Of a stretch of DNA of 64,000 nucleotides, positions 1-64,000 are shown in pieces. Location: the NCBI GenBank assembly GCA_963703345.1, contig OY969814.1, positions 1,600,001 through 1,664,000 on the forward strand, in the 5' to 3' direction. The DNA comes from an uncultured Chloroflexia bacterium. Lineage in GTDB: Bacteria > Chloroflexota > Dehalococcoidia > DSTF01 > JALHUB01. The notes below the pieces were generated by a model. It saw only the letters and a program-made list of their open reading frames with translations, was not told the origin of the DNA and did not search any database. The position numbers were made by a program, and so were the translations under genes. Within the stretch, counting starts at the first letter, position 1; the number at the start of each line of letters is the position of its first letter.

Positions 1-1
1 G

Positions 2-613
2 GTCGGCACCCTTGTCCAGTTCCTGACCTGGGCCTGCCGCCGTCACTACGTCTGGCCGAACGCCACCACCGACTTCCTCCAGGTCGACTGGGTATGGCGT
101 AGCGGCATCCCCAACATCTGCGGCCACCGCGACGTTAACCAGACCGCCTGCCCGGGCCAGTACCTCTACGCCTACCTTCCCGACATCCGACAGAAGGTCG
201 CCCAGGGAGCCGCAGCCATCGCCATCATCAAACCGTCAGCGCAAATAACCGCCGTGCCCTCCGCCGACCAAATCAATAGCGGTTCGGTCACCTTCGGCTG
301 GAAATCGCCCGACGGCTCCGCCGACTTCGCCTACTACCTCGAAGGCTGGTACCCCAACCTCGACACCGACGTCGAGACCTACTACTCCGGCTTCACCAAT
401 GACCGGCGGCCCGCCTGGTCTAGCTTCGGCTCAGCTACCCAGGCCACCGTGTCCGTCCCGCAGTCCGGCCACTACACCTTCCACGTCCGCTCCAAGGACA
501 ACAGGACCGACGGTGCTTACGAAGACAACTGGACCTTCATCGCAGGCCAGTCCCCCAATCCTACCCCGAGCCCGGGCCGCGTCGTCGGCCTCCCGGGCGT
601 CACCCGCAACTAG
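2..613 (+). CDS. N-acetylmuramoyl-L-alanine amidase (Amidase_2/PGRP-like) with C-terminal beta-sandwich domain, 5'-truncated by the window edge
   Basis: Frame open from base 2; translates to ...NICGHRDVNQTACPGQYLY... (Zn-amidase GHRD/CPG motif) and then an Fn3-like tail (YTFHVRSKD). Confidence 0.8.
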   Translation, partial: VGTLVQFLTWACRRHYVWPNATTDFLQVDWVWRSGIPNICGHRDVNQTACPGQYLYAYLPDIRQKVAQGAAAIAIIKPSAQITAVPSADQINSGSVTFGWKSPDGSADFAYYLEGWYPNLDTDVETYYSGFTNDRRPAWSSFGSATQATVSVPQSGHYTFHVRSKDNRTDGAYEDNWTFIAGQSPNPTPSPGRVVGLPGVTRN

Positions 614-774
614 CGAAGCGACGCGCCCTTTCTCACGACCGTCGACCCCGCCGCTCTGAGGCAAGGAAACGCGGCAGGTCCACCGCCTTCAGTCGAAGAT
701 CCGTGAAGGTGTGATGTTATGTCAACTATCCCCTACCGGCGACCAACGACCCTCCCACTCCCGCCTCGCCCAGG

Positions 775-802
775 TTGACCCTTGGCCCCATCGCCCTACA
801 AT
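775..802 (+). promoter_or_regulatory. sigma70-like promoter for the aminotransferase gene
   Basis: TTGACC-16-TACAAT. Confidence 0.5.
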
Positions 803-872
803 TGCCCTAGAGCCCCATCGCCTATCGAAGGAGCGCACCGGCGAAGAGATACGCCCCAGAACGGAGACAATC

Positions 873-2234
873 GTGACTACTATCCTTGAGCGCTTTCGCG
901 CCCTCCACCAGCGTTCCGCCGCCCTCCACAAGCAGGCCGAGCGCGTCTTCCCCAACGGCGTCACCCACGACATCCGCCACTTCTCCCCCTTCCCCATCTA
1001 CGTCGACCACGCCCTCGGCGCCCGCAAATGGGACGTCGACGGCAACGAAATCATCGACTACGTCATGGGCCACGGCGCCCTCCTCCTCGGCCACGCCCAC
1101 CCGACGCTCGTGCGCGCCGTCACCCGCCAGATCGCCGCAGGCACCCACTACGGCGCCTCCAGCGAGATCGAAATCGAATGGGCCGGCTTGATCCGCAAGC
1201 TCGTGCCCTCCGCCCAGAAGGTCCGCTTCCACTCCTCCGGCACCGAGGCGACGATGATGGCCGTCCGGCTCGCCCGCGCCTACACCGGCCGCAACAAGCT
1301 CGTCCGGTTCGCCCTCAACTTCCACGGCTGGAACGACAGCGTCGTCGGCTACGTCCAGCCCGAAGAGACGCTCCCCCGCTCGCCCGGCCTGCCCCCAGCG
1401 TATCTCGGCGAGCAGATCGTCCTGCCCCAGAACAGCTACCCGGACATCGCCCGCACCCTCGCCGACGAAAAGGACGTCGCCGCCGTCATCATCGAGCCCA
1501 CCGGCGCTTCCGCCAGCACCGTCCCCATCGACCCGGAGTTCCTTGCCTTCCTCCGAGCCCGCACCGAGCGCTACGGCGTCGTCCTCATCTTCGACGAAGT
1601 CGTCACCGGCTTTCGCGTCGCCCCCGGTGGCGCCCAGGAGCGCTTCGGCATCAAGCCCGACTTGACCACCCTCGCCAAGATTGCCGCCGGCGGCCTCCCG
1701 GGCGCTGCCGTCGTCGGTCGCGCCGACATCCTCGAGTGCATCGAGTTCCGTCGCGACGCCGACTGGAACGCCCACGAGCGTGTCGCCCACCAGGGCACCT
1801 TCAACGCCAACCCGCTCTCCGCTGCCGCCGGCGTCGCCATGCTCGAGGCCATCAGCGACGGCAAGGCCCAGGCCCACGCCGAAGAGATGGCCAAGCGACT
1901 CTGCCGCGGCGCCAACCAAGTCTTTCGAAAGCTGGGCGTCAAGGGCTGTGCCTACACCGTCTCGTCCATGTTCCACATGTCGATAGGCGTCGACTGCCCG
2001 GAGCCGGCCGACGGCTGGGAGTGGGTGTGGGAAGACGAGCCGGGCGCGACCGTGCCTCAGACGCCGCCGCGGGTCATGGCGGCGTTCAAGCAGGCCATGC
2101 TGAACAGCGGCGCCGGCGACTTCATGCGGACCGGTGGCCTGACCTCCGCCGTCCACGACGAGAAGGACATCGACCAGACCCTCGCCGCCCTCGAACCCGC
2201 CCTGGCAGAAATGAAGGCTGAAGGGCTCCTGTAG
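873..2234 (+). CDS. class III PLP aminotransferase (glutamate-1-semialdehyde aminomutase-like)
   Basis: SGTEAT, FHG, LIFDEVVTGFR, PDLTTLAK, HQGTFNANP motifs; GTG start after GGAG. Confidence 0.85.
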   Translation: MTTILERFRALHQRSAALHKQAERVFPNGVTHDIRHFSPFPIYVDHALGARKWDVDGNEIIDYVMGHGALLLGHAHPTLVRAVTRQIAAGTHYGASSEIEIEWAGLIRKLVPSAQKVRFHSSGTEATMMAVRLARAYTGRNKLVRFALNFHGWNDSVVGYVQPEETLPRSPGLPPAYLGEQIVLPQNSYPDIARTLADEKDVAAVIIEPTGASASTVPIDPEFLAFLRARTERYGVVLIFDEVVTGFRVAPGGAQERFGIKPDLTTLAKIAAGGLPGAAVVGRADILECIEFRRDADWNAHERVAHQGTFNANPLSAAAGVAMLEAISDGKAQAHAEEMAKRLCRGANQVFRKLGVKGCAYTVSSMFHMSIGVDCPEPADGWEWVWEDEPGATVPQTPPRVMAAFKQAMLNSGAGDFMRTGGLTSAVHDEKDIDQTLAALEPALAEMKAEGLL

Positions 2235-2244
2235 GGCTTCCCGC

Positions 2245-3294
2245 GTGGCGAAAAGACCGAAACTCGCCGTCATCCTTGGAGCCGGAGCATCTCACGGTGT
2301 TTGCCCCGCGGGAAGCGGTGTGGTCAAGAACGAATTCCTCAAGCCGCCCATCACAGAGACCATGTTCAACGGTACAGCCCTCGATGGAGTGCTGGCGCGT
2401 CACCCGGAGGCTGCAGCCCTCATGAGCTCGGTCAGGACCGAGGTGGCCGCCAACGTCCCATTTGAAGAAAGCCTGCGCCGCTATCTGGACAATACCAATG
2501 CCTATATCCAAAGGCAGCTTGCCTTTGTTCCCATAGCCTTGCACACGTTCTTCTTCCTGGTAAGCGCCGAGTATACCAGCGAGGCCATCAACTACTCACA
2601 TCTCCTGAATCGCACCATTGGCGAGGGGATCCACACTGCATTCATGACTGTCAACTACGACACCCTGCTGGAGATGTCCTTGACAAGAACCACGGGCGTT
2701 GTCTTTGATTCGCTCCAGTCCTACGTGTCTTCGCCCGACTGGATATTGGTGAAGCTGCACGGTTCGGTTGGCTGGGGATACCCCTGGATTGAAGACGGCC
2801 ACATGAATATGGCAACGGACATTGGGGGCGACTGGGCCAGGAACCTAGCGTCACACAATCCGCCACCGAGCCGTGATCCTGACCTGATACGCGCGGGAAG
2901 GAACAACTTCCTATACGCTGACGGCCGTGCTCTCTACCCTGCTTTGGCCCTTCCCGTTGCGGGCAAATACGGCTTCGTCTGCCCGCCTTCCCACGTCTCC
3001 GCCCTGAAAACGTTCTTGGCCGATTGCGAGAACTACCTTTTCATCGGGTTCAGCGCCAACGATCAAGACCTTCTCGATCTGCTGAAAGAAACTGTTCGGA
3101 CCGCAAGATCGTTCTTCACCGTCACAGGCGGGCTGCATAAGGAATCGCAGGCCGTGGCTGGTCGCCTGATGGAAGCTGTCCCCCAATTCAGGGGCCCCTA
3201 CCGGCTAGGTGCCAAACACTTCGGCTTGGGTTTCACCGCTTACCTTGGCCATAGAGAGGGCCTCGATTATCTCGTCTCAGCGCTAGCGCACTGA
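2245..3294 (+). CDS. SIR2-like (SIR2_2) NAD-binding/NADase domain protein
   Basis: GAGAS, TVNYD, KLHGS, FIGFS motifs; lower GC than its neighbours. Confidence 0.8.
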   Translation: MAKRPKLAVILGAGASHGVCPAGSGVVKNEFLKPPITETMFNGTALDGVLARHPEAAALMSSVRTEVAANVPFEESLRRYLDNTNAYIQRQLAFVPIALHTFFFLVSAEYTSEAINYSHLLNRTIGEGIHTAFMTVNYDTLLEMSLTRTTGVVFDSLQSYVSSPDWILVKLHGSVGWGYPWIEDGHMNMATDIGGDWARNLASHNPPPSRDPDLIRAGRNNFLYADGRALYPALALPVAGKYGFVCPPSHVSALKTFLADCENYLFIGFSANDQDLLDLLKETVRTARSFFTVTGGLHKESQAVAGRLMEAVPQFRGPYRLGAKHFGLGFTAYLGHREGLDYLVSALAH

Positions 3295-3401
3295 CGGAAG
3301 TAGCGCAGTGCAACTTTAGCGCCCGTCTCCTGTGCCCGGGCGGCCGCCCAACGGCGCACACCATTCGCTTCCTCCCCACAACGCACGCCTAGCCGCCCAG
3401 A

Positions 3402-3500
3402 GGGAGTGCAGGGGCCCTCCCCTGCCAGGGTTCAAGGGGTGCCCCCTTGAGAAACAACCTTTCGAGGGCGGGTGGGCGGGAAGAAGAGCGCCCATGTTGC
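3402..3500 (+). repeat. dispersed double-hairpin intergenic repeat, copy 1 (GGGAGTGCAG...CTGCC..GGGTTCAAGGGGTG.CCCCTTGA)
   Basis: Similar to 42431-42539 (+) and 35038-35089 (-). Confidence 0.75.
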
Positions 3501-3512
3501 CCGACGCGGCAG

Positions 3513-4511
3513 CTACCAGGCAGGGTCGAATGCGCCACCGTGGGTCAGCCTCGTCTGATCGCCGCCGTCGGCATTCATGATGTAGATCTCCGGGGGACCG
3601 TCCCGCCAGCTGGTGAAGGCGATCTTGAGGCCGTCGGGCGACCAGGATGGCTCAACATCCCCGGCGCTGTTGGTGAGCCTTGTCTGGCCGCTGCCATCGG
3701 CGTTCATCACGTAGATCTCTAAGTCGCCGTCCCGCTTGCTTTCGAAGGCGATCTTGGAGCCGTCGGGTGACCAGGTCGCCGAATAATCGTCGGCCGGGTT
3801 GTTGGTCAAGTTTCGCCGGTCGCTGCCATCGGCGTTCATCACGTAGATCTCCAAGTTGTCGTCCCGCTTGCGCTCGAAGGCGATCTTGGAGCCGTCGGGT
3901 GACCAGGCCGGCGAACGCTCATAATTGGCCGCTGGGTCGTTGGTTAGCCGTCTCTGGCCGCTGCCGTCGGCGTTCATCACGTAGACCTGCAAGTTGCCGC
4001 CGCGGTCCCTCTCGAAGGCGATCTTGGAGCCGTCGGGTGACCAGGTAGGCGAACTATCAAAATCGGCCGTTGGGTCGTTGGTTAACTGCGTCTGGCCGCT
4101 GCCGTCGGCGTTCATCACGTAGATGTTCAAGTTGCTCGTGAAGGCTATCCTCGACCCGTCCGGTGACCAGGCAGCATTTTTTGCGTCGGTGGCAAGGCGC
4201 TTCTGACCGCTACCGTCGGCATTCATCACGTAGATCTGTTCGTTGCCGTCCCGCTCGCTCACGAAGGCGATATGGTTCCTGTCCAGTAACCAGGTAGGGA
4301 ACCAATCGGTCGCTGGGTTGTTGGTGAGCCGGGTCTGACCGCTGCCGTCGGAGTTCATCACGTAGATCTCGTAGTTCTCGTCCCGGTCGCTCGTGAAGGC
4401 GATCTTCGCGGTCCGCCAGGACAAGCAGCCGGACAGAAGGAGAGGAAGGGCGGCGGTAAGAACAATGGCAATGACCAGCCCGTAGGGGGGACGGCTCTTT
4501 CCGTTGGACAT
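3513..4511 (-). CDS. TolB-like PD40/WD40 beta-propeller lipoprotein
   Basis: Lipobox LLSGC; repeated [10 protein letters not shown]...[10 protein letters not shown] units. Confidence 0.85.
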
Positions 4512-4576
4512 ACGCCATCTCCTTAGGCTGGCATTCTAGGCTCGCCGTCGCCGACCGTCAATCGCACGGCCAGTCT

Positions 4577-4750
4577 GTGCCACTTCCCCCTCGCAAGCCC
4601 GCCCTGGATATGCTGTAATAGCCTCGACAGGCCGTCGCCCGCCCACAGACGACCGCCGGCACGGCCGAAATCGCCCATCTCGACGGTCAATTGTCTAAAA
4701 CGCACCCTTACAGACTCACCAAACCACAACTTTTTCAAAACAAATACAAT
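4577..4750 (+). repeat. ~175-bp dispersed element, copy A (GTGCCACTTC...CACAACTTTTTCAAAACAAATACAAT)
   Basis: Same first 10 nt and 63/71 identical 3' nt as copy B at 18059-18241 (-). Confidence 0.8.
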
Positions 4751-4832
4751 CATAGCGCCGTCCCGCCAAGCGCCCTACAATGGAAGTAGCGGCGCCCGCC
4801 CCATCGACCGGCGGCCCGCCCGGAGGCCAGCC

Positions 4833-5078
4833 ATGACCAGCAAGAAACAGCCCGAAGAGCCCCTCGAAGAGCGCCTGCGCCACCGCCTGGAGTCCTTCCG
4901 ACAGTTCGTCCAGGAGTGCCAGGCCTGCCAGACCGAGGCTCCCGCCCACTACCAGTACTGCGCCCACTGCGGCTCCCGACTCTCCACCCAGTGCCCCGGC
5001 TGCGGCAACCCGCTGCCCCCCAAAGGCGCCCGCTACTGCCCTCACTGCGGCATGGAGATTCCCGCTGAGACCGACTGA
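4833..5078 (+). CDS. double zinc ribbon protein
   Basis: Four CxxC pairs; GGAGG RBS. Confidence 0.8.
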   Translation: MTSKKQPEEPLEERLRHRLESFRQFVQECQACQTEAPAHYQYCAHCGSRLSTQCPGCGNPLPPKGARYCPHCGMEIPAETD

Positions 5079-5157
5079 AGGGGCTCGCGGCAGCGAGAAG
5101 GTGCAGGCGCGCCTGCCCGTAGAGCATCGACCTGCCCCATGCTACACTGACTCTGAG

Positions 5158-6543
5158 ATGCTTCCGACCAACACCGTCCGCGACCTCCAGCGCATCGCCG
5201 GCGCCGACAACGTCCTCGTCGCGCCCGAAGACCTCCTCGTCTACGAGTACGACGCCACCATCGAGCGCGGCCTCCCCGACGCCGTCGTCCTTCCCGCCAC
5301 AACCCAGGAAGTCGCCGCCGTCGTCCGCCTGGCCTCGGAGCGCAGCATAGCCATCGTCCCGCGCGGCTCCGGCACCGGCCTCTCCGGCGGCAGCGTGCCC
5401 TCGGAGGGCGGCATCGCTCTCGTCCTCACTCGCATGAACCACATCCTGGAGCTCGACCCCGTCAACCGCATCGCCGTCGTCGAAGCCGGCGTCATCAACT
5501 TCGAGATCGACCGCGCCGCCCGCAAGCACGGCCTCTTCTTCGCGCCCGACCCGTCGAGCTACAAGTCCTGCACCATAGGCGGCAACGTCGCCGAGAACGC
5601 CGGCGGGCCGCACTGCCTGGCGTATGGCGTCACCAGCAACCACGTCCTCGGCCTCGAAGTCGTCCTCGCCGATGGCAGCATCGTCGAAGTCGGCGGCCGC
5701 CTCCGCGACCAGCCCGGCTACGACCTCACCGGCCTCATCGTCGGCTCCGAAGGCACCCTCTGCGTCGTCACCAAGGTCATCGTGCGCCTGCTGCCCGTGC
5801 CGGAGACCGGCTACACCCTCGTCGCCCAGTTCAAGGAAGTCGAAGACGCCGCCAACGCCGTCTCCCAGATGATCGCCTCCGGCATCGTGCCCCAGTGCAT
5901 GGAGGTCATGCAGTTCGACGCGATCGCCCGTCTCTTCTCCGCCGGCGCCGAGCCCGAAGTGACCGCCAGCATGATCGTCGAGGTGGAAGGCCTGCGCGAA
6001 GACGTCGCGGAGCTGGGCCCGGCCGTCCGCGAGATAATCGAGTCGAACCGCGCCGCCAGCATAAACGTAGCGAAGGACGACGCTGAGCGCGAGCAGATCT
6101 GGGCGATGCGGCGCGCTGCTGCAGTCATCATGGGGCGCATCGCCCCCAACGCCTACGTCATCGACGGCGTCTGCCCGCGCACGAAGCTGCCGCAACTGCT
6201 GCGCCAGGCCTCGGACATCGCGAAGAAGTACGACCTGCTCCACGCGGCCGCCTTCCACGCCGGCGACGGCAACCTGCACCCACAGTTCGTCTTCGACGCC
6301 TCCCAGCCGGGCGTCGTCGAGCGAGTCGTCGCCGCCGCGGGCGAGATCCTGCACGCCTGCGTCGATGCCGGCGGCAGCATCACCGGCGAGCACGGCGTCG
6401 GCCTAGAGAAGCGTCAACACCTCCGTCTAATGTTCAACGGCGCCGACCTCGCCGCCATGAAGAAGCTGCGCGCCGCATTCGGTGCCCACCTCTTGAACCC
6501 GGGAAAGCTGTTTCCCCAGGAAGCCGCGGTTGTCGCGCCATGA
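5158..6543 (+). CDS. glcD: FAD-linked oxidase, glycolate oxidase subunit GlcD-like
   Basis: PRGSGTGLSGG, PDPSS, GGNVAENAGG, HAGDGNLHP, GEHGVG. Confidence 0.85.
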   Translation: MLPTNTVRDLQRIAGADNVLVAPEDLLVYEYDATIERGLPDAVVLPATTQEVAAVVRLASERSIAIVPRGSGTGLSGGSVPSEGGIALVLTRMNHILELDPVNRIAVVEAGVINFEIDRAARKHGLFFAPDPSSYKSCTIGGNVAENAGGPHCLAYGVTSNHVLGLEVVLADGSIVEVGGRLRDQPGYDLTGLIVGSEGTLCVVTKVIVRLLPVPETGYTLVAQFKEVEDAANAVSQMIASGIVPQCMEVMQFDAIARLFSAGAEPEVTASMIVEVEGLREDVAELGPAVREIIESNRAASINVAKDDAEREQIWAMRRAAAVIMGRIAPNAYVIDGVCPRTKLPQLLRQASDIAKKYDLLHAAAFHAGDGNLHPQFVFDASQPGVVERVVAAAGEILHACVDAGGSITGEHGVGLEKRQHLRLMFNGADLAAMKKLRAAFGAHLLNPGKLFPQEAAVVAP

Positions 6544-7862
6544 GCAGCAACGGCACCCTCAAAGCGATCAAGGCCGCCGCGCCGAAAGCGGATATCGCGC
6601 CGCAACGCCGGCTCCTCGACTACGTTGTCAACGGCCTGACGCCACAGATCGCCGTTTCGCCCCGCAACGCCACCGAGACCGCGGCCATCCTCGCAGCGGC
6701 GGCCAAGTGCGACGCCGTCGTTATTCCCTGGGGCGGCGGGACCACGATGGCTACCGGCGCCACTCCCGAGCGCTACGACGTCGCCCTCGACCTCACACGC
6801 CTCAACGCAATCGTCGAGTACGTCCCCGACGACCTGACCGTCGCCGTGCAGACGGGAATTCGCCTGCAGGACCTGCAGGAGCGCCTGGCGAAGAGAGGTC
6901 AGTACCTGCCGCTCGATCCGCCGCTGCCGCATCGCGCCACTATAGGCGGCATCGTCGCTTCCAACGCAGGCGGGCCGGCGCGACACGCTCACGGCTGGCC
7001 CCGCGATTGGCTGCTCGGCCTGAAGGTCGCCCTGCCCGATGGGAGCGTCGTCAAGTCCGGCGGACGAGTCGTCAAGAACGTCGCCGGCTATGACACGACC
7101 AAGCTGCTTGCCGGCTCATTCGGCAGCCTGGGCGTCATAGTCGAAGCCGCCTTCAAGGTGATGCCCCTGCCGCCAGCTCGCGCGACCCTGGCGGCTTTCT
7201 TTCCTTCGGCCTCTGCCGCCGCTCGCGCCGCGCTGAGACTGAATTCACGCAACCTCCGCGTCGAATCGCTCGACGTGCTCAATCACGCGGCTGCTGTGGC
7301 GACACTCCCTGCCGGCATCGACTACCCGGGAGGTGCCTGCCTGCTCGTCGCCGCGGCCGGGAATAGCAGTGCCGTTGAGAGGACGTTGTACGAGGCGACC
7401 GAGATTCGCAACGACGACGGGGCCGTGGGCGTTCGCCTCTCGTCCGAGCAGGCAGAGTCAACCTGGCAGCAGGTGCGGGCGCTCTCGACGCAGACGCCCG
7501 ACGCTGCGCTGCTTCTGCGAGCCGCCGCATTTCCTTCTCACGTTGCGTCGTTCTTGGAATCGGCGGAGTCGACGGCGGCGGAACGTAGCCTGCCGCTGCG
7601 GCTGGACGCGCGCCCGGCGCTTGGCGCTGTGCACTGCCGTCTGGAAGCCGCGCTGGACGATCAGGCGGAGCAACTCGTCCGCGATCTCCGGCGGCTGGCG
7701 CAGGAGCGCGGCGGCGGCCTTGTCGTCGAGCAGTGCGCCGTGGATTTGAAGGAGCGGATCGATGTCTGGGGCGGAAACGGCACCGGGCTGATGAAAAGCG
7801 TCAAGGACGCCATCGACCCGCTCGGCACGCTCAGTCGAGGCCGCTTCGTGGGAGGGTTGTAG
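6540..7862 (+). CDS. glcE: FAD-binding subunit, GlcE-like
   Basis: ATIGGIVA, SGGRVVKNVAGYD; ATGA overlap with glcD. Confidence 0.8.
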   Translation: MSSNGTLKAIKAAAPKADIAPQRRLLDYVVNGLTPQIAVSPRNATETAAILAAAAKCDAVVIPWGGGTTMATGATPERYDVALDLTRLNAIVEYVPDDLTVAVQTGIRLQDLQERLAKRGQYLPLDPPLPHRATIGGIVASNAGGPARHAHGWPRDWLLGLKVALPDGSVVKSGGRVVKNVAGYDTTKLLAGSFGSLGVIVEAAFKVMPLPPARATLAAFFPSASAAARAALRLNSRNLRVESLDVLNHAAAVATLPAGIDYPGGACLLVAAAGNSSAVERTLYEATEIRNDDGAVGVRLSSEQAESTWQQVRALSTQTPDAALLLRAAAFPSHVASFLESAESTAAERSLPLRLDARPALGAVHCRLEAALDDQAEQLVRDLRRLAQERGGGLVVEQCAVDLKERIDVWGGNGTGLMKSVKDAIDPLGTLSRGRFVGGL

Positions 7863-7866
7863 CGCG

Positions 7867-9219
7867 GTGACGGCATTGCAGACAGACCGCAATTGCGACG
7901 CGCCGGCCCTCGAGGACCTCCAGCGCTGCGTCCGTTGCGGCTACTGCCTCACTGACTGCCCAACTTACGTCGAGCTGGGCCACGAAGCGGAGTCGCCGCG
8001 AGGACGGCTTCATCTCATCGATGCCATGGTCCGCGGACGCGTCAGCGCTACGCCTGAGCTTCTGGCGCACCTCGATCGCTGCGTTCAGTGTCGCGCCTGC
8101 GAGACTGCCTGCCCCTCCGGCGTCGCCTTCGGGCGCATAATGGAACGGGGGCGCGCCGCCGTACTGAGAGCCGGAAACGGGCCTTTGAGCTGGCGAGTTC
8201 GGGCGTCGATGGCCGGCCTCTTGCTGCCTTACCCGCAGCGTGTTCGCTTTGCGGCGGCGACGCTGCGCTTCTATCAGCGCTCCGGACTCCAGCGCGTCGT
8301 TCGAGGGAGCGGCATCTTGAGGCTGTTCCCCGGCCATCTGGATGAAATCGAGCAGTTCCTTCCGTGGCTGCCCAACGCCGTCCCTCCTTTGCAGGCAGTG
8401 TGGCCCTCAGCCGAAGCGCCGACGCATCGCGTCGCCCTGCTCGGCGGCTGCGTGACTCCCGTGCTCTACCCGAACCTGAACGACGCGACGCTGCGCGTTC
8501 TCCTACGAAACGGATGCGAAGCTATAGTCCCTTCCGAGCAGACCTGCTGCGGCGCGCTGCACGTCCATGCCGGCGATCTGAAGTCGGCCAGACGCCTCGC
8601 CCGCCGGAATATCGACGCATTCCTATCGCTCGGCGTCGAGGCTGTCGTCGTCAACGCGGCCGGCTGCGGCTCGACCATGAAGGAATACGGCCATCTCTTG
8701 AAGGACGATCCGGAATACGCGGAGAAAGCCACCGCCTTCTCGGCGCTCGTGAAGGACATCAGCGAGTACCTAGTTGCCCTGCCCTTCCGCGCCGAGCTGG
8801 GCACGGTCCCGGGCCGCGTCACTTACCAGGACTCGTGTCACCTGGCGCACGCGCAGGGGGTGAGAGCGCAGCCGCGCGCCATCCTGCAAGCGATTCCGGG
8901 GCTCGAGTTCGTCGAGATGCCTCAGGCTGATCGTTGCTGCGGCAGCGGCGGCGTCTACAACCTGACGCAGCCGCAGATCTCCTGGCGACTACTGCGGGAG
9001 AAGATGAAGACGGTCGCCGAGACAAGGGCCGACATCGTTGCGACCGCAAACACCGGCTGCATGATGCAGTTGGAGGCCGGCCTGCGACGCTTCGGGCCGC
9101 GGAAGACCCAGATGGCGCACGTGGTCGAGCTCCTGGACGAGGCATACCGCGCCCTCGACCGCGAAAGCAGGAGCCGGCTAGCCGCCGACGTTCCGCACAA
9201 ACACCTCGACGCGGTCTAG
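7867..9219 (+). CDS. glcF: Fe-S subunit, GlcF-like (2x4Fe-4S plus CCG domains)
   Basis: CxxCGxCxxxCP twice, two CCG motifs, ANTGC. Confidence 0.85.
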   Translation: MTALQTDRNCDAPALEDLQRCVRCGYCLTDCPTYVELGHEAESPRGRLHLIDAMVRGRVSATPELLAHLDRCVQCRACETACPSGVAFGRIMERGRAAVLRAGNGPLSWRVRASMAGLLLPYPQRVRFAAATLRFYQRSGLQRVVRGSGILRLFPGHLDEIEQFLPWLPNAVPPLQAVWPSAEAPTHRVALLGGCVTPVLYPNLNDATLRVLLRNGCEAIVPSEQTCCGALHVHAGDLKSARRLARRNIDAFLSLGVEAVVVNAAGCGSTMKEYGHLLKDDPEYAEKATAFSALVKDISEYLVALPFRAELGTVPGRVTYQDSCHLAHAQGVRAQPRAILQAIPGLEFVEMPQADRCCGSGGVYNLTQPQISWRLLREKMKTVAETRADIVATANTGCMMQLEAGLRRFGPRKTQMAHVVELLDEAYRALDRESRSRLAADVPHKHLDAV

Positions 9220-10758
9220 CTGATCGGCCAAGGGCAGCGACCCATCCAGCCGCAAGCGTGAGCCTTCCGGCAGCTCCGACAGCGGCTCCGTTCGCTTCAG
9301 TTGCGCCTGATAGACTTCCCAGCGGCCATCCGATGGGCTCCACACCGCGCTCCGCCGGCGTTGCAGCCTTTCGCGCACCAGCGCTTCCGTCGGTACGCAC
9401 TCAACTGCCAAGAATCGCACGCCGGCCCGCTCGGCAAAGTCCCTCGCCTGCTCCCGCGTTTTGCGCGCCAGATAGGAAGCATCCAGAATCACAGGCCTCC
9501 CCCAGCTCAAGAAGGGCGCCGCCTGAAGCAGCATCTCGGCGTAGGTCAACTCCGTCATCTCCGGCGAATAGATGCCTGAATCGATAGGCTCTGCCTGCGA
9601 TCGCCTGGGATCGAGACCGGCCAGCTTCTTGCGGGTAACATCGGAAGAGATCACCACCGCCCCCAGTCGGCTGGCCAGGGCATGTGCCAGGTAGCTCTTG
9701 CCGCTGCCCGTCACGCCGACCATGGCGATTAGGGCCGGACGCACGGAATGTGAGGCGTACTCTTCGGCCAGCGCGAAGTAGCGTCGAGCGCCTTCCGCGG
9801 CCGCCTCCTTCTGCTCGACGGGTATCTCCGGCTGGTCCAGCTGGAACCCGTCCACCTTGCCCCTCACGAATGCCCGATAGCATTTGTAGAAATGGAGGAC
9901 GAGCGGCAGCGTTGTGTCGAGCGACTGCGCCAGATAGAGGCCGACCATTTCGTCGGACAGCACGGGATGGCCGCGGAAATCCACATCCATCGCCAAGAAG
10001 GCGAGGTCCGACGCGGTGTCTGCGTATCGGAAGCGCTCATTGAACTCGACGCAGTCGAAGACGCAGATGCCGTCCTTGAAACAGACAGCGTTTGTGCGCA
10101 AGTCGCCGTGGCAATCGCGGATCCGGCCGTCTTTGACGCGGTTGTCCAGCAACCAGGTATCTTGGGCCAGAAAGCAGTTGACGTAGGAGCGTATCTTTTC
10201 GAACTGGTCGCGAGAGATCGTCCGTCCGACGTACGGCTCGCTTTGGTCGAAGTTCTCGCGCCAGTTGGCGGCAACCGCGTCCGGTTTCCCGAATGACTGG
10301 ATGTAGTCGTTGGTCTCCGCTTGGGCATGAAACGCCACTAGCTTCCCGGTCAGTCGCTCCAGCATGTCGCTCGTAATCGCGTCCTGTTCGAGTAGGCGCT
10401 CCATCATGCGCTCCTGCGGCAGGCGCTTCATCTTGACGGCGTAGTCGACCACCTCGCCGGTTCCATCGAGAGACACCGTGTCGCTCTTCACGGTGACGGC
10501 CACGACGCCCAGATAGGCATCGGGGCACAACCTCCGATTCAGCCGCACCTCTTCCTCGCAGTAGAATTTCCGCTTTTCCAGCGTCGTGTAATCGAGAAAG
10601 CCCATGTCGACCGGCTTCTTGACTTTGTAGACGTACTCGCCGGCCAGGAGAACGTAGGAGATGTGGGTTTGAATCAGCTCGACGCGTTCGACTGGATGAG
10701 GGTATGCCGACGGAAGTAGGAGCGCCTCCACATGCGGCGGCAGCCGTCCCTGAGCCAT
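9178..10758 (-). CDS. aminoglycoside-phosphotransferase-like kinase fused to a P-loop AAA_33 domain
   Basis: QTHIS, KVKKPV, CHGDL, DCVEFN, GVTGSGKS, SSDVTRK. Confidence 0.85.
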   Translation of the reverse strand: MAQGRLPPHVEALLLPSAYPHPVERVELIQTHISYVLLAGEYVYKVKKPVDMGFLDYTTLEKRKFYCEEEVRLNRRLCPDAYLGVVAVTVKSDTVSLDGTGEVVDYAVKMKRLPQERMMERLLEQDAITSDMLERLTGKLVAFHAQAETNDYIQSFGKPDAVAANWRENFDQSEPYVGRTISRDQFEKIRSYVNCFLAQDTWLLDNRVKDGRIRDCHGDLRTNAVCFKDGICVFDCVEFNERFRYADTASDLAFLAMDVDFRGHPVLSDEMVGLYLAQSLDTTLPLVLHFYKCYRAFVRGKVDGFQLDQPEIPVEQKEAAAEGARRYFALAEEYASHSVRPALIAMVGVTGSGKSYLAHALASRLGAVVISSDVTRKKLAGLDPRRSQAEPIDSGIYSPEMTELTYAEMLLQAAPFLSWGRPVILDASYLARKTREQARDFAERAGVRFLAVECVPTEALVRERLQRRRSAVWSPSDGRWEVYQAQLKRTEPLSELPEGSRLRLDGSLPLADQLDRVEVFVRNVGG

Positions 10759-10871
10759 TCCTTGCGCTCCTTCGCACTGAAATCGACAGCCGGGGTCAAC
10801 CCAAATATATGGGGATTCCGCAGAATAGTCCACCGGGGAAGGTCGAAGTGGCTAGGAGGAGGTTGCGACGA

Positions 10872-11537
10872 CTACCTCTTGCGCCGGACGGTCCGCCTGA
10901 CAGTGGGCGGGACGACAGGTTGCGTCGCTGGCTGCGGCGACGAGACAAGGGCGGAGACGAGGGCGCTCAACACCTGCGACGACTCCGTCTGACCCGGCAC
11001 GACATTGGAACGAAGCGCCAGGCCGTCGTGAGCGGCTAGCACGAGACTCGCCGCGACGGCCGGTCGCGCCGCCAGCATGACGAGTCCCTCGCGTTCCATT
11101 CTTTCGAAAGCCTTCTCCAGTAGCCGGGTCCAGCTCACGTAGGCGTCCTGCAGCGAATTCCGCACCTTCTCGTTTCGATGCGACTGCGCCCAGATCTCCG
11201 GCAGAAGCAGCCGCCATTGGGCGTCGGTATCGTCACGATACACCAGCGACTCCACGGCCTTCACCAGAGACAGCGCTGTGTCGTCGCCGAGGTCCTCGAA
11301 CTGGCGTAGCCGGCGCGTATGCTCCTCTATCCAGAGAGACAGGAGCTCCAGGAGCACCTCTTCTTTAGAGTCGAAGTGGAAGTAGTACGCCCCCTTCGAG
11401 TAGCCAGCGGCAAGGGAGATCTCTTCGACCGTCGCGTGGTCGTAGCCTTGCTCAGCAAAGACGCGAAGCGCCGCCTCGACGAGTTTTGTCCTCGTCTGTT
11501 GGCGTTGCTGCTGTCTGGCGGCTCTCGCTTCGTTCAA
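10872..11537 (-). CDS. TetR/AcrR family transcriptional regulator
   Basis: HTH ATVEEISLAAGYSKGAYYFHFDSKEE. Confidence 0.9.
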   Translation of the reverse strand: MNEARAARQQQRQQTRTKLVEAALRVFAEQGYDHATVEEISLAAGYSKGAYYFHFDSKEEVLLELLSLWIEEHTRRLRQFEDLGDDTALSLVKAVESLVYRDDTDAQWRLLLPEIWAQSHRNEKVRNSLQDAYVSWTRLLEKAFERMEREGLVMLAARPAVAASLVLAAHDGLALRSNVVPGQTESSQVLSALVSALVSSPQPATQPVVPPTVRRTVRRKR

Positions 11538-11970
11538 GCCACGATACCTCTGTTTGATTCTCGACCGGTCAGCGCCTCACTGACAGCCCACCCCGACGCG
11601 CCCATCAATCTCCATATGAAGGGCCGAGAAGTGAGTGAGGCTACGCTTTGAACCGGGCCAGCGGAACGGATGCGAATGCAGCGAAAGCGTTGCGAGCCGG
11701 CCTGGAGGACGTGAAACCGAAGAGATCCTGCCTCGGCTAGGCTGCTTGACCACCGCTCATCGCATGCGACGCAGCCAATGGCGTCTGAATCCCACCCCTC
11801 GGTCCCACGATAGCAGGTCGCCGCCAATTCTTCCAAGACGGCGACATCGTCCGTTTGGTAGATTTTTCGGCTCCTCAGGATATGTTTCAGGAAGTGTCCC
11901 GTTATTGCTTTGGTGGTTTGTATAGGCCACCGTCCCGCCACCGCGGGTCAGCAGCTTAACCAGAGAAAAA

Positions 11971-12069
11971 GGCACCGACAAAGGCAAACTCCTCGAAAGA
12001 GGGGGACGCAAAGCCGCAGACCTAAAGCTTGCTGTCGCAGAAGCTATGGCCGCTGGGCTTCCGAAAGCC
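11971..12069 (+). promoter_or_regulatory. c-di-GMP-I (GEMM) riboswitch aptamer
   Basis: GGCAAA-CTCCTC-GAAA-GAGGGG-GACGCAAAGCC...CCTAA...TATGG...GGGCTTCCGAA: GNRA tetraloop, its receptor and the conserved junctions. Confidence 0.92.
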
Positions 12070-12132
12070 TTGCCGAAACGGCGTCGGAGAGGACGCCTTC
12101 GGCGCGCATCAATTCCCCCTTCCCAGGTCCTT

Positions 12133-12170
12133 GCCGTCGTCGGTGACGCTGCCGACGACGGCGCTTTTTG
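12133..12170 (+). terminator. intrinsic terminator, likely the riboswitch expression platform
   Basis: GCCGTCGTCGG/CCGACGACGGC stem followed by GCTTTTTG, between the aptamer and the sigma ATG. Confidence 0.8.
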
Positions 12171-12207
12171 TGCCTCCGGCAGCCTCGATTGAGAAACGGA
12201 GCGCGAG

Positions 12208-12933
12208 ATGAGAGAAGACCGGAATCAGATGATCGTCAACCACCTGCCCTTGGTGGCTTTCGTGGTGAACCGCATGCCCAGCGAGGGTACGGGCGCTGTC
12301 GGCATCGACCGCGAAGACGCCATGAGCTACGGCGTCGAGGGGCTCATCCACGCCGTCGACGCCTATGACCCCGAGCGCGGGACCACCTTCGCCAGCTTTG
12401 CCATCCAGCGGATCCGCGGCTCGGTGCTGGACGCTGTTCGCAAGCAGGATCCGCTGCCGCGCTCACTGCGCAGGAACGCCAAGGAGATCGAGCATGCGTC
12501 GCAGGAGTTGGCGGTACAGTTGGGCCGCTGGCCGACCCGGAAGGAGATCGCATTCAAGCTGGGAATCCCCCTATCGCGGCTCCAGTACCTTCTCAGCCGA
12601 GCAAGCTCGCGGCTTGTCTCTCTCGAGTACTCGCTGGAAGACCGTCCGAACTACGGTGCCGGCCATGCGCTGGACCCGGTGGATGAGGACATCCTATCCG
12701 ACCCGGCGCGCGCGGCTGAGCAAAAAGCGGCGCTCTCGCAGCTTTCGCAGGCCGTGAACTCTCTTTGTCGAAGGGACAGGGACATCCTTCGCCTGCGTTA
12801 CGAGGAGTGCCGGCCATTCCACGAGATCGGCGAGATGCTGGAGCTGTCGGAATCGAGGGTCTGTCAGCTTCACAAGCGGATCATCACCCTTCTGCGTCGG
12901 GAGATGCGTCCCCAACTGGAAGAGGCGGCTTGA
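12208..12933 (+). CDS. FliA/WhiG (sigma-28) family RNA polymerase sigma factor
   Basis: GLIHAVDAYDPERGTTFASFAIQRIRGSVLDAVRKQDPLPRS; region 4 EIGEMLELSESRVCQLH. Confidence 0.9.
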   Translation: MREDRNQMIVNHLPLVAFVVNRMPSEGTGAVGIDREDAMSYGVEGLIHAVDAYDPERGTTFASFAIQRIRGSVLDAVRKQDPLPRSLRRNAKEIEHASQELAVQLGRWPTRKEIAFKLGIPLSRLQYLLSRASSRLVSLEYSLEDRPNYGAGHALDPVDEDILSDPARAAEQKAALSQLSQAVNSLCRRDRDILRLRYEECRPFHEIGEMLELSESRVCQLHKRIITLLRREMRPQLEEAA

Positions 12934-12983
12934 CCTTGAGACGCGCAAGGCTTTGGTCTAGACATTTCGCTCTCGATGCAGAC

Positions 12984-13011
12984 TCATCACTGCGGTCTAA
13001 ACTGCCGATAA
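12984..13011 (+). promoter_or_regulatory. putative sigma-28 promoter for the HD-GYP gene
   Basis: Perfect -10 GCCGATAA at 13004-13011; weak -35 (TCAT, 16 nt upstream). Confidence 0.55.
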
Positions 13012-13174
13012 TACTGCGAAGAAGGATGCTCAACCTCCATCCTGCCTTCGAATCGCTTTCTTCCGGACGGTTGTGTCCTGAGGGGAACGAATGTCCGGTT
13101 ACGGGAATCTGTCTGTTCTGCACGAGATGTAGTGCGCGGGCTGCCCCAAGCGCCCGCGAAGTGAGTCTTATGTC

Positions 13175-14659
13175 ATGCAGAATGGTGTAGAGCCAGAAGA
13201 CGAATCGAACGGCAGCAAGACGGAACGCCCGCCGCTAGTGTTGGTCCATTCCACGGCCGGTCCCGCCGCGCATGCTGACGCTGATCGCCCCCATGTTCCG
13301 GCGCCCACTTCCCTGCCGGTACAGGCGCGCATCTTCTCAATCGTCGTCTTCCTCTCGGGCCTGGCGCTCATAGGCTACTACGCGCCGCAAGTGTCTCATT
13401 CCGGCCTCGTAGGGCTCATCCTACTGGGGCTTATGGCCGCCGCTTCGGAACGGTTGAGCATCATCGTTTACGGCGAGAGCTGGGTCTCAATAAGCTTCGT
13501 CTGTCTCTTCGCCATTGCAGCACTTTACGGCCCCCCAGGCATCGTCGTGGCGACACCCCTCGCGATTCTGAGCCTGCACTTTCCGCGGCGGATGCTTCCA
13601 GATCGGCTGATGTTCAACTCGGGCAACTCGCTCCTCGCCGATGTTGCATCAGCACTGATCCTCACGTCTTTCCTGGCGGGCGGCTCGCAAATCACGCTGT
13701 CCGCAAGAGTGTTTGGCGTTGCCGTAGCTGCCGCGGCCGCGAACTATGGCGTGAGGTCTGTCCTGATATCGACTGTGGGCGGCTTGGCGTCGGGTCAACG
13801 CCCGTGGACGTTCTGGCGGCAGAACTTCCAGTGGCTGCTCCCCCACTACATCCTCTTCGGTTTCCTTGGTTTGGCGCTGGCGGTAGCTTATCAGCAGATC
13901 GGCGTCACCGGCCTGCTCGCCTTTGCCGCTCCGCCGCTGATGATGCGTCTTGCCATGAAGCAATACGTCGACAAGACTACTCGCAGCGTCGCGATGCTGA
14001 GGCGCAAGAACGACCAGCTCTTGAAGGCAAATCGCGAAATCCTGGCGATGAGCGCGCGCCTCAAAGAGACATATGACGCCACCCTGGAGGCGCTAGCGGC
14101 GGCGCTGGACGCCAGGGACAGCGAGACCGGCGGGCACTCCAGCCGCGTCACGGTCTACACAATGGATATGGCGCGGGAACTGGGAATAGAAGAACGGAGC
14201 GACGTGTGGCTGGATATCGAGCGCGCCTCGCTGCTTCACGACGTAGGCAAGATCGGCGTTTCCGACGCTATCCTGAACAAGCCTGGCCCGTTGACCTCTG
14301 AGGAGTGGCAACAGATGAGAAAGCATCCGGCCATAGGCTACGATATGCTGAAGGACGTAAAGTTCCTTTCAACTGCGGCGGAGATCGTCTACGCGCACCA
14401 CGAAAGATTCGACGGCAAAGGCTATCCGGTCGGCCTCCAGGGCGAAGACGTACCCCTAGGCGCGCGCATATTCGCCGTCGCTGACGCTTTCGACGCGATG
14501 ACCTCGAACAGGCCCTATCGCCGCGCCCTTTCGGTGGACAAGGCGCGGGAGGAGATCCTGGGCAATTCGGGCAGTCAGTTTGATCCCAGAGTGGTTCAGG
14601 CTTTCCTGCAGTGCCTTCAGGGCTGGGCGGATGACTTGAGGGAAAGGCAGGCCGCCTAG
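13175..14659 (+). CDS. membrane-anchored HD-GYP c-di-GMP phosphodiesterase
   Basis: Multi-TM N-terminus; GHSSRV, LLHDVGK, HHERFDGKGYP, DAMTSNRPYR all intact; start codon uncertain. Confidence 0.9.
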   Translation: MQNGVEPEDESNGSKTERPPLVLVHSTAGPAAHADADRPHVPAPTSLPVQARIFSIVVFLSGLALIGYYAPQVSHSGLVGLILLGLMAAASERLSIIVYGESWVSISFVCLFAIAALYGPPGIVVATPLAILSLHFPRRMLPDRLMFNSGNSLLADVASALILTSFLAGGSQITLSARVFGVAVAAAAANYGVRSVLISTVGGLASGQRPWTFWRQNFQWLLPHYILFGFLGLALAVAYQQIGVTGLLAFAAPPLMMRLAMKQYVDKTTRSVAMLRRKNDQLLKANREILAMSARLKETYDATLEALAAALDARDSETGGHSSRVTVYTMDMARELGIEERSDVWLDIERASLLHDVGKIGVSDAILNKPGPLTSEEWQQMRKHPAIGYDMLKDVKFLSTAAEIVYAHHERFDGKGYPVGLQGEDVPLGARIFAVADAFDAMTSNRPYRRALSVDKAREEILGNSGSQFDPRVVQAFLQCLQGWADDLRERQAA

Positions 14660-14886
14660 CAGGCAACGAATTGCCTGCGCTCCGATGCGATGACCGTTGA
14701 GGCGAGGAAGAGAGGAGTGTCGTAGGCCCCTGGACGATGACGAGTCTGGCTGGACCTATGCGAATCGTCCGAAGGCCAAGACGGTCGGTGCTATCGAGTC
14801 AATGCCCTGGGTTTGTTGAGCCGGCCCGCTTTTCAGGAGGGCGCGGGCGCCATCTGTAGCTCAAAGAGTCTTCTGAGGCGTCCCTC

Positions 14887-14910
14887 CTAGAACCAGTGCA
14901 TCTTCTTCAT
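14887..14910 (-). CDS. 7-aa micro-ORF MKKMHWF
   Basis: CCAGGAGG-ccacc-ATG AAG AAG ATG CAC TGG TTC TAG, downstream of a strong promoter. Confidence 0.45.
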   Translation of the reverse strand: MKKMHWF

Positions 14911-14985
14911 GGTGGCCTCCTGGCAGTGCGCGGCACACGTGGGTGCCGTCCGGATGTGGTTCCTTCCTCTCCACTCGCCTCAACA

Positions 14986-15007
14986 ACATACCGACCCGTC
15001 GGTATGT
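14986..15007. promoter_or_regulatory. perfect 22-bp operator-like palindrome ACATACCGAC-CC-GTCGGTATGT
   Basis: 10-bp arms directly abutting the -10 box of the minus-strand promoter. Confidence 0.75.
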
Positions 15008-15035
15008 ATTATGACACCCGCTTGTAACTTGTCAA
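15008..15035 (-). promoter_or_regulatory. sigma70 promoter
   Basis: TTGACA-16-CATAAT with extended -10 TG. Confidence 0.75.
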
Positions 15036-15208
15036 GGTTCAAATAGGGCCAACCTGAAGCTCAAAGGGAAACGCAGACCCCAGGATACCCGCGAGGAACC
15101 CGACGGTGCAGGAGACACGCCCTAGTCTAAGGGCACAAGGGCTGGCAGGATCAGCGTTCTTGAGCGACTGGTGGGGGGCGAGTTGCTGTCAGGGATGCGA
15201 GGGAAAGC

Positions 15209-16093
15209 TTATCCAGAGGCGCTCGTCCAGCGTTCGCGGCGGCGGTCTCGGTCTTGCTTCGCGGTCTCCAGATTGTGACGCGCTTGCACGAGCAGGTCGA
15301 GAGGGTTGTTGTCGGCGTCTTGAGCTGAGGCGATTCCGGAGCAGACGCCCACCCATAGCGTTATCGTCTGGCCTTCCACGTTCACGGCAACCGGCTTTCG
15401 CGTCACATAACGCTCCAGGCGGCGCAGGAACTTCGAGGCGTCCTCCTGGCTGCATTCGAGCAGGATCAGAGCGAACTCGTCGTCGCCGAGGCGGGCAGCG
15501 ATGTCGGATGACCGCTTTGTTAGCTCCAGCAGGTCCGCTATGTGTTTGAGTACGGCATCTCCCGCCGCCTCGCCATACGCCTCGTTGACCGAAGACAGGT
15601 TGTTCACGTCGAAAACGGCGAGAGAGAGCGTGGAGGCAGTGCGCTGCATGCGCTTGAACTCGTCGCGAAGGCGCAGCCGGAAGTACTCCTCGCCCGGCAG
15701 ACCGGTCACGTCGTCGCGCATCGACGGCGAGAGCGTCCTTTCCAAGCCTTCCGCCGTCTTCTTCGCCCGGTAGATGGCGAAGAGACTGGTGATTACGACC
15801 GCAACCATCAGAAGCTCGACGGCCGCTGCCAAATGCGGAGCCTGCCTTCTCTCATCGAGGAACGAAAGCGAGGCGCCGGCGAGCACAGATATGAGCGCAG
15901 CGATGAGATATCGCCGCAGATCCTGCCATACCTGCGCCCTGCCCGCCGGTGGGCCTTTGGAAGAGAGCTTCTGCAACGTGAGCGCGCGCGTATCGCGCCA
16001 GTCTTCGCTGGCGTCAGCGCGAAGCTCATCTTGAAGCGGCCTCGGCAGGGAATGAGTATCCTCTGGTTCGGAGATGTGTCTGTCTTCGAGCAA
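15209..16093 (-). CDS. 2-TM protein with degenerate GGDEF domain (GDDEF) and intact RxxD I-site
   Basis: DDVTGLP, DVNNLSSVNEAYG, KRSSDIAARLGDDEF; TTG start with GGAGG. Confidence 0.85.
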   Translation of the reverse strand: MLEDRHISEPEDTHSLPRPLQDELRADASEDWRDTRALTLQKLSSKGPPAGRAQVWQDLRRYLIAALISVLAGASLSFLDERRQAPHLAAAVELLMVAVVITSLFAIYRAKKTAEGLERTLSPSMRDDVTGLPGEEYFRLRLRDEFKRMQRTASTLSLAVFDVNNLSSVNEAYGEAAGDAVLKHIADLLELTKRSSDIAARLGDDEFALILLECSQEDASKFLRRLERYVTRKPVAVNVEGQTITLWVGVCSGIASAQDADNNPLDLLVQARHNLETAKQDRDRRRERWTSASG

Positions 16094-16120
16094 GCCGATC
16101 CTCCAACACCGTCAGTTAGA

Positions 16121-16147
16121 TTATCGACCGGCCGGACGACAGGTTTA
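16121..16147 (-). promoter_or_regulatory. sigma-28 promoter for the GGDEF gene
   Basis: TAAA-N15-GTCGATAA, one mismatch to the TAAA-N15-GCCGATAA consensus. Confidence 0.8.
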
Positions 16148-16195
16148 GCTTAGATTCATGGACGCGGCCCGCCTTTCTCAGCGAAGGAGGCGGCG

Positions 16196-16223
16196 TTGAC
16201 ACCGGCAGGGACGGTAGTATTAT
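16196..16223 (+). promoter_or_regulatory. sigma70-like promoter
   Basis: TTGACA-16-TATTAT upstream of the ORF at 16250. Confidence 0.6.
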
Positions 16224-16249
16224 GGATTGGAGAGAACACGAGGCGATAA

Positions 16250-16795
16250 ATGCAAATCGACTGGAGCAAGACGATAGACGATATCCTGTCGCACAAGATA
16301 TCGTGCCTTCGCTGCGGCCGCTTGGAGACGTCCGTTTGTGTTGGCTATTCGCGATCGCCGGCGGTGTCTGACTACGCGCCGCGCTGCCTCGATTGCAGTC
16401 GACGAGAAGGATGCGACGCGCGGAAGCTAGTCGTTCTCTGCCAATCCTGCGCGGAGGAGTTGCATGTCCGGGCGAAGCAGGCGGACGAAGAAGCCATGAT
16501 GGCCCTGCTTATCGACGACTGCCGCAAGGACCTCGAGGACTGCCTCGACTACCTCACCGACTACTGGCAAGAAGAGCTGAACGTCGACCCGGACGATGAG
16601 GAGCACCGGCTGGAAGGGGTTGCGCCAGACGTGTTTGCCGAGGAGAGCGCCTGGCGGGCCCGCCTTGAAGAAGAGTACTTGTCGTATCACCGCTGGTTCC
16701 GGGAGCGCGGCCTTCGCCTGCCTGAGCCGGGTTGGCGCTCCGACTACGTCGAAGAGATCGTCGATCTCGGTTACACCACGCTACTGGGAGACTAA
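16250..16795 (+). CDS. hypothetical protein with Cys-rich (Zn-binding) N-terminus and acidic helical C-terminus
   Basis: CLRC, CLDC, CQSC; GAGG RBS and its own promoter. Confidence 0.7.
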   Translation: MQIDWSKTIDDILSHKISCLRCGRLETSVCVGYSRSPAVSDYAPRCLDCSRREGCDARKLVVLCQSCAEELHVRAKQADEEAMMALLIDDCRKDLEDCLDYLTDYWQEELNVDPDDEEHRLEGVAPDVFAEESAWRARLEEEYLSYHRWFRERGLRLPEPGWRSDYVEEIVDLGYTTLLGD

Positions 16796-16801
16796 GGAGC
16801 C

Positions 16802-18013
16802 TCAGGCCCGCTCCGTGCGCTCGTCGGGCGTCGAGGAGCCTGAGGCCGCCTTCACGGGAAGAGCGCTTCTCCCCTCCAACACCAGCTCTATCCGCTGCCG
16901 CAGCTCGTCGAGTCCCCAGCCGTTCTGCGCCGAGATGAGGAGCGCGTCCGGCCGCTCGTAGCTGAGGCTAGCGCGCTGCTCTCGCAACTCCACGAGGCCG
17001 CGAATCGGGTCGCCGTTGCGACGGGTGAGCAGGTCCACCTTATTTAGAGCCGTCACCACGGGCTTTCCGGCCAGCTCGAGCTCGCGCAGAGTCTCCAGCA
17101 CGGTCTCGCCCTGTTGCGCCGCGTCGGGGTGAGTGATATCGACGACATGGGCGAGGACGTCAGCGGCGGACAGCTCTTCCAGCGTGGCGCGGAAGGCGGC
17201 GACGAGCTGCGCCGGCAGCTTCTGAATGAACCCCACAGTGTCGGAGAGGAGGACGCTGCGGCGTTCGGACAGCTTGACGCGGCGGGTGAGCGGGTCGAGC
17301 GTGGCGAAGAGCTTGTCCTCGGTGAAGACGTCGGCGCCGGAGAGGGCGCGCATGAGGGTGCTCTTGCCGGCGTTGGTATAGCCGACGAGGGCGACGACGG
17401 GCACTCCGGCGCGCTCCCGGCGGCGTCGGTAGAGGGCGCGCTGGCGCCTGACGGCCTCGATCTCGCGCTTGAGGCGGGCGATGCGGTCGCGGACGAGGCG
17501 TCGGTCGGTCTCAAGCTGGGTCTCGCCGGGGCCACGGGTGCCGATGGCGCCTTCGAGTCGCTCCAGGTGACTCCACTGGCCGGCGAGTCGCGGCAGGAGG
17601 TACTGGTACTGCGCCAGCTCGACCTGGAGGCGGCCTTCACGGGTGCGGGCGCGTCGGGCGAAGATGTCGAGGATGAGGGCGGTGCGGTCGAGGACCTTGA
17701 CGCCGAGGGCGTCTTCGAGGTTGCGCTGCTGATTCGGGCTGAGCTCGTCGTCGAACACGACGAGGGAGTAGTCGAACTCGGAGCGCTGGGCCTTCAGCTC
17801 CGCCAGCTTGCCCTTGCCGACGTAGTGCCCGGGATGGATGCTTCCCAGCTTCTGGACGGCGCGGCCGACGACGCGGGCGCCGGCGGTATCGGCCAGGAGG
17901 GCGAGCTCATCGAGGGAGGACTGGCTGGAGAAGGGCGCAGGCTTGCCCTTGACCTCGACGGCGACGAGGTAGGCCCGCTCGATGGGCTCGGCTGTGGGGT
18001 AGGTCTTTGCCGT
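16802..18013 (-). CDS. hflX: GTPase HflX, with a probable non-canonical ACG start
   Basis: [25 protein letters not shown]; the frame extends 85 codons beyond the tracked start through [24 protein letters not shown]. Confidence 0.9.
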
Positions 18014-18058
18014 CGGGGTGTGCCTCCTGTGCCTCCATTATAGGGGCAGCGGCTTCGA

Positions 18059-18241
18059 ATTGTATTTGTTTTGAAAAAGTTGTGATCTTGTGAAGCTGTA
18101 AGGGTGCGTTTTGGGTAATTGACCGTCGAAAAGGCGGTTTTGGCGGCGCGGCGCGCGGGCCGCGGAAGGTCGGGGATCGTCGAAGGGCGCATAGGGTCAT
18201 TAGAGCACGGCGCGTCGAGCTTCTCAAGGGAGAAGTGGCAC
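18059..18241 (-). repeat. ~180-bp dispersed element, copy B
   Basis: Matches copy A at both ends and copy C over the first 57 nt (55/57). Confidence 0.8.
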
Positions 18242-19105
18242 CTAGTGCGTCCAGGTCACGCCGCCGTCGGTCGTGGTCCAGTTCCCTTCCGGTGTGACGA
18301 CTGTCCCGTGCTGGGAGTCCGTGAATGTGATGGACGTCACCGGGACTGCGGGCGGCACCACGGTGACAGCAGTCCAGGTCACGCCGCCGTCCTGCGAGCG
18401 GAACAGGTTATTGCCGGGGCTGTTGAGCCCCATCCAGCCCTTGCTCGCATCGAGAAACAAGATCAGCACGACTCCGTTTCCGTTCGGCAGGTCGCCAACG
18501 CCCGGCTCGGGTGTCGGATTGCCAAGCGTCGTGCGGCTGATCAGCGTCCAGGCGGCGCCGCCGTTGGTGGTGCGGAAGAGGTATTTCTCCATACTGCCGG
18601 CCGCCCCACCGTCATTGCAGAGCTGCCACTTAATGGCCGCATTGAGGCTGAATGACGCGCCCGGTGTTAGCGTCTGGCCGAACAGCGACTTGAGGAGGGT
18701 GCAAGGCGGGGACGGCGTTCCGGACGGCGTGAGACCGAAGCCTTGGACCTCCCAAAAGCTAGAGAGATCGGCCAGGCTGGCGTTGGGGTTGTCGTTGTAC
18801 TGCACGAGTCTCGGCGCAGAGAGCGGATCATATCCGGGTGCGCTTACGTTGAAGGTGACCGGGCCGAGTGCCGGTGTTTGCCCTGCCGCTGAGTCGAACG
18901 AATACAAGCCCCAGCTGTTCGTCGTAGCCGCTCCCGTGTGCCCGTAGGAATCCACGTACGAGACGTTTGCTCCCACTAGCGGCGAATTCGTTTGGCTGTC
19001 CAGCACCGTTCCCCATAAGCAACCAGACGTCACAAGCGCTAAGGCGGCGGTGAGGAGGCTAACGAGGAAGAACAAGCAGCGCAGTCGGTTGGTTGCTGAC
19101 ATCAT
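18242..19105 (-). CDS. exported lipoprotein with carboxypeptidase-regulatory-like domain and BNR/Asp-box repeats
   Basis: Lipobox VTSGC; GTVLDSQTNSPLVGANV; RTTNGGAAW, RSQDGGVTW, TTDGGVTW. Confidence 0.75.
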   Translation of the reverse strand: MMSATNRLRCLFFLVSLLTAALALVTSGCLWGTVLDSQTNSPLVGANVSYVDSYGHTGAATTNSWGLYSFDSAAGQTPALGPVTFNVSAPGYDPLSAPRLVQYNDNPNASLADLSSFWEVQGFGLTPSGTPSPPCTLLKSLFGQTLTPGASFSLNAAIKWQLCNDGGAAGSMEKYLFRTTNGGAAWTLISRTTLGNPTPEPGVGDLPNGNGVVLILFLDASKGWMGLNSPGNNLFRSQDGGVTWTAVTVVPPAVPVTSITFTDSQHGTVVTPEGNWTTTDGGVTWTH

Positions 19106-19206
19106 GTCGCACCCCCTTCCTATGGCAGGCATTCTACCTCATCTCCGGCGGGGACAAAAGGTCTGCGAGCACCGGGCTGGTGCGCTGTCAGGGGCGCCGT
19201 CTGCAA

Positions 19207-19307
19207 GGCGGCGCGGTCCGCGGGCCGCGGATCGTCGGGGGTTTATCGGCGGGCGCATAGGGTCATTAGAGCACGACGCGTCGAGCTTCTCAAGGGGGAA
19301 GTGGCAC
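19207..19307 (-). repeat. dispersed element, copy C (5' half only)
   Basis: Direct repeat of the 5' part of copy B, on the other side of the lipoprotein gene. Confidence 0.8.
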
Positions 19308-19328
19308 ATCCGCCCTGCGGCGGGCATC

Positions 19329-20411
19329 CTACTGAATCGCGTGTAAACGCTTGCCGTTGGGTTGGTAGACTCTGTACAGGTCTGCCTTGTTGAGGGCCAA
19401 TAGACGGCAAAGATCATCGTGAGAATAGCCCAAGCTGTCACAATGATATGCGACTATATCACGCAATAACTCGGGCGGCTCTGAGGGCGGATCAAGTTCT
19501 TCTGGTTCTCGCAAGCGATAACCTGCTTTGCTCAGTTGCATCATCATACGCTGCTTCTCATACGCTGAGATTGCGCCCGCGGTAGAAGCCCGCATTATTA
19601 GCGCTTGCATCGACATCTTCCAGTATTCCTTGAGTGGCGCGAGCCTTTTGAGGCTGAGGTTGAAAAACTGAGGCCTGATCTCATGCTTTGGTGCTAAAAA
19701 CTCGCCAGCGAATAGATGGGCGTCCGGTTCCATCTGTGGATACGAGCCAGAGGTAGAGTGCATGACTATATGCCCTAACTCGTGGGCGAGTGCAAAACGC
19801 CAGCGATCAGGGGGAATCTTGGAACTCATATAGAAGATCGGAGGCGTATTCGACCCCCATCGGCTGAAACCATCAACATCAGGTGTACTGAAATCGCAAC
19901 TAAGAACTATTCCGCCAGCAGATTCGATGACCTTAGTCATGCTGAAAATTGGCCCTGGCGGAATTCGCAACGTTGCTCTCACAGTGCGCGCTATCTTCTC
20001 CGGATTTCCCTCGAATTCGTTTATGTCCAGCACAGGAAATGGCTCTTGGGGCATCTTATCCCACGAGCGTAAGAGAGCCGCTATTTCGAAACGTCGGATT
20101 TCGGCTTCGGCGTGAATCCTATGAAGGGCCATAGCACTCGCCCTTGCCTTCTTCCGGTGATATATCTCGGTAATCCCAGGTCCACCAACCTCCTCTCGCC
20201 GCAAAAAGAAACCGGCTGGATAGTCGAGGGCTTCAGCCAGCGCGCTCAATCTGTCGCCCGATAAAGGCTCAAGGCCGGTCTCTACTTTTGAGACCGTTCC
20301 CTGAACCCATCTGAGTTTGACGGCAAGTGCGGCTTGTGAGATTCCTCTAGACTGGCGCGCCAGCGTGATCATTTCGGGATTGGCCCGTTCGGGCGTAGGT
20401 TCTGCTGGCAA
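19329..20411 (-). CDS. XRE HTH fused to ImmA/IrrE metallopeptidase
   Basis: RQSRGISQAALA...VSKVETG; RFALAHELGH; low GC. Confidence 0.9.
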   Translation of the reverse strand: MPAEPTPERANPEMITLARQSRGISQAALAVKLRWVQGTVSKVETGLEPLSGDRLSALAEALDYPAGFFLRREEVGGPGITEIYHRKKARASAMALHRIHAEAEIRRFEIAALLRSWDKMPQEPFPVLDINEFEGNPEKIARTVRATLRIPPGPIFSMTKVIESAGGIVLSCDFSTPDVDGFSRWGSNTPPIFYMSSKIPPDRWRFALAHELGHIVMHSTSGSYPQMEPDAHLFAGEFLAPKHEIRPQFFNLSLKRLAPLKEYWKMSMQALIMRASTAGAISAYEKQRMMMQLSKAGYRLREPEELDPPSEPPELLRDIVAYHCDSLGYSHDDLCRLLALNKADLYRVYQPNGKRLHAIQ

Positions 20412-20414
20412 ACT

Positions 20415-21029
20415 CTAGATTGCCTTTCCCATGTACTCCGAGTAGTCATCGTAAGCATAAACGTCGGTCTGTTGTCCCAACTGCGCGGGAAACCGACGTT
20501 GGATGCCGAAGGTCTTTAGATCGAGCGGAGAACCAAGAACCTGCCATATCCAGTCGTTGACGGCGGTTACCACGCCATTGGGAAGCGTGACGAAGGCGCC
20601 AGTGACCACGGCACCAGTGACATCCAGTGTATAGCCAAATTCGAGGCGTCCAATCTTAGGCAGGGTTGCAAGCGCAGCCTGCTGTACCCAGCGACGCGCC
20701 CTTCGAGTCGGGTAGTTATGCGATTCCAAGCCCGCGCCCAACCGTTTGAAACGGAGAATCACAGTCTCGTCGAAAACCATGTATCTTTGCAGACTATCCA
20801 CAAGGAAAGCCACCCCCGGATCATCACTGAGGAGCTGCTGCGCGTGGGAATAGAAGCTCTGATTCACGATAATGGCACGAGCGGACTCGTCTAGGATGAG
20901 GTGTAGATGTTTGCAGTCTTCGCGCCAAGTTTGCCAGGCCTTGCCGAATGCAGTTACCAACTGGGGCATCCGTGGCCTAAGGACATCCTGCGATTCTGGA
21001 AGGGAGATGATCGAGGCGAACGTAGTCAT
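20415..21029 (-). CDS. hypothetical protein, putative toxin/effector partner of the XRE-peptidase
   Basis: AAGGAG RBS, 3-nt gap to the XRE gene, low GC. Confidence 0.7.
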   Translation of the reverse strand: MTTFASIISLPESQDVLRPRMPQLVTAFGKAWQTWREDCKHLHLILDESARAIIVNQSFYSHAQQLLSDDPGVAFLVDSLQRYMVFDETVILRFKRLGAGLESHNYPTRRARRWVQQAALATLPKIGRLEFGYTLDVTGAVVTGAFVTLPNGVVTAVNDWIWQVLGSPLDLKTFGIQRRFPAQLGQQTDVYAYDDYSEYMGKAI

Positions 21030-21042
21030 GGCGCTCCTTCAC

Positions 21043-21089
21043 GGAATTTTTCTTGGAATAATTTTCCGCGATCAGCGCGGTTTTGTCAA
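21043..21089 (-). promoter_or_regulatory. promoter with overlapping AT-rich operator-like repeats
   Basis: TTGACA-17-GAAAAT followed by GGAAAATTATTCC-AA-GAAAAATTCC. Confidence 0.6.
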
Positions 21090-21115
21090 GCCCTGTCTTC
21101 GCCGTCTGGTGGCCG

Positions 21116-22279
21116 TCACTCGCGCTTCCAGCTCTCTAAACGGTGGAGGGCTTCTTCGAGGCGGGCGTCCGGGACGGTGAGGGAGAGTCGGACGTAGCCT
21201 TCGCCGGACGGGCCGTAGCCGGTTCCGGGCGTGACAACTATCGATAGGTCGTCCAGCAGGCGCTCGGCGAACGACGCCGACGTGAAGCCGGTCGGCACGC
21301 GCGCCCAGACGTAGAGGCTCGCCTTCGGCACGCGCACACGCAGCCCCATCGATTGCAGCGCCGGCACGAGGCGGTCGCGGCGACGCTGGTAGACGGCGTT
21401 GTGCTCGTCGATGCAGCCCTGCGGACCCTCTAACGCCGCAATGGCCATGCGCTGAATCGCCTGGGGGATGCCGGAGTCGAGGTTCGACTTGACGCGGCGC
21501 AGGGCGTCGATCAGACGGGCGTTACCGACGGCCATGCCGACGCGCCAGCCGGTCATGTTGTAGGTCTTCGATAGCGAGTTGAACTCGATGCCGACGTCGC
21601 GGGCGCCTTCGGCCTGAAGGAAACTGACCGGTCGGTATGCATCGAAGGCGACGTCGCTGTAGGGGCCGTCGTGGCAGACGGCGATGTCGTGCCTGCGGGC
21701 GAAGGCGACGGCTTCGTCGAAGAAGTCGGGGCGGGCAACGGCGGCAGTCGGATTGTTGGGATAGTTCAGCCAGAGCAGCTTCGCGGCGTCAGCAACGGCG
21801 GGCGGCACGGCGCTGAAGTCGGGCAGGAAGTCGTTCTCCTCCCGCAGGGGCAGGAAGTGGCAGCGGCCGCCGGCGAACATGGTGGCGACGGAGTAGACGG
21901 GATAGCCCGGGTCCGGCACGAGGGCGACGTCGCCGGGCTCGATGAGGCAGAGCGGGACGTGGGCGACGCCGTCTTTGGAGCCGATGAGGGGCAGTACCTC
22001 GGTATCGGGGTCGAACGAGAGGCCGAAGCGGCGCTCATACCAGCCGGCGATGGCGCGTCTTAGCTCCGGCAGGCCTTCGGACTCGGGATAGCGATGGTTC
22101 GCGGGGTCGCGCGCGGCCTCGACGAGGGCGTCGATGACGTGCGGCGGCGTCGGCAGGTCGGGGTCGCCGATGGCGAAGGTGATGATGTCGGCGCCCTGCG
22201 CCCGCTTGTCGGCGATCTTTCGGGAGATCTCGGCGAAGAGGTAGGGCGGCAGGTTCTCGATACGTTTGGCAAACCTCAT
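21116..22279 (-). CDS. dapL: LL-diaminopimelate aminotransferase
   Basis: LPPYLFAEI, NYPNNPT, SLSKTYNMTGWRVG; close to dapF. Confidence 0.85.
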   Translation of the reverse strand: MRFAKRIENLPPYLFAEISRKIADKRAQGADIITFAIGDPDLPTPPHVIDALVEAARDPANHRYPESEGLPELRRAIAGWYERRFGLSFDPDTEVLPLIGSKDGVAHVPLCLIEPGDVALVPDPGYPVYSVATMFAGGRCHFLPLREENDFLPDFSAVPPAVADAAKLLWLNYPNNPTAAVARPDFFDEAVAFARRHDIAVCHDGPYSDVAFDAYRPVSFLQAEGARDVGIEFNSLSKTYNMTGWRVGMAVGNARLIDALRRVKSNLDSGIPQAIQRMAIAALEGPQGCIDEHNAVYQRRRDRLVPALQSMGLRVRVPKASLYVWARVPTGFTSASFAERLLDDLSIVVTPGTGYGPSGEGYVRLSLTVPDARLEEALHRLESWKRE

Positions 22280-23670
22280 TACAGCGACTCCTCCCAGCGC
22301 ACTTCGTAGAGCCGGACGGGCCTGTCAAGTCCCTTCAGGGTAGCTTCCCCCTGATCGGAGAACGCGAAGCCTTTGCCCGCCGCAAGCTCCTGCACAACGT
22401 TAGAGGCTAGTATCTGGCAGGGCTGGGCGTGCGCACACAGGCGGGCCGCCACCTGAACCGCTGTGCCGAATAGGTCCTCGTCCTCCGCTATCGGCTCGCC
22501 CGCGTTCAGCCCGATGCGGACGCGTATCGGCGTCTCCGGGTGCTCATCAGCGTGGGCGGCGAAGGCGCGCTGCATGGCAATCGCGCACTCCAGCGCCCGC
22601 GTCGCCGATGAGAACGACGCCATGAAGCCGTCGCCCATGGCCTTCACCTCCGCGCCGCCGTGTGTCCGCAGCGCCTCCCGCACGATGCGCTCGTGGTTTC
22701 GCAGCACGTCGCGCGCCCTGGCGTCGCCGAGGCGCTCGGTCAGCGCCGTCGACCCCTCCACGTCTGTGAACAGGATGGTGACAAGGCCGCCCGGTTCTCT
22801 CGACGGCACACCCCTGGCCGCTGGGGCCTCCTCGCCTTCCCCAAGGAACTCGTAGATGGCCTTCGCCATGACCCGCGCCACAGGTTCGCTGGGCAGAGGC
22901 CAATGGTTCCTGCCGTCCAGGGAGAGGAAGCGGGCCCCGGGTATGCCGGTCGCCAGCTCCCGTCCTGACTCAAAGGGCACGATAGCGTCACCGCGACGGT
23001 GAATTACCAGGGTGGGCACTGTCACCTGTGGCAGGATCGGCCTCACGTCGATGTCTAGCATGGCAGTCATAAGGTTCAGAACGTTGTCGCCGGACGCTGA
23101 GACCCGCTGCAATTCGTTGAAGGCTCGAATAGCGTCGATATCAGCGTCCGGCATGAACAGGCTCGTGAAGAACTGGCGGTGCGCTGGCAGATCGCTGCCC
23201 CACCCGTGGCCGACTAGCGTAAGCATAGCCGCGGCCTGTTGGCGGCCCTCCTCCGTATCCAGATACCACTCCATGCGGGCGAACGAGCCGTAGAGTATGA
23301 GGTGGCTGACCCGCTTCGGGTGGCGCAGGGCATACGTGATGGCCGTTGGCCCGCCCTGCGAGATCCCGTACAGGGCGAAGCATTCAAGCCCCAGGGCATC
23401 AACGACCGCTTCTAGGTCGCGCAGCTGGGCTTCCAGGGAATAGTCGCTCACTCGGCGGTCCGACAGCCCCATGCCGCGTCCGTCGTAGCGAACGAACAGA
23501 TTCTGCCCGGACATGCCATCGATGAAGGTCCGCCAGAGGGGGTTCTCCCACTCATACTCTAGGTGGGTGAGCCAACCCAGGCCGCGTACCAAGGGCGGCC
23601 CCTGGCCCGCGGTGGCGTAGGCTATGCGCGTCCCATCCGAGCTGGTGCAGAAGCGGATATGCTGTTCCAT
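22279..23670 (-). CDS. alpha/beta-hydrolase fused to class III adenylate cyclase (LipJ/Rv1900c-like architecture)
   Basis: GISQGG nucleophile elbow; LFTDVEGST, EVKAMGDG, DLFGTAV..AAR. Confidence 0.9.
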   Translation of the reverse strand: MEQHIRFCTSSDGTRIAYATAGQGPPLVRGLGWLTHLEYEWENPLWRTFIDGMSGQNLFVRYDGRGMGLSDRRVSDYSLEAQLRDLEAVVDALGLECFALYGISQGGPTAITYALRHPKRVSHLILYGSFARMEWYLDTEEGRQQAAAMLTLVGHGWGSDLPAHRQFFTSLFMPDADIDAIRAFNELQRVSASGDNVLNLMTAMLDIDVRPILPQVTVPTLVIHRRGDAIVPFESGRELATGIPGARFLSLDGRNHWPLPSEPVARVMAKAIYEFLGEGEEAPAARGVPSREPGGLVTILFTDVEGSTALTERLGDARARDVLRNHERIVREALRTHGGAEVKAMGDGFMASFSSATRALECAIAMQRAFAAHADEHPETPIRVRIGLNAGEPIAEDEDLFGTAVQVAARLCAHAQPCQILASNVVQELAAGKGFAFSDQGEATLKGLDRPVRLYEVRWEESL

Positions 23671-25012
23671 CAGTCTTGCCACCTCATTTCGTAGAGCCGC
23701 ACGGGGTCTTCGAAGCCGCGCAGCGCGACGTCGCCCCGGTCCGCGAAGAGGAACCCCTTACCCGCCACCAACTGCCGCACGACGTCCGAGACCAGTATCT
23801 CCTTGCCCTTGGCCTGCGCCGCGATGCGCGCCGCCAGGATGACCGCTGTCCCGAACAGGTCCTGGTCCTCCGCTATCGGCTCGCCAGCATTCAGCCCGAT
23901 ACGGACGCGTATCGGCGTCTCCGGGTGCTCATCACCGTGGGCTGCAAACGCCCGCTGCATGGCGATGGCGCACTCTAGCGCCCGCGTCGCCGAGGAGAAG
24001 GAAGCCATGAAGCCGTCGCCCATCGCCTTCACCTCCGCGCCGGCGTGGGCCCTCAGCGCCTCCCGCACGATGCGCTCGTGGTTTCGCAGCACCTCCCGCG
24101 CCCTGGCGTCGCCGAGCCGCTGGGTCAGCGCCGTCAACCCCTCCACATCCGTGAAGAGGATGGTGCAGAGACCGCCTGCCGCGTGCTGCTCGGCTCCAGC
24201 CGGGGCGGGCTCGCTATCCCCCAGGAACTCGTAGATGGCCGCGAGCATCGCTTCCATGTCGCCCACCCACGCCGCCGCCGATTCCCCCTCGAGGAGAGCC
24301 AGGCGAGCGTCGGGTATTTGGGATGCCAGATCCTTGGCGATCTCCAGCCCGGGAAGGGCCTTGATTTGGCGGCGCTGGAGTATCAAGGTGGGCGACCTCA
24401 CTTGGGAAAGCACGGCCGTGACATCAAACTCCGCAAGCGCGCGAAAGATGGCGCGCGCCGTTTCTGGCGTGGCGCATTCCCGCACGAAGGCAGCTTGGCG
24501 GTGCGCTTCCTCACCCGCCGACCATCCGAACCAAGCATGCGCTTGTGCCTCCGTGTATAGCTCCCAGTCCCCCCCTTGCTCAGCGCCCAAAGTGCCTGGT
24601 CGCGGGCTTTCTGCCGCACCCACGGGCACCACAGCACAAGATGGGATACGGCCTCCGGGTGGCGAGCCGCATAAGAGATGGCGACCGGCGCTGCGCTGAC
24701 AGGGCCGAGCAAAACGAATCTCTGCACGCCCAGGCTTTCCACCACCGCCTGCAGGTCAAGCATATGGGCGTCGACTGAGTAGTCGGCCACGTTGCGGTCC
24801 GAAAGGCCCGTCCCCCTGCCGTCGTAGCGGACCAGCTTCCCTCTCTCCGTCAGCCGCTCATACCAGCGGCGATACCCGGGATTCTGCCACTCCAATTGGA
24901 TGTGGCTCCAGGGAAGTACCGGCATATACACGAGGGGCAGGCCTTCCCCCAACGTCCAGAAGGCGATGCTCACCCCGTCGGTGGTGTGCGTGTACTGGAT
25001 GCGCGGCTCCAT
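23670..25012 (-). pseudogene. second hydrolase-fold/adenylate cyclase paralog, frameshifted at a G7 tract
   Basis: N-half (ORF 24398-25012) and C-half (ORF 23670-24632) switch frame at the C7 run 24569-24575. Confidence 0.8.
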
Positions 25013-25071
25013 AGTGCACTATCCTACACTATCGATATTCTCCCTGCACGGATAGCGGGCGTGAGGCGCCA

Positions 25072-25152
25072 CTAGCAAACGAATGTTTTCTCCCGCGAGA
25101 TCTCGGCGAAGGGGAAAGGCAGCAGGTCGGCGACGACGCGTGTCAGCTCCAT
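25072..25152 (-). pseudogene. degenerate duplicate of the dapL 5' end
   Basis: MELTRVVADLLPFPFAEISRE vs DapL MRFAKRIENLPPYLFAEISRK; its ATG overlaps the dapF stop. Confidence 0.7.
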
Positions 25153-26021
25153 CAGGCGCCTCCGTCGTCCGCTACAAGCCACTCGCCCTCGAAGACCGTT
25201 ACGGCGGGACCGGTCATGAAGACTTCGCCGGCGCCGTCCCACTGGAGAGTAAGCGTACCGCCGGGCAGAGTTATGTCTACTTTGTCGTCGACGAGGCCCT
25301 GAAGCCGCGCCGCGACCATCACGGCTGACGCGCCGGTGCCACAGGCGAGCGTCGGGCCGGCGCCGCGCTCCCAGACGCGGGCTTCGATGTGCGTTCGATC
25401 GATGACGTGCGCAACCTCGAAGTTGACGCCGCGCGGGAAGAGCGGGTGATTGACGACGCGCGGACCTACCTCCGCGAGAGGGAAGCCGGCGACGGGGCGC
25501 TCCGGGAAAAGCACGGCGTGGGGGTTGCCCATGGAGACGGCGGTCAGGGGCAGGATTCCACGCGAATCGCCGTGCTCGAGCTCGACGGGGATGTTGACGA
25601 GCGGCGGGTCGGCGTTTACAAGGACCGGTATCTCTTCGGGCGCGAGACGGGGCACGCCCATGCCGACGCGGACTCTCTCGACGGCGCTGCCCGCGCGCTC
25701 GACCTGGAGCGTGAGCACGCCGGCAGCGGTCTCGACGGCGAAGCGGTTGTCGAGCGGCTCGACCAAGCCGCGCTCGACTGCGTACTTCGCCAGGCAGCGG
25801 ATTCCGTTGCCGCACATCTCGGGCTCCGAGCCGTCGGGGTTGATGACGCGCATGCGGACGGCGGCGCGGTCGGAGGGCAGGACGAGCAAGAGGCCGTCGG
25901 CGCCGACGCCGAAGTGGCGGTCGCAGACCGCGACGGCGAGTCGCGGCCAATCGCACTCGTCGCCCCTCGCCTCGACGAGGACGAAGTCGTTGCCGGTGCC
26001 GTGCATCTTGACGAAGCGCAT
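25152..26021 (-). CDS. dapF: diaminopimelate epimerase
   Basis: KMHGTGNDF, EMCGNG, SMGNPH, ERGAGPTLACGTG. Confidence 0.95.
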   Translation of the reverse strand: MRFVKMHGTGNDFVLVEARGDECDWPRLAVAVCDRHFGVGADGLLLVLPSDRAAVRMRVINPDGSEPEMCGNGIRCLAKYAVERGLVEPLDNRFAVETAAGVLTLQVERAGSAVERVRVGMGVPRLAPEEIPVLVNADPPLVNIPVELEHGDSRGILPLTAVSMGNPHAVLFPERPVAGFPLAEVGPRVVNHPLFPRGVNFEVAHVIDRTHIEARVWERGAGPTLACGTGASAVMVAARLQGLVDDKVDITLPGGTLTLQWDGAGEVFMTGPAVTVFEGEWLVADDGGA

Positions 26022-26023
26022 CG

Positions 26024-26500
26024 TTAGGCGTTCTCCAACGCAAGGTCGCGGGTGATCTGAAGCTGGCCCAAGTGAAGAGCAGCGTGCTCAACGACGTGCA
26101 AGAGCGCGTCGCGCACCGAGATCTCATACGGCTCGCCCTCGCCCCAGTATTTCGGCAAGGGCACGAGGCGCCGGTCCAGGCCCGCCGGCGTCAGCGCCGC
26201 CAGGGCCGCGTCGATCTCCTGCGACAGGCTCCCGGCGCCGGCCACGAGAGCGACGGCGTCACGTCCGGACGCGCGAAACTCCGCCGGCCGGTCGCGGTCA
26301 ACGGCCTGGCCGCAGGCGATGCCCAACACCCAGGCGCGGGCGTTGCTCAGGGTGTGAGCAGCGATCACGTAGGCGCTGTTGGCGCCGGCGATGGGCGGGC
26401 GCCAGTTGAGCTGGGCCTCGCTCAGCCCCTGTAGGCTCTCGCATACGCGCTGCAGGAGCGAGCGTATCTGTCGGCTCAACGTCTCGACTTCGGTGTTCAT
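26024..26500 (-). CDS. DinB/DUF664-like metal-binding protein
   Basis: NS...H and HVVEHAALHLGQ. Confidence 0.75.
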   Translation of the reverse strand: MNTEVETLSRQIRSLLQRVCESLQGLSEAQLNWRPPIAGANSAYVIAAHTLSNARAWVLGIACGQAVDRDRPAEFRASGRDAVALVAGAGSLSQEIDAALAALTPAGLDRRLVPLPKYWGEGEPYEISVRDALLHVVEHAALHLGQLQITRDLALENA

Positions 26501-27438
26501 CGGGCAAGCCTTTCCTTGATGAGCTTCGACGCCTCGTCGAACGGGTCGCTCGCCGACGCGTCCAGCCAGCGGATGCGTGGGTCGTCGCGGCGGAACCAGG
26601 CGTACTGCATGCGCGCCACGCGGTGCGTCTCCGTCTTCATCGTCGCCGCGACGTCGGCCAGCGACATCTCGCCCTGGAGGTGGCTGACGGCCTGTCGGTA
26701 GCCGATGCCCGACATGGGCGGCAGGTCGGCGGCATAGCCTCGCGCCAGCAACGCGCGGACCTCTTCGACGAGCCCGGACTCAGCCCCACGGGCAAGCATG
26801 CGGTCCACGCGCTCGTCGATGCGCTTGTATAGCTCGGCGCGCGGCCGGTCAATGGCAAGAATAAGCGGCTGGAACTCCGGCTGCAACTTTTGGCGCGACG
26901 CGGCGCCGACGGACTGTCGTTGGAGCTCCAGGGCGCGGACGAGCCGGCGGACGTTCCTGGCGTCGACATGGGCGGCGGCTGAGGCGTCGAGCGCCAGCAG
27001 CTCGCGGTAGAGGGCATCGGGACCTTCGCGCTCGGCACGCTCTTCCAGCGAGCGGCGCAGCGCGGCGTCGGGCGCAACGCGAGGCACTTGCCAGCCTTCG
27101 AGGAGGGCCCAGACGTACTGGCCGCTGCCGCCGACGAGAAAGGGCGTCCGGCGGCGTCGCCAGATGTCCGCCAGCGCCTCCTGCGCGAGGTCGAGGTAGT
27201 GCGTCAAGCTGAACTCGGCGTCGGGGTCGACTACGTCGATGAGCCAGTGAGGGACGGCGGCGCGCTCCTGGGGCGTCGGCTTGGCGGTGCCGACGTCCAT
27301 GAAACGATAGACCTGGCGGGAGTCGGCGGAGACGATTTCGCCGTCGAAGGCGAGCGCGAGGCGGAGGGCGAGTTCGCTCTTGCCGCCGGCGGTAGGCCCG
27401 ACGACGGCGATGAGCGGGTTTAGGGCGGCTTCAGCCAT
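26497..27438 (-). CDS. miaA: tRNA dimethylallyltransferase
   Basis: GPTAGGKS, SADSRQVY, GTAKP, VGGSGQY. Confidence 0.95.
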   Translation of the reverse strand: MAEAALNPLIAVVGPTAGGKSELALRLALAFDGEIVSADSRQVYRFMDVGTAKPTPQERAAVPHWLIDVVDPDAEFSLTHYLDLAQEALADIWRRRRTPFLVGGSGQYVWALLEGWQVPRVAPDAALRRSLEERAEREGPDALYRELLALDASAAAHVDARNVRRLVRALELQRQSVGAASRQKLQPEFQPLILAIDRPRAELYKRIDERVDRMLARGAESGLVEEVRALLARGYAADLPPMSGIGYRQAVSHLQGEMSLADVAATMKTETHRVARMQYAWFRRDDPRIRWLDASASDPFDEASKLIKERLAR

Positions 27439-27441
27439 CGC

Positions 27442-28209
27442 CTACTTGGTCGCGGAGATGCGGGCGGACTCGTTGACGATGCGGGCGAAGGAGTCGGCCT
27501 TGAGGCAGGCGCCGCCGACGAGCGCGCCGTCGATTTGTGGCTGAGCGATGAACTCGGCGATGTTGTCGGGGGTAACGCTGCCGCCGTAGAGGATGCGCAG
27601 TGAGTCGCCGCGGGCGACGTCGAAGAGAGCGGTCACTTCGGAGCGGATGAGGGCGATCGCTTCATTCGCCATGTCGCCGGTGGCCGCCTTGCCGGTACCG
27701 ATGGCCCAGACGGGCTCGTAAGCGATGGCGAAGCCGGCAGGCAGGTCGACGCCGGCGAGGGCGCCGCGGGTCTGGCGTATTAGGACTTCGGCGGTCTGGC
27801 CGTCTTCGCGCTGCTGCTCCGTCTCGCCGACGCAGAGGATGGGGCGCAGATTCGCGGCAAGGGCGGCCTTCACCTTCTTGTTCACCGTCTCGTCGGTCTC
27901 GCAGAAGTAGGCGCGGCGCTCGGAGTGGCCGATAATGACGAGCTCGATGAGGTCTTGCAGCATCGTCGGGCTCACTTCGCCGGTGAAGGCGCCCTGCGGC
28001 TCCCAGTGCAGGTTCTGCGCGCCGACCCTGATCGAGCTGCCCTTTAGCGACTCGGCGACGGACATGAGGAAGGGGAACGGCGGGCAGACCACCTTCTCGA
28101 CGCCAGCGATCCGGTCGACCAGATCGCGGACGGCATGGCTCAAGGCGAGAGCGCTCTCGGCGGTGGTGTGCATCTTCCAGTTGCCGGCGATGATTGGAAT
28201 GCGTTTCAC
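27442..28209 (-). CDS. tpiA: triosephosphate isomerase
   Basis: GNWKM, GHSERR, AYEPVWAIGTG, YGGSV. Confidence 0.97.
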   Translation of the reverse strand: MKRIPIIAGNWKMHTTAESALALSHAVRDLVDRIAGVEKVVCPPFPFLMSVAESLKGSSIRVGAQNLHWEPQGAFTGEVSPTMLQDLIELVIIGHSERRAYFCETDETVNKKVKAALAANLRPILCVGETEQQREDGQTAEVLIRQTRGALAGVDLPAGFAIAYEPVWAIGTGKAATGDMANEAIALIRSEVTALFDVARGDSLRILYGGSVTPDNIAEFIAQPQIDGALVGGACLKADSFARIVNESARISATK

Positions 28210-28211
28210 AG

Positions 28212-29414
28212 CTATGCTCCGTACTTGGTCAATCGTTGGGCGTTGGCAAGCGCCAGCGGCAATACAGCGGTCGCGGGCATCAGGCCCAGGCCGCCAGCGC
28301 GACAGCTATTCTCGTCGAAGGCTTCTACCCTGTCGGGGCGGCACCAGCGGGCGGCGATGACGAAGGGTACAGGGTGCCAACTATGGCCGGCCAGCAGCGA
28401 AGGGGTGGAGTGATCGCCGGCGACCATGAAGACGTCCGGGGCTAGCCCGCGCAGACGGGGGATGATGCAGTCGACCTCCTCCAGCGCGGCTACCTTTGCC
28501 GCGTAATCGCCGTCTTCGCCGCGGGAATCGGTCGTCTTGTAGTGGATGAAGAGAAAGTCGAAGTCCTGGTAGCGCTCCTCAAGCGTGGCCACCTCGTCCT
28601 CGATGGTCATCCCGGTCGGCAGGACCGTCATGCCGACGAGCTTGGCCAGGCCGCGGTACATGGGGTAGACGGCGACGGCGGCGGCGTTGAGGCCGAAGAC
28701 GTCGCCCATGTGCGGGATGTCCGGCCACCTGGAGAAGCCGCGCAGGAGCAGCCCGTTGGCGGGATGCTTGTCGGCGAGGCGCTTGGCGGCCTGCGCGATG
28801 AAGTCGTTGACAAGCTTGGCTGTCGCCTCCGCCTCCGGACGCTCTGCCTTCGCGGGCAGGGGCGGGACGCCGAGGCGCTGCGGGTCGGTGTCGGCGATGG
28901 CGCCGTCGAGCCCCTTGCCGCGCAGGACGACGAGGAAGCGGTGCTCGCGGACCGGCAGGACGAATACTTCGACGCCGGGCAGCGAGATGCTATGCAGGTC
29001 TTCGCAGAGAGCGGCGCAGGTCTCGGTGCTGATGCGCCCGGCACGCCTGTCGGTAATGCGCCCGTCGGAGCCGACGGTGCAGAAGTTGCCGCGGGCGGCC
29101 AGGTCTTCGCGGCGAAGATCGAAGTCGATGCCTAGCGCCTCGAGAACGCCGCGACCGACGTTGTACTTCAGCGGGTCGTAGCCGAAGAGGGCGAGATGGC
29201 CGGGACCGCTGCCGGGCGTGATGCCGGTACCCACCGGCACCGTTAACCCGCAGAGGCCGTCGGAGGCGAGGCGGTCCAGGTGGATCGTGTTCGCCTCCTC
29301 GAGCTCCGAACGGCCGGTCTCGGGACGGGGCAGGCCACCGAGGCCGTCGATGACCAGCAGGATGATCTTGCTGTCGTTCTTCACGACCAGCTCACGAATC
29401 ACGTCGAGGTTCAT
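28212..29414 (-). CDS. apgM: 2,3-bisphosphoglycerate-independent phosphoglycerate mutase (ApgM type)
   Basis: DGLGG, PGSGPGHLALFGYDP, GRGVLEALG, GDHSTP. Confidence 0.9.
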   Translation of the reverse strand: MNLDVIRELVVKNDSKIILLVIDGLGGLPRPETGRSELEEANTIHLDRLASDGLCGLTVPVGTGITPGSGPGHLALFGYDPLKYNVGRGVLEALGIDFDLRREDLAARGNFCTVGSDGRITDRRAGRISTETCAALCEDLHSISLPGVEVFVLPVREHRFLVVLRGKGLDGAIADTDPQRLGVPPLPAKAERPEAEATAKLVNDFIAQAAKRLADKHPANGLLLRGFSRWPDIPHMGDVFGLNAAAVAVYPMYRGLAKLVGMTVLPTGMTIEDEVATLEERYQDFDFLFIHYKTTDSRGEDGDYAAKVAALEEVDCIIPRLRGLAPDVFMVAGDHSTPSLLAGHSWHPVPFVIAARWCRPDRVEAFDENSCRAGGLGLMPATAVLPLALANAQRLTKYGA

Positions 29415-29432
29415 AGCGTCTCCAACGGATCG

Positions 29433-29457
29433 CGGGAGGACTGAAGTCCTCCCCTAC
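29433..29457 (-). repeat. GTAG-type REP palindrome GTAGGGGAGGACTTCAGTCCTCCCG
   Basis: Identical 25-mer at 61119-61143. Confidence 0.8.
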
Positions 29458-29483
29458 GAGGTATTTGCGCGATATCGTATGCG

Positions 29484-30683
29484 TCATTTCTTGTCCATGA
29501 GGGCGGCGACGCCCGGGAGCGTCTTGCCTTCCAGGTACTCCAAGGTGGCGCCGCCGCCGGTGGAGACGTGAGTGAACTTGTCCTCCAGGCCGGCCTCGTG
29601 GATGAGCGCGACCGTCTCGCCGCCGCCGACGATGGTCGTCGCCTTGTGGAGCTCGGCGAGCGCCTCCGCGAGGGCCAGCGAGCCCTCGGCGAAGGCCGGG
29701 TACTCCGCTACGCCGACGGGACCGTTCCAGAGGACCGTCATGCAGTCTTGGAGCGCCTCGCGGAAGCTGGAGACGGTATCAGGGCCGACGTCGACGATGC
29801 GCATGTCGCGCGGTATGTCTTCTACGGACACCGTCTCGGAGAGAGCGTCTTCGGCGATCCGGTCGGCGACGACGACGTCCTCGGGCAGGAAGAGCGGTAT
29901 GCCTTTATCGTCGGCCTGGCGCATGAGGTCGCGGGCGGTGTCTAGCTGCTCGTCCTCGACGAGCGACTGGCCGACTTCGACGCCGTTCGCCTTCAGCAGC
30001 GTCGAGGCCATGCCACCGCCGATGAGAAGGCAATCGATGCGCGACAGGAGGTTGCGGAGGACGCCGATCTTGGTGCTGATCTTGGCGCCGCCGATGATGG
30101 CCGCAAAGGGACGGGCCGGGTTGTGTAGCGCCTTATCCAGGTAGTCGATCTCCTTCTCCATGAGGAGGCCGGCGACGGCGGGCAGGTAGGCGGCAACGCC
30201 GACGGTGGAGGCGTGGGCACGGTGAGCCGTGCCAAAGGCATCGTTGACGAAGACGTCGGCGAGCTCCGCCAGGGCGTGGGACATCTTGGGGTCGTTCGCC
30301 TCTTCTTCGGGGAAGAAGCGGACGTTTTCCAGGAGGACCACGTCGCCGGGCTTCATCGCCTTGGTCGCTTCGACGGCTTTGGGGCCGATGACGTGGTAGA
30401 GCGTGTGGACGGGCGCGCCCAGGAGCTGGCTCAGCCGGTCGCCGATGCCCACGCGGGACATGCGCAGCTCCTCGACGACCTTGCCGTCGGGCCGGTCGAG
30501 GTGGGAGCAGAGGATGACGGCTGCGCCGTGGTCACGCAGGTACTGGATGGTCGGCAGGGCGGCGCGCAGGCGGCTGTCGTCGAGGATGCGGCCGGTCTCT
30601 TCGTCGAACGGAACGTTGAAATCGACGCGAACGAGGACGCGTTTGCCCTGAACATCGATGTCGCGGACTGTCATCTTGTTCAT
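29484..30683 (-). CDS. pgk: phosphoglycerate kinase
   Basis: VRVDFNVP, LLENVRF, DAFGTAHRAH, STGGGA. Confidence 0.97.
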   Translation of the reverse strand: MNKMTVRDIDVQGKRVLVRVDFNVPFDEETGRILDDSRLRAALPTIQYLRDHGAAVILCSHLDRPDGKVVEELRMSRVGIGDRLSQLLGAPVHTLYHVIGPKAVEATKAMKPGDVVLLENVRFFPEEEANDPKMSHALAELADVFVNDAFGTAHRAHASTVGVAAYLPAVAGLLMEKEIDYLDKALHNPARPFAAIIGGAKISTKIGVLRNLLSRIDCLLIGGGMASTLLKANGVEVGQSLVEDEQLDTARDLMRQADDKGIPLFLPEDVVVADRIAEDALSETVSVEDIPRDMRIVDVGPDTVSSFREALQDCMTVLWNGPVGVAEYPAFAEGSLALAEALAELHKATTIVGGGETVALIHEAGLEDKFTHVSTGGGATLEYLEGKTLPGVAALMDKK

Positions 30684-30854
30684 CGGTTCCCTCCGTCGAG
30701 CGTCCCACTGCAAGCCGCTGCGGGCCGGGGCCTCTGGCTGCCCTCAGCCTAAATGCTGGGGCACGGGAGTGCAAGGTTCGACTTCTTGACACGGCGGCCT
30801 GAAGCTTGCCCGCTGGCAGGCAGGGACGCGGCATTGAATCCGGTTCCATGCACG

Positions 30855-30934
30855 TTAGGTCTGGCGGTTGACGAAGTAATCGGCGAGAAGCCGGAGGTCG
30901 CGACGGCGCGCGGGGACGAGGTCAAGCGCGTCGA
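30855..30934 (-). repeat. diverged duplicate of the 3' end of the polyprenyl synthetase gene
   Basis: 31 bp identical to 31073-31103; DALDLVPARRRDL...YFVNRQT* vs DALDLVPARRHDL...YFVSRET*. Confidence 0.85.
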
Positions 30935-30972
30935 ATGAGGCGGGGCGCTTGGGCGAGATCAGGAGAACCACT

Positions 30973-30997
30973 CTGAGGGTTGAAACCCTCAGCTTAC
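30973..30997 (-). repeat. REP-like palindrome CTGAGGG-TTGAAA-CCCTCAG, the empty form of the IS1595 target
   Basis: The same palindrome is split by the IS at 40611-42354. Confidence 0.8.
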
Positions 30998-31023
30998 GGG
31001 GGATAGCCGAGAGGTGGGTCAGG

Positions 31024-32058
31024 CTATGTTTCGCGGCTGACGAAATAGCGCGCAAGACGGTCCAGGTCGTGGCGGCGCGCGGGGACGAGGTCAAGCGCGT
31101 CGAGGAGGCGCAGGGCATCGGCGGCGAAGCGTTCGGCAGTTTCCTGAGCGCACACGCGGGCGCCGGAGCGCTCCAGGATCGCGACGGCCTGCGAAACATC
31201 GTCGTCGGTCAGCGCCTCCTTCGCGTAGATGGCGCGGAGGGAGGTGCGGTCGGACGGCGGCGCGTTCTCCAGCGCGTGGACGACGGGGAAGGATTTCTTG
31301 CGGGTGCGGACGTCGTCGCCGGTGGGCTTGCCGGTCTCCGCGCTGGCGCCCCAGATGCCGAGGACGTCGTCGCGAATCTGGAAGGCGAGGCCCAGCTTCT
31401 CGCCGAACTGCTCGAAGGCGCTCACGGCGGCAGGCGAGGCTTCGCCGACGAGGGCGCCGCTTCCCGCTGCGGCGGCGATGAGCGCGGCGGTCTTGCCGGA
31501 GACCATCGCCAGGTAGTCGTCGGCGGTTACGTCGAGGCGCTTTTCCAGGGCGAGGTCGAGGTACTGGCCCTCGCAGAGGCGCAGGGAAGCGGTGTCGAGG
31601 AGGCGGGCCACCGCCGCGAAGCGCCGGGCATCGACGTCAAGGTCGAGCAGGCGGTGCAACGCGACGTGGGCCAGCGCGAACATGCCGTCGCCAGCGTTGA
31701 CGGCGAGAGGGACGCCCCAGGCGCGCCAGAGGGTATCGCGGCCGTGGCGACGCGGGCTGCCGTCCTCGATATCGTCGTGGATGAGACTGAAGTTGTGCAG
31801 GAGCTCCAGCGCGGCCGCCAGGGGAAGCGCCGCCTCGGTGTCGCCGCCGACGGCCTCGCAGGCGCAGAGGCAGAGCAGGGGGCGGACGAGCTTGCCGCGG
31901 AGAGCGCCTTCGTCGTGCTCCCAGCCCAGGTGATAGCGCATGAGGTCGTAGTGCGGCAGGTCGCGGCCTTCGAAGACGCGGCGCAGCTCGGCATCGATGC
32001 GCGGGGCGAGCCTGTCAAGCAAGGGCTGGAGCGAGACGTCTCTGTCCGGGGCTGTCAC
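31024..32058 (-). CDS. polyprenyl diphosphate synthase
   Basis: GKLVRP, HDDIED..RHG, GKTA, FQIRDD. Confidence 0.92.
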   Translation of the reverse strand: MTAPDRDVSLQPLLDRLAPRIDAELRRVFEGRDLPHYDLMRYHLGWEHDEGALRGKLVRPLLCLCACEAVGGDTEAALPLAAALELLHNFSLIHDDIEDGSPRRHGRDTLWRAWGVPLAVNAGDGMFALAHVALHRLLDLDVDARRFAAVARLLDTASLRLCEGQYLDLALEKRLDVTADDYLAMVSGKTAALIAAAAGSGALVGEASPAAVSAFEQFGEKLGLAFQIRDDVLGIWGASAETGKPTGDDVRTRKKSFPVVHALENAPPSDRTSLRAIYAKEALTDDDVSQAVAILERSGARVCAQETAERFAADALRLLDALDLVPARRHDLDRLARYFVSRET

Positions 32059-32080
32059 GTCGAAGCGCCTCTCAGGACCG

Positions 32081-32104
32081 CCGAGACTGGAAAGTCTCAG
32101 CTAC
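32081..32104 (-). repeat. GTAG-type REP palindrome (CCGAGACTGGAAAGTCTCAGCTAC)
   Basis: Related copies at 36975-36998 and 44415-44455. Confidence 0.7.
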
Positions 32105-32123
32105 ACGGTTCTTTAACGGCATT

Positions 32124-32573
32124 CTACGTGTCCGGCTGCGTTTCGAGCGCCTGGAGCTTCGCCAGGCGACGGCTGTGGCGTCCGCCTTCGAACTCGGCGG
32201 CGAGAAAGGCGTCGAGAACGTCGCGGGCCACGCCCTCGCCGATGCACCAGGCGCCGAGGCAAAGGACGTTGGCGTTCGTGTGCTGGCGGGCGCGTCGGGA
32301 GGCGAAGGTGTCGTGGCAGAGGGCGGCGCGGATGCCGCGGACCTTGTTGGCGCAGACGGTCATGCCGACGCCGTTGCTGCAGATGAGGATGCCGAGATCG
32401 GCTTCATCGCCAGCGACGGCGAGGGACAGAGGGATGGCGACGTCTGTGTAGTCGACCGGGGCCTCGCCGAGGCAGCCGAAGTCCTGGACGACATGTCCAG
32501 CGACAGCCAGGTGCTGCATTAGGACGTGCTTCAGTTGAAAGCCGCGGTGGTCGCAGCCGATGGCTATGCGCAT
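32124..32573 (-). CDS. rpiB: ribose-5-phosphate isomerase B
   Basis: GCDHRG, DY, CSNGVG, ANKVRGIRAA, FEGGRH. Confidence 0.95.
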   Translation of the reverse strand: MRIAIGCDHRGFQLKHVLMQHLAVAGHVVQDFGCLGEAPVDYTDVAIPLSLAVAGDEADLGILICSNGVGMTVCANKVRGIRAALCHDTFASRRARQHTNANVLCLGAWCIGEGVARDVLDAFLAAEFEGGRHSRRLAKLQALETQPDT

Positions 32574-32574
32574 T

Positions 32575-33222
32575 CTAGTCGCCTCCGAGTTCGAACCTGA
32601 CGCCGGCCGCGGCCTCCAGGTCGTCGCGGGAGAGGACGCCTTCGCGCAGGATACGCGGCGGCTCGACCGTAAGGTCCACCACCGTCGATTCTACGCCGAT
32701 TGGCGCGGAGCCGCCGTCGATGATTATGTCGACTTCTTCGCCCAGTTGCCCCTCGACCTCAGCAGCCGTCCGAGGCGGCGGCTCGCCGGAGCGGTTGGCG
32801 CTGGTGCCGCTCATCGGCCTTCCCAGCGAGCGGATGAGCGCCAGCGGGACGGGGTGATCAGGCGCACGCAGGGCGACGGTGTCGCCGCCAGCGAGGGCGA
32901 GGGAATGGAACGTCTCGGCGCGCTTCATGACGAGGGTGAGCGCGCCCGGCCAGTAGCGAGAGGCTAACTTTAGCGCTAAGGGAGGCATCTCTTGGACCAA
33001 CTCACTTGCCTGGTCGGTGCCGAGTACCAGAATCGGGAGAGGTGCATCGAGGGGGCGCCTTTTAGCTTGGAATAGCATCCGCACTGCTTCGTCGTTCGTG
33101 GCGTCGGCGCCGAGGCCGTAGAGAGTGTCGGTTGGAAACGCCACCAGCTTTCCCTGCCTTACGGCGTCGACAGCGGCGGTCAAGGCCGCATCGCGAGATT
33201 CGCTCCAATTGAGAATGCGCAT
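32575..33222 (-). CDS. tsaC: L-threonylcarbamoyladenylate synthase (TsaC/Sua5 domain)
   Basis: [26 protein letters not shown]. Confidence 0.92.
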
Positions 33223-33361
33223 AGGCAAAAAGATGAAAGGGAGGCTCCCCTTTCTTGACGCCAGTATAGCACGCTGGTATGGTGGTGTCACGGCATCGGC
33301 GTGGGCGGACGGCTTTCCGCCCCCAACACATTCAATCCCCCTTTCGGCGCAAAACCAGGCG

Positions 33362-35032
33362 ATGGACGAATCTGAGAGCAGCGGCTACCGCGTTCCCACC
33401 AGCGACGACATCGAGGTGTCGACGTACCTGGAGATCGCGCGCGAGAAGGGCGGCGAGCAACCGGTCCTCAGCGAAGAGCCGCCCGGCGCCGGCCCGGAGA
33501 CCATCGTCGTCATCGACTTCGGGTCGCAGTACAGCATGCTCATCGCCCGGCGCATCCGCGAGTGCAACGTTTACTGTGAGATCGTGCCGCACACGGCCGT
33601 CTGGCAGGACGTGTCGCGACTCAACGTGAAGGGGTTCGTCCTCTCCGGCGGCCCGGCCAGCGTCTACGTCGAGAAGGCGCCGCTGGCGCCGCCGTTCATC
33701 TTCGAGAAGGGCTTCCCCGTTCTCGGCATCTGCTACGGGATGCAACTGATCGCGCACCAGCTCGGCGGGCGCGTGACTCCGAGCGACAAGCATGAATACG
33801 GCCACACGATCATCCACCAGTCGGAGCCGTCGGAGCTTTTCGCGGACCTGCCGCCGGCGATCCCCGTCTGGATGAGCCACGGCGACCGCATCGCGCAGAT
33901 GCCTTCTGGCTTCCATTCGCTGGCCTACACCGATAACTCGCCGGTGGCCGTGATGGGGAACGAGCACGGCATGCTGGGGCTACAGTTCCACCCGGAGGTC
34001 GTGCACACGCCGCAGGGCAAGCAGATCATCCGCAACTTCCTCTACCGCGTCTGCGGCTGCCGCGGCGATTGGACGCCTTCGAACTTCGTGACGGAGAGCA
34101 TGGAGCGCATCCGCGAGCAGGTCGGCGATGGGCGCGTCATCTGCGCCCTCTCCGGCGGGGTCGACTCGGCGGTTGCGGCGACGCTGGTGCACCAGGCGGT
34201 CGGCGACCAGCTCACCTGCATCTTCGTCAACAACGGCCTGCTGCGTCGCGAGGAGCCGGAGCGCGTTCTCGACACCTTCCGGCGCAATCTGAAGATGAAC
34301 CTGGTCTACGTCGACGCGACGGAGCGCTTTCTTGCGACGCTGGCCGGCGTCGTCGACCCGGAGACGAAGCGGCACCGCGTCGGCGAGGAGTTCATCCGCG
34401 TCTTCGAAGAGGAGGCGGGCAAGCTGGGCCGCGTCGACTTCATGGTCCAGGGGACGACGTACCCCGACGTCATCGAGAGCGCGTCTTCGCCGACGGGCGA
34501 CGGGGCAGCGGCGAAGATCAAGACGCATCACAACGTCGGCGGGCTGCCCAGCCACATGACCTTAAGGCTCATCGAGCCGCTGCGACACCTGTTCAAGGAT
34601 GAGGTGCGTCAGGTGGGACTGGCGGTCGGACTGCCGGAGGAGATGGTGTACCGTCAGCCGTTCCCGGGGCCGGGCCTTTCGATCCGGATCATCGGCGAGG
34701 TGACGCCGGAGAAGCTGGAGACGCTGCGGGCCTGCGACTGGGTGGTGATGAACGAGATCAAGAAGGCGGGGCTCTACCGCGAACTGTGGCAGGCGTTCGC
34801 TGTACTGACGGACAGTCGCAGCGTGGGCGTGATGGGCGACTTCCGCACGTATGGGCACGTGGTGGCGCTACGGCTGGTGACGGCGGAGGACGCGATGACG
34901 GCGGACTGGGCGCGGCTTCCGTACGACCTGCTGGCGCGGATTTCGACTCGAATCGTGAACGAGGTGCCGACGGTGAACCGGGTGGTGTATGACATCACGT
35001 CGAAGCCGCCGGGCACGATTGAGTGGGAGTAG
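33362..35032 (+). CDS. guaA: GMP synthase (glutamine-hydrolysing)
   Basis: [31 protein letters not shown]; start codon uncertain. Confidence 0.97.
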
Positions 35033-35037
35033 AGTAG

Positions 35038-35089
35038 TTCAGGGGGACACCCCCTGAACCCCCGGCAGAGGGAAACCCTCTGCACTCCC
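35038..35089 (-). repeat. dispersed double-hairpin repeat, copy 2
   Basis: GGGAGTGCAGAGGGTTTCCCTCTGCCGGGGGTTCAGGGGGTGTCCCCCTGAA on the minus strand. Confidence 0.75.
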
Positions 35090-35202
35090 GGTTGTCCGCC
35101 GCCCTCCCGGGCCGAAGATTCCGAACGGTATTGCCCATCGTGTGGAGAGCCGCTACCATCATGACGGCAGGACGCTAGTACCCCATTCGGTAGAGGAAGC
35201 GG

Positions 35203-36495
35203 TTGCGAGTTCTCATCGTCGGCTCCGGCGCGCGTGAGCACGCCCTCGCCTGGAAGCTGCGCCAGTCGCCGCGCCTCGACGCCCTCTACGTCTCCCCCGG
35301 GAACGCCGGCACGGCCCAGATCGCGGACAACCTCTCGGTCAAGGCGAACAACGTCGAAGGCATCGTGCGCACGGCGCAGGAGCAGGCGATCGACCTCGTC
35401 GTCGTCGGGCCGGAGGAGCCGCTCACGCTCGGGCTCGTCGACCGGTTGGAGGGCGCGGGCATCGCCGCTTTCGGGCCGAGCAAGGCGGCGACGGAGATCG
35501 AGGCGAGCAAGGTGTTCGCCAAGGAGCTGATGGTCCGACACGGCATTCCCACCGCGCAACACCGCAGCTTCGATTCGATACTGGAGGCTGGCACGTATAT
35601 CGCCGAGCACCGCGAGCCGCTGGTCATCAAGGCGGACGGGCTGGCCGCCGGCAAGGGGGCGATACTGACGCGCGACTCGGCCGAGGCGCTGGAGGTGGCC
35701 GACGCGTTGCTCTGCGACCGCGTCTTCGGTGACGCCGGCGCGCGCATCGTCGTCGAGGAGCGGCTGAGCGGGCGCGAGACGTCGGCGCAGGCGTTTAGCG
35801 ACGGCAGCAGCGTCGTGCCGATGCCGCTGTCGTGCGACCACAAGGCAGTCTTCGACTACGACGAGGGTCCGAACACGGGCGGCATGGGCGCCTACAGCCC
35901 GCCCGGCTGGCTGCCCCGCGAGACAGTCGACTGGATAGACGAGCACATCACGCGCGCTACCGTGCGGGCGATGGCGGAAGAGGGTCGGCTGTACCGCGGC
36001 GTCATCTATCCCGGGCTGCTGGTGACGGAGAGCGGGCCGCACGTCCTGGAGTATAACTGTCGCTTCGGCGACCCGGAGACGCAGGCGATACTGCCCCGCC
36101 TGGAGAGCGACCTGCTGGACGTGCTGTGGGCGGTGGCGACCGGACGGCTGCACGAGGCGAGCGTCGAATGGCGCGGCGAGGCGTGCGTGGCGGTGGTGCT
36201 CGCTTCCGGCGGCTACCCGGGCAAGTATGAGACGGGCTTCCCCATCGAGGGGCTGGACGATATCGACGACGATGTTATGCTGTTCCACGCCGGCACGAAG
36301 ACGGACGAGGACGGCCGGATCGCGACGAGCGGCGGGCGCGTACTCACCGTGTCAGCGCTGGGCGCGACGCTGGAGGAAGCGCGTCGGAAGGCGTACGCGA
36401 ACGTGGAGCGCATCCGCTGGCCGGGCATGCACTACCGGACGGATGTCGGCGGGCGGCGGCAGCGTCCGCGTCCGGAATGGCTGGAGATACCGTGA
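35203..36495 (+). CDS. purD: phosphoribosylamine-glycine ligase
   Basis: GSGAREHA, KADGLAAGKG, GPNTGGMGAY, RFGDPE. Confidence 0.97.
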   Translation: MRVLIVGSGAREHALAWKLRQSPRLDALYVSPGNAGTAQIADNLSVKANNVEGIVRTAQEQAIDLVVVGPEEPLTLGLVDRLEGAGIAAFGPSKAATEIEASKVFAKELMVRHGIPTAQHRSFDSILEAGTYIAEHREPLVIKADGLAAGKGAILTRDSAEALEVADALLCDRVFGDAGARIVVEERLSGRETSAQAFSDGSSVVPMPLSCDHKAVFDYDEGPNTGGMGAYSPPGWLPRETVDWIDEHITRATVRAMAEEGRLYRGVIYPGLLVTESGPHVLEYNCRFGDPETQAILPRLESDLLDVLWAVATGRLHEASVEWRGEACVAVVLASGGYPGKYETGFPIEGLDDIDDDVMLFHAGTKTDEDGRIATSGGRVLTVSALGATLEEARRKAYANVERIRWPGMHYRTDVGGRRQRPRPEWLEIP

Positions 36496-36956
36496 ACGAG
36501 CCCATCGTTGCCGTTGTTATGGGGTCGAAGTCGGACGCGCCGACGATGCAGGAGTGCCTCGACACGCTCGACAAGCTGGGCATCGCCTACGAGACGGCCG
36601 TCATGTCGGCGCACCGCACGCCGGACAAGGTGCGGGAGTTCGCGCAGGCGGCGGCGGAGCGAGGCATACGCGTCATCATCGCGGGCGCGGGCGGATCGGC
36701 GGCGCTGCCGGGCGTTATCAAAGCGTACACGGCGCTGCCGGTCATCGGCGTGCCGCTGGCGTCGAGCGACTTGAAGGGCGTCGACGCGCTGATGGCGATG
36801 GCGCAGATGCCGCCGGGAGTGCCGGTCGCGACGGTGGCCGTCGGCAAGTGGGGGGCGCGCAATGCGGCGCTGCTGGCGGCGGAGATACTGGCTGCCTGCG
36901 ACGAGTCGGTGCGCAAGGCGTACGAGGTCTATCGCCAGGGATTGGCGTCGGGTTAA
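36492..36956 (+). CDS. purE: N5-CAIR mutase
   Basis: MGSKSD, SAHRTP, QMPPGVPVATV. Confidence 0.97.
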   Translation: MNEPIVAVVMGSKSDAPTMQECLDTLDKLGIAYETAVMSAHRTPDKVREFAQAAAERGIRVIIAGAGGSAALPGVIKAYTALPVIGVPLASSDLKGVDALMAMAQMPPGVPVATVAVGKWGARNAALLAAEILAACDESVRKAYEVYRQGLASG

Positions 36957-36974
36957 ACTGAGGGCGCGGGGGTG

Positions 36975-36998
36975 CCGAGGCTGGAAAGCCTTGGCGAC
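36975..36998 (-). repeat. REP-like palindrome CCGAGGCTGGAAAGCCTTGGCGAC
   Basis: Same family as 32081-32104. Confidence 0.6.
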
Positions 36999-37058
36999 GG
37001 GATCTGCAAACCGGAACGGCACCTGGCGGGCAGGATGCTCGCCCTACGCGGGAAACCC

Positions 37059-37379
37059 ATGTTCAAGCATACTAGCGAATCCACGCCCTTCGAGATGTTC
37101 CCCGGCATCGTGCGCCGCGCGCTCTGCGGCGCCGAACGCATGACTGTGTGCGAGATCACGCTGCGCAAGGGCGCCACGGTGCCGCTGCACAGCCACGAGG
37201 ACGAGCAGGCCGGCTATGTGATCCAGGGCCGCATGCTGTTCAAGATCGGCGAGGAGGAGCGCGAGATAGGCGCGGGCTGCGGCTACCTGGCGCCGGGCGG
37301 CGTCGCCCACGCGCTGACGATCCTGGAAGACAGCGTGATCGTCGAGGTCTTTTCGCCGCCGCGCAAGGAGTACCTGTGA
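37059..37379 (+). CDS. cupin domain protein
   Basis: HSH..EQ and PGGVAH; VFSPPR. Confidence 0.85.
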   Translation: MFKHTSESTPFEMFPGIVRRALCGAERMTVCEITLRKGATVPLHSHEDEQAGYVIQGRMLFKIGEEEREIGAGCGYLAPGGVAHALTILEDSVIVEVFSPPRKEYL

Positions 37380-38668
37380 TACCAAAATACTCGCGACCGG
37401 AGATGGCCGCCATCTGGTCGGACAAGGGGAAGTACGACCGCTGGCTTGAGGTCGAGATTGCCGTCTGCGACGCCTGGGCCGAGCGCGGCGACATTCCCCA
37501 GGAGGCGGCGGAGAAGATCCGCAACGCCCGCTACAACCTTGACGACTTCGAACGCTACCTGAAGGAAATCCACCACGACGTCATCTCCTTCCTTCGCTCC
37601 GTCGCCGACAGCCTGGGCGAGGAGTCGCGGTTCGTGCACATGGGGCTGACTTCGTACGACGTCGTAGACACGGCGCTGGGCATGCAGCTCCGCGACGCCA
37701 GCGACATCCTCCAGCGCGACCTGGAAGCGCTGACCGCGGTCGTCGAGGAGAAGGCGCGGCGCTACAAGGACACGCTGATGATGGGCCGGACGCACGGCGT
37801 CCACGCCGAGCCGATAACCTTCGGGCTCAAGCTTGCCGGCTGGGTCGACGAGCTGCGCCGCAACGGCCGCCGTCTCGCCGACGCGCGCGCGGAGGTGGCG
37901 ATCGGCAAGGTGAGCGGCGCCGTCGGCAGCCACGCGACCGTGCCGCCGGAGATCGAGGAGACGGTCTGCGCGCGGCTGGGCCTGAGCATTGAGCCAATCA
38001 GCACGCAGATCGTGCAGCGCGACCGCCACGCCCGCTTCGTCACGACGCTGGCGATTCTGGCGTCGTCGCTGGAGAAGTTCGCGACGGAGGTCCGTCACCT
38101 ACAGCGGACGGAGGTGCTGGAGGTTGAGGAGCCGTTCGAGGAGGGCCAGGCGGGCTCGAGCGCGATGCCGCACAAGCGTAACCCGGAGAAGTGCGAGCGC
38201 GTCTGCGGGCTGGCGCGGGTCGTGCGGGGGTATTCGGTCACGGCGCTGGAGAACGTAGCGCTGTGGCACGAGCGCGACCTGACGGACTCGGCGCCGGAGC
38301 GCGTCATCCTGCCCGACGCCTGCCTGGTGCTGGACTACATCCTGGACCTGTTCACTTATGTAATGCGCGGCCTCCAGGTCTATGCGGACCGAATGCGCGA
38401 GAACCTGGAGCTGACGCAGGGGCTGGTCTTCACGTCGCGGGCGCTGGTGGCGCTGGTCAACAAGGGGCTCAGCCGCGAGAAGGCGTACAAGCTGATTCAG
38501 GCGTGCTCGATGCGGGCGTGGAAGGAGCGCGTTCCCCTGCGCGGCCTGCTCGAGGGCGACGCCGAAGTGTCGGCGCTGCTGTCGGCGGCGGAGCTGGACG
38601 CGATATTCGACTACAGCGTCTATACGAAGTACGTGGACGACTCCTTCCGGAGGGTGGACCTCCTTTGA
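37376..38668 (+). CDS. purB: adenylosuccinate lyase
   Basis: GRTHGVHAEP, GSSAMPHKRNP. Confidence 0.97.
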   Translation: MIPKYSRPEMAAIWSDKGKYDRWLEVEIAVCDAWAERGDIPQEAAEKIRNARYNLDDFERYLKEIHHDVISFLRSVADSLGEESRFVHMGLTSYDVVDTALGMQLRDASDILQRDLEALTAVVEEKARRYKDTLMMGRTHGVHAEPITFGLKLAGWVDELRRNGRRLADARAEVAIGKVSGAVGSHATVPPEIEETVCARLGLSIEPISTQIVQRDRHARFVTTLAILASSLEKFATEVRHLQRTEVLEVEEPFEEGQAGSSAMPHKRNPEKCERVCGLARVVRGYSVTALENVALWHERDLTDSAPERVILPDACLVLDYILDLFTYVMRGLQVYADRMRENLELTQGLVFTSRALVALVNKGLSREKAYKLIQACSMRAWKERVPLRGLLEGDAEVSALLSAAELDAIFDYSVYTKYVDDSFRRVDLL

Positions 38669-39408
38669 ACAGCGTCCCCTCCGGCGGCGGCCTGCGGCGT
38701 CCCATGGAGCTGGGGCAGATCGTCAACACGGCGATCAAAGTCTACCGGCAGAACTTCGGCGAGTTCCTGGCGATTGCGGCCGTCACCCTGCCTATCAGCG
38801 CGATAGGGGCCATCCTGGGAGGTCTCATCGAAGACAGGGTGACTGCCGGGGTTGTCGTCGCGGTCTTCACTGTGCTCAGCGCGGTGATCACGCTGGTCGC
38901 CGATGCGGCTCTGGTGCGCGGCGTGGCGGACGTTGCCGAGGGCATACCGCCGGACTTCAACTACGTGTACGTGCGCGTCTTCGAACGGCTGGGCGCGCTC
39001 TTCCTGACCGTCCTGCGCGTGCTGGTGATATTCATAGCGCTCTGTATTACTGTCGTTGGCATTCCCTTCGCAGTCTATTTCCTCGTGCGGTGGGCGTTCG
39101 TCACGCAGACCGTGATTATTGAAGGCCAGTCAGGCCACGGGGCGATGGAGCTCAGCGCCGGAGTCGTGCAGGGTTGCTGGTGGCGCACCCTAGGCGTCTT
39201 GTTCATCCTTGGACTGCTGGCAAGCTTTCCGACGGGCGCCGTCAGCCTGCTGTTCTCGGCGGCAGCGCCGGTTGCGGGCAGCCTGGCGAGCGCGGTGGTC
39301 GCGGTCATCGTGCTGCCATTCAGCGCCACGGCGTCGACGCTGCTGTTCTTCGATCTGCAAAGCAGGGAGCGCGAACGTGTCAGTATTGCTCGAGACGAAT
39401 CTGCCTAA
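38665..39408 (+). CDS. multi-pass membrane protein of unknown function
   Basis: LRRPMELGQI N-terminus, about 5 hydrophobic segments, overlaps purB and purC. Confidence 0.7.
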   Translation: MNSVPSGGGLRRPMELGQIVNTAIKVYRQNFGEFLAIAAVTLPISAIGAILGGLIEDRVTAGVVVAVFTVLSAVITLVADAALVRGVADVAEGIPPDFNYVYVRVFERLGALFLTVLRVLVIFIALCITVVGIPFAVYFLVRWAFVTQTVIIEGQSGHGAMELSAGVVQGCWWRTLGVLFILGLLASFPTGAVSLLFSAAAPVAGSLASAVVAVIVLPFSATASTLLFFDLQSRERERVSIARDESA

Positions 39409-40264
39409 CCTCTTCGCGCGCGGCAAGGTGCGCGATACGTACGATCTCGGCGACGGACGGCTGCTCATCGTTGCCACGGACCGCATCTCGGCGTTCGACG
39501 TCGTGCTGCCGCAGGGGGTGCCGGACAAGGGCGCGGTGCTGACGCAACTCTCGGCGTTCTGGTTCGAGATGACGGCGGACGTGATGCCGAACCACTTCCT
39601 ACGCCTGATCAGCAACTGCGACAACGCGGATTTGCCGTTCCCCTGCTCCCACGACATCGCCGGCCGGTCGATGGTGGTGAAGAAGGCGAAGCGGCTGGAC
39701 ATCGAGTGCGTGGCGCGCGGCTACCTGTCGGGCTCCGGCTGGGCGGAGTATCGGGAGTCGGGCTCGGTGTGCGGCATCCGGCTGCCGGCGGGGCTGCGGC
39801 AGAGCGACAAGCTGCCCGAGCCGATATTCACGCCGTCGACGAAGGCGGAGAGCGGCCACGACCTGAACATCGACTTCGCGCGGGTCGCGGATATGGTCGG
39901 CGCGGAGACGGCAGCCGGCATGCGCGACGCAACTCTGGCGATCTACCGCTTTGCGGCGGACTTCGCCCGCCAGCGGGGCATCATCATCGCCGACACGAAG
40001 ATCGAGCTGGGACGGCACGACGGCCGGCTCATAGCGATCGACGAGCTGCTTACACCGGACTCCAGCCGCTTCTGGGACATCGAGACGTACGAGCCCGGCA
40101 AGTCGCAGCCGAGCTTCGACAAGCAGCCGGTGCGCGATTGGCTGACGGCGTCGGGCTGGAACCGGGAGCCGCCACCGCCGGACCTGCCGGACGAGGTGGT
40201 CGCCGACACGTCGGCGCGGTACCGGGAGGCGTTCCGCCGTTTGACGGGACATGACCTGTTCTAG
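39377..40264 (+). CDS. purC: SAICAR synthase
   Basis: GKVRD, DRISAFD, FTPSTKA, DELLTPDSSRFW. Confidence 0.97.
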   Translation: MSVLLETNLPNLFARGKVRDTYDLGDGRLLIVATDRISAFDVVLPQGVPDKGAVLTQLSAFWFEMTADVMPNHFLRLISNCDNADLPFPCSHDIAGRSMVVKKAKRLDIECVARGYLSGSGWAEYRESGSVCGIRLPAGLRQSDKLPEPIFTPSTKAESGHDLNIDFARVADMVGAETAAGMRDATLAIYRFAADFARQRGIIIADTKIELGRHDGRLIAIDELLTPDSSRFWDIETYEPGKSQPSFDKQPVRDWLTASGWNREPPPPDLPDEVVADTSARYREAFRRLTGHDLF

Positions 40265-40298
40265 CGCCGTGCCTACCGAGAGGCAGGAGGAGTTTCAG

Positions 40299-40553
40299 GT
40301 GTTTCTTGCGAAGGTTTACGTGACGTTGAAGCCGACGGTCAACGACCCGCAGGGGCTGACGATCCGGGGTGGATTGCACTCGCTGGGGTTCAACAGCGTG
40401 GAGGCGGTGCGAGCCGGGAAGTACCTGGAGATACGCGTCGCGGGGTCGGACCGGGGGCAGGCGGAGTCGCAGGTGCACGAGATGTGCCGTCAGCTCCTAG
40501 CGAACCCGATCATCGAGGACTACCGCTTCGAGATCGAGGAGGCGGCGGGCTAG
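40299..40553 (+). CDS. purS: FGAM synthase subunit PurS
   Basis: LKPTVNDPQG, LLANPIIE. Confidence 0.95.
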   Translation: MFLAKVYVTLKPTVNDPQGLTIRGGLHSLGFNSVEAVRAGKYLEIRVAGSDRGQAESQVHEMCRQLLANPIIEDYRFEIEEAAG

Positions 40554-40652
40554 AGCGTGCCTTTTGTGGCGGGAATTTCCCCTGCTTGAATCGGGCGGCC
40601 GAACACAGTCCTGAGGGTTGAAACGGTAATTGTATACTTGACACAAGGCTGC

Positions 40653-40811
40653 TCACCTGCTATTCTTGTCTTGTGATGATGATGCAGATTCGGTTTCAGG
40701 CTTCTCGGGGTGAGCGAGCTTCTTCAAATGCTTCGCGGCTTTCTTCGGAAAGACGCGTTTCGCAAGTTCTTCGCTCGTCATCTCGTGGGCCTTCTTCTTA
40801 CGCTTGGGCAT
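40653..40811 (-). CDS. small basic 52-aa ORF in the IS left end (MPKRKKKAHEMTSEELAKRVFPKK...)
   Basis: Open frame divergent from the transposase, GGAG upstream. Confidence 0.5.
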   Translation of the reverse strand: MPKRKKKAHEMTSEELAKRVFPKKAAKHLKKLAHPEKPETESASSSQDKNSR

Positions 40812-40823
40812 AGGAGAACTCCA

Positions 40824-41732
40824 ATGACAACTGAGCAGTTAGACGAAATGAACTTGATGCAGCTAATCGAGGACTTCGGTAGCGAAGAGAAATGCCGCGA
40901 GGTTCTAGAAGAACTTCGCTGGCCGGACGGCGTGCGTTGCCCGCGTTGTCAGTCTGACAAGATTTCCCGCATCCGGGGTCGTGGCCAGTTTGATTGTGAC
41001 TCATGCCGCTACCAGTTCTCCGTTACCGCTGGCACTATCTTTCACGACTCCCATCTGCCGCTTCGCAAATGGTTCGTCGCCGTCTACCTGATTTCTGAAT
41101 CTAAGAAGGGCATCTCCTCGAACCAACTGAAGCGCATCTTGGGCACGACGTATAAGACGGCCTGGTATCTGACGCACCGGATTCGCGCCGCTATGAGCGA
41201 CGGGCAAGCGCCGCTGCTTAAGGGCATCGTTGAAGTAGATGAGACCTATATCGGCGCTAGGGTTCGCGGGAAGGGACGCGGGTATATCGGCAACAAGACG
41301 ATGGTACTCGGCGCTGTTGAACGGGGTGGCGAAATCCGACTCCGCATCGGCAAGAACACCTCCGCGAAGACATTCCACCGCTTTATTCGCGACACGGTTG
41401 ATGACGACGCCGAAGCCATCTACACCGACCAACACCAGTCCTACATGGGCATCGATGACAGCAACACGCGGCATGAGACGGTCAACCACAACCTTGATGA
41501 GTGGGTCCGCGGTGACGTTCACACCAACACCGTAGAGGGCGTCTGGTCGCTCCTGAAGCGCTCTATCGTCGGTTCCTATCACCATCTCAGCGTCCAACAT
41601 CTTCCCGCCTACCTTGACGAAATCACGTTCCGCTTCAACAACCGCAACAACCCGTACCTTTTCCGCGATACACTCCTCAAGCTCATTGGGGCTGAGAATC
41701 TGCGGTACTCGGAGTTGACGGCTCGCTCATGA
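40824..41732 (+). CDS. IS1595-family DDE transposase
   Basis: CPRC..CDSC Zn ribbon, GISS, EVDETY, YTD, HTNTVEG, YLDEITFRFN. Confidence 0.95.
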   Translation: MTTEQLDEMNLMQLIEDFGSEEKCREVLEELRWPDGVRCPRCQSDKISRIRGRGQFDCDSCRYQFSVTAGTIFHDSHLPLRKWFVAVYLISESKKGISSNQLKRILGTTYKTAWYLTHRIRAAMSDGQAPLLKGIVEVDETYIGARVRGKGRGYIGNKTMVLGAVERGGEIRLRIGKNTSAKTFHRFIRDTVDDDAEAIYTDQHQSYMGIDDSNTRHETVNHNLDEWVRGDVHTNTVEGVWSLLKRSIVGSYHHLSVQHLPAYLDEITFRFNNRNNPYLFRDTLLKLIGAENLRYSELTARS

Positions 41733-42293
41733 AGGTACAATTACCTCGGTCGAATATGGTGGGGAACTTCCTCCGTCCCAAATCAGACTGACCGTAAGTA
41801 TCCACGTTCCCGGCCTCAACGACCAACTTCGCCTGACTTCACCGAAATGCAAAAACTCGGCGCCGGTCACATAGTACCCTCGTGCAAGCGGTTGGCCCCT
41901 CAGCACCGGATGGGAAATGCTCCCGTCCGCGTCCAAATAGACATGTACATTAACCGGCTTGTCAGCGAAAAGAGGCATGATTGGTTTGCTGGTCGGGCCG
42001 TCAGTTATAAGCGCATCGCACTCAATGATGTCGCGTTCACCCGATGCGCGTTCAAATCGAATAGTAGCGCGACAGTCAACGGTGCGAGGCTTGATCCGTT
42101 TTCCAAACCAAATTGCATGGGACTGATTTTCACACCTGACGTTATGCAGTTGATGATAAGCGGCGCGTCTGTCAGTTGAATCGGCCCAAAGTGGCCCGAG
42201 GACAATGTGCGGATCGCGGTTCATGCCCAACTTTCCCCCAAGCCGCTTGAGCACCGCGATTGCAGCCGATTGGAGCACGTCGCCGAAAGGCAT
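41727..42293 (-). CDS. IS passenger gene, hypothetical protein
   Basis: 188-aa low-GC ORF inside the IRs, convergent on the transposase. Confidence 0.6.
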   Translation of the reverse strand: MPFGDVLQSAAIAVLKRLGGKLGMNRDPHIVLGPLWADSTDRRAAYHQLHNVRCENQSHAIWFGKRIKPRTVDCRATIRFERASGERDIIECDALITDGPTSKPIMPLFADKPVNVHVYLDADGSISHPVLRGQPLARGYYVTGAEFLHFGEVRRSWSLRPGTWILTVSLIWDGGSSPPYSTEVIVPS

Positions 42294-42430
42294 GCCCCTA
42301 CTGTACCACGCGCCGCCCTTGCGTCAAGTGTACAATTGCCGTTGAAACCCTCAGCCTTCGCCAATCAACGCTTCTGCATTGTCCAGGAGAAATGAGCGCG
42401 GTCTCGCGCGTGTCAGCGGTTGCCGCGGAG

Positions 42431-42539
42431 GAGAATGCAGAGAGGGATTTACCCTCTCTGCCGGGGTTCAAGGGGTGTCCCCTTGATTCTGGGAAACGCC
42501 ATGAGGGTGGGCGGGTGGGAAGAGAAACGCCGATGTTGC
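42431..42539 (+). repeat. dispersed double-hairpin repeat, copy 3
   Basis: Colinear similarity to 3402-3500, including the GAGGG.GGG.GGG.GGGAAGA...ATGTTGC tail. Confidence 0.75.
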
Positions 42540-42660
42540 GTTGACCACCCCGACGTCGCTACGCCATCAGACGCCCGTTGGAGAAAAGGCGAGGAGCCGA
42601 CCGAAGGAATCAGTGCTTCCACTGCGTCTCTGCAGCGTTTCCCCAGCGTCGGCGCGGGCG

Positions 42661-43251
42661 CTAGAGCGTCCCCTTTGTGCTGGGCACTTCGTTGCCGAGG
42701 CGCGGGTCGAGGCGCGTGGCCGCTCCGAGGGCGCGGGCAAGAGCCTTGAAGACGGCCTCGGCTTTGTGGTGATCGCTGGCGCCGGCAAGCGTGCGGGCGT
42801 GAAGCGTCATCTGGCTCTCGGTGGCAATCGACCAGAGCATGTGGCCGATGAGGTCGGTCGGAAGCTCACCCACCTTCTCTCCCGTCCATGACAGATCCAG
42901 CGCCGCGTAGCCGCGTCCGCTGAGGTCGACGGCGACGAGCGCCAGCGCCTCGTCGAGGGGCACGACGGCGTGGCCGAAGCGCACGATGCCCTCGCGCTTG
43001 CCAAGCGCCTTCTTCAGGGCGCGGCCGAGACAGATCGCAACGTCTTCCGCCGTGTGGTGCGGGTCGATCTGGAGATCGCCCCGCGCTTGTATCGTTATGT
43101 CAATTCGACCGTGACGCGCGATCTGCTCCAGGAGATGGTCGAGCATGCCGACGCCGGTCTCGATGGCGGCGCGGCCGCTGCCGTCGAGGTCAACTTCGAC
43201 GGAGACCCGCGTCTCTTTGGTCTCGCGCTCTTCTTTACCGCGACGTTCCAC
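42661..43251 (-). CDS. hisB: imidazoleglycerol-phosphate dehydratase (monofunctional)
   Basis: RETKET, DPHHTAED, PLDEA, HHKAEA, PSTKG. Confidence 0.97.
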   Translation of the reverse strand: MERRGKEERETKETRVSVEVDLDGSGRAAIETGVGMLDHLLEQIARHGRIDITIQARGDLQIDPHHTAEDVAICLGRALKKALGKREGIVRFGHAVVPLDEALALVAVDLSGRGYAALDLSWTGEKVGELPTDLIGHMLWSIATESQMTLHARTLAGASDHHKAEAVFKALARALGAATRLDPRLGNEVPSTKGTL

Positions 43252-44350
43252 GGCTCCCTCCTATCTCTTTCAGCGCGTCGATAAGGGCGCGACGGTGCTC
43301 CGGCAGGCCGACGCTTATGCGCAGGCAGTTGCAGAGCGAAGGCGCGTCGGGGCGGCGCACCATGATGCCCCGCCGTCGCAGCTCTTCCTGGAGCGCGCCG
43401 ACGTCGATGCCGTCGATCCGGCAAAGGATGAAGTTGGCCTGCGAAGGCATCGGCTCCAGGTAGGGGACGCCGGCCAGGGCACGGAACAGCTCTTCCCGTT
43501 CCGCCACCAGCAGGCGAACGCGCTCCCGCAGCACGCCGGCGTCCTCCAGCGAGGCGAGCATGGCCGCCTGCGCGGCGACGTTCAGGTTGTACGGCTGCTT
43601 GATCTTGAAGATGACCTCGGCGACGGACGGCGGGAAGATGCCAAAGCCGACGCGCAGCCCGGCGAGGCCGGCCCACTTGCTGAAGGTGCGCAGGACGATG
43701 AGGTTGGCTCCCTCCGCAACGCGGTCGGCGAAGCTGCGGCCGGCGAACTCGACGTAGGCTTCGTCGAGGACGACGACAAGGCCGGTGGTGAGCAGGGCGT
43801 CGAGGTCCGCCTCGGAGATGACGTTGCCGGTCGGGTTGTTGGGCGAGGCGACGAAGATGACTTTCGCATCATTCGCGACAGCGCGAATCGCCGTCAGGTC
43901 AAGCGCGAAATCGTCGGAGCGACGCGGCACGTCTATCAGGCGCGCGCCGGCGACGTTCGTGAGGAACGGGTACATTCCGAAGGTCGGCGGGCAGTTGACG
44001 ACGGCGTCACCAGGTCGAAGGAAGGCGCGCAGCACGAGGTCCATTATCTCGTCGCTGCCGGTGCCGAAGACGATCTGCTCGAACGGGACGTCGAGGTAGC
44101 AGGATAGGGAGCGACGGGCCTGGCGCTGGAGCGGGTCGGGATAGATGTGGTAGTGGCGATAGCCGGCGAGCGCTTCCAGGGCCTTCGGCGACGGGCCGTA
44201 GGGGTTCTCGTTGCCGTCGAGCTTGACGATGCTTTCCGGCGGCAGGCCGAGGCGGCGCGCCAGCTCATCGACAGGCTCGATGGCCTCGTAGCCGGGCATG
44301 GCAGCCAATTCAGGCCGAATGCTTTTGCTCAGGTCGCCTTCTTCACTCAC
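43235..44350 (-). CDS. hisC: histidinol-phosphate aminotransferase
   Basis: LDGNENPY, SPNNPTG, DEAY, RTFSKWAGLAGLR; start approximate. Confidence 0.95.
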   Translation of the reverse strand: MSEEGDLSKSIRPELAAMPGYEAIEPVDELARRLGLPPESIVKLDGNENPYGPSPKALEALAGYRHYHIYPDPLQRQARRSLSCYLDVPFEQIVFGTGSDEIMDLVLRAFLRPGDAVVNCPPTFGMYPFLTNVAGARLIDVPRRSDDFALDLTAIRAVANDAKVIFVASPNNPTGNVISEADLDALLTTGLVVVLDEAYVEFAGRSFADRVAEGANLIVLRTFSKWAGLAGLRVGFGIFPPSVAEVIFKIKQPYNLNVAAQAAMLASLEDAGVLRERVRLLVAEREELFRALAGVPYLEPMPSQANFILCRIDGIDVGALQEELRRRGIMVRRPDAPSLCNCLRISVGLPEHRRALIDALKEIGGSRGTSR

Positions 44351-44414
44351 GGTGCTCACTCTACAGGCGCTGAGGAAGACCGGCAAGCGAGACCTTCTCA
44401 GCATGCCGCCGCCG

Positions 44415-44455
44415 CCAAGACTGGAAAGTCGTGCCTACTGGCAGTTCTCGGCTAC
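44415..44455 (-). repeat. REP palindrome interrupted by a ~15-17-nt insert
   Basis: CCAAGACTGGAAAGTC[GTGCCTACTGGCAGT]TCTCGGCTAC. Confidence 0.55.
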
Positions 44456-44472
44456 GCGGGTATCTAGAATGG

Positions 44473-45801
44473 CTAAGGCTTTTGTTTGTTGAGTCGCATC
44501 TCGATGGCGCGGGCGTGCGCGGTCAGACCTTCGGCGCGGGCGATAGCCGCCGCGGCCGGGCCGAGCGCGCGCAGGGCGTCTTCGCCGACATCGACGACGT
44601 TGGTTATCTTCAGGAAGTCTAGCACGTTGAGCGGCGAGGAGTAGCGCGCGCTGCCGCCGGTAGGCATCACGTGGCTCGGGCCAGCCGTGTAGTCGCCCAT
44701 AGCTTCCGGAGAGGACTCGCCGACGAACAGGCCGCCAGCGTTGCGGACGCCCTCGGCCCAGCGGGCGGCGTCGCGGACCAGCAGGCAGAGGTGCTCCGGC
44801 GCGAACTCGTTTGCCAGCGCCATCGCCTCGTCGAGGTCGGACGTGACGACGATGCCACCGTTCGCCAGCGCCACGCGGGCCACCGCCGAGCGCTCGATCT
44901 GCGCCAATTGCCGCTCCACCTCCTGGTCGACGGCCTTAGCCAGCGCAAGGGAAGGCGTCAGCAGGATCGGGCGGGCGAGCTCGTCGTGCTCAGCCTGGGC
45001 GAGGAGATCGGCGGCGCAGAGCGCGGCGTCGGCGGACTCGTCGCCGATGACCACCGTCTCGGTCGGGCCGTACATCGCGTCGATGCCGACGCTGCCGAAG
45101 AGCTGCTGCTTGGCGAGGGTGACGAAGAGGTTGCCGGGACCGCAAATCTTGTCGACTCTCGGGATGGTCTGCGTGCCGAAGGCCAGCGCGGCCACGGCCT
45201 GAGCACCGCCGGCGCAGAAGACGGCATCGACGCCGGCGATTTCGGCGGCGATGAGCTTCAGCGGCGAGACGCGGCCGTCGGGGCTGGCCGGCGTGGCCAC
45301 GTGGACGCTGGGAACGCCAGCGACTTTGGCGGGAATGACTGTCATGAGGATCGACGACGGGTAGACGATGGCGCTGCCGGCCGCGTACATGCCCACGCGC
45401 TCGATGGGGCGCACGCGCATGCCGAGACCGTCCTGCAGGAAGCTACGCTGGGTGTGCTGCAGTTGCAGCTCGTGGAAGGAGCGGATGCGGGCGGCGGCGA
45501 AGCGCAGGCGCTCGACGAGGGCGGAGTCGACCTCTCGGTAGGCTGCCTGGGCCTGCTCGGGCGGGACCCGGAGCGGCGGCGACGCCACGCCGTCGAAGGC
45601 CTCGCCGTAGCGGAGGACGGCGGCATCGCCTTGGGCACGTACGTCGGCGATGATGCGCGCCACGGCCTCAGCGGGCGAGAGATCGGCGCCGAAGACGCGA
45701 CCCGTCATCTCGCGGACGTGCTCCGGCACCTCCATCTCGGACAGGGGGCGCCGGAGCAGGACTGTCTTGCGTCCTTCTTCCGCGCCTTCGACGATCCTCA
45801 T
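44473..45801 (-). CDS. hisD: histidinol dehydrogenase
   Basis: GGAQAVAA, GPGN, QAEHD, APEHL, GDY.AGPSHV. Confidence 0.97.
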   Translation of the reverse strand: MRIVEGAEEGRKTVLLRRPLSEMEVPEHVREMTGRVFGADLSPAEAVARIIADVRAQGDAAVLRYGEAFDGVASPPLRVPPEQAQAAYREVDSALVERLRFAAARIRSFHELQLQHTQRSFLQDGLGMRVRPIERVGMYAAGSAIVYPSSILMTVIPAKVAGVPSVHVATPASPDGRVSPLKLIAAEIAGVDAVFCAGGAQAVAALAFGTQTIPRVDKICGPGNLFVTLAKQQLFGSVGIDAMYGPTETVVIGDESADAALCAADLLAQAEHDELARPILLTPSLALAKAVDQEVERQLAQIERSAVARVALANGGIVVTSDLDEAMALANEFAPEHLCLLVRDAARWAEGVRNAGGLFVGESSPEAMGDYTAGPSHVMPTGGSARYSSPLNVLDFLKITNVVDVGEDALRALGPAAAAIARAEGLTAHARAIEMRLNKQKP

Positions 45802-46550
45802 CGCAGGTACTCCTCAAGAGCGCTCAGGGCAAGCGCCCGCGCTTTCTCCACGAACGCCTCCCGTTGCTGCGGACTCACGTGCTGTCGCGCCTCCTCCACG
45901 AGTTGCGGCAGGGTCTTCATGAACTCCTCGACCTCTTCGGGCGTGGAGACGCCGACGAGGCCGAGAAAGCGGCTGGCCGTCTTCGGGAAGCGGCCCCAGG
46001 TCGGCGGCAGGGACGCCGTCATGACGGCGAGATCGTGCCAGCGACTGATCAGCTCCGGCACCACGAAATCGACATCGACGGCGTGCGGGCTGGCGACAAG
46101 GGCGTCCCGTATCTCGTCCATCGCCGCTCGGTCCCGCCGTCGCTGGAGGTCCATCTCGTACTGAAGGACGCGGTCCAGGACGTTGGCCCGCGCGCTTCCT
46201 CCGAGCGTCGAGTCGGGGCCGAAGAACGGCCGGTAGATGTCGGTTATCCATACTACGTCCATGACGAGATGGGTCAAGTAGCCCGATACGAACGCCGCCG
46301 TGGAGTCGCCGAGCTTCCAGGCGTCCCTGAGGTCGCGGTGAGAGCGGAAGAACGACTCCACGCTGTCCTGCTCGTCAAGGCAGTCCAGGTCGAAGTAGTG
46401 CGACGAGATGCGCCTCTCGCGCGAGAGGACGTGCATGTCCGGGCCGGTCGAGCCGAGGTAGTAGGCGCCCCTGTCCGCGTCGATTAGCGTGTTCTCGAGG
46501 GCGTTTGCCAGGTCGCGCGCGACCGACATGTGGAATGCGAGATGCGGCAA
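45798..46550 (-). CDS. Zn-dependent phospholipase C / S1-P1 fold protein
   Basis: MP...H N-terminus, LGSTGPD, SHYF, GYLTHLVMD. Confidence 0.75.
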   Translation of the reverse strand: MPHLAFHMSVARDLANALENTLIDADRGAYYLGSTGPDMHVLSRERRISSHYFDLDCLDEQDSVESFFRSHRDLRDAWKLGDSTAAFVSGYLTHLVMDVVWITDIYRPFFGPDSTLGGSARANVLDRVLQYEMDLQRRRDRAAMDEIRDALVASPHAVDVDFVVPELISRWHDLAVMTASLPPTWGRFPKTASRFLGLVGVSTPEEVEEFMKTLPQLVEEARQHVSPQQREAFVEKARALALSALEEYLR

Positions 46551-46552
46551 AG

Positions 46553-47959
46553 CTACGCCCTCCTGAACAGCCCGAGAACGTGCTCCAGCAGCGGCCGCTT
46601 CTTCTCGTCGACGGGGCGGCTAGAAGCGATGACGCAGGCGGTCGACTCCATGAGCGCTTCTACGACCTTCAGCCGGTTGGCGGCAAGGGTTGCGCCGGTC
46701 TCCGTCCCCTCGATGAGCAGCTCGGCGTCTTCGGGGACGAAGCCCTCAGACGCACCGCCGATCGGGATGACTTTGTAGCGCGGCAGGTGGTGGTTGCGCG
46801 CGCAATCGTCGGCGATGTTGGCGTATTCGGAAGCGACTCGGACTGTCTTCTTGCCTTCGTCCCGCCAGAGAGCGACCGCTTCATCGATGCTGGCGGCGGG
46901 AAGCTCTTCGGAGACCACGGCGGCGACGCTGTAACGCCCGAGACCCAGGTTGACCGCCTCCGCGACGGGACTGCCTGGAAAGCGGCAGAGGTGGTCGAAG
47001 AGCCAGTCGCGGCCGGCGATGGCGAGGTCGAAGTGGCCCAGGGCGACCTGCTGCGGCATGTCCTGCGGCCGGACGACCTTGGCGACGAGACCCGGAAGCT
47101 CGGACCGCGGCCGGGCAACGTACTCGTCGACGCCGTAGCCGTGGAAGCGCAGGCCGGTAGCCTCCAGGGCGGCGACGGCGTGCTTCAGTTGGTGGCCGTC
47201 GGGCAGGGCGATGCGAACATTGCCGTTGGCAGCGGAGCCGGGCTCTTCGCGGGGACGGCGAGATGACCTGGCCGACGCCAGCGGCAGCAGCAGCGAGGGA
47301 CGGCCGTTGCCTTCCCTTCCGGCGGCGAGCGGCGAGTCGAGCAGCGTGCGCAGGTCCTTCTCGGCGAGGCTGCGTCGGTTGGCGATCAGCCAGACGGAGC
47401 TGTCGAGGAGCTTGTGTAGCGGAGTGAGGCCGCGTCTGCGCACCTGGTCGGCGTCCTTGGCCGAGATGAGCGCGAGGTCGGCGTCTTCGGGCGGGTAGAC
47501 TTCGGCGGCGCCCCAGACGGGGAAGATGCGATAGGAGGAGAGCCGGAGGCCCATGGCGAAGGCTTCTGCTATGTTCGCGTATTCGCTGACGATGCGCAGC
47601 CCACTGATCGCGGCCCAGTCGCGCACGTCGCCGTCGCGGCCGGCGGCAGCGGCGACGAACAGGGAGCGGCGGCCGACGTCGAGGTCGCGCAGCGGCACGA
47701 TGGCGTTCCTCGGGTAGCGTTGCGCCAGGTCTTCCACCCATTCCAGGCGGCAGATGCCGAAATCGTAGTTGCCGAGGGCGATCTGGATGGGGATGTCCTT
47801 CTCTCGGAAGACGCGCATCTGAATGCCGCCGTTGCTCTCGGGACCGAGAATGTAGGAGCGAGAGACGCCGGTGTACTCGCGGACGTCGAAGCCGGCAGCG
47901 GAAAGCGCGGCGCCGACGGGCTCGCGGAGATCGCCTGTGGGCAGGGCCAGCCTGATCAT
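46553..47959 (-). CDS. hisG: ATP phosphoribosyltransferase with two tandem HisG-short domains
   Basis: IRLALP..../IALPDG, two SEYANIA motifs, ETGATLAAN only in the second domain. Confidence 0.9.
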   Translation of the reverse strand: MIRLALPTGDLREPVGAALSAAGFDVREYTGVSRSYILGPESNGGIQMRVFREKDIPIQIALGNYDFGICRLEWVEDLAQRYPRNAIVPLRDLDVGRRSLFVAAAAGRDGDVRDWAAISGLRIVSEYANIAEAFAMGLRLSSYRIFPVWGAAEVYPPEDADLALISAKDADQVRRRGLTPLHKLLDSSVWLIANRRSLAEKDLRTLLDSPLAAGREGNGRPSLLLPLASARSSRRPREEPGSAANGNVRIALPDGHQLKHAVAALEATGLRFHGYGVDEYVARPRSELPGLVAKVVRPQDMPQQVALGHFDLAIAGRDWLFDHLCRFPGSPVAEAVNLGLGRYSVAAVVSEELPAASIDEAVALWRDEGKKTVRVASEYANIADDCARNHHLPRYKVIPIGGASEGFVPEDAELLIEGTETGATLAANRLKVVEALMESTACVIASSRPVDEKKRPLLEHVLGLFRRA

Positions 47960-49218
47960 GGCGCGGCCACCTCCAGCGCCGACAGCGCGCCCTCAAGGGT
48001 ATCGAAGGTCGTGTCCACCGTGTCTTCGCCGCGGAGGGTGTAGACGAAGGCGTCGTTCCGGCGCTCGACGGCCAGGACGCGCCGACCGGCCGTCAACGCT
48101 GCGCCCTTGAGAGCGATGGCGACGGGGTGTCCGAAGGCGCGCAGTCGCTGGGCGGCGGCGAATGCTTCGGCGAGAGCGACAGAGTCGTCGCCGTCCGTCT
48201 CGACAATCCACGTCTCCGACTCCTCGTCCGCAGCCGGTGAGCGCTGAAGGTGCGAAACGATCTCGCTCAGAGACAGGGCAAAACCGGACGCGGGCACGCC
48301 CCGGTCGCCAACGAGGGCGACCAGTTGATCGTAGCGGCCGCCGCTTCCCATGCGACAGCCGGCGGCGCGGAACTCGAAGACGGGGCCGGTGTAGTACTCG
48401 AAGTTGCGGACGAGCGTCGTCTGGATCTCGTGCGGGCAGCCGAGGCGGTCGAGCGTGGCGCTGACCGTCGTGAGCTCGCGCAAGGCGTCCGCGACTGCGG
48501 GGACCGCCGCGCCGAAGGCATCGCGGAGGCCGCGCAGGTAGGCTTCGGCGCCGCCCTTTACGTCGAACAGGAGGTGGAGCGGCGCGCGGAGCTGCGGCAG
48601 GCGGGCTTCGATCTCCTCCAGGACCGTCAGGTCGCCGTCTAGCAGACGGTCGTAGCGCAGCGCCTGCTCTTCGGGTTCGAGGCCGGTTTCCGCGAGGACG
48701 GCGCGCACGAGGCCGGCGTGCGAGAGGCCGACTTCGACGTCGCGCAGGCCAAGGCTCTCCAGCACCGCCTTGCCGAGGAGGATGAGCTCCACGTCGCCGG
48801 TCGGGCTCGGGTTTCCGATAAGCTCGACGCCGCATTGCCAGTCCTCGCGGGACTCGTCGCCGGCGGCGAAGCGGAAGACGTTCTGGACGTAGAAGAAACG
48901 GGCGGGCGCTCCGGGCGGCAGGCTCTCGACGTAGAGACGAGCAGCGGGAATGGTGGCGTCGGGCCGGAGGACAACGCGCTCGCCGCTCCAGCCGTCCCAG
49001 TCGAGGAAGGAGTAGACGCGTCCGAGCATCTGCGGCGAGAGCGTGCCGGCGGCAGTGAAGAGATGCAGGTACTCGATCGTCGGCGTGCGGACCTCGGAAT
49101 AGCCCCAGGAGGCGCAAACGCGGGCGAAGTCCTCTTCGACGCGTCGGTAGAGGCGCATCTCCTCGGGCAGCAGGTCGCGCATGCCGGGACAGCGGAGGGA
49201 ACCGTTTTCTTCGGGCAT
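47956..49218 (-). CDS. hisZ: ATP phosphoribosyltransferase regulatory subunit (HisRS-like)
   Basis: GMRD, LRPDAT, EYYTG, GGRYD; overlaps hisG. Confidence 0.8.
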   Translation of the reverse strand: MPEENGSLRCPGMRDLLPEEMRLYRRVEEDFARVCASWGYSEVRTPTIEYLHLFTAAGTLSPQMLGRVYSFLDWDGWSGERVVLRPDATIPAARLYVESLPPGAPARFFYVQNVFRFAAGDESREDWQCGVELIGNPSPTGDVELILLGKAVLESLGLRDVEVGLSHAGLVRAVLAETGLEPEEQALRYDRLLDGDLTVLEEIEARLPQLRAPLHLLFDVKGGAEAYLRGLRDAFGAAVPAVADALRELTTVSATLDRLGCPHEIQTTLVRNFEYYTGPVFEFRAAGCRMGSGGRYDQLVALVGDRGVPASGFALSLSEIVSHLQRSPAADEESETWIVETDGDDSVALAEAFAAAQRLRAFGHPVAIALKGAALTAGRRVLAVERRNDAFVYTLRGEDTVDTTFDTLEGALSALEVAAP

Positions 49219-49367
49219 AGCACTCCAAGGCCGGCCGCTGGGCCCGCCTGTCGGTAGTCTACAATAGCGTTTTGCCGTGATTCAACTTGGCGCCATTCTT
49301 CCCGACGTTTGCGTTTCGCGAGCGTATAATGGTTTGCGTGAGGATTTCCAAGCTGACACGCATCGGC

Positions 49368-50705
49368 ATGAAGGGCGTCCGTCTGCTGACGGCCTGTCTC
49401 GTGCTGGCTGCGGGCACGGTTGGGTCGGCCTGCGGAAATCCGGTGCACGAGCATGGCGCCGTCAACGTGCTGACAGTCGACGGCGACATCAATCCGGTGA
49501 TGGCGCGCTATGTCGAGCGGGGGATAGCGAACGCGGAGGACGCCGACGCCGCGGCGGTGGTCATTCGCGTCGATACGCCGGGCGGGCTGGAGGACTCGAT
49601 GCGCGACATCGTCCAGCGGATCGAAGCGGCGAAGGTGCCGGTAATTACGTATGTGTCGCCCAGCGGCGCGCGGGCGGCTTCGGCGGGTACGTTCATCGTG
49701 CTGGCGGGAAACGTGGCGGCAATGGCGCCGAACACGACGATCGGCGCGGCGCATCCGGTCAACGCGACGGGCGGCGACATTACGGGCACGCTGGGCGACA
49801 AGGTGACGAACGAAGCCGCGGAGTACGCGCGCGGCATCGCCACTTTGCGCGGTCGCAACGCCGATTGGGCGGAGCAGTCGGTGCGGCAGAGCATCGCCAG
49901 CAACCAGGACGAGGCGCTTAGTCAGAACGTGGTCGACCTGGTCAGCGGCAGCACGGACGACCTGCTGAGCCGGGTGGACGGCCGGTCGGTAGCGCTTTCG
50001 TCGGGCACGGTGACGCTGCAAACGAAGGATGCGCCGGTGGTCACGAACGGCATGACGCTGGTGGAGCGCTTCCTTCTCATCATCAGCGATCCCAACATCG
50101 CCTTCCTTCTCATCAGCCTCGGCAGCCTGGGCATCCTCATCGAGCTAATCCATCCGGGCATAGCCTTCCCCGGCATCTTCGGGGCGATAGCGCTCCTCAT
50201 CGGCTTCTTCTCAGTCGGGACGCTGCCGGTGAACTGGGCCGGCGTCTTCTTCATCATCCTGGCGTTCGTCCTGTTTGGAGCGGAGCTGGTGGTGGGCGCC
50301 CACGGCACCCTGGGCATCGGCGGCGTGATATCCTTGATTCTGGGAGGGCTGCTCCTGACGAGCACGAGCAATCCGCAGTTCCAGGTGTCGCGATGGCTTG
50401 TCTTCGGCCTTGCGGCGGTGATCGCCTTTTTCGTATTCTCGATCGTCAGCTCGATCATTCGCGCTCGCCGCCTGCCGGCGACGCTGAGCACGTACACGCT
50501 CGTCGGGAAGCGGGCCGTGGCGAGGACGCCGCTGGAGCCGACGGGCATCGTCTTCATCAACGGTGAGCGCTGGACGGCGACTTCGACCGGTCGATCGGTC
50601 AAACAGGGAGAGCCGGTGGAGATAACCGGCGTCGACGGTATCAAGCTGCAGGTGCGGCCATTCGAAAAGGAGGACGAAGGTGGCACGAATGGAAATACAG
50701 CCTGA
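49368..50705 (+). CDS. nfeD: NfeD membrane serine protease
   Basis: DTPGG, AASAG, IGAAHPV, TM domain, C-terminal OB fold (GERW). Confidence 0.9.
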
Positions 50706-51579
50706 GGAGCAGGCCGAAGAGCGAATGATCACCAACACCGCGATGCGCTGGCTCCTGCTGCCGCTGGCGATCATCGGATCGCTGCGGATCATCCAGGAGT
50801 ACGAGCGAGGGGTGCTGTTCCGGCTCGGCCACGCGATGGGGGTCACGCCGCCGGGGCCGTTCCTCGTCATCCCCGGCTTCGAACGGCTGGTGAAGCGCGA
50901 TCTGCGCATCGTGACGATGGACGTGCCCAGCCAGGAGGCGATCACCAAGGACAACGTGACCGTGAAGGTGAACGCCGTCGTCTACTTCCGCATCGTGCGG
51001 CCGTGGGAAGCGGTCCTGAAGGTGCTGGACCACATTCGGGCGACGTTCCAGATAGCGCAGACGACGCTGCGAAGCGTGCTGGGGCAGTCGTCGCTGGACG
51101 AGCTTCTCGCCGAGCGGGAGAAGATCAACCAGCGTCTTCAGCAGATCATCGATGAGCAGACGGAGCCCTGGGGCGTCAAGGTCACCACCGTCGAGGTGAA
51201 GGACGTGGAGCTGCCACAGGGGATGCAGCGGGCGATGGCGCGCCAGGCGGAGGCGGAGAGAGAGCGTCGGGCGAAGATCATCAACGCCGAGGGCGAATTC
51301 CAGGCGGCCGAGCGGCTGGCGCAGGCAGGCGCGATTATCGCGGCGACGCCGACGACGCTGCAGCTACGCTTCTTGCAGACGCTGGCGGAGATAGCGACGG
51401 AGAAGAACAGCACAATCGTCTTCCCGGTGCCGATCGACATAATCCGGGCCTTCATAGAGAAGGGCGGCGCCGTCGTGATGCCCAGTCCGGTGGAGACGAT
51501 GGAGACGATGAAGGCGCTGCAGGCGCAGCCGCCGGCGGAGATGGCGCCGCCAGCGGAGATGGAGCCGCCGCCCGAGTAG
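50680..51579 (+). CDS. SPFH/stomatin (slipin) protein
   Basis: [36 protein letters not shown]. Confidence 0.95.
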
Positions 51580-51608
51580 GACGGGCCCGAGCCGAAGGAG
51601 GTCGGTTG

Positions 51609-52226
51609 ATGGAGCCGCTCAAGTGTGTTGAGTGTGGCGCATTGTTCGAATTGTCGGAGGATAGACGGCGGAGGTATCCAAAGTGGAAACCGAAGGTATG
51701 CCTAGCCTGCTACACGCGCGCCAGGCAGCGCCCTGAACTCAACCTTTCGACCGACGAGGTACTTCAGAGGTTCACCAAGGGCCCGAACACAGGTCTCTTC
51801 ACAGATGGCAGTTGTGAGCACAATCCGAATGGACCAGGTGGATGGGGAGCGGTGAGAGTCCGGAACGGCGTCGTTATGGTTCAGAAGTGCGGGCATTCGC
51901 CCGAGACCACGAGCAATCGCATGGAACTCACGGCACTCATTGAAGCGTACAAGATGCTGGCACCCGATGAGGAAGCAGTAGTCTACACAGACAACAGGTA
52001 CGGTCAAAACATCGCCTCGGCGTGGGCACGGACGTGGAAGAGAAACGGATGGACCCGAGGAAAGAAGCACGAGCCGGTAGAGAACCTAGACCTAGTGCAG
52101 GAATTGTACGCATTGGTTGAGGCTCACCCGCTGGTTCGCGTGGAATGGCAAAGGGGACACGACGGCTGTCGGTGGAATGAGTACGCTGACTCCCTATCGA
52201 CAGCGTACACCCGCGATAGTGTCTAG
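51609..52226 (+). CDS. rnhA: ribonuclease HI with N-terminal zinc ribbon
   Basis: CVEC..CLAC; TDGSC, NRMEL, YTD, RGH, NEYAD; lower GC. Confidence 0.85.
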   Translation: MEPLKCVECGALFELSEDRRRRYPKWKPKVCLACYTRARQRPELNLSTDEVLQRFTKGPNTGLFTDGSCEHNPNGPGGWGAVRVRNGVVMVQKCGHSPETTSNRMELTALIEAYKMLAPDEEAVVYTDNRYGQNIASAWARTWKRNGWTRGKKHEPVENLDLVQELYALVEAHPLVRVEWQRGHDGCRWNEYADSLSTAYTRDSV

Positions 52227-53005
52227 GACTCCCCAGCCAGCGTGACGTCGCCGGCGGAGATGACGGCGATGCTGCCGTCGGGGCGACGCAGCAGGAGGTT
52301 GCCCTCGGCGTCAACGTCCTCCGCGACGCCTTCCTCCAGGCGGTCGCCGAACTGCGCGCGCACCTGCTTACCGAGCGTCTCTAACCGCGTTCGCCAGGCC
52401 TCGTAGACATCGCCGTCGAGGCGAGAGGCGGCGAGGAGCTTCTCGAATCGGTTGAGAACGGTGGCAAGCAGCTTCTCCCGCGCGACTTTTCGTCCGGACT
52501 CGTGCTCCAGGCTGACGGCGATGTCGCGAATCCCTTCGTGCTGCGAGGGGTCGAGATCGACGTTAACGCCGATGCCGACGAGCGCGTACTCGACGTCACC
52601 GCCGCGGAGACGCGAGTCGATCAGGATACCGCCCACCTTGCGCCCTTCAATCAATATGTCGTTCGGCCATTTGATGCTGCTCCTCACGCCGGCGACGGCG
52701 TCGACCGCTTCGCAGACCGCGAGCGGCGCCACCATGACGAGTTGACGGACGGCGTCGGGCTCCGGGCGAAGGACGATGGTGACGTAGAGGCCACCGGGCG
52801 GCGAGACCCAGGCGCGGCCGCGGCGCCCGCGACCGGCGGTCTGCTCATCGGCGAGGACGATGAAGCCGTGGGGAGCGCCAGATTCCGCCTCTTCTCGCGC
52901 CACGTCCATCGTCGAAGAGACGGCGCTTTGATGCAGGGCCAACCGACCAAGTGAGTCGGTTTCAAGCAGCGACTGGAGCGCGCTTAGACAAAAGTCGCCA
53001 TTCAT
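52223..53005 (-). CDS. birA: biotin-protein ligase (no HTH)
   Basis: QTAGRGRRGRAW, KWPND, KVGGIL, GIGVN. Confidence 0.93.
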   Translation of the reverse strand: MNGDFCLSALQSLLETDSLGRLALHQSAVSSTMDVAREEAESGAPHGFIVLADEQTAGRGRRGRAWVSPPGGLYVTIVLRPEPDAVRQLVMVAPLAVCEAVDAVAGVRSSIKWPNDILIEGRKVGGILIDSRLRGGDVEYALVGIGVNVDLDPSQHEGIRDIAVSLEHESGRKVAREKLLATVLNRFEKLLAASRLDGDVYEAWRTRLETLGKQVRAQFGDRLEEGVAEDVDAEGNLLLRRPDGSIAVISAGDVTLAGES

Positions 53006-54540
53006 TTCGGCACCGGGTACAGCTCTTGGAGGAGCTCGCGGGCGACGCTTCGGTCGTCCCAGGGGACATGCATGTCGCCGATGACCATCGATTGCTCGGT
53101 GCCCTTGCCAGCGAGGAGCACGACGTCGCCGGGGCGCGCGAGCTCGAAGGCGCGGCGGATGGCGGCGCGGCGGTTCGGAACGCGCAGGAAGTCGTCGCTT
53201 TCCCGACGGCCGGCGGCGATGAGGGCGCGGGCGATCTCGGCGATGATGGCGTCGGGGTCCTCGGAGCGCGGGTCTTCGTTCGTGAGGATGACGAAATCGG
53301 CGAGCTCGGCGGCGGCGCGGCCCATCCCTTGGCGGCGATTGTGGTCGCGCTCACCGGCGCAACCGAAGACGGCGATGAGGCGGCCTTTCGTCGTCGAACG
53401 GAGGACCTGGAGGACGCGACGCAGGGCCTCCGGCGTGGAAGCGATATCGACGACGACGGGGAACGGCTGGCCGCAGTCGACCGTCTCCATGCGGCCGGGC
53501 ACACCCTTGAAGGCGGCAAGCGCGGCGCATGTTGTCTCCGGCGCTACCCCAAGCGAGAGGGCGACGGCGACGGCGGCAAGGGCATCGTACAGGTTGTGCC
53601 GTCCGGGAAGCGGCAGGCGGACGGGCAGGCGGCCAAACGCCCCGACGAGGTCGAAGACGGAGGCGAGCGGCTCCAGTCGAAGCGATTCGGCGCGGATGTC
53701 GGCCGGCGCGTCGATGGCGTAGGTGACGGCGTTGGCGCGCGTACGGGAGCGCAGAACGTCGGAGGCGGGATCGTCGGCGTTGAGGACGGCCGTCTTGGGC
53801 ACGCCCTTGTCGACGCTCTCGTCCAGCATCCCAAACAGGCGGCCCTTCGCGGCGAGGTAGGCGGACGAGTCGCCATGGAAGTCGAGGTGGTCGCTGCTGA
53901 GGGTCGTGAAGACCGCAACGTCGAACTCGCACTCGTCGACGCGGTTGAGCGCGAGGCCGTGCGAGGAAGCCTCGATGACGGCGTAGCGGCGGCCCCCCGC
54001 GACCATACGGGCGAGCATCTCCTGCACTTCGGGCGCCTGGAGCGTCGTCATGTGGGTGGCGTTGAGCTCCGGGCTGGTCGCTGTCTGGAAGGCAACGCTG
54101 CTGAGGTAGCCGGCAGGCAGGCAGGCCGCCTCCAGGAGCGCGGCGATGAGATGGACGGTGGTTGTCTTGCCGTCGGTGCCGGTGACGCCGATTGTGACGA
54201 GCCTTCGGGCCGGGAATCCCCAGAAGGCGGCGGCAATTCGCGCCAGCGAGCGGCGGCTGTCGGGGACGACGACGAAGGCCGCGCTACCACCGTTTGCCAG
54301 CGCCTGCCACTTCGCCTGCCGGTCGGCCTGGACGACGATTGCGGCGGCGCCCTTTTCAAGCGCCATGGCGACGAAGTCGTGGCCGTCGCGGCTTTGCGGC
54401 GGCAGGGCGCCGGGCACGGCGACGAAGACCGAGCCCGAGGTGACGAGTCGGGAGTCGTAGCAAACGGCCGGGACGGACGCAGGCGGTTGCCCGTCGAAGC
54501 GGGCGTAGGGCAGGAGCAAAGGCCAGTCGATGCGGGTCAT
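53002..54540 (-). CDS. murE: Mur ligase, MurE type
   Basis: DSR, GVTGTDGKTT, EASSH, DHLDFH, PGRME, NEDPR, AGKG. Confidence 0.85.
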   Translation of the reverse strand: MTRIDWPLLLPYARFDGQPPASVPAVCYDSRLVTSGSVFVAVPGALPPQSRDGHDFVAMALEKGAAAIVVQADRQAKWQALANGGSAAFVVVPDSRRSLARIAAAFWGFPARRLVTIGVTGTDGKTTTVHLIAALLEAACLPAGYLSSVAFQTATSPELNATHMTTLQAPEVQEMLARMVAGGRRYAVIEASSHGLALNRVDECEFDVAVFTTLSSDHLDFHGDSSAYLAAKGRLFGMLDESVDKGVPKTAVLNADDPASDVLRSRTRANAVTYAIDAPADIRAESLRLEPLASVFDLVGAFGRLPVRLPLPGRHNLYDALAAVAVALSLGVAPETTCAALAAFKGVPGRMETVDCGQPFPVVVDIASTPEALRRVLQVLRSTTKGRLIAVFGCAGERDHNRRQGMGRAAAELADFVILTNEDPRSEDPDAIIAEIARALIAAGRRESDDFLRVPNRRAAIRRAFELARPGDVVLLAGKGTEQSMVIGDMHVPWDDRSVARELLQELYPVPK

Positions 54541-54637
54541 ATCACCTCGCGAGTCGATTTCCGTCATTATAGCGCCGGAGCCGAGCGTCGGCGAGAAAAG
54601 GGAGGCCCGTCCGCCTGAGGCGGACGGGCCACGCAAG

Positions 54638-55044
54638 CGCCAGCGGACCTGTAAGCCGAGTTCTGTCTTTCCGCCCAAGGCGGACAGGCCGCCTTCGACG
54701 AAACGGTGACCATCTATCTGGGATGACGGTTGCCCGCCACCTCTAGCGACCAACCCGAGGACGGGCCGGGCGAGCCCATAGTCCTCCTATTCGGTCTTGC
54801 TCCGGGTGGGGCTTGCCCGGCCAGCCGGTCGCCCGACTGCCGGTGAGCTCTTACCTCGCCATTTCACCCTTATCCACCTGAGGCAGACAGGCCGCCTGCG
54901 GCGGACGGTATGTTTCTGTGGCGCTTTCCGTAGGGTCGCCCCTCCTGGGTGTTACCCAGCACCCTCGCCCGGTGGAGCTCGGACTTTCCTCCCTCATGCG
55001 TCTGCATCGCAGACGCGCGAGAGCGGTCACCCGGTCTGCTGGCG
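54638..55044 (-). ncRNA. rnpB: RNase P RNA (type A)
   Basis: GAGGAAAGTCCG near the 5' end, ACAGAACTCGGCTTACAGG at the 3' end, complementary P1 termini, TATACT -10 upstream. Confidence 0.95.
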
Positions 55045-55108
55045 AGTCAAGTATAGCAGGAACGGGAGGACTTTAGAAGGCCGCCGTACTTCTGCCGGCG
55101 CGCCGAGG

Positions 55109-55338
55109 GCGTGTCTGAGGCGTCACTATAGGCAGCCCGGAGCGCGTTAGCACAAGCGCCTCGAGCGCGTGTCTGAGGCGTCACTATAGGCAGCCCGGAG
55201 CGCGTTAGCACAAGCGCCTCGAGCGCGTGTCTGAGGCGTCACTATAGGCAGCCCGGAGCGCGTTAGCACAAGCGCCTCGAGCGCGTGTCTGAGGCGTCAC
55301 TATAGGCAGCCCGGAGCGCGTTAGCACAAGCGCCTCGA
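55109..55338. repeat. perfect tandem repeat, 58 bp x ~4
   Basis: Unit GCGTGTCTGAGGCGTCACTATAGGCAGCCCGGAGCGCGTTAGCACAAGCGCCTCGAGC starting at 55109, 55167, 55225, 55283; no spacers. Confidence 0.95.
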
Positions 55339-55377
55339 CGGCCTGGATCGTTCGTTGGATAGACAGGCGCCAATTCG

Positions 55378-55797
55378 TTATGTCGAGCTGTCGAGGGCCT
55401 GGTTGGCGAGGTTGTCGGCGAGGCGATTGCCGGTGCGCGGGACGTTTCGAAAGGTGGCGGACTGGAAACGGCTGCGCAGGTCAAGGAGGCGCTTGTAGAG
55501 AGGGATCAGTCGCGGGTTTCGAACGCGGTAACGGCCGGTGAGCTGCCGGACGACGAGCTCGGAGTCCATGCGCAGCTCGACATGAGCGGCACCGAGGCCC
55601 AATGCGGCTTCCAGAGCGCTGATGGCGGCACGGTACTCCGCCTCGTTGTTGGTGCCGACGCCGGTTCGTCGCGACTGCCGGTGGACTTCGCGGCCGGCGG
55701 GATCGAAGATGACGACGCCGACAGCCGAAGGACCCGGGTTGCCCCGCGAGGCGCCGTCGGCATAGGCGACGTAGACCGACCGCTGCGCCTCGCTCAC
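55378..55797 (-). CDS. ribonuclease HI family protein (short type)
   Basis: ADGASRGNPG, TNNEAEY, DSELVVRQ, N..AD.LAN. Confidence 0.92.
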   Translation of the reverse strand: MSEAQRSVYVAYADGASRGNPGPSAVGVVIFDPAGREVHRQSRRTGVGTNNEAEYRAAISALEAALGLGAAHVELRMDSELVVRQLTGRYRVRNPRLIPLYKRLLDLRSRFQSATFRNVPRTGNRLADNLANQALDSST

Positions 55798-57206
55798 GGC
55801 CGCAGCGACACCTCGATGCCATCGTCGACGACGATAATACGGTTGACGACGTCACGCAGGAGAGAGCGCCGCGAGGGGAAATCGAGCGAGTCCCAGCGGT
55901 CGCAGAGACGAAGCAACGCCTGCTCCTGCGCCCGCCGTCGCGCGGCCACCGACGCCTGTTCCTCGACGCGCCGCTCCGCCGCGACTAATCGCCCCTCCAT
56001 CTCAAGCCGCTCGGTGGCAAGCGCCATGCCGAGTGATTGCAGCTTCTCGCGGCTAAGGCGGCCGCGGGCGGCGGCGTCCATGTGCCGCTCCAGTCGCTTG
56101 TCCAGTTGGGCCAGGCGGCGTCGCATCTCTTCTCGCTCTTCCTTCGATTCGGCGAAGACGGCGTCCTGATCACCGGCCTGGCGGAAGGCGCTTCCGCCAT
56201 CTAGGTCGAGTGCGGAAAGCTGCCCGCGCACCTCGCTTTCGAGGTCGTCGGCGCGACGGGTGTGATAATCGCAGAGGCTCTGGTTTGTGCGCGACTGGCA
56301 CTGATAATAGCGATAGGAGGCTTCGGCGACGGAACCGTCCCGCTGCCGCTTCCAACTCTGTCGGCGGCTTACGCCAATCATTTTGTTGTTGCAGTAGCCG
56401 CAGTAGACGAGTCCGGAGAGCAGGAAGGGCGCGGCCTGCGGCGCGGAGTAGCTGCTGCGGCGCGCCATCAGGCAGTCCTGCACGCGGCGGAAGTCCTCAT
56501 TTGAGATGAGAGCGGGATGGCTGCCCGGCACGCGGACGCCGAAGCGGCTGTAGGTGCCAAGGTAGGTGCGGTTGCGAAGGATGTCGCGGATGCTCACCAT
56601 GCTCCAGTTGCCGCCGCGTCGGGTCTTGACGCCCTCCTGGTTCAGGCAGCGGGCGATGCGTCGGATGCCGAGCCCCTCCTGCAAGTAGAGTCGAAAGATG
56701 TAGCGGACGACGACGGCTTCCTCCGGGACCAGGTCCAGGCGGCGGCGATTGCCGACCCGATAGCCGAAAGGCGGCCGGCCGAGCACTTCGCCTCTGACGG
56801 CTTTGCGTCGCATGGCGGAGCGTACTTTGTCGCCGACGCGGCCCTGGTTGCTCTTGGTCCAGGCTTCGAGGAGGCGACCGGTTGCGTCGTCGTCGTTCAT
56901 GACGAGCACCTGGGCGCCGAGGCCCTGCAGCTCGAACCAGCTCCGGGCGGCCTCCTTGACGTCGCGGCCGAGGCAATCGATTGACGGCGTGACGACCATC
57001 AGGAAGCCTTTCTCCGGCCGCTTGAGGAACTCGACGAGTTGCTGGTAGCCGGGACGCCTTTCGGCATCGACTGCGGCACCGTCGACGAAGGAGGCGACCG
57101 CCTCGTAGCCGCGATCACGGCAGAACTCAAGGAAGGCCGTGCTCTGCGCCGCGAGCGGTTCGCCGCGATCCCCCGCGGGCTCTTTGAAGTAGCCTACCGC
57201 CTTCAT
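55794..57206 (-). CDS. large serine recombinase-family protein with degenerate catalytic domain
   Basis: Recombinase domain (PPFGY, ILRNRTYLG, HPALIS) and Zn ribbon (CGYC..YQC..C); YFKEP in place of YxRxS. Confidence 0.85.
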   Translation of the reverse strand: MKAVGYFKEPAGDRGEPLAAQSTAFLEFCRDRGYEAVASFVDGAAVDAERRPGYQQLVEFLKRPEKGFLMVVTPSIDCLGRDVKEAARSWFELQGLGAQVLVMNDDDATGRLLEAWTKSNQGRVGDKVRSAMRRKAVRGEVLGRPPFGYRVGNRRRLDLVPEEAVVVRYIFRLYLQEGLGIRRIARCLNQEGVKTRRGGNWSMVSIRDILRNRTYLGTYSRFGVRVPGSHPALISNEDFRRVQDCLMARRSSYSAPQAAPFLLSGLVYCGYCNNKMIGVSRRQSWKRQRDGSVAEASYRYYQCQSRTNQSLCDYHTRRADDLESEVRGQLSALDLDGGSAFRQAGDQDAVFAESKEEREEMRRRLAQLDKRLERHMDAAARGRLSREKLQSLGMALATERLEMEGRLVAAERRVEEQASVAARRRAQEQALLRLCDRWDSLDFPSRRSLLRDVVNRIIVVDDGIEVSLRP

Positions 57207-57210
57207 CCGA

Positions 57211-57915
57211 TCAACTCACGTAGAGTATCCGCTCGCAACTGCTGCATTGGACGATGACGTCGGAGCCGCCGCGGGCCTTCTGCAGTAGCGACATGGGCAG
57301 GGAGATGCGGCAGCCGCCGCAGGTGCCCCGCTCGACCTTGGCGACGGCGCGCCCCTGGTGCTTGGAGCGAAGGACGTCGTACTGGGAGAGCCCCGCGCCA
57401 TCTATGGCTGCCCGCTGCTGTGCCCGCTTCCCTTCCAGTTCCTCGATCTCGGCCGTCAGGTCAGCTTGCCGTTGGCGAAGGTCTCGCTGCTCTTGCTCCC
57501 AGGCGCCTAGAAGCGAGGCATGCTCGCGACGGGCGGCGGCAAGCGCTCTTTCCGCCTCTTCGAGCTGCGACATCACTTCGAGCGCCTTGTCCTCGAGGAC
57601 GCGTTTGCGCGCCTGGATGGACTGGATGTCCTCCTGCAGGCTCGCGAGCTCCTTGGGGTTGTGGAGGGTGCCGGCGTAGAGCTTCTTCTCCAGGGGCCGG
57701 ATCTTGTTCGTCAGGTCGTCGACCTCCCATTCGGCGCTGCGGAGGTGCTTCTGAATCTCCTGTGCTTCGCCTTCCCACCCGCCGATTGCGGCGGCCGCCT
57801 CCGCGACCTCTTCGGAGTCGCCGAGCCGCCCTTCGATCTCCTCCAGAGCAGCGCGCTGGCTGTCGATCTCCAGGTCCGTCTCCTGAAGCTCGTAGAGGTC
57901 GGATATTCTTGTCAT
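57211..57915 (-). CDS. coiled-coil protein with C4 zinc ribbon (zf-RING_7 type)
   Basis: LQETDLEID coiled coil; CGGC...CSSCERIL. Confidence 0.9.
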   Translation of the reverse strand: MTRISDLYELQETDLEIDSQRAALEEIEGRLGDSEEVAEAAAAIGGWEGEAQEIQKHLRSAEWEVDDLTNKIRPLEKKLYAGTLHNPKELASLQEDIQSIQARKRVLEDKALEVMSQLEEAERALAAARREHASLLGAWEQEQRDLRQRQADLTAEIEELEGKRAQQRAAIDGAGLSQYDVLRSKHQGRAVAKVERGTCGGCRISLPMSLLQKARGGSDVIVQCSSCERILYVS

Positions 57916-58046
57916 GCGGTCAATTGCAGGCGTGGGTTGCTACTCGTGTCAGGACGAAGGGTGGGAGGCCCATCGCTGGGCCGCAAGCAGGATTATACGG
58001 CGAGCGGCGAAAGACCCGCAAGACGAGACGGAGCGATCCGTCTGGT

Positions 58047-58076
58047 TTGACCCGCGCAAACAGCGCTCTTTATAAT
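58047..58076 (+). promoter_or_regulatory. sigma70 promoter of the yceD-rpmF operon
   Basis: TTGACC-18-TATAAT. Confidence 0.65.
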
Positions 58077-58115
58077 GGAATTTGAACTTGTTCCTCAGAA
58101 GGTTGTGATCCAATA

Positions 58116-58658
58116 ATGCTTTTCGATGTTGGTCCTTTTCTTCGCCAGCCCGCCGGCGCCACGCGAGCCTATCGCCTGAGCGAGCGGCAGGAGGAGTTGG
58201 ACGGCATGCCGGCGGCGGACGTGACGGGGACCGTCTCATTTCTGCGCACTCAGCGGAGCATTCTGGTCAGTGTCTGCCTGTCAGTGAGCAGCAGCGATGT
58301 GTGCAGTCGCTGCCTTGAGCCGCTGCGCACTTCGTACGCCATCGACTTCCAGGAGGAGTTCGGGCCGACCGTCGATATCGAGACGGGGCTGCGCCTGGCG
58401 CCGCCGGAGGATATGTTCGCCATCGACGAGCGGCAGACGCTTGACCTGAACGAGGCGATCCGGCAGTACCGCCTGGCCTGGCAGTCGATGAAGCCGCTGT
58501 GCCGTCCGGACTGCAAGGGGCTCTGCCCGGAGTGCGGCACCAATCTGAACCTGGGGACCTGCGCCTGTTCCCTCAGAAGCGAAAACGTTGACGATCAGGC
58601 TCTGGCGGCGCTGCACGAGATCAAGGCGCAGATAAGCGACAAGGAAAGGGGTAGCTAG
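58116..58658 (+). CDS. yceD: DUF177/YceD family protein
   Basis: CSRCL, PLCRPDCKGLCPECG; upstream of rpmF. Confidence 0.9.
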   Translation: MLFDVGPFLRQPAGATRAYRLSERQEELDGMPAADVTGTVSFLRTQRSILVSVCLSVSSSDVCSRCLEPLRTSYAIDFQEEFGPTVDIETGLRLAPPEDMFAIDERQTLDLNEAIRQYRLAWQSMKPLCRPDCKGLCPECGTNLNLGTCACSLRSENVDDQALAALHEIKAQISDKERGS

Positions 58659-58661
58659 GAC

Positions 58662-58859
58662 TTGCCACCACTACCAAAGCGGAAATACCCGAAGTCGCGG
58701 CAGGGGAAGCGCCGCAGCCACCTGCGGATCGACACGCCGCGGCTGACGGAATGCCCTCAGTGTCATACGCCGCGCCTGCCTCATCATCCGTGCCCGGTAT
58801 GCGGCACATACAAGGGGCGACAGGCGATCAAGATCGAGGAAGCGCGTCTCAACGAGTAG
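58662..58859 (+). CDS. rpmF: 50S ribosomal protein L32 (Zn-binding form)
   Basis: PKRK, RRSH, CPQC, HHPCPVCGTY. Confidence 0.95.
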   Translation: MPPLPKRKYPKSRQGKRRSHLRIDTPRLTECPQCHTPRLPHHPCPVCGTYKGRQAIKIEEARLNE

Positions 58860-58909
58860 CGTAAGCCGCTTCTCATCTCCCATGCAGTCGAACGGAGGCG
58901 AAGCCAGGG

Positions 58910-59875
58910 GTGGTACCCTCGACAGATAGGATTGCCTGGCTCTTCCCGGGACAGGGCGCCCAGCAGGTCGGCATGGGGCGCGAGCTGGCGGAGAAATCGC
59001 CGGCGGCACGAGAGCTGTTCGAGCGGGCCGACGCCGTTCTCGGGCGTCGCCTCTCGGACATCTGCTTCGACGGACCGGAAGATCTGCTGCGCCAGACCGT
59101 CAACACGCAGCCGGCGATCATGACCCTCAGCCTCGCCTGCCTGGCAACGGCGAAGGAGGGCGGCGATCTTCGCGAGGAGCCGACCTTGGTCGCCGGACAC
59201 AGCCTGGGCGAGTATACCGCGGCGGTCGCAGTCGGCGCGCTTTCATTCCAGGACGGGCTGCTGCTGGTCCAGGCGCGCGGCCGCCTGATGCAAGCGGCCG
59301 GCGAGGAAAACCCCGGCGGCATGATCGCCGTGCTCGGCCTCGACGAAGCGGCGGCGGAGAAGCTGTGCGCGGAAAGCGGGGCTCAAGTCTGCAACGTCAA
59401 CTCGCCGGAGCAGATCGTCATCGGCGGCAGCGTCGAAGCGGTGGCCAGGGCGACGGAGCTGGCGCGCTCGCACGGGGCGCGCAGGGCGGTTCCACTTGCC
59501 GTTAGCGGCGCCTTCCACACGGAGCTAATGCAGCCTGCGGCCATCGGCATGGCGGCGGCGCTGGGGCGAACGTCCTTCCACGATCTGGCCGTGCCGCTCG
59601 TCGCCAACGGCACCGCGAAGGCGATTGCGGAGGGGTCGCTGCTGCGCGAGGAGCTGTCGTATCAGCTCACGCACACGGTTCTGTGGCGGCAGTCGGTGGA
59701 GCGCATGCTGGCGATGGGCGTGACCGCTTTCGTCGAGTTCGGGCCCGGGCAAGTGCTGTCGGGGCTGGTGAAGCGAATCGCGCCTTCGGCTGCCGTGCGG
59801 ACGATCGGCGAGCGGGAGCTTTTGGAGAAGACGGCGTCGCTGTCGGCTCAGGGCGAGCGGAACGGCAGGACGTAG
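58910..59875 (+). CDS. fabD: malonyl-CoA:ACP transacylase
   Basis: FPGQG, GHSLGEY, SGAFH, EFGPG. Confidence 0.95.
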   Translation: MVPSTDRIAWLFPGQGAQQVGMGRELAEKSPAARELFERADAVLGRRLSDICFDGPEDLLRQTVNTQPAIMTLSLACLATAKEGGDLREEPTLVAGHSLGEYTAAVAVGALSFQDGLLLVQARGRLMQAAGEENPGGMIAVLGLDEAAAEKLCAESGAQVCNVNSPEQIVIGGSVEAVARATELARSHGARRAVPLAVSGAFHTELMQPAAIGMAAALGRTSFHDLAVPLVANGTAKAIAEGSLLREELSYQLTHTVLWRQSVERMLAMGVTAFVEFGPGQVLSGLVKRIAPSAAVRTIGERELLEKTASLSAQGERNGRT

Positions 59876-59880
59876 CGACG

Positions 59881-60291
59881 ATGCCAACGAGACGACGGCT
59901 GGCGCGGACTCTGGCGCTCCAGGCTCTCTATGAGGCGGACACGACGGGCCACGACCCGCAGGACGCGCTGGAACGCCTGCTCGTCGAGGCAGACGCGGTG
60001 CAGGAGAGCGCGGACTTCGCGCGGGAGCTGGTGACGGGCGCCGTCGAGCAACGCCAGCAACTCGACGAGGTGATAGCGCGCGTGGCGCCGGCCTGGCCGC
60101 TCGAGCAGATGGCGGCGATAGACAGGAATATCCTGAGGCTTGCAATCCTGGAGATTTTGCTGAATAATAGGACGCCAGTGAAGGCGGCAATCAACGAGGC
60201 CGTCGAGCTTGCCAAGACCTTCGGCAGCGATAATTCAGCGAAGTTCGTCAACGGCGTGCTTGGATCGGTTAGCTCGATGGCAGCGCGTTAA
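59881..60291 (+). CDS. nusB: transcription antitermination factor NusB
   Basis: RRLAR..ALQALY, DRNILR, INEAVELAK, FVNGVL. Confidence 0.95.
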   Translation: MPTRRRLARTLALQALYEADTTGHDPQDALERLLVEADAVQESADFARELVTGAVEQRQQLDEVIARVAPAWPLEQMAAIDRNILRLAILEILLNNRTPVKAAINEAVELAKTFGSDNSAKFVNGVLGSVSSMAAR

Positions 60292-60310
60292 TCGGAGAAA
60301 GGAGTGGTAG

Positions 60311-60571
60311 GTGGCTACAGTTTTCGAGCGGGTACGCAAGATTGTCGTGGACCAGTTGGGAGTCGAGGAAGAGCAGGTAGTGCCCAGCGCCTCGTTCGTG
60401 GACGACCTGAACGCGGACTCCCTGGACCTGGTCGAGCTCATCATGTCGATGGAAGAGGAGTTCAGCAAGGACGGCAAGGCCCTTGAGATCTCCGACGAGG
60501 ACGCGGAGAAGATCGTCACCGTCCAGGACGCAATCGACTACCTGAAGGACCTCGGCATAGAGGACAAGTAG
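60311..60571 (+). CDS. acpP: acyl carrier protein
   Basis: [12 protein letters not shown]. Confidence 0.97.
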
Positions 60572-60686
60572 GCCCCCTGCCGCCCTGCGCGAGACCAGGC
60601 CTCTCTCGTTAGCGGTGTGGTACGTTTCCCCTTCGAAGAGCATAATTGGTTTAGAAGTATCGCTGTCACTCTCTTGATTTGAGCTT

Positions 60687-61130
60687 ATGGAGTTTTTCGG
60701 AGTAGGGCTGCCGGAGCTCGTGCTGATCCTCGTCCTCACGCTCATCGTGGTGGGGCCGCAGCGATTGCCGGAGGTTGCCGCGCAACTCGGCCGCGCGATC
60801 CGCGAGTTCCGTCGCTACAGCTCAGGCGTCAGCAAAGAGCTCCTGGATGCGGTGGCGGACCTGGAGCGCGAGTACAAGGAGCTGAAGGGGGAGCTGCGCT
60901 CGGTCAGCGGCGAGATGCTTCAGCGAGCGGAGTCGCTGGGGCGCGATCTGACGGACGTGTCGGAGGAGGTGCGGAAGAAGCTGAAGATTGAGGAGCCGCA
61001 GGCGAAGCCGCCCGCCCGGTCGCAACCCAGCGACAACGGCGCGACCGCCGATAGCGCGGCGCCGCCCGCTGTACAAACGACGGCGACAGAGGTCCGGAGT
61101 GACACGGTCCTCGAGGGACGGGAGGACTGA
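60687..61130 (+). CDS. tatB: Tat translocase TatB-like subunit
   Basis: FGVGLPEL...VVGPQRLPE. Confidence 0.8.
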   Translation: MEFFGVGLPELVLILVLTLIVVGPQRLPEVAAQLGRAIREFRRYSSGVSKELLDAVADLEREYKELKGELRSVSGEMLQRAESLGRDLTDVSEEVRKKLKIEEPQAKPPARSQPSDNGATADSAAPPAVQTTATEVRSDTVLEGRED

Positions 61131-61143
61131 AGTCCTCCCCTAC
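61119..61143 (-). repeat. GTAG-type REP palindrome overlapping the tatB stop
   Basis: Identical to 29433-29457. Confidence 0.8.
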
Positions 61144-61189
61144 AGTTCGCCTCGACGGGTTGTCGAGAGTTCAGTGAGGGCAGGTCGAA

Positions 61190-61954
61190 GTGGCGACAGC
61201 CGAGGCCGACGCGGGCAGCGCAAGTAGCGGCAAGGAGCTGACGATACTGGAGCATCTCCAGGAGCTGCGGCGGCGCCTCATTGTCTGCGCCATCGTGATC
61301 GTTGTCTCTTTCGGCGTATCCCTGTTTCTGACGAGGTGGTTCCTGGAGTGGATCACTGCGCCGGCAAAGAACAGCGGTCAGGACGTCTCTATCGTCTTCA
61401 CCGACGTCCTCGGCTACTGGGGCGCCTACTTTCGCGTCGCGCTTCTGGCGGCGGTCGCGATGTCGATGCCCGTTCTCGTCTACGAGGCGCTGGCCTTCGT
61501 CGGACCGGCACTGACGAAGCAGGAGAAGCGCTGGGTGTTCCCCATCGCCTTCGGGGCGACCGTGCTCTTCGTTATCGGCGTTCTCTTCGCCTACTACCTG
61601 GAACTGCCGCCCGCTCTCCGTTTCCTGCTCAACGCCAGCAACAACATCAAGCCGATGATCAACGTCAGCGGTTATGTCGACTTCGTAACGCGGCTGATGC
61701 TTGTGACCGGCCTGGTGTTCGAGCTGCCGCTGATCGTGATGGGGCTGGCGAAGCTGCATGTCGTGACATCGCGGAAGTTGCTGGGCTGGTGGCGGTACGC
61801 TATCGTCGTCGCCTTCATCGTCTCGGCAATCGTTACGCCCTCCATCGATCCGATAACGCAGACAGTCGTCGCCGTGCCGATGATCGTTCTCTACTTCACG
61901 GGCATTATCCTCGCCAAGCTCGTCGAGCGGTCACGGGCGCCGGCAAACGGCTAA
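61190..61954 (+). CDS. tatC: Tat translocase TatC
   Basis: EHLQELRRRL, FELP, TPSIDP. Confidence 0.95.
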   Translation: MATAEADAGSASSGKELTILEHLQELRRRLIVCAIVIVVSFGVSLFLTRWFLEWITAPAKNSGQDVSIVFTDVLGYWGAYFRVALLAAVAMSMPVLVYEALAFVGPALTKQEKRWVFPIAFGATVLFVIGVLFAYYLELPPALRFLLNASNNIKPMINVSGYVDFVTRLMLVTGLVFELPLIVMGLAKLHVVTSRKLLGWWRYAIVVAFIVSAIVTPSIDPITQTVVAVPMIVLYFTGIILAKLVERSRAPANG

Positions 61955-61974
61955 TCCGTCTTCTCACTTTCTCA

Positions 61975-62003
61975 TTGACTTTCCGCTTTGGTCGTGCTAT
62001 TAT
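61975..62003 (+). promoter_or_regulatory. sigma70 promoter for udg-ftsK
   Basis: TTGACT-17-TATTAT with extended -10 TG. Confidence 0.7.
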
Positions 62004-62145
62004 CCGCCGCGTGGCGAGGTAACGCGCTGAGGTCGCGGTGCGAGCATGGAAGTTGTTTGGAGAAGCGACCTCCGGTCCTCAAAGGAGCCGTGGAGCTCCG
62101 AGGGCCCTGGGCTTCCCTCGCCTGCCGCATTTCTGAGTGACGGAG

Positions 62146-62763
62146 ATGATTGAGGTTGACAGGAAGTCTGCGCTGGCGGAGCTGAACGGCGAGATAGCGC
62201 AGTGCGCGCAGTGCGAGCTGGCGGCGGCGCGTAGTCGAACAGTGCCAGGCGAGGGCCACGCCGACGCCGACATCCTCTTCATCGGCGAGGCGCCGGGCTA
62301 CTACGAGGACCAGCAAGGGCGGCCGTTCGTCGGGCCGGCGGGACAGTTCCTGGAGCAGCTTCTTGGCTCCATCGGGTTGCGACGCGCCGACGTTTTCATC
62401 GCCAACGTCATCAAGTGCCGGCCGCCGCAGAACCAGGACCCGCTGCCGCACCAGATTTCGGCCTGTGGGGGCTGGCTGCAACGTCAGTTGGAGATAATCG
62501 AGCCGAAACTGGTGATAACGCTTGGGCGCTACTCCATGGCCAAGTTCTTCCCTGGGCAGTCGATAAGCCGGATCCACGGCCAGCCGCGACGAATCGGCGG
62601 GCTGCTAGTGGTGCCGATGTACCATCCGGCGGCGGCGCTGCATCAGGGGAGCCTGCGACGGACGATCGAGGACGATTTTAAGAAGCTGCCACCGGTGCTG
62701 AAAAGCTCGCTGGCGGAGGAGTCTGCGGCAGTGCCGGAGTCGCAGCAGATGAAGCTGTTCTAG
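62146..62763 (+). CDS. uracil-DNA glycosylase family 4 (Fe-S)
   Basis: CxxC, GEAPG, PFVGPAG, KCRPP.N, YHPAA. Confidence 0.92.
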   Translation: MIEVDRKSALAELNGEIAQCAQCELAAARSRTVPGEGHADADILFIGEAPGYYEDQQGRPFVGPAGQFLEQLLGSIGLRRADVFIANVIKCRPPQNQDPLPHQISACGGWLQRQLEIIEPKLVITLGRYSMAKFFPGQSISRIHGQPRRIGGLLVVPMYHPAAALHQGSLRRTIEDDFKKLPPVLKSSLAEESAAVPESQQMKLF

Positions 62764-62808
62764 ATAGGGAGATGACCGGTCGCGGGGGCGACCATCAAGG
62801 ACGATAAG

Positions 62809-64000
62809 TTGGCCAAGGCAACGATGAGGTCACGGCCGGGCGGCGGCAAGCCGTCCAGCCTTGCGCCGCGCCGAGCGGCCGGCAGGCAGTTGCCGCGACG
62901 TCGCTCAGCGGGACGAGGGCGTCGGAGCCCGTCATTCCTTTCGACGCTGCGACCGCTGCTCTTCCGCTGGGAGACGTTGGGCGTGGCGCTTGTCGTCGTC
63001 GCCGTCGTCGCCATCCCCTGGCTGGTGCCCGTTACGACGGGCCTTGCCGATGCCCGCGATTCGCTGGTCGAGACGCTGGGCGCGGGCGTGTTCCTGCTCA
63101 TCCTCCTGTTGGGCGTCGTCGGCTGGCTGATAATCCGGCGCACGCTCTTCTCGAGCTTCTACGTCTACTGGCGAAGGTGGCTCGTCTCCCTCCTGCTTGC
63201 TGGGTTCGCGCTCGGGTTCCTCGCGCTCTTCCGGCCCGATTGGAAACTGGGCGGCACAGCTCTGTCCGACGTCACCGCCGGCGGCGATTGGGGCCATACG
63301 CTGGTCTCGGCCCCCATAGGCGTCCTTGCCTGGCTATGGCTGGCGCTGGCGGCGGCGGTCGTTATCTGGCCGAGGAGGTCGCTCCGCATTCTGCAGCGAA
63401 GTCCGCGGCTGGGCGTGGCCGTCTGGCGGCTGCACCTGCCGCAGCGGACGTACCGTTTGGCGCGGCGCACGGGCGACGCGATCTTCCCGACGACACTGGA
63501 GCCAGAGCCGACGGAGCCTGTCTCGGTGGAGACGCTGATGTGGGCGCGGACCAACGCGTCCCCGGTCGCCGAGCCGGGCGCGGCGGAAGCGACGGTGGCT
63601 GAGACGCAGGCGCCGGGCGAGCAGCAGGTCGCCGAACCGTGGCAACCCGCCCTGCCCCTCGCGCTCGAAGGTCCCGACGCGGACGCCCCGGAGACGGCGC
63701 CCCGCAGCAACGGGCGGTGGGAGATGCCGCCGCTGGACACGCTCCTCCCTGCCGGCACGGAGTCCGGCGAACGGCCCGACAACGCCGCTCGCTCGCGGCT
63801 GATCGTCGATACGCTGGCCAGCTTCGGCGTGGACGCGGAGGTCGTGCAGATTAACGAAGGCCCAACGGTCACGCAGTTCGGCATCGAGCCGGGCTGGGAG
63901 GTCAAGACGCGCACGGTACAGGAGCGCAATAGCGCCGGCCGGCCCGTCATCGACCGAAACGGCCATCCGAAGATGAGGACGGAGGAGGTATCGCGGACAA
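62809..64000 (+). CDS. ftsK: DNA translocase FtsK/SpoIIIE, 3'-truncated by the window edge
   Basis: TTG start, N-terminal TM segments, WEMPPLDTL, TLASFGVDA, GPTVTQFGIEP; frame open to the end of the window. Confidence 0.85.
   Translation, partial: MAKATMRSRPGGGKPSSLAPRRAAGRQLPRRRSAGRGRRSPSFLSTLRPLLFRWETLGVALVVVAVVAIPWLVPVTTGLADARDSLVETLGAGVFLLILLLGVVGWLIIRRTLFSSFYVYWRRWLVSLLLAGFALGFLALFRPDWKLGGTALSDVTAGGDWGHTLVSAPIGVLAWLWLALAAAVVIWPRRSLRILQRSPRLGVAVWRLHLPQRTYRLARRTGDAIFPTTLEPEPTEPVSVETLMWARTNASPVAEPGAAEATVAETQAPGEQQVAEPWQPALPLALEGPDADAPETAPRSNGRWEMPPLDTLLPAGTESGERPDNAARSRLIVDTLASFGVDAEVVQINEGPTVTQFGIEPGWEVKTRTVQERNSAGRPVIDRNGHPKMRTEEVSRT

Follow-up and report, generated by a model that had tools for sequence, protein, structure and literature searches.

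Dispersed terminase-like cassettes beside core genes of a Dehalococcoidia genome, possible packaging start signals for an inherited phage-head module

Three gene-less cassettes beside conserved genes

The window, the whole 64,000-nt stretch of DNA analysed here, contains three copies (A, B and C) of a repeated sequence beginning with GTGCCACTTC. Copy A (4577..4752, plus strand) comprises a 5′ motif, a promoter, a GC-rich filler and a type-1 3′ block with a CAATCA end. Its 5′ motif GTGCCAC, -35 element (4591-4596) and extended -10 element (4614-4619) occupy 4577..4619 on the plus strand, and its 3′ block (4680..4752, plus strand) runs from GGTCAAT through CAGA(C/T)TC to a T-tract, AAACAA and CAATCA, with fixed spacing (-59, -36 and 0). 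Copy B (18057..18241, minus strand) lies between the stop codon of a lipoprotein gene and the promoter of hflX, and copy C (19207..19307, minus strand) is a 5′ half alone, lacking the 3′ block, that aligns with B at 88% identity over 101 nt (E 5e-30). Most of this anatomy had been described correctly in the first-pass annotation, which placed A at 4577-4750 on the plus strand, and B at 18059-18241 and C at 19207-19307 on the minus strand. The common start, the 17-nt spacing of the -35 and -10 elements (TCGCAA..TGTAAT in A, TTGAGA..TCTAAT in B and C), the likeness of the final 71 nt of A and B (63/71 identical, the final 26 all identical) and the lack of terminal inverted repeats, judged on an alignment of 14 copies, were all reproduced, as was the start of B 1 base past the lipoprotein stop codon (18242) and of C 21 nt past that of the XRE-peptidase gene (19329). 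The conserved 3′ end is longer than first noted and continues to CAAT(C/T)A (in A to 4752, in B to 18057). The junctions of B and C are spanned with 0 differences by short-read contigs of run X1, which may be the source sample.

B and C enclose the lipoprotein gene (18242..19132, minus strand), which encodes a secreted CarboxypepD_reg/BNR protein; its C-terminal half is conserved in the genus, and its N-terminal half was replaced in the genome studied here (G000) together with the arrival of C. An hflX-type GTPase gene with one frame break in this assembly lies on the 3′ side of B (16802..18040, minus strand). On the 5′ side of C is a two-gene accessory module (19329..21029, minus strand), consisting of a 204-aa ORF without a Pfam or PHROG family and an HTH plus Peptidase_M78 gene; it is 96% identical in the relative G007 and absent at this site from G003 and G008. 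The 5′ side of A also holds accessory genes (2245..4511), for a SIR2_2 protein (2245-3294, plus strand) and a PD40 beta-propeller (3513-4511, minus strand), a content that is different in G008 and partly common with G003, while the conserved genes on the 3′ side (4833..6543, plus strand) encode a double zinc ribbon protein and an FAD-linked oxidase. YVTN-repeat genes adjoin copies at four loci; because this large paralog family confounds the comparison, they were left uncounted as cross-locus sharing.

A cassette family of about twenty loci

A, B and C belong, as gene-less members, to a larger cassette family. The earlier view of an unannotated, dispersed repeat was borne out genome-wide, with 19 loci, far more than three copies, in G000. 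The layout is a GTG(C/T/A)CAC motif with a promoter, a variable middle and a phased AT-rich block ending in CAATYA, over a length of 160-620 bp. Type-1 blocks have CAAT at -59 and 0 and CAGATT at -36, and type-2 blocks GAATCT at -42 and CAAT at -8 and 0; a search for a copy with both full end types, type 2 followed by type 1, found none. The end profiles gave 0 matches at E≤0.01 in a shuffled and in a reversed genome, a control that shows only that chance yields nothing, since the profiles were made from these very copies.

In full copies, of which there are four in G000, the slot of the variable middle is occupied by an ORF of about 100 aa. Direct repeats and A/T-tract DNA are present at this gene, with the repeats on its 3′ side. 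The middles of short copies have no detectable similarity to the ORF, so the description of these copies as internal deletions follows from position only. Two features escaped the first-pass annotation, namely the terminase-like ORF of the full-length form and the sharing of the 5′ motif with a phage-head module.

Copies persist at orthologous sites throughout the genus. Orthologues of A occur in G002, G003, G007 and G008, with a type-2 version in G006, and B is at the same site in 7 genus relatives, as type 1 in G002, G003, G007 and G008 and as type 2 in G001, G004 and G006. Copy C is strain-specific, being absent in G007, G008, G003 and G002. At least 24 ORF copies were counted in G172. Neither the cassette nor a Dehalococcoidia GTA is described in the literature searched, outside which most subscription journals lie.

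The cassette ORF resembles small terminases

Compared with the PHROG terS family phrog_1889, 23 of 24 ORF members match at E≤0.1, and in a larger set 29 of 113 match PHROG TerS at E≤0.01. The match is weak and confined to the N-terminal motif, the homology being almost wholly a 20-residue motif. An hhalign match of 97.4% between ORF and TerS amounts to circular reasoning, since the sequences compared were themselves found by the same motif. The closest viral-contig relatives of the ORF lie directly upstream of terL; none of the four G000 copies is near a terL gene. The C-terminus, the part that binds TerL in TerS, varies in length and frame. No family was found for the ORF in a Pfam search, and its predicted models are helical (pTM 0.27 and 0.36) with no clear fold match. 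A BFVD structure search with the ORF model (0 matches at E≤0.001), a PDB-wide structure search (best Z 5.2, unrelated helices) and a PDB sequence search (a designed repeat protein only) speak neither way on TerS. The ESM Atlas returned hypothetical Chloroflexota clusters, the nearest named family being PF10668 at 0.76, which is a lead only. The ORF is under purifying selection, with dN/dS at 0.03-0.18 for 10 pairs within the pccB-type group. Its homologues form 800 clusters, and the top 150 are all of 67-237 aa, with no long parent among these.

An inherited head module shares the promoter motif

G000 carries an inherited terS-terL-portal-capsid module (E 3e-72 for the capsid, 2e-30 for the portal), which stands beside dnaN in unchanged order in G000, G002, G007 and G008. 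These head and packaging genes are kept intact at one chromosomal site, TerS and TerL being unbroken in G008 and G002; frames are broken in G000 itself, where terL is frame-broken and the portal gene is split by a 14-kb insert. With a protein query, the TerL of the module was found in 82 of 93 genomes of the order, compared with 56 of 93 for the cassette ORF; the profile PF03237 missed it, and 3 of the 9 genus matches of that profile are other terminases. The resident TerS lacks the GAPKGNxNAxKxG motif carried by the cassette ORF (21/21 matches from 23 loci), and we infer a DNA-binding role for this motif.

The operons of the module are headed by three promoters of the motif plus TTGAC-N17/19-TAnnnT type. 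All three carry GTGACAY, the same motif that lies upstream of the -35 element in cassettes; among the 246 TTGAC-N17/19-TAnnnT sites in G000, the motif lies upstream of 4. A cassette is also located inside the head module in G000, G002, G007 and G008, and likewise in G001, where it occupies another position. Boxes that we take to be LexA-like, from an assumed consensus, occur at only 3 of 18 cassette promoters.

Polarity, replacement and insertion

The proposal that variable DNA lies on the GTGCCAC side was upheld. Relative to a related genome, shared DNA was found 3′ of 14/14 copies, and unshared DNA 5′ of 10/14, as against 0/14 on the other side. The background is 68/288 (Fisher p 3e-4) in this test, which covers one genome pair with crude gene calls, and a cruder measure put the background at 28-54%. 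The suggestion that copies behave as recombination points also held: copies replace one another while the CAATYA junction stays fixed, and six loci have had their end type and ORF subfamily swapped at the same site with the junction unchanged. Upstream of copies I and J, 199 of 200 bases agree, but their ORFs differ (dS 0.39), marking a crossover at the 5′ end.

The 3′ block alone was inserted into two clean empty sites. In a dinB/imuB-like gene, the insertion is of 99 bp and in frame, and the site is empty in 5/5 more distant relatives. A further filled/empty pair, at the proB-like locus, shows no loss of target. No clear target-site duplication is present at either pair, a shared AG dinucleotide being possible at the proB-like one. 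The 3′ junction is precise, and often it coincides with the stop codon of a convergent ftsK-, pccB- or proB-like gene. Variable DNA without any cassette occurs at the pccB end in G001 and G005 and at the ftsK end in G006, so accessory hotspots can exist without a cassette.

Cassettes as candidate packaging start signals

Given that the ORF resembles a phage packaging subunit and that the promoter signature is common to the head genes, the cassette is a likely candidate for a packaging start signal. Purifying selection on the ORF, the order-wide head module, the 5′ polarity and the replacement of copies at an unchanged junction also speak for it. We put the probability at roughly 0.45 that the cassettes are satellite, pac-like start signals for the inherited GTA-like head particle, with packaging as a prediction; such a start would direct which of the adjacent genes move from cell to cell. 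On induction of the particle regulon, through the LexA-like boxes, the cassette promoters would fire too. The cassette protein would then bind the phased block and recruit the resident terminase, which would cut there, and the DNA ends made at the cassette would be packaged or repaired. In kin, these ends would recombine preferentially at resident copies, so that the copy and its 5′ DNA would be replaced while the 3′ core gene would stay. Gene-less copies like A and B would retain the cis sites and be served in trans. A bolder version, tentative and rather doubtful, is that of a split terminase, in which a domesticated GTA would have a TerS minus its DNA-recognition part, and dozens of scattered, co-regulated mini-cassettes would provide both that part and pac-like sites of their own, giving address-directed instead of random transfer and renewal of the accessory genes beside each cassette.

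Known systems offer partial parallels. In SPP1, pac lies at the terS gene and consists of direct repeats together with bent DNA (PMC4737164). Like pac of SPP1 and SF6, the cassettes pair a small terminase-like gene that has a promoter of its own with short direct repeats and A/T tracts within or beside that gene (PMC4737164); unlike it, they stand alone in about 19 scattered copies, most of them gene-less, with no terL adjoining, and are known from sequence only. The TerS of RcGTA is without its DNA-binding domain (PMC6854486), and RcGTA-type GTAs likewise have a host-inherited head module and a resident TerS without the N-terminal DNA-binding part (PMC6854486, PMC7947584). Here, in contrast, it is dispersed cassettes, bearing the promoter motif of the module, that encode the missing motif, in another phylum, the system being recognized from its genes alone. 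In SaPI/PICI and lateral transduction, too, a small element gives a TerS-like specificity factor to another's large terminase and capsid, and accessory genes gather beside packaging starts (PMC12829572). The helper of the cassettes would, however, be a domesticated host module, and the variable DNA is upstream, not downstream. A PICI/SaPI satellite proper was rejected, as the cassettes, at 160-620 bp, have no integrase, no att pair and no replication genes.

Several observations count against the pac-like reading. The repeats of the cassettes are 3′ of the terS-like gene, whereas the SPP1 repeats lie over the promoter and gene start. Classical in situ packaging runs downstream of terS (PMC12829572), and thus the conserved side would move, not the variable one. 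The I/J crossover at the 5′ end is not predicted by a model with a 3′ cut and weighs against it, and TerL is present in many genomes of the order where the ORF was not found. The motif-bound likeness to TerS, the variable C-terminus of the ORF, the cassette-free hotspots, the LexA-like boxes at only 3 of 18 promoters, the broken terL and portal genes of G000 and the narrow base of the polarity test also weigh on this side.

Alternative explanations

The strongest rival, unlikely in our judgement and still to be taken seriously, is a selfish non-autonomous element of terS descent, mobilized in trans by a recombinase or rolling-circle enzyme, with a precise CAATYA end, one-ended 5′ capture and the particle as ancestry only. 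It would account for the precise 3′ junction, often at stop codons, the proB-like pair without target loss, the 3′-only insertions and the expansion in G172. The combination of one fixed and one variable end, seen in the cassettes, resembles one-ended transposition of IS91 (PMC13181058); IS91/ISCR elements also share the lack of inverted repeats and the captured DNA at the variable end (PMC13181058). The cassettes differ in the junction, which is CAATYA, CTTG, GTTC and GTCC being absent from the fixed end over 20 junctions, and in that no HUH transposase was found in G000: the Y1 profile PF01797 gave 0/1 (controls 6/14), a result that also speaks against an IS200/IS605 derivative, and the Y2 HUH profile PF04986 gave 0/1 but is uninformative, having matched 0/14 controls. 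A search for RT in G000 found none (controls matched). G000 encodes an IS110, 6 tyrosine and 4 serine recombinases, none of them beside a copy; two core genes and 4 kb separate the nearest tyrosine recombinase from a copy. No end-profile match occurs at the sole IS110 (C1:1020232), and the copies are not the end of that IS. Further points against selfish movement are that no enzyme gene was seen beside any copy, that the top 150 of 800 clusters hold no long parent ORF, and that copies stay at orthologous sites with the ORF under purifying selection. It also leaves unexplained why gene-less copies keep the promoter motif of the module. A MITE was considered separately and rejected on the lack of terminal inverted repeats in the 14-copy alignment.

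Distinctly less probable are domesticated regulatory islands, in which a promoter and an AT-rich terminator or UP-like block would be selected beside core genes, the 5′ accessory pile-up being harmless insertion and copy replacement gene conversion. The long persistence at orthologous sites fits this, as do the hotspots without cassettes, the genes that we take to be dprA- and comM-like and of natural-competence type, and, at ftsK and pccB, a type-1 block folding into a hairpin with T-runs, a potential terminator for the convergent gene. A and B have no such hairpin, yet CAAT, CAGATT and the A/T tracts keep their fixed spacing there; insertions within a coding gene and the capsid operon indicate movement, and selection on the ORF also speaks against mere regulation.

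That B and C delimit an excisable gene cassette at an integron-like att site, as first suggested, is highly improbable. They are direct repeats around one gene, the polarity is real, and the upstream DNA common to I and J reaches as far as the 5′ motif. The enclosed gene, conserved in its C-terminal half, is however flanked by B alone in 6/6 genus relatives with sequence there; C has no 3′ block and is missing in G007 despite the same XRE module at 96%; and neither an adjacent integrase nor a palindromic fold was found. Reads gave no clean joint of an excised circle, the sole back-joint having 34 foreign letters at depth 2. Least probable of all is a repeated non-coding RNA gene with a guide-like middle, since, for all that each copy has a promoter and a variable middle, the consensus fold of 14 copies reaches only -0.43 kcal/mol with two-sided change in 1/10 pairs, the Rfam scan of the window matched RNase P and a c-di-GMP-I riboswitch only, and the middle is the ORF slot of full copies. 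The first interpretation of this locus thus survives in part, in the dispersed family, its polarity and its recombination points, and fails for the B-C cassette, the att site and the guide RNA.

Implications

GTAs are defined by random packaging, and their retention by hosts still awaits an explanation; we know of no discrete packaging start in a GTA. If the pac-like reading is true, the cassettes would provide a GTA-like particle with discrete start points and would be the smallest satellite yet. It would then also account for the polarized hotspots of accessory genes in this lineage, and it predicts read starts at about 19 mapped sites. Even without packaging, the cassettes are a previously undescribed dispersed element, lacking both inverted repeats and a known mobilising enzyme, and they mark genome plasticity throughout a Chloroflexota order.

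A dispersed cassette family in the source genome

A profile search with the cassette ends detected 7 type-1 and 13 type-2 AT-rich 3' blocks in the source genome (a single contig, C1, of 2.28 Mb and 64% GC), giving 19 cassette loci, since one copy bears both block types. Both types show fixed spacing of CAAT, CAGATT/GAATCT and A/T tracts and terminate in CAATYA. At 17 of the 19 loci, GTG(C/T/A)C(A/G)Y lies 5–8 nt ahead of the −35, with the promoter 160–620 bp upstream of the 3' block; motif and promoter were located by regular expression, and two more loci by eye. Four copies (C1:1665235, 1737003, 1168316 and 1183660) carry an ORF of ~100–125 aa, MPRGGxRPGAGAPKGNLNALKTG followed by helices, whose start is often a few bases past the −10. 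The labels ftsK, pccB, proB, dinB/imuB, dprA and dnaN are presumed from translations. One cassette (C1:1420144–1420355, L175 region) sits directly 5' of what we take to be a dprA-topA-xerC-like cluster, a degenerate tRNA-like fragment (L044:9840–9916) immediately precedes copy K, and a second dispersed repeat, the GGGGTGTCCCC hairpin family, has often inserted between cassette promoter and ORF (L060, L061, L063–L065 and others).

The ORF matched no Pfam family and, via its N-terminal motif, gave weak matches to PHROG terS families; comparisons of predicted folds were uninformative on its identity. The 150 best of 800 representative ORF matches are all 67–237 aa long. Over 42 codons, dN/dS was 0.03–0.18 in the pccB-type group, mostly 0.2–0.5 in other groups and up to 0.88 between subfamilies. 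Eight viral-contig loci encode the ORF motif and, in those examined, the gene lies directly 5' of the large terminase. Viral-contig terS promoters (L203–L206) have a LexA-like box, then a conserved leader with GTGCCA and a long complementary stem.

The ORF is present in 9/9 genus, 56/93 order and 30/201 class genomes, including a complete class genome (G172, L256) in which the family numbers at least 24 copies; DNA of copy B matched 10 of 61 relatives, in two cases marginally. By eye, many distant ORF loci have TG(C/A)CAY before and CAATCA repeats after the gene.

Copies A, B and C

Copies A (4577–4752, +), B (18057–18241, −) and C (19207–19307, −, 5' half only) match the first-pass annotation exactly in promoter hexamers, the 63/71 block and stop-codon distances. 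They are gene-less forms, for which we can only infer an origin by deletion, as their middles fail to align to the ORF. B precedes hflX in seven genus relatives; hflX (16802–18040, −) has its frame broken once in this assembly, possibly a long-read indel. The secreted lipoprotein gene upstream of B (18242–19132, −), whose N-terminus is replaced in the source genome, is present in all 6 genus relatives with sequence there, and therefore the B–C interval is not the captured gene cassette that had been proposed. Reads confirmed both junctions and gave no clean circle of the suggested excised B–C interval. C is missing from G007, a relative that carries the adjacent XRE module (19329–21029, −) at 96%. 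The DNA on the 5' side of A differs among the source genome, G003, G006 and G008.

Partial copies of the 3' end of an aminotransferase gene (21116–21200 in the window, L034:7692–7753 and L035:9926–10011) lie, in G003 and G007, between stacked accessory modules, and suggest target-duplicating insertion on the far side of the B hotspot. The window also contains a c-di-GMP-I riboswitch (11973–12065, +) before a presumably FliA-like sigma gene, with HD-GYP-like and GGDEF genes near, and an Rfam-identified RNase P RNA gene (54636–55042, −).

Polarity and movement

Between G008 and the source genome, the 3' flank aligned for 14/14 copies, while the 5' flank was unaligned for 10/14 versus 68/288 control junctions (Fisher p 3e-4), that is, 10:0 unaligned flanks by side (5':3'); these figures rest on crude gene calls in a single genome pair, and under a looser measure the background is 28–54%. 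The sample was 1.21 Mb of G008, about half of the genome, picked to include its known copies. At six orthologous sites, end type and often ORF subfamily differ between species with the CAATYA junction unchanged. This junction frequently shares bases with a convergent gene's stop codon. CAAT-repeat slippage could explain the changes of end type, but not the ORF swaps.

A lone 99-bp 3' block lies in frame inside a dinB/imuB-like gene of the source genome and G008, a site empty in 5/5 other genomes searched; another lies between the scaffold and capsid genes of G001, with 4/4 others empty. Copies I and J carry different ORFs behind upstream DNA that is identical at 199 of 200 bases, and the pccB and ftsK hotspots have no cassette in G001, G005 and G006; both observations count against one single movement rule. 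The gene 5' of copy I (L038:10881–12908, +) codes for a repeat protein that has a signal peptide and a Peptidase_S74 tail-fibre chaperone domain, and a paralog was found 5' of copy J.

An inherited head module shares the cassette promoter motif

Beside dnaN, the source genome encodes terS-terL-portal-scaffold-capsid-structural genes (C1:616800–646900; L043, L222 and L223), in an order identical in G002, G007 and G008; capsid and portal are firm PHROG matches. The module TerL was detected in 82 of 93 order genomes (including the unpublished G045), mostly as one intact copy. In the source genome, terL is frame-broken and a 14-kb insert, which includes a serine recombinase, interrupts portal; both genes are intact in G002 and G008. 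All three module promoters combine GTGACAY-N6/8-TTGAC with a LexA-like box, the consensus being taken as GAAC-N4-GTTC. The motif occurs at only 4 of 246 TTGAC-type sites of the genome; a looser scan gave 26 matches (12 cassettes, 2 module promoters and 12 others), against 2–7 in five shuffles. Among the others, one promoter heads a TIM-barrel hydrolase-like protein gene (L041:15448–16346, +), whose automatic GTA-like name is a lead only, and another a small gene with an ECF sigma/anti-sigma-like gene pair after it (L260:6999–8381, −); these are possible scattered members of a particle regulon. Five genus genomes have a cassette within the head module. The resident TerS lacks GAPKGNxNAxKxG in 21/21 matches among 23 loci, echoing the TerS of RcGTA (PMC6854486, PMC7947584).

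Possible roles of the cassettes

Our tentative reading, with a probability of roughly 45%, is that cassettes are satellite pac-like elements of a GTA-like particle. They would be co-induced with the head module, the cassette protein would bind the phased 3' block, the resident terminase would cut at the cassette, and end-anchored recombination would follow at resident copies. Against this, the TerS homology of the ORF is confined to the motif and the C-terminus of the ORF is variable. The repeats lie downstream of the ORF, unlike those of SPP1 (PMC4737164), and the polarity is opposite to that of classical lateral transduction (PMC12829572); both differences weigh against the pac-like reading. 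A selfish element mobilised in trans, comparable to IS91 (PMC13181058), is less probable, and regulatory islands combined with gene conversion are unlikely. The cassette failed the defining tests of integron sites, MITEs, IS110, PICIs and structured RNAs and, in the source genome, of IS200/605; an integron-like cassette is very improbable and an ncRNA even more so.

A search of an open-access library gave no published account of the cassette. What is new here is the TerS complementarity, the promoter motif shared with the head module, the measured polarity and the clean empty sites.

Follow-up and report, generated by a model that had tools for sequence, protein, structure and literature searches.

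A c-di-GMP-I riboswitch, a sigma-28-type factor and an HD-GYP protein in one conserved cassette of Dehalococcoidia, and the feedback loop that they may form

The locus described here lies within a 64,000-nucleotide stretch of DNA (the window; contig OY969814.1, positions 1,600,001 to 1,664,000) from an uncultured Chloroflexia bacterium placed in the Dehalococcoidia. All parts named in a sequence-only reading of the same DNA were found, namely the aptamer, the terminator, the FliA/WhiG-like sigma gene, the HD-GYP gene, the convergent GGDEF-domain gene and both promoter motifs. A 7-codon gene, an upstream BldN-type promoter and an RNA that replaces the riboswitch in one family of relatives (f2) are features absent from that reading. 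In window coordinates, the locus is laid out as follows:

10872 to 11537, minus strand: TetR-family regulator with a BetI-type C-terminus (Pfam), divergent from the riboswitch
11878 to 11905, plus strand: predicted ECF-type promoter, BldN-like, G[TA][TA]A[CT]-N16-CGTT; the -35 is degenerate in the source genome
11973 to 12065, plus strand: c-di-GMP-I aptamer, RF01051 (covariance-model match and conservation)
12131 to 12145, plus strand: switching strand, which is the terminator 5' arm and the alternative partner of 11973-11987 (predicted antiterminator)
12132 to 12169, plus strand: intrinsic terminator and T run; stem 12132-12163, 14 pairs
12208 to 12933, plus strand: FliA/WhiG-like (sigma-28-type) sigma factor, 241 aa (Pfam, NCBIfam), one of two paralogs
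12983 to 13011, plus strand: sigma-28-type promoter of the HD-GYP gene, with a perfect -10 and a weak -35 starting in CT
13175 to 14659, plus strand: predicted membrane HD-GYP phosphodiesterase with a MASE9-type N-terminal domain (Pfam, motifs)
14887 to 14910, minus strand: small conserved gene of 7 codons (MKKMHWF), preceded by a strong Shine-Dalgarno sequence
14986 to 15007, no strand assigned: palindrome resembling an operator; its full form occurs once in the genome
15008 to 15035, minus strand: sigma-70-type promoter of the 7-codon gene, 11/12 match
15209 to 16093, minus strand: degenerate GGDEF-domain membrane protein with a GDDEF and RxxD site (Pfam, motifs), a likely c-di-GMP receptor
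16121 to 16147, minus strand: sigma-28-type promoter TAAA-N15-GTCGATAA of the GGDEF gene (window motif search)
16250 to 16795, plus strand: Cys-rich hypothetical protein of 181 aa, with its own sigma-70-type promoter

The synteny of the TetR-family gene is kept in most relatives outside family f2, and that of the Cys-rich gene throughout the order. Counts over related loci, here and below, overstate independence, as the relatives are kin.

In a covariance-model search, the aptamer matched RF01051 over its full length (model positions 1-87) at 77.9 bits, against a gathering cut-off of 35. It lies upstream of the sigma gene in 28 of 29 relatives, and the lone miss is a locus cut by a contig end; model and synteny both uphold the earlier assignment of a c-di-GMP-I aptamer ahead of the sigma gene. 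The G at 11983 is presumably the equivalent of G20. The three ligand positions, which we take to correspond to the contacts G20, A47 and C92, are G, A and C in all 31 parsed aptamers, so that the A at position 20 that is the hallmark of GEMM-Ib (c-AMP-GMP) aptamers is absent from every one of them. Judging from these positions, the ligand is likely c-di-GMP. Upstream of the riboswitch, a BldN-like promoter (consensus from PMC2375139) was found at 35 of 38 loci, three of these with a 17-nt spacer, and at two further loci; one locus is cut by a contig end.

The polarity of the switch was predicted from the leader. In families f1 and f3, the 5' strand of the aptamer forms a duplex with the 5' arm of the terminator in 18/18 loci (-20 to -29 kcal/mol, equalled by no more than 3 of 200 shuffles), which overlaps the terminator arm in 17 of the 18 and shows a compensatory change from C-G to U-A in three loci (L047, L063 and L064). 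For the window transcript in its nascent state, folding gives -98.7 kcal/mol with the antiterminator and -85.2 kcal/mol with the aptamer enforced, and the aptamer and the terminator are compatible (-106.1 vs -108.6 kcal/mol). By in silico folding and complementarity, the expression platform and the aptamer are mutually exclusive. Because the pairing occurs in all 18 loci, we predict an OFF switch in the source lineage, and with it a positive loop via the phosphodiesterase. The equilibrium fold of the complete leader contains the terminator (pair probability 0.63-0.94), which means that switching has to be kinetic. The test for an antiterminator was negative in 6/6 f4 loci and 4/7 f5 loci, and a T-run terminator is absent from the f5 leaders. 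The earlier proposal that the riboswitch controls sigma synthesis is supported.

Family f2 keeps the sigma and HD-GYP genes and lacks the aptamer, and a different, uncatalogued RNA occupies the riboswitch position. The leader RNA of seven f2 loci gave no Rfam match at E up to 5, and a DNA search of 15 genomes with one copy as query gave a single further copy at E below 0.001. Automatic alignment supported just an 8-pair outer stem, in which one pair has a two-sided change.

The sigma factor has Pfam regions 2, 3 and 4 and no region 1, and its nearest solved structures are WhiG and FliA. The best of 70 families was NCBIfam FliA_WhiG (TIGR02479) at 185.5 bits, 4 bits short of the curated cut-off of 189.6, and for this reason we file the protein as FliA/WhiG-like. 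The WhiG residues that contact c-di-GMP, K57, G61 and R62 (10.64898/2026.01.14.699351, section 6), correspond here to A, N and R, so that two of three are missing, and the K57-equivalent lysine is missing in all aligned sigma orthologs shown. It had been remarked that no flagellar or anti-sigma gene is adjacent; this extends to the whole genome, in which flagellin is absent and FlgM gave no match over the cut-off. Across the order, a single genome out of 58 has flagellin. An RsiG motif pattern had no match in the 2005 own gene calls. An anti-sigma role for the 181-aa neighbour is not supported, as this protein matches just a Chloroflexota hypothetical cluster and its recognition fell under the mark. 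Promoters of the form TAAA-N15-GCCGATAA are expected of the FliA/WhiG class, and this sigma, one of two paralogs, may be their reader.

The HD, HHExxDGxGYP and RxY[K/R] motifs (for the meaning of the last, see 10.1101/2021.11.05.467447) are intact in the HD-GYP protein, which is a predicted c-di-GMP phosphodiesterase. For the membrane domain, 29 orthologs were aligned; PF20972 (MASE9) matches 15 of them at E up to 1, the best at 5e-9, and does not match the window protein. Foldseek gave nothing for this domain at E 0.001; in an exhaustive structure search the top 15 chains were S-component-like (Z 14.5 to 9.6), a result that suggests an ECF S-component-like fold but, the domain being a helical bundle, does no more than suggest it. 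Ahead of the gene, GCCGATAA at 13004-13011 is a perfect sigma-28 -10. The 8-mer is weak evidence by itself (five copies in the window vs 1.3 expected, and 117 in a genome-wide scan), so the case for the promoter comes from conservation, the -10 being present in 37/37 loci vs 2/37 and 1/37 in controls. The perfect -10 of the sequence-only reading therefore stands, but a TAAA -35 does not accompany it (TAAA in 1/37 loci).

At the GGDEF gene, TAAA-N15-GTCGATAA (16147-16121) is the sole match in the window, with 0 in 100 shuffles, as had been reported for this convergent gene. The active-cyclase motif GG(D/E)EF is missing: of 18 proteins, three were left unparsed, and the other 15 carry GDDEF (14) or ADDEF (1), each with RxxD five residues ahead. 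The protein is a likely c-di-GMP receptor, and sigma-28-type promoters are conserved at both flanking genes, in agreement with the suggestion that the sigma would transcribe a phosphodiesterase and a receptor. Ten loci lack the gene and continue straight into the next one; it is a dispensable part of the cassette.

Contrary to the sequence-only reading, the circuit is not self-contained. The genome holds 16 GGDEF matches, 12 HD_5 matches, three c-di-GMP-I aptamers, a second sigma-28 paralog and a switch-plus-cyclase unit, and the same -10 is also present upstream of further cyclase/phosphodiesterase genes, of Tad pilus genes and of ECF sigma genes. It lies ahead of 5/21 c-di-GMP genes vs 27/1194 other genes (p 1.4e-4), and of 3/19 once the two focal genes are left out (p 0.01). 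Two -35 types are present, TAAA at the GGDEF and cpaB genes and a CTAC-like form at the ECF and some HD-GYP genes. With this number of HD_5 and GGDEF matches, the global c-di-GMP pool may not be under the control of a single phosphodiesterase. Crude patterns for MshEN and PilZ had no match.

In relatives, the small gene encodes either 6-8 aa forms or signal-peptide-like forms of 28-34 aa. RNA 5'/3' pairing and the hydrophobic long forms had raised a type I toxin, a reading dropped because the 6-8 aa forms do not fit. The operator-like site adjoins a second TetR gene in most relatives, and that TetR is lost in the source genome. A speculative and rather doubtful proposal is that the peptide is sensed by the MASE9 domain of the HD-GYP protein and acts through c-di-GMP and the riboswitch on a BldN-like/WhiG-like cascade for Tad pili and c-di-GMP enzymes, with the f2 RNA replacing the riboswitch. 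A complex prediction for the MASE9 domain and one long form of the peptide scored 0.02 (mark 0.32). If the proposal is true, the peptide would be the first ligand for MASE9, and peptide signalling would be linked with c-di-GMP and with a sigma under RNA control.

The best explanation of the observed parts, order, conservation and complementarity, from which we infer ligand, polarity, enzyme activity, promoter use and loop sign, is a positive loop of an RNA-gated, stand-alone and non-flagellar sigma-28-type factor and a phosphodiesterase, acting as the hub of a wider predicted sigma-28 regulon (probability about 0.6). At high c-di-GMP, the riboswitch would terminate sigma transcription; at low c-di-GMP, the sigma would be made and the adjacent predicted phosphodiesterase gene transcribed, and the enzyme would keep c-di-GMP low. 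The RNA would thus take the role that RsiG with c-di-GMP has for WhiG in Actinomycetota. The predicted regulon would include other cyclases and phosphodiesterases, the degenerate GGDEF receptor, the Tad pilus operon and an ECF sigma resembling BldN; a predicted promoter of the BldN type precedes the riboswitch.

The sequence-only reading had left a bistable switch or a pulse generator to depend on polarity; polarity is now predicted in silico to be OFF, but sequence alone cannot decide between bistability and pulsing. The network may be a pulse generator or homeostat despite an OFF switch if the sigma also transcribes intact cyclases, so that a delayed rise in c-di-GMP turns it off. This is unlikely in our view, although a possible negative arm lies 16 kb away (G000 1596527), where an intact GGDEF cyclase, a second aptamer and a promoter of the sigma-28 type make up a conserved unit; orthologs of this unit have the -10 in 9/16 and the intact motif in 16/16, and two -10 sites precede a GGDEF+HD-GYP hybrid. 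That cyclase, however, carries its own aptamer and, if OFF, would cap its own output, and the phosphodiesterase is the only target tied to the sigma in all five families.

Whether the positive loop runs through this sigma also depends on the second paralog, which scores 201.8 bits on FliA_WhiG, above the cut-off and above the source sigma. Both paralogs are retained throughout the order and are unlike in region 4.2, there are two -35 types, and just a weak 5-pair hairpin separates sigma and HD-GYP, so that HD-GYP may be driven by read-through. The GCCGATAA promoters might then be read mainly by the paralog, with the riboswitch controlling sigma and HD-GYP jointly and the sigma having other targets. 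We think this improbable: the separate internal promoter is kept in 37/37 loci, and the paralog, which adjoins csrA in 17/20 loci, has a sigma-28-type -10 upstream in 9/20 (control 1/20), which fits a downstream role. An ON switch or a 3',3'-cGAMP sensor is very improbable. ON and OFF forms of near-identical c-di-GMP-I aptamers are known (PMC9262584), but a G at position 20 strongly favours c-di-GMP in the Vc2 model (PMC6140456), formation of the aptamer is compatible with that of the terminator, as in the OFF switch Cd1, and the HD-GYP protein retains RxY[K/R].

The novelty is an arrangement of known parts, and each link has a precedent in C. difficile Cd1-sigD, E. coli FliA-pdeH or Rubrobacter WhiG. 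In E. coli, FliA is gated by FlgM, and pdeH and ycgR are unlinked to fliA. Both of these genes belong to the FliA regulon (PMC8669469), so that there, as here by prediction, genes for a phosphodiesterase and for a c-di-GMP receptor are transcribed by a sigma-28; in that account the targets are EAL and PilZ proteins and no riboswitch figures, whereas here they are HD-GYP and GGDEF proteins. In Clostridioides difficile, the c-di-GMP-I riboswitch Cd1 (Cdi-1-3), an OFF switch, controls the flgB operon with its sigD gene (PMC6366702, PMC9262584), and so shares aptamer class, predicted polarity and a sigma-28 gene under the riboswitch. As described there, sigD is one gene in a 23-kb flagellar operon; in the source locus the sigma comes first, no flagellar genes are present, and a phosphodiesterase with a matching -10 follows. 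The RsiG-(c-di-GMP)-WhiG switch of Streptomyces and Rubrobacter, for which feedback loops have been proposed (PMC8325347, 10.64898/2026.01.14.699351), likewise has c-di-GMP repressing a non-flagellar sigma-28, with pilus and DGC/PDE genes in the predicted regulon. The gate here would instead be RNA at transcription rather than an anti-sigma, on a sigma with K57 and G61 replaced and in a genome lacking an RsiG motif match; the word 'riboswitch' does not occur in the main texts of those two papers. In Streptomyces, BldD-(c-di-GMP) represses bldN and whiG (PMC6101532, PMC2375139), and HdgA is a MASE9-HD-GYP protein (10.1101/2021.11.05.467447). A BldN-like ECF, a WhiG-like sigma and the MASE9-HD-GYP architecture are shared with the source, but order and wiring differ in the predicted ECF to sigma-28 to ECF loop. 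Our literature search found no paper on this arrangement and none joining riboswitch, c-di-GMP and Dehalococcoidia, in line with the earlier statement that no such wiring was described in Chloroflexota.

Concrete candidates for new signalling parts are the 7-codon gene and the RNA of family f2, and a portable c-di-GMP feedback module could be made from the leader of about 300 nt together with the sigma and the two promoters. Beside control through an anti-sigma in Actinomycetota and at the operon level in C. difficile, the cassette suggests a third route by which c-di-GMP could gate a sigma-28, namely through an RNA that acts on the sigma gene itself, and this in a lineage without flagella, which it has lost.

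The window's genome (G000) is one contig (C1) of 2.28 Mb with a completeness of 95.9%, and its core locus consists of the following features, in window coordinates.

11973-12065: full-length c-di-GMP-I aptamer (Rfam match, 77.9 bits)
12132-12169: terminator of 14 pairs and a T run, 3' of the aptamer
12208-12933: sigma factor gene, 241 aa, 3' of the terminator
13175-14659: membrane HD-GYP gene, 494 aa, downstream of the sigma gene
15209-16093 (-): GGDEF-domain gene, 294 aa, convergent to the HD-GYP gene

The sequence-only reading had proposed a self-contained c-di-GMP feedback circuit here. The aptamer and terminator that it placed before the sigma gene were both recovered, and the promoter motifs that it described for the HD-GYP and GGDEF genes are where it had located them. 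The FliA/WhiG assignment of the sigma factor stands in part: FliA_WhiG is the best model and regions 2, 3 and 4 are recognized, at a score 4 bits below the cut-off. What did not hold is that the circuit is self-contained: this genome carries 16 matches to GGDEF and 12 to HD_5, along with three aptamers and a pair of FliA/WhiG paralogs. The HD-GYP leader also contains a 13-codon ORF (13091-13132) with a weak Shine-Dalgarno sequence, whose start is not conserved in close relatives. A Cys-rich 181-aa protein of unknown function (16250-16795) is syntenic across the order at 56-93% identity, and an XRE-HTH and peptidase-like gene with its neighbour (19329-21029, -) resembles, by eye, a mobile-element remnant.

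The observation is real and conserved. A protein search with the sigma factor gave a match in 40/40 relatives, mostly with two paralogs per genome; its ortholog group (identity at least 53%) is restricted to the order; among 301 sampled genomes of the class, matches outside the order reach at most 43% identity. Flagellin was found in one of 58 genomes of the order (the tallies of 301 and 58 include G052, a genome marked unpublished, whose sequence was not used). An aptamer of the c-di-GMP-I clan lies 5' of the sigma gene in 28 of the 29 best-scoring relative loci, the remaining one being cut by a contig end. Synteny was also borne out: TetR, switch, sigma, HD-GYP is the usual order in 38 extended loci. 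Among these, 17 relatives have the GGDEF gene and 10 lack it, the next gene adjoining directly in those 10; the others are too short to score.

The polarity of the riboswitch, previously left open, can be approached through its leader. The terminator 5' arm (12131-12145) has its complement in the aptamer 5' strand (11973-11987), where the G20-equivalent base lies. In 18/18 loci of two locus families, f1 and f3, this duplex is better than 197 or more of 200 shuffles, and it overlaps the terminator arm in 17 of these loci; one pair varies, with a compensatory change in three loci, a wobble in one and a mismatch in one. The antiterminator test was negative in 6/6 f4 and 4/7 f5 loci, and the f4 and failing f5 loci have different expression platforms. 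Before synthesis of the 3' arm, the antiterminator fold is favoured by 13.5 kcal/mol over the fold with the aptamer enforced; in computed folds of the complete leader, aptamer and terminator are compatible and the terminator predominates. The three ligand positions are G, A and C in 31/31 aptamers. Because of these bases, the sequences favour c-di-GMP over cGAMP, on the basis described in PMC6140456. The Cd1 OFF switch is reported to follow the same kinetic pattern as this leader (PMC9262584), and an ON switch, or one sensing cGAMP, seems very improbable.

The best reading, with a probability of about 0.6, is an OFF switch with a positive loop via the predicted phosphodiesterase. High c-di-GMP would cause termination and leave little sigma factor, and low c-di-GMP would permit read-through and sigma synthesis; the sigma factor would then direct production of the phosphodiesterase, which would hold c-di-GMP low.

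The HD-GYP protein retains every catalytic motif together with RxY[K/R], a motif whose meaning is treated in 10.1101/2021.11.05.467447. Its membrane part matches MASE9 in 15/29 orthologs, and the model of this part (pLDDT 85) suggests a ligand pocket because ECF S-component-like chains hold the first 15 ranks. The GGDEF protein is likely a c-di-GMP receptor, as had been proposed, because a degenerate GDDEF or ADDEF motif accompanies an RxxD site in 15/15 parsed copies. No FlgM match exceeded the cut-off in the genome, and a motif search of its gene calls gave no RsiG. At the positions of the c-di-GMP contacts reported for WhiG, K57, G61 and R62 (10.64898/2026.01.14.699351), alignment to solved WhiG places A, N and R in this sigma factor.

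The bare sigma-28-type -10 occurs 117 times in a genome-wide scan, so it counts as evidence only with conservation. The promoter motifs proposed earlier are conserved: a -10 lies at most 135 nt 3' of the sigma gene in all 37 loci with HD-GYP, the window included (controls, 2/37 and 1/37), and the TAAA of the GGDEF promoter is retained in 6/6 same-genus relatives with upstream sequence. TAAA at the -35 of the HD-GYP promoter occurs in 1/37 loci only. By our own gene calls, in which 1215/2005 genes have at least 60 nt upstream, the -10 precedes 5/21 c-di-GMP genes versus 27/1194 others (p 1.4e-4), and 3/19 after removal of the two focal genes (p 0.01). Three further loci of this genome are relevant.

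G000:C1:187153-189467: second FliA/WhiG paralog, csrA nearby
G000:C1:1571046-1578007 (L108): BldN-like ECF sigma, short anti-sigma-like gene, Tad pilus operon
G000:C1:1595437-1596527 (L002 / L140): sigma-28-type promoter, c-di-GMP-I aptamer, intact GGDEF cyclase

The L002 / L140 unit is conserved and lies 16 kb from the core locus; that a delayed cyclase arm converts the loop into a pulse is a tentative, rather unlikely alternative. The second paralog adjoins csrA in 17/20 loci and has the -10 on its 5' side in 9/20, and it shows no aptamer pattern; together with csrA, in a flagellin-free genome, it has the appearance of a flagellar-cluster remnant. That this paralog reads the promoters, with HD-GYP expressed by read-through, we consider somewhat more doubtful still. 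Additional sigma-28-like copies (L103, L104, L106, L107) occur in some genomes of family f2, two of them with a common short upstream motif unlike the c-di-GMP-I aptamer or the f2 RNA described below.

Elsewhere, the -10 lies 5' of cpaB in the Tad operon in 8/9 loci extending that far, and 5' of the ECF sigma gene in 13/16 f1 loci versus 0/14 others. The closest solved structure to this ECF sigma is 6dxo, which we take to be BldN. In 37/38 loci the promoter 5' of the riboswitch is similar to the consensus for BldN (PMC2375139), a similarity that is weak in the window's genome. At L108 a sigma-28-type -10 stands in front of each unit; the third c-di-GMP-I aptamer is located 3 kb upstream of them, ahead of a gene for a secreted repeat protein. 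At G000:C1:1969159-1970534, a perfect TAAA-N15-GCCGATAA lies 5' of a gene that resembles, by eye, one for trehalose-phosphate synthesis. Outside the window, G000:C1:1769388-1775869 holds an archaellum-like cluster with an archaellin-like first gene (by eye), and the divergent response regulator carries a TAAA-N15-CCCGATAA site.

Loci of family f2 have another RNA in place of the aptamer, with the same promoter upstream and the same sigma downstream.

L084-L102 (e.g., L084:1389-1465): f2 branched RNA

Its invariant outer stem was found by pattern in 17/19 loci and by eye in two, and the RNA had no Rfam match. Its 5' core is reminiscent of a CsrA site and of the J2/3 part of the c-di-GMP-I aptamer. 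A downstream sequence near the Shine-Dalgarno is able to pair with its 5' strand.

Between the HD-GYP and GGDEF genes, a 7-codon gene lies behind a sigma-70-type promoter that a palindromic operator-like site overlaps. A small gene with a Shine-Dalgarno sequence and a Trp near its end is found in 32/37 loci (one locus at a contig end and one with the wrong paralog are omitted), versus 2/37 on the opposite strand and 31/576 control intergenic strands. Three further small genes lack the Trp (by eye), and in the two loci without a small gene HD-GYP is lost or broken, a joint loss for which a shared deletion would be another explanation. Long forms resemble a signal peptide with a short tail. The small-gene transcript (14660-15035, -) is ~300 nt long, and in f1 and f3 its 5' end pairs with its 3' end along ~20 nt; in f4 the transcript is only ~110 nt.

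Related wiring has been reported elsewhere. In C. difficile, sigma-28 is under riboswitch control at the operon level (PMC6366702); in E. coli, sigma-28 controls a phosphodiesterase and a receptor (PMC8669469); and in Rubrobacter and Actinomycetota, WhiG regulons hold pili and DGC/PDE genes, with feedback proposed (PMC8325347; 10.64898/2026.01.14.699351). The earlier statement, that no described locus with such wiring is known in Chloroflexota, agrees with our literature search, which reached few subscription papers and found no locus where a non-flagellar sigma-28 is directly under a riboswitch and linked to a phosphodiesterase, though published GEMM gene-context tables could list one. We regard the arrangement as a new variant built from known parts, in which a riboswitch sits directly on a non-flagellar sigma-28.

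Follow-up and report, generated by a model that had tools for sequence, protein, structure and literature searches.

A seven-codon open reading frame (ORF) from an uncultured Chloroflexia bacterium probably encodes a leaderless, tryptophan-ended peptide ligand for the MASE9-type phosphodiesterase encoded beside it, within a circuit of TetR, sigma-28 and c-di-GMP control; we put the probability of this reading a little above one half (about 0.55). The ORF lies in a window of 64,000 nucleotides (contig OY969814.1, positions 1,600,001 to 1,664,000), the whole stretch of DNA that was analysed, to which coordinates refer unless another sequence is named. In the proposed mechanism, the regulator TetR-1 would sit on an operator over the transcription start (+1) and repress the promoter, and on derepression a stable, closed-end mRNA would be translated. 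The peptide occurs in relatives in forms of 30-34 or 6-8 residues; the former would be exported precursors and the latter, including that of the window, their leaderless equivalents. The Trp-bearing C-terminus would enter a pocket of the MASE9 domain resembling that of ECF-transporter S-components and switch the phosphodiesterase activity, for which activation is our guess. The altered c-di-GMP level would then feed back through a riboswitch and a sigma-28-type factor onto the cyclase and phosphodiesterase genes. We found no description of a peptide partner of MASE9, or of this cassette, in the mostly open-access literature that our search reached.

The gap between the HD-GYP gene and the GGDEF gene spans 14660-15208. 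An earlier note on this DNA had proposed a near-consensus minus-strand promoter there, and the site is indeed present: a sigma-70-type promoter with an extended -10 (15008-15035, minus strand; -35 at 15035-15030, 16-nt spacer, -10 at 15013-15008) that agrees with the consensus at 11 of 12 positions. It is the sole such site in 14000-15600, where shuffles gave 0.3 expected by chance, and no plus-strand promoter of the sigma-70 type was found in that interval. Both hexamers are still recognisable in relatives. Over the predicted +1 lies a palindrome (14986-15007), which the note had described as perfect over 22 bp; the palindrome stands, but it is made of two 10-bp arms around a 2-nt non-palindromic centre (20 of 22 positions). 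The motif has a single occurrence in the genome at up to one mismatch, and palindromes of similar size are common there. The combination of a -10 box and this operator was found once each in 22 of 93 genomes of the order, against 0 for a reversed-pattern control; this tally and some others of the order, including the OppA genome counts below, take in one unpublished genome, G045, on which no claim depends by itself. In GTDB, 44 loci carried the operator pattern. Sixteen of them are this cassette, while among the other 28 a TetR match started 56-74 nt downstream in 14 and a divergent TetR was present in two, and the same motif stands directly before tetR genes in other phyla. As read from sequence, the palindrome is a predicted TetR-type operator site. 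When a profile of the TetRs encoded behind the same operator was run against the window genome, tetR-1 (10872-11537, minus strand) ranked first (E 3.6e-24; next paralogue 3e-21), which makes its product the best candidate for the operator binder, by a small margin.

A second, degenerate copy of the operator, one base shorter in the window (14780-14792, minus strand), is clear in the relatives with long peptides: at 38 of 63 loci (p ≤ 0.05), each with a long form, most of the operator recurs in reverse complement some 90-100 nt past the peptide stop. This inner copy could be an auxiliary operator, or a partner that pairs with the 5' end of the RNA. On the other side of the promoter, at 15040-15208, most relatives have a divergent second tetR gene (tetR-A), sometimes followed by oppA-B-C, which has been lost here. 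Searching the gap with tetR-A proteins (tblastn) revealed no tetR remnant, and a blastn search of the genome with the gap gave no further copy, so the element is single-copy. A terminator-like hairpin is located at 15093-15072. Elsewhere in the genome, related REP-like palindromes of 24-28 bp are scattered (for example at C1:33642, 481186, 875656, 1202015 and 2161903), and a perfect 36-bp palindrome lies at C1:586834-586869.

The Shine-Dalgarno (SD) site, the 5-nt spacing and the ATG opening seven codons were found as the earlier note had reported them, with the SD at 14921-14916, the ATG at 14910 and the stop ending at 14887 (ORF 14887-14910, minus strand). The GGAGG core of the SD is invariant in all 14 aligned relatives. 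The window peptide has seven residues, three of them basic, with a basic N-terminus, an aromatic C-terminus and a single Trp codon. DNA of the element was matched in 17 of 61 genomes searched, including 15 of the 17 other members of the family. Of 85 loci that carry the operator (21 in genomes and 64 in metagenomes, partly redundant), 81 have an ORF 71-110 nt downstream of it that follows an SD site and includes Trp in its final five residues; the four loci without such an ORF are contig ends. Two size classes were apparent. The short forms (6-8 residues; 28 loci) comprise 17 distinct peptides sharing one pattern, and the long forms (30-34 residues; 53 loci) comprise 43 distinct peptides that begin with basic residues, continue with a hydrophobic core (some 15-20 residues) and a small-residue stretch with frequent Gln, and finish in a Trp-rich tail. 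By their sequence layout, the long forms look like a signal peptide followed by a C-terminal passenger. For 13 long peptides no Pfam or NCBIfam match above cut-off was obtained. Genes as small as the one in the window escape annotation.

Across 14 short-form transcripts the start, the stop and the SD core are kept, and the length of the ORF varies by whole codons only. When 40 further loci of the order were chosen by their HD-GYP gene, 32 had a Trp-ended peptide, always converging on that gene, while such an ORF was found by chance behind 11 of 400 random long ORFs. As for the other eight, one ends at the stop, three are long homologues without Trp (all in family f5), one is a short ORF without Trp (f2), one, also from f2, is truncated by a premature stop codon, and in the remaining two no peptide was seen; the cassette peptides lacking Trp or truncated are those of loci L183, L194, L196, L208 and L210, the last being the early stop. 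Both forms occur in f1, long forms in f3 and f5, short forms in f2, and short forms together with one 23-residue case in f4, so that, judged by family label, peptide length has changed more than once. The order-wide start, stop, SD and C-terminal Trp, the frame-keeping insertions and the TetR-type operator all support the regulated micropeptide, one of the options that the earlier note had left side by side. Another of them, the remnant of a deleted full-length gene or a pseudogene, we regard as hardly credible. The seven-residue form does look like a long form minus its hydrophobic middle, in frame, but no ORF in the relatives exceeds 34 residues, their 30-34-residue versions end at the conserved stop, the SD is conserved as well, and 17 distinct short peptides follow one pattern. 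The gene lost in the window is the divergent tetR upstream of the promoter.

The transcript itself is structured. The pairing that had been noticed after the stop codon (14888-14882 with 14841-14835; helix 14835-14888, minus strand) is part of the consensus structure of 14 relatives, with seven pairs, 92.8% of cells paired and one pair with a two-sided change. A longer helix joins the ends of the transcript, its 5' arm at about 14987-14963 pairing with a 3' arm at 14717-14693 (both minus strand) that likely lies near the transcript 3' end; over 14 sequences its 19 pairs are formed in 98.9% of cells. In f1 the transcript comprises this closing helix and three further helices, with 95.7% of cells paired (slid controls, 51-61%) and 11 pairs with two-sided changes, a number reached in 0 of 500 shuffles. 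Since the structure was drawn from the same alignment and from related sequences, these pair statistics are inflated and are supportive rather than proof. The folding energy of the whole transcript is unremarkable (z -1.86).

These helices bear on whether the RNA itself is functional, either as a small RNA titrating CsrA or as an antisense to the 3' end of the HD-GYP mRNA, which we consider improbable. CsrB, RsmY and RsmZ carry several GGA motifs in hairpin loops, and the element likewise has several, with csrA present in the window genome (C1:189312-189467), a transcript convergent with the HD-GYP gene and RNA contigs, described below, that cover it. The seven GGA motifs in about 100 nt counted in the earlier note are there (14990-14880, 111 nt), but the excess is weak, as 4% of 2000 dinucleotide shuffles reach seven (p about 0.04). 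Moreover, unlike in those small RNAs, most of the motifs are base-paired, which makes a CsrA sponge unlikely: three are buried in the 5' arm of the closing helix (14963-14987; unpaired probability ≤ 0.14), one is the SD site and one overlaps the stop, and the element, unlike them, contains a conserved ORF. Rfam returned only chance matches for the element at its gathering and E-value thresholds; a 6S RNA model had no match in the genome. The comparison of peptide and RNA structure across relatives, which the note had proposed, came out for the peptide. The peptide is kept at 81 of 85 loci, whereas the f4 transcript consists of a leader, the peptide and then directly a terminator-like hairpin, and the f4 loci tested gave no sign of pairing between the 5' and 3' ends, indicating that the long RNA is dispensable and the peptide is not. 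As a separate observation, C1:1153996-1154214 contains two CsrA-like matches in one 117-codon frame, possibly a tandem double-CsrA protein.

The closing helix and the Trp codons also bring to mind a type I toxin mRNA, in which pairing of the 5' and 3' ends is typical, or a tryptophan-sensing leader peptide (attenuator), since many relatives have runs of Trp codons. We hold either to be very improbable. Pairing of the ends is shared with toxin mRNAs, but seven residues are too few for a membrane-spanning toxin, and no sigma-70-type promoter, as an antisense antitoxin RNA might use, was found on the plus strand of 14000-15600. An attenuator would be expected to have tandem Trp codons and a regulated gene downstream; there is just one Trp codon in the ORF of the window and in every f4 form, and no same-strand gene follows. 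As to expression, three RNA contigs from close relatives in one soil metatranscriptome cover 14743-14977, one with three differences in 199 letters and one with a 3-base insertion within the ORF. The remaining 27 of 30 bins, including the promoter and both flanking genes, were empty. The three contigs, from one study and silent as to strand, start and translation, are a weak hint at an abundant transcript.

The earlier note had called the transcript an orphan, a description that no longer fits, for the peptide gene and the HD-GYP gene are parts of one conserved cassette. Its order is GGDEF gene, opp genes where present, divergent tetR-A, operator and promoter, peptide, converging HD-GYP gene (13175-14659, plus strand), riboswitch and sigma-28-type factor, and divergent tetR-1. 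The diguanylate cyclase (GGDEF) gene (15209-16093, minus strand) is preceded by a sigma-28-like promoter (about 16147-16121, minus strand; both boxes, 15-nt spacer), and a sigma-28-like -10 box alone stands before the HD-GYP gene (13004-13011, plus strand). The sigma factor (12208-12933, plus strand) is of the FliA/WhiG family and syntenic, scoring 185.5 bits with TIGR02479, below the cut-off of 189.6, and a c-di-GMP-I riboswitch precedes its gene (11973-12065, plus strand; 77.9 bits). In f2, the Trp peptide is retained next to the HD-GYP and sigma genes at 10 of 12 loci with no tetR match in the fetched stretch, so that these two genes are the most stable partners of the peptide. The linkage nevertheless does not name the receptor, because TetR, sigma factor and cyclase share the cassette.

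In the main rival reading, the peptide would be a pheromone that leaves the cell, returns through Opp and binds TetR-A or TetR-1, relieving repression of its own promoter. In Rgg/SHP and ComR/ComS systems, a hydrophobic precursor with a basic N-terminus is encoded divergently from its regulator and imported by Opp, and ComS has a double-Trp tail; the precursor layout of the long forms, the divergent regulator, the Opp genes and the Trp tail are all shared here. The regulator here, however, is a TetR rather than an Rgg, the output is c-di-GMP, and no model of Pfam or NCBIfam matched any of the 13 long peptides above cut-off. The divergent tetR-A is present at 15 of 21 genome loci (not detected in five, one locus being too short), and in several long-peptide loci oppA-B-C lies directly behind it, which points to import and a cytoplasmic target. 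Opp genes (Pfam SBP_bac_5, OppC_N) were found in the fetched flank of 17 of the 53 loci with a long form and none of the 28 with a short form, counts that are limited by many contigs too short to show Opp and by related, non-independent genomes. Similarly, an OppA at E < 1e-140 was present in eight of nine long-form genomes (one being the query's own) against none of 13 short-form genomes of f1, f3 and f4. TetR-1 has its best NCBIfam match, below cut-off, in the ScbR autoregulator-binding family (88 versus 150 bits). Against this stand the loss of tetR-A from the window genome and four close relatives with operator and peptide intact, the f2 cassettes with a peptide and no tetR match in the fetched stretch, and the f2 genomes, most of which combine that OppA class with short peptides, so that the link between Opp and long forms is not general. 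On balance we think a TetR receptor unlikely, and prefer the phosphodiesterase as the target.

Several other features were recorded around the cassette. The oppA of genome G017 is split in two frames (L096:5642-7310) by a frameshift or a sequencing error. At 16250-16795 (plus strand) lies a gene for a 181-residue Cys-rich protein without a Pfam match; most relatives keep it next to the GGDEF gene, with identities of 62-93%. An HTH plus Peptidase_M78 (IrrE/ImmA-like) gene is found at 19329-21029 (minus strand) with an upstream gene for a 204-residue partner in which no family was recognised, a layout known from mobile-element regulators or toxin-antitoxin pairs. The window also holds the RNase P RNA (54636-55042, minus strand), with tmRNA just outside it (C1:1593159-1593511) and a tRNA-Sec elsewhere in the genome.

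The proposed receptor is a membrane protein of 494 residues with a C-terminal HD-GYP domain whose HD and GYP motifs are intact (HD_5, E 1e-37), and is predicted from sequence to be a c-di-GMP phosphodiesterase. Its N-terminal domain falls below the cut-off of the Pfam MASE9 model (PF20972); profiles built from Pfam-MASE9 hits matched it at E 6e-32 and 2e-21, hhalign gave 99.96%, and the atlas gave 0.90 for the membrane domain, with the MASE9 family on 35% of cluster members. No other gene of the window genome has a MASE9-like domain. A structural model of a relative's domain (pLDDT 91.5) was used in a structure search, in which the top 15 rows were 14 ECF-transporter chains and BtuM. The best ECF S-component match had Z 14.2, rmsd 3.5 and 192 aligned residues, and the first row after the top 15 stood at 7.6. 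In Foldseek ECF S-components also came first, with no E below 0.001. The model thus predicts that the MASE9-like domain folds like ECF S-components such as RibU, FolT, BioY, ThiT, PanT and CbiM, from which it differs by its fusion to a phosphodiesterase as a sensor and by an identity of only 8-17%. S-components bind their ligands in the membrane, though those known to be bound are small molecules rather than peptides, and similarity of fold does not establish function. A complex prediction for a relative's MASE9 domain plus linker (120 rows) with that relative's 32-residue peptide (48 rows) scored 0.02 (mark, 0.32), and the controls were unfolded; it counts neither for nor against binding.

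Another kind of direct partnership deserves weighing. With MgrB and PhoQ as the model, the long forms might be single-pass membrane regulators of the HD-GYP protein, and the seven-residue form a reduced, cytoplasmic-side version, or one kept mainly as translation that protects the mRNA. Their hydrophobic core of about 15-20 residues fits this, as do the data linking the peptide to the HD-GYP gene and its MASE9 domain. The short forms, however, are not long enough to cross a membrane; even so, three families have them, with the C-terminal Trp retained despite change at the amino-acid level, which leaves a membrane regulator rather improbable beside a ligand.

The present cassette can be set against known MASE9 and peptide systems. 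In the parts of the paper that were accessible, Galperin and Chou (10.1101/2021.11.05.467447) give no ligand for MASE9 and suggest binding within the membrane, and the word 'peptide' does not occur in the main text of the preprint. MASE9-HD-GYP proteins described there and in PMC6205966 include TM1467 of T. maritima and HdgA of S. venezuelae; the Streptomyces hdgA mutant had no phenotype, for which its authors suspected missing activating signals (PMC6205966). The window protein shares with them a homologous membrane domain and an HD-GYP domain with intact motifs, and differs, by what these accounts contain, in having a convergent peptide gene with its own promoter. DUF5317, whose gene follows MASE9 genes elsewhere, was found in one of five genomes searched, and in neither the window genome nor three other genomes of the family. 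Leaderless communication peptides, according to PMC10518010, are mostly of 8-10 residues, highly hydrophobic and received by a cytoplasmic TPR transcription factor of the RopB clan, and longer precursor forms are suspected for them too. The short forms resemble them as ultrasmall, SD-led leaderless ORFs with aromatic residues next to a proposed receptor gene; by that description they differ in their 6-8 residues and basic N-terminus, three of seven residues being basic in the window. No RRNPP or RopB/Rgg TPR gene was found among the 12 neighbours scanned. Because such a receptor is missing from this neighbourhood, we do not file the window ORF as a leaderless communication peptide, although by analogy it is predicted to act alike.

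We also looked for peptide ORFs beside MASE9 genes in other bacteria, using for Chloroflexota the best 30 MASE9 loci out of 36 of 301 genomes and for a Bacillota sample the best 30 out of 72 of 201 genomes; four Chloroflexota loci and one Bacillota locus were dropped (main ORF not found or upstream DNA too short). An SD-led, Trp-ended ORF of 5-50 codons lay upstream of the MASE9 gene at 18 of the 26 loci from Chloroflexota and 16 of the 29 from Bacillota, compared with 0 on the opposite strand and 2.3 and 3.6, respectively, in shuffles. These counts are filter hits, of which at least one (L231) looks spurious, while several misses show candidates under looser rules. Tentatively, and at somewhat less than even odds, we suggest that MASE9 domains, with their S-component fold, are the receptors of Trp-ended peptides made on the ribosome, and that the two form a class of peptide quorum sensing with a direct effect on c-di-GMP turnover in several phyla. 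Within this order two kinds of signal would have replaced each other more than once: a precursor of 30-34 residues that is exported, often with an Opp importer dedicated to it, and a leaderless peptide of 6-8 residues controlled by TetR. Most c-di-GMP enzymes still lack an assigned input, and MASE9 counts among the orphan sensors; a natural ligand of 6-8 residues is cheap to synthesise, so the ligand question is directly testable. If true, this would extend peptide signalling to Chloroflexota and couple it to the turnover of a second messenger with neither kinase nor RRNPP regulator in between.

A plasmid search (tblastn) returned mostly unrelated HD-GYP matches. At the two MASE9-like plasmid loci examined, one ORF of 31 residues has Trp five residues from its end and one hydrophobic ORF of 25 residues lacks Trp. 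Several Chloroflexota MASE9 loci have a short and a long peptide in tandem. Ahead of the MASE9 gene at L213, L217, L218, L224, L227, L228 and L241, the tandem pair is a leaderless short ORF and a hydrophobic long one with identical last three residues. At L220 and L239 the upstream ORF ends in several tandem copies of a five-residue unit containing Trp, an array by which a larger protein could yield MASE9 ligands.

Follow-up and report, generated by a model that had tools for sequence, protein, structure and literature searches.

Many Dehalococcoidia inherit, as a chromosomal gene in single copy, a large serine recombinase homolog that lacks its catalytic residues

What is the role of an integrase homolog that sits in a cellular operon and appears to lack the residues needed to cut DNA? 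This question is raised by a gene that we call dLSR, for catalytically dead large serine recombinase (LSR) homolog, in a window of 64,000 nucleotides from contig OY969814.1 of an uncultured Chloroflexia bacterium. Using the open reading frame, Pfam and structure comparison, we find that dLSR (55794..57206, minus strand) encodes 470 amino acids with matches to Recombinase (6e-21), Zn_ribbon_recom (1e-12) and, weakly, Resolvase (2e-10), and an ESM Atlas search with it returned recombinase clusters only. Its scores against the NCBIfam XisF and CcrA-C equivalogs (54-75 bits) lie below the curated cut-offs of 375-900. The LSR architecture is complete, with a catalytic-type domain, recombinase domain, zinc ribbon and coiled coil; the Pfam matches and an LSR-like model bear out an earlier, sequence-only reading that the last three parts are intact. 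Its GC content (0.663) and GC3 (0.815) are close to the genome medians of 0.658 and 0.847 (1331 called genes longer than 600 nt), and are thus host-like, as had been claimed. Positions 57019-57252 are matched with 0 differences by a contig of DNA run X1, possibly the source sample.

The operon begins with a CT398/CdsZ/HP0958-like coiled-coil C4 zinc-ribbon gene (57211..57915, minus strand; Pfam CT398_CC and Zn_ribbon_9), which ends 4 nt before dLSR. The dLSR stop overlaps the start (GTGA) of an RNase HI gene of the RVT_3 type (55378..55797, minus strand; Pfam and sequence), both junctions being as first described. The cluster also includes rnpB, the RNase P RNA (54636..55042, minus strand; Rfam RF00010, 284.6 bits), with its own -10 box. 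A sigma70-type promoter-like site for the operon, TTGCGG-N18-TATAAT, was read from the sequence at 57992..58021 (minus strand), and its -10 box recurs in most ortholog spacers among those listed. An NCBIfam scan (1e-15) of 54 other called ORFs in the window detected no phage or ICE genes, as expected from the sequence-only reading, and its sole mobile-element match was an IS1595 transposase about 14 kb away. Similarly, no mobile element surrounds dLSR in any of 127 ortholog loci, where the neighbours are core genes.

We find that both catalytic motifs are disrupted in dLSR. The canonical YxRxS is replaced by YFKEP (codons 6-10; 57177..57191, minus strand), which places Pro10 at the nucleophile position, and DRLxR is replaced by DCLGR (codons 77-81; 56964..56978, minus strand). 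Serine first appears at position 22, and D42 is not followed by an SG. These replacements had been noted from the letters, and their register is fixed by the nearest intact relatives, which have AVGYFRVS and DRFGRD in the places where dLSR has AVGYFKEP and DCLGRD. Because these relatives set the register, a shifted but intact nucleophile is absent from dLSR. Across the 127 loci, R8 is kept in 87, S10 in 24, D77 in 16, R78 in 7 and R81 in 16, and all five occur together in none; a serine at any position between residues 6 and 14 is found in at most 24, and the length of this loop is highly variable. YFRES, which restores both R8 and S10, is present in 19 of the 127 orthologs, but a complete DRxxR is present in 0 of those 19. 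Both motifs are found in 0 of 88 family representatives (at least 265 bits, N-terminus alignable), and the 9 representatives with intact motifs all score below 265 bits. Conservation extends to Y6, Q21 and an acidic residue at position 42, and to the zinc ligands C269, C272, C303 and C312 (127, 124, 124 and 121 of 127 loci). As judged from these alignments, dLSR is confirmed as an LSR homolog whose catalytic Ser/Arg set has been lost across the family.

We examined whether this gene is a decaying remnant or a maintained one. Exactly one dLSR match (at least 366 bits) is present in 108 of 201 Dehalococcoidia genomes, none of the 108 has internal stops, and all 41 of 41 relatives carry the gene. 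Outside the class there is no dLSR in 221 Chloroflexota genomes (best match 225 bits). Genome G016 (7% contamination) has a second copy, as two overlapping pieces. Roughly half of Dehalococcoidia, a major soil, sediment and marine class, are without dLSR, including some genera within carrier families. In trees the dead proteins form a single clade with support of 100% and 99% (the latter from FastTree), and most families cluster. Over nine same-genus loci dN/dS is 0.125 overall, and five separate groups give 0.07-0.22, values that contradict a picture of decaying orthologs. In 20 non-carriers no dLSR remnant was seen, and in 15 of these the zinc-ribbon gene runs directly into RNase H or rnpB. 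The data show that dLSR was inserted into an older zinc-ribbon/RNase H/rnpB cluster, which persists without it; the account of the cluster in PMC3372290 likewise makes it older than the insertion. Many Dehalococcoidia therefore inherit dLSR as a chromosomal gene in single copy, under purifying selection. The initial description of dLSR as domesticated and catalytically dead is borne out by the survey of orthologs, the trees, the dN/dS values and the empty sites alike.

The pattern of selection within the protein points to DNA binding. In a set of nine same-genus loci, dN/dS is lowest at the end of helix E (0.038), in the recombinase domain (0.053) and in the zinc ribbon (0.10), followed by the coiled coil (0.11), the former catalytic domain (0.175) and the linker (0.34). 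The DNA-binding parts have a column conservation of 0.73-0.81, versus 0.54 for the former catalytic domain. The most conserved part (mean 0.80-0.81) is residues 124-250, comprising the C-terminal half of helix E and the recombinase domain (56457..56837, minus strand), which conservation and dN/dS predict to bind DNA. The zinc-ribbon domain (residues 259-330; 56217..56432, minus strand; Pfam, conservation and model) contains the four cysteines and a long hairpin with R281, Q283, W285 and Y298; between the Cys anchors this hairpin spans 29-32 amino acids in the dLSR family versus 20-22 in 7 active LSRs, and has a conserved Trp. Base-reading positions reported for LI integrase (PMC3783163) correspond to V128, M203, V204, W285 and Y298, which are held in 114, 114, 118, 123 and 125 of 127 loci; the M203/V204 pair, mapped by helix register and not by the gap placement of the alignment, varies among 7 aligned active LSRs. 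Two further equivalents vary (S284, 28/54; A296, 30/54), and the recognition helix is altered in family f27. An LSR with a Ser-to-Ala change is reported to retain attP binding (PMC9638900). The earlier proposal that dLSR is a DNA-binding factor is an inference, well supported by the location of strongest selection.

The model of dLSR matches LSR structures (Foldseek E 9e-19; Z 19.4 over 387 residues, rmsd 15.6) and is predicted to keep the former catalytic fold (Z 13.9 to the TP901-1 catalytic domain). The span from beta5 through helix E is 43-48 amino acids in 12 dead LSRs versus 50-51 in 7 active LSRs, a helix E shorter by 5-7 residues, and the modelled helix is interrupted at 121-123. The overall pLDDT is 88.6, but the shape of the break is a prediction only because the local block has a pLDDT of 67. 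In the model, dLSR would thus lack the continuous helix E that forms the rotation interface of active LSRs. The coiled coil (residues 345-430; 55917..56174, minus strand; span comparison) is the least conserved domain (0.47). Its span is 94 amino acids in 105 of 127 loci and below 80 in 6 of 127, where it is 15-30 amino acids shorter, one of the six being truncated by a contig end. The shortened helix E, together with the shorter coiled coil in these six loci, weakens the suggestion that dLSR may be a synapsing factor.

The operon context suggested partner proteins. A script places the zinc-ribbon gene next to dLSR in 115 of 122 loci, a count that inspection raises to 117, and RNase HI is directly downstream in 65 of 122. 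However, the zinc-ribbon homolog is found in 0 of 12 genomes of family f9, and the 165 genomes with a match include no genome of family f34, although f9 and f34 both keep dLSR. Using the window gene as query, RNase HI is matched in 9 of 26 carriers versus 8 of 15 non-carriers. Neither protein is an obligate partner of dLSR, and the proposed joint work with RNase H finds no backing in these counts.

We searched for a DNA target. The adjacent array of 58-bp repeats (4.1 copies; 55104..55338, plus strand; repeat searches) had been put forward as a candidate. These repeats belong to a genus-level family dispersed at 11 loci of the genome (3 weak matches with E >0.1 were dropped), and their exact 14-mer core occurs in 6 of 41 relatives, though all 41 carry dLSR. 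The core is found as a true family member in 0 of 2 order-level complete genomes and at 0 places in 2.0 Mb of G164; we rejected the repeats as the target and judge the array to lie outside the dLSR system. A second candidate is a conserved element at the dnaA -35 box, which recurs at 28 of 30 loci from the order and occurs a single time in the source genome. Among 30 distant carriers only 9 have it, compared with 1 of 30 non-carriers (Fisher p 0.012, with kin not independent), and we rejected it as a general target; the lone non-carrier has no ortholog by profile search. The element may yet be one target in one subclade. Chromosomal position is uninformative: the locus is often distant from dnaA, but in some non-carriers the empty locus is as well.

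Within the sequences that they covered, other searches also gave no site that tracks dLSR. It is common for a bacterial regulator to have an operator at its own promoter; none is evident at the promoter of dLSR, and among the upstream sequences listed for the dLSR operon and rnpB we detected promoter boxes only. A set of 108 coding sequences shows no region under synonymous constraint, and mraZ promoters (24 genomes) and ssrA flanks (30) have no carrier-specific feature. Footprinting of 200 orthologous upstream pairs, together with intergenic BLAST against 2.0/2.4 Mb of G164 (Tepidiformaceae-type), yielded no orphan att-sized site; the conserved matches are what we take to be T-boxes, riboswitches, CIRCE, a nadA palindrome and structural RNAs, with c-di-AMP identified among them. 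No shared repeated dyad passed multiple testing, CIRCE-type dyads being among the top rows, and a small test in 5 genomes found no pattern complementary to XerD, SMC or ParB.

How else might a dead integrase be useful to its host? It is possible, though somewhat unlikely, that dLSR is a chromosome-architecture or cell-cycle factor, in which coiled-coil handshakes would bridge fixed sites or mark a region without controlling transcription. Inter-dimer synapsis by integrases is reported to be mediated by the coiled coil (PMC11722253), a domain whose length in dLSR is mostly fixed and whose dN/dS is low, and a site in coding DNA or several degenerate sites would evade intergenic footprinting. Against this stand the short coiled coils and low conservation described above, the shortened helix E, and the failure to find either a shared dyad or a pattern complementary to XerD, SMC and ParB. 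We consider it unlikely that dLSR binds nucleic-acid structures such as R-loops, forks and transcription bubbles, or works on RNA polymerase together with the zinc-ribbon protein and RNase HI. Structure-specific binding would account for the missing sequence target, dLSR is translationally coupled to both neighbours, RNA polymerase beta-prime is a predicted binding partner of the zinc-ribbon family (as given in 10.64898/2026.07.15.738315), and the long hairpin with its Trp could suit such a role. However, the hairpin of LI integrase is fairly long too, f9 and f34 keep dLSR without a zinc-ribbon match, the RNase HI query is unmatched in 17 of 26 carriers, and the cluster both predates dLSR and survives without it.

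A defensive role, in which dLSR keeps mobile elements off a conserved attachment site or forms mixed complexes that poison incoming integrases, would draw on its integrase descent and retained DNA-reading parts, yet we rate it as quite improbable. LSRs neighbour ssrA in 3 of 15 non-carriers versus 1 of 15 carriers, but this difference is not significant (Fisher p 0.6), and the presence of one there in the carrier G093 speaks against the role. Other LSR matches are about as frequent in carriers (31 of 108) as in non-carriers (31 of 92; p 0.54), and the att-site blocker of the sequence-only reading is not supported. Defence genes are usually patchy and mobile; dLSR is fixed in place. Least credible to us is that dLSR still works as an enzyme, either with a nucleophile that is shifted or of another kind or in trans alongside an active integrase, or else is a slowly decaying relic. 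The frequent R8, the YFRES orthologs, the conserved Y6, Q21 and acid at 42 and the retained catalytic fold are what one might expect of an enzyme, but the complete set occurs in no locus, serine is infrequent in a loop of varying length, and purifying selection with no internal stops argues against decay.

Based on these data, we tentatively propose, with confidence and doubt close to balance, that dLSR binds one fixed DNA sequence and probably regulates transcription by occupying it. An ancestral mobile-element integrase would have been captured once and later lost several times. The shortened, broken helix E would remove the swivel interface required for strand exchange, while the near-fixed recognition helix WSMVxIRD and hairpin residues R281, Q283, W285 and Y298 may read a conserved site; by analogy with integrase-att complexes, each subunit is predicted to read about 25 bp of it. 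A dimer could be held on this site by the coiled coil and what is left of the N-terminal domain, much as integrases are held in their inactive dimer state, and bound dLSR might act as a repressor, activator or roadblock in the manner of MrpR of phage SPbeta.

Among known systems, dLSR shares the whole architecture of the serine integrases (SPbeta SprA 9y66/9dxd, PhiC31, Bxb1, Listeria A118/LI 4kis and TP901-1), that is, a resolvase-type N-terminal domain, a recombinase domain and a C4 zinc ribbon with inserted coiled coil. Unlike them, it lacks the catalytic Ser/Arg set, a full-length helix E, a surrounding element, att sites and an RDF, and it is vertical and single-copy with a near-fixed recognition surface. 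Its best-scoring intact relatives (235-261 bits) are compact LSRs of 459-491 amino acids (P0359, P0362, P0366, P0367, P0373 and P0375-P0377), which share its length class and the AVGYxRxS / DRFGRD context but keep both catalytic motifs, lack the GVxRxxxW hairpin pattern and fall outside the dead clade (99%, FastTree). A model for the likely mode of action of dLSR is MrpR (YopR), described in PMC10516654 as an inactivated recombinase of Bacillus phage SPbeta turned sequence-specific DNA-binding repressor. Like MrpR, dLSR has a recombinase fold, has lost its catalytic residues and is kept under selection; MrpR differs in its tyrosine fold, phage origin and known operator, dLSR being a host core gene with a serine fold. 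Poxvirus F16 (OPG61; 10.1101/2022.11.22.517515) is reported as an inactivated serine recombinase, retained with DRLxR replaced, but it is viral and the comparison concerns the catalytic domain only, whereas dLSR is bacterial, chromosomal and has all the LSR DNA-binding domains. XerC/D, Hin-type invertases and excisable switches (PMC8987985) were recruited by hosts, and XisF and CcrABC are domesticated, but all of these still cut DNA.

Recruited recombinases usually remain enzymes, and the dead ones with another use that are known, MrpR and F16, are a phage tyrosine and a poxvirus serine recombinase. In the literature searched we found no bacterial host gene derived from a dead large serine integrase, and no description of the dLSR family in the main texts of mostly openly readable articles. 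We regard it as evenly balanced whether dLSR is an ancient Dehalococcoidia regulator or chromosome organiser whose coiled coil and integrase-derived reading heads clamp or bridge a conserved site of 25-50 bp; it would then be the first core DNA-binding factor of bacteria known to derive from an entire, inactivated serine integrase. dLSR is present in the cultured Tepidiforma flava, which makes its function testable. The family is a natural experiment in which catalysis and the DNA reading of an integrase have been separated. It is also a caution for the mining of integrases and the prediction of islands, which would score dLSR as a mobile-element marker. If dLSR is a regulator or chromosome factor, then about half of Dehalococcoidia would carry a new family of DNA-binding factors now annotated as 'recombinase family protein', and a new class of host regulators would be founded.

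The recombinase-like gene dLSR (470 aa; window 55794-57206, minus strand), a large serine recombinase (LSR) homolog with Pfam Recombinase, Zn_ribbon_recom and weak Resolvase matches, is one of three coupled minus-strand genes. It lies between a CT398/CdsZ-like coiled-coil zinc-ribbon gene (57211-57915, minus strand) and an RNase HI gene (55378-55797, minus strand), beyond which follow a 58-bp repeat array (55104-55338) and rnpB. The 4-nt gap, GTGA overlap and host-like GC that the sequence-only reading ascribed to dLSR were all correct on recheck. The named other ORFs of the window are housekeeping, signalling or metabolic genes and one IS1595 transposase. Judged by how its homologs are named, the genome belongs to Dehalococcoidia. 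A second RNase H, of the E. coli type (51606-52226, plus strand; Pfam RNase_H, 3e-29), lies 3 kb away from the RNase HI of this operon and has an N-terminal extension with two CxxC pairs. The gene behind rnpB encodes a MurE-like ligase (53002-54540, minus strand), an arrangement shared by several other loci, with and without dLSR. Elsewhere, in the stretch 11973-14656, a c-di-GMP-I riboswitch precedes genes for a FliA/WhiG-type sigma factor and a c-di-GMP phosphodiesterase; a GGDEF gene is close by.

Taken alone, the statement that dLSR is dead and domesticated is almost certain. The protein reads YFKEP at the YxRxS position and DCLGR at the DRLxR position, and two AlphaFold models (pLDDT 78.8 and 88.6) both match serine integrases along their full length. 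Among 127 distinct ortholog loci, a set skewed to close relatives because searches list best matches first, R8 survives in 87, S10 in 24 (the two together in 19), D77 in 16, R78 in 7, R81 in 16 and all five residues in none; no other loop position has a serine in more than 17 of the 127. For a wider test, 1.84 billion representatives were searched with a profile and the best 150 matches taken. The 88 of these with at least 265 bits and an aligned N-terminus include none with both catalytic motifs, nine with RxS alone and one with DRxxR alone, and the nine intact proteins among the best 150 all score below 265 bits. Both surveys uphold the earlier call of a catalytically dead protein. The alternative of a shifted nucleophile is excluded by alignment, since the nearest intact relatives read AVGYFRVS and DRFGRD and thereby fix the register. 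The stretch with helix E measures 43-48 aa in 12 family members versus 50-51 aa in 7 active LSRs, and the helix is broken at 121-123 in the better model. Given that helix E contributes to the rotation interface of integrases in the available text of PMC3783163, this interface is likely lost as well.

The gene is present in 41 of 41 close relatives, one of which (7% contamination) has an additional copy split in two. A broad profile gives exactly one match of at least 366 bits in 108 of 201 genomes of the class Dehalococcoidia, none with internal stops; this is a lower bound, as genome G109 holds one further, very diverged copy beside rnpB. None of the 221 Chloroflexota searched outside the class exceeds 225 bits. 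In trees the family separates as a single clade both from 10 active LSRs (quick IQ-TREE, 100%) and from the nearest intact representatives (FastTree, 99%). Most host families, f1 not fully, cluster in its tree, whose deep order is unsure because of long branches. Pooled over nine same-genus loci, dN/dS is 0.125 (the Zn-ribbon gene is higher, 0.20), and four other groups give 0.07-0.22. Ortholog survey, trees, dN/dS and empty sites all support domestication. Of 20 non-carriers, 10 have RNase H and 5 have rnpB directly after the Zn-ribbon gene, and 5 have other neighbours there; none shows a dLSR remnant, and none is seen near rnpB in three more. The Zn-ribbon/RNase H/RNase P RNA gene cluster, which the sequence-only reading had described as conserved in other phyla, is indeed documented there (available text of PMC3372290). 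From this and the remnant-free empty sites we infer that dLSR was inserted into an older cluster and then lost cleanly.

Conservation is strongest and dN/dS lowest in the predicted DNA-contacting parts, namely the end of helix E (conservation 0.81; dN/dS 0.038), the recombinase domain (0.80; 0.053) and the zinc ribbon (0.73; 0.10). Constraint is weaker in the linker (0.36; 0.34), the coiled coil (0.47; 0.11) and the former catalytic domain (0.54; 0.175). In the Listeria LI integrase, the base readers named in the accessible part of PMC3783163 are Met136, Tyr207, Asn208, Asp287, Thr288, Tyr295 and Tyr297. Met136 maps to V128 by the offset of the structural alignment, Tyr207 and Asn208 to M203 and V204 as judged from helix register, and the last four to S284, W285, A296 and Y298. 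V128, M203, V204, W285 and Y298 are each kept in 114-125 of the 127 loci, S284 and A296 are variable, and the M203/V204 pair is not constant across 7 aligned active LSRs. A conserved DNA target would be the best explanation for a recognition surface so fixed in proteins only 35-50% identical overall, and dLSR probably binds DNA. Two family f22 orthologs (L061, L062) are short of zinc-ligand cysteines and keep the hairpin and YRYY motifs.

Regarding that target, the adjacent 58-bp repeats proposed earlier were rejected, as they belong to a genus-level dispersed family. In the genome under study (G000) this family occupies the window array and 10 other loci, 8 of the 11 between 1.42 and 1.85 Mb. 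The repeats switch strand somewhere from 1.561 to 1.655 Mb, close to the antipode of dnaA and to where cumulative GC skew is lowest, and 10 of 11 loci fit the polarity. No att-sized orphan site was found in operon promoters, rnpB promoters or synonymous sites, at mraZ or ssrA flanks, or by footprinting against 83% of the Tepidiformaceae-type genome G164. A 27-bp palindrome common to G000 and G164 upstream of a nadA-type operon (G000:C1:33788-33808; L360:11825) is probably an NrtR-type operator.

Another candidate was a conserved element of ~45 bp that abuts the -35 box of dnaA on its upstream side (G000:C1:409500-409590), unique in G000 and composed of GAAAG, an A/T tract and TCATAA-N4-CTTGA. 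Within the order, 28 of 30 loci have it, and it is also present in families f13, f24, f34, f43, f50 and f52 (loci L184-L213, L216, L217, L225, L227, L229, L231, L233, L241, L242, L272). It was rejected as the general target because it tracks a subclade and not the gene (9/30 distant carriers, 1/30 non-carriers), and looks like a candidate binding site of some dnaA regulator. In G000, dnaA (408 kb) and a parS-like palindrome at 497 kb are located close to the maximum of the GC skew instead of its minimum, and the contig showed no cluster of DnaA boxes; the skew is inverted, the origin displaced or the contig rearranged. In family f17 (Tepidiformaceae; for example G052, G082, G150 and G164), DnaA scores unusually low: 10 of 11 genomes give E-values from 1e-62 to 1e-74 and G164 has no match at 1e-60, while most of the class reaches at least 1e-95; the f17 protein is diverged or truncated. 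G000 also has twelve copies of the 25-base tRNA-Val 3' end, the gene itself included, and five more in tandem (spacing ~1-2.5 kb) next to tRNA-Val(TAC); these copies (G000:C1:1252833-1259609, 1919387-1921886, 1026456, 1981943, 2126189) look like stacked integration events.

Of 122 loci, a script placed the Zn-ribbon gene next to dLSR in 115, a count that inspection raised to 117, and RNase HI comes downstream in 65; for rnpB, 58 of 109 loci have it no more than 1.4 kb away. Family f9 has dLSR in 12 of 12 genomes, with a Zn-ribbon homolog found in none, the Zn-ribbon profile has no match in any f34 genome, many non-carriers keep the Zn-ribbon gene, and with a single-protein query this RNase HI was found in 9/26 carriers versus 8/15 non-carriers. 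Therefore, neither gene is an obligate partner, and the suggested partnership with RNase H is not supported. Members of the Zn-ribbon family are predicted RNA polymerase binders (available text of 10.64898/2026.07.15.738315), and dLSR could be a structure-specific or RNA-polymerase-linked factor, a reading we consider unlikely. A role as chromosome organiser is somewhat less doubtful, at roughly one chance in four. The earlier proposal of an att-site blocker is quite improbable: among up to 8 candidates scored per genome, other LSRs occur in at least 31 of 108 carriers (one split gene excluded) and at least 31 of 92 non-carriers (G109 excluded; hand count), and this similar frequency argues against general integration blocking. 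That dLSR is a hidden enzyme or a relic is least credible of all. G000 itself has two other LSRs with Ser motifs (C1:1941520-1942499, L022; 642221, L023), one beside tRNA-Arg(CCG).

The most likely reading, held tentatively, is that dLSR is a site-specific binder that would control transcription, whether by repression, by activation or by forming a roadblock. In the accessible text of PMC11722253, integrases sit on their sites as inactive dimers and their coiled coil is able to make intra- or inter-dimer contacts; an LSR with a Ser-to-Ala change still binds its site (PMC9638900, available part). The architecture of dLSR is that of active LSRs, but it fails the defining tests of the enzyme and is not classed as one. 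Our literature search, which extended to texts outside subscription papers and supplements, found no description of this family, and in the available portion of a review of recruited mobile-element genes (PMC8987985) the serine recombinases named are active enzymes only. Like dLSR, poxvirus F16 (10.1101/2022.11.22.517515) and the phage SPbeta repressor MrpR (PMC10516654), as described in the accessible parts of both sources, are exapted dead recombinases, and MrpR represents the same job change within the tyrosine recombinase family.
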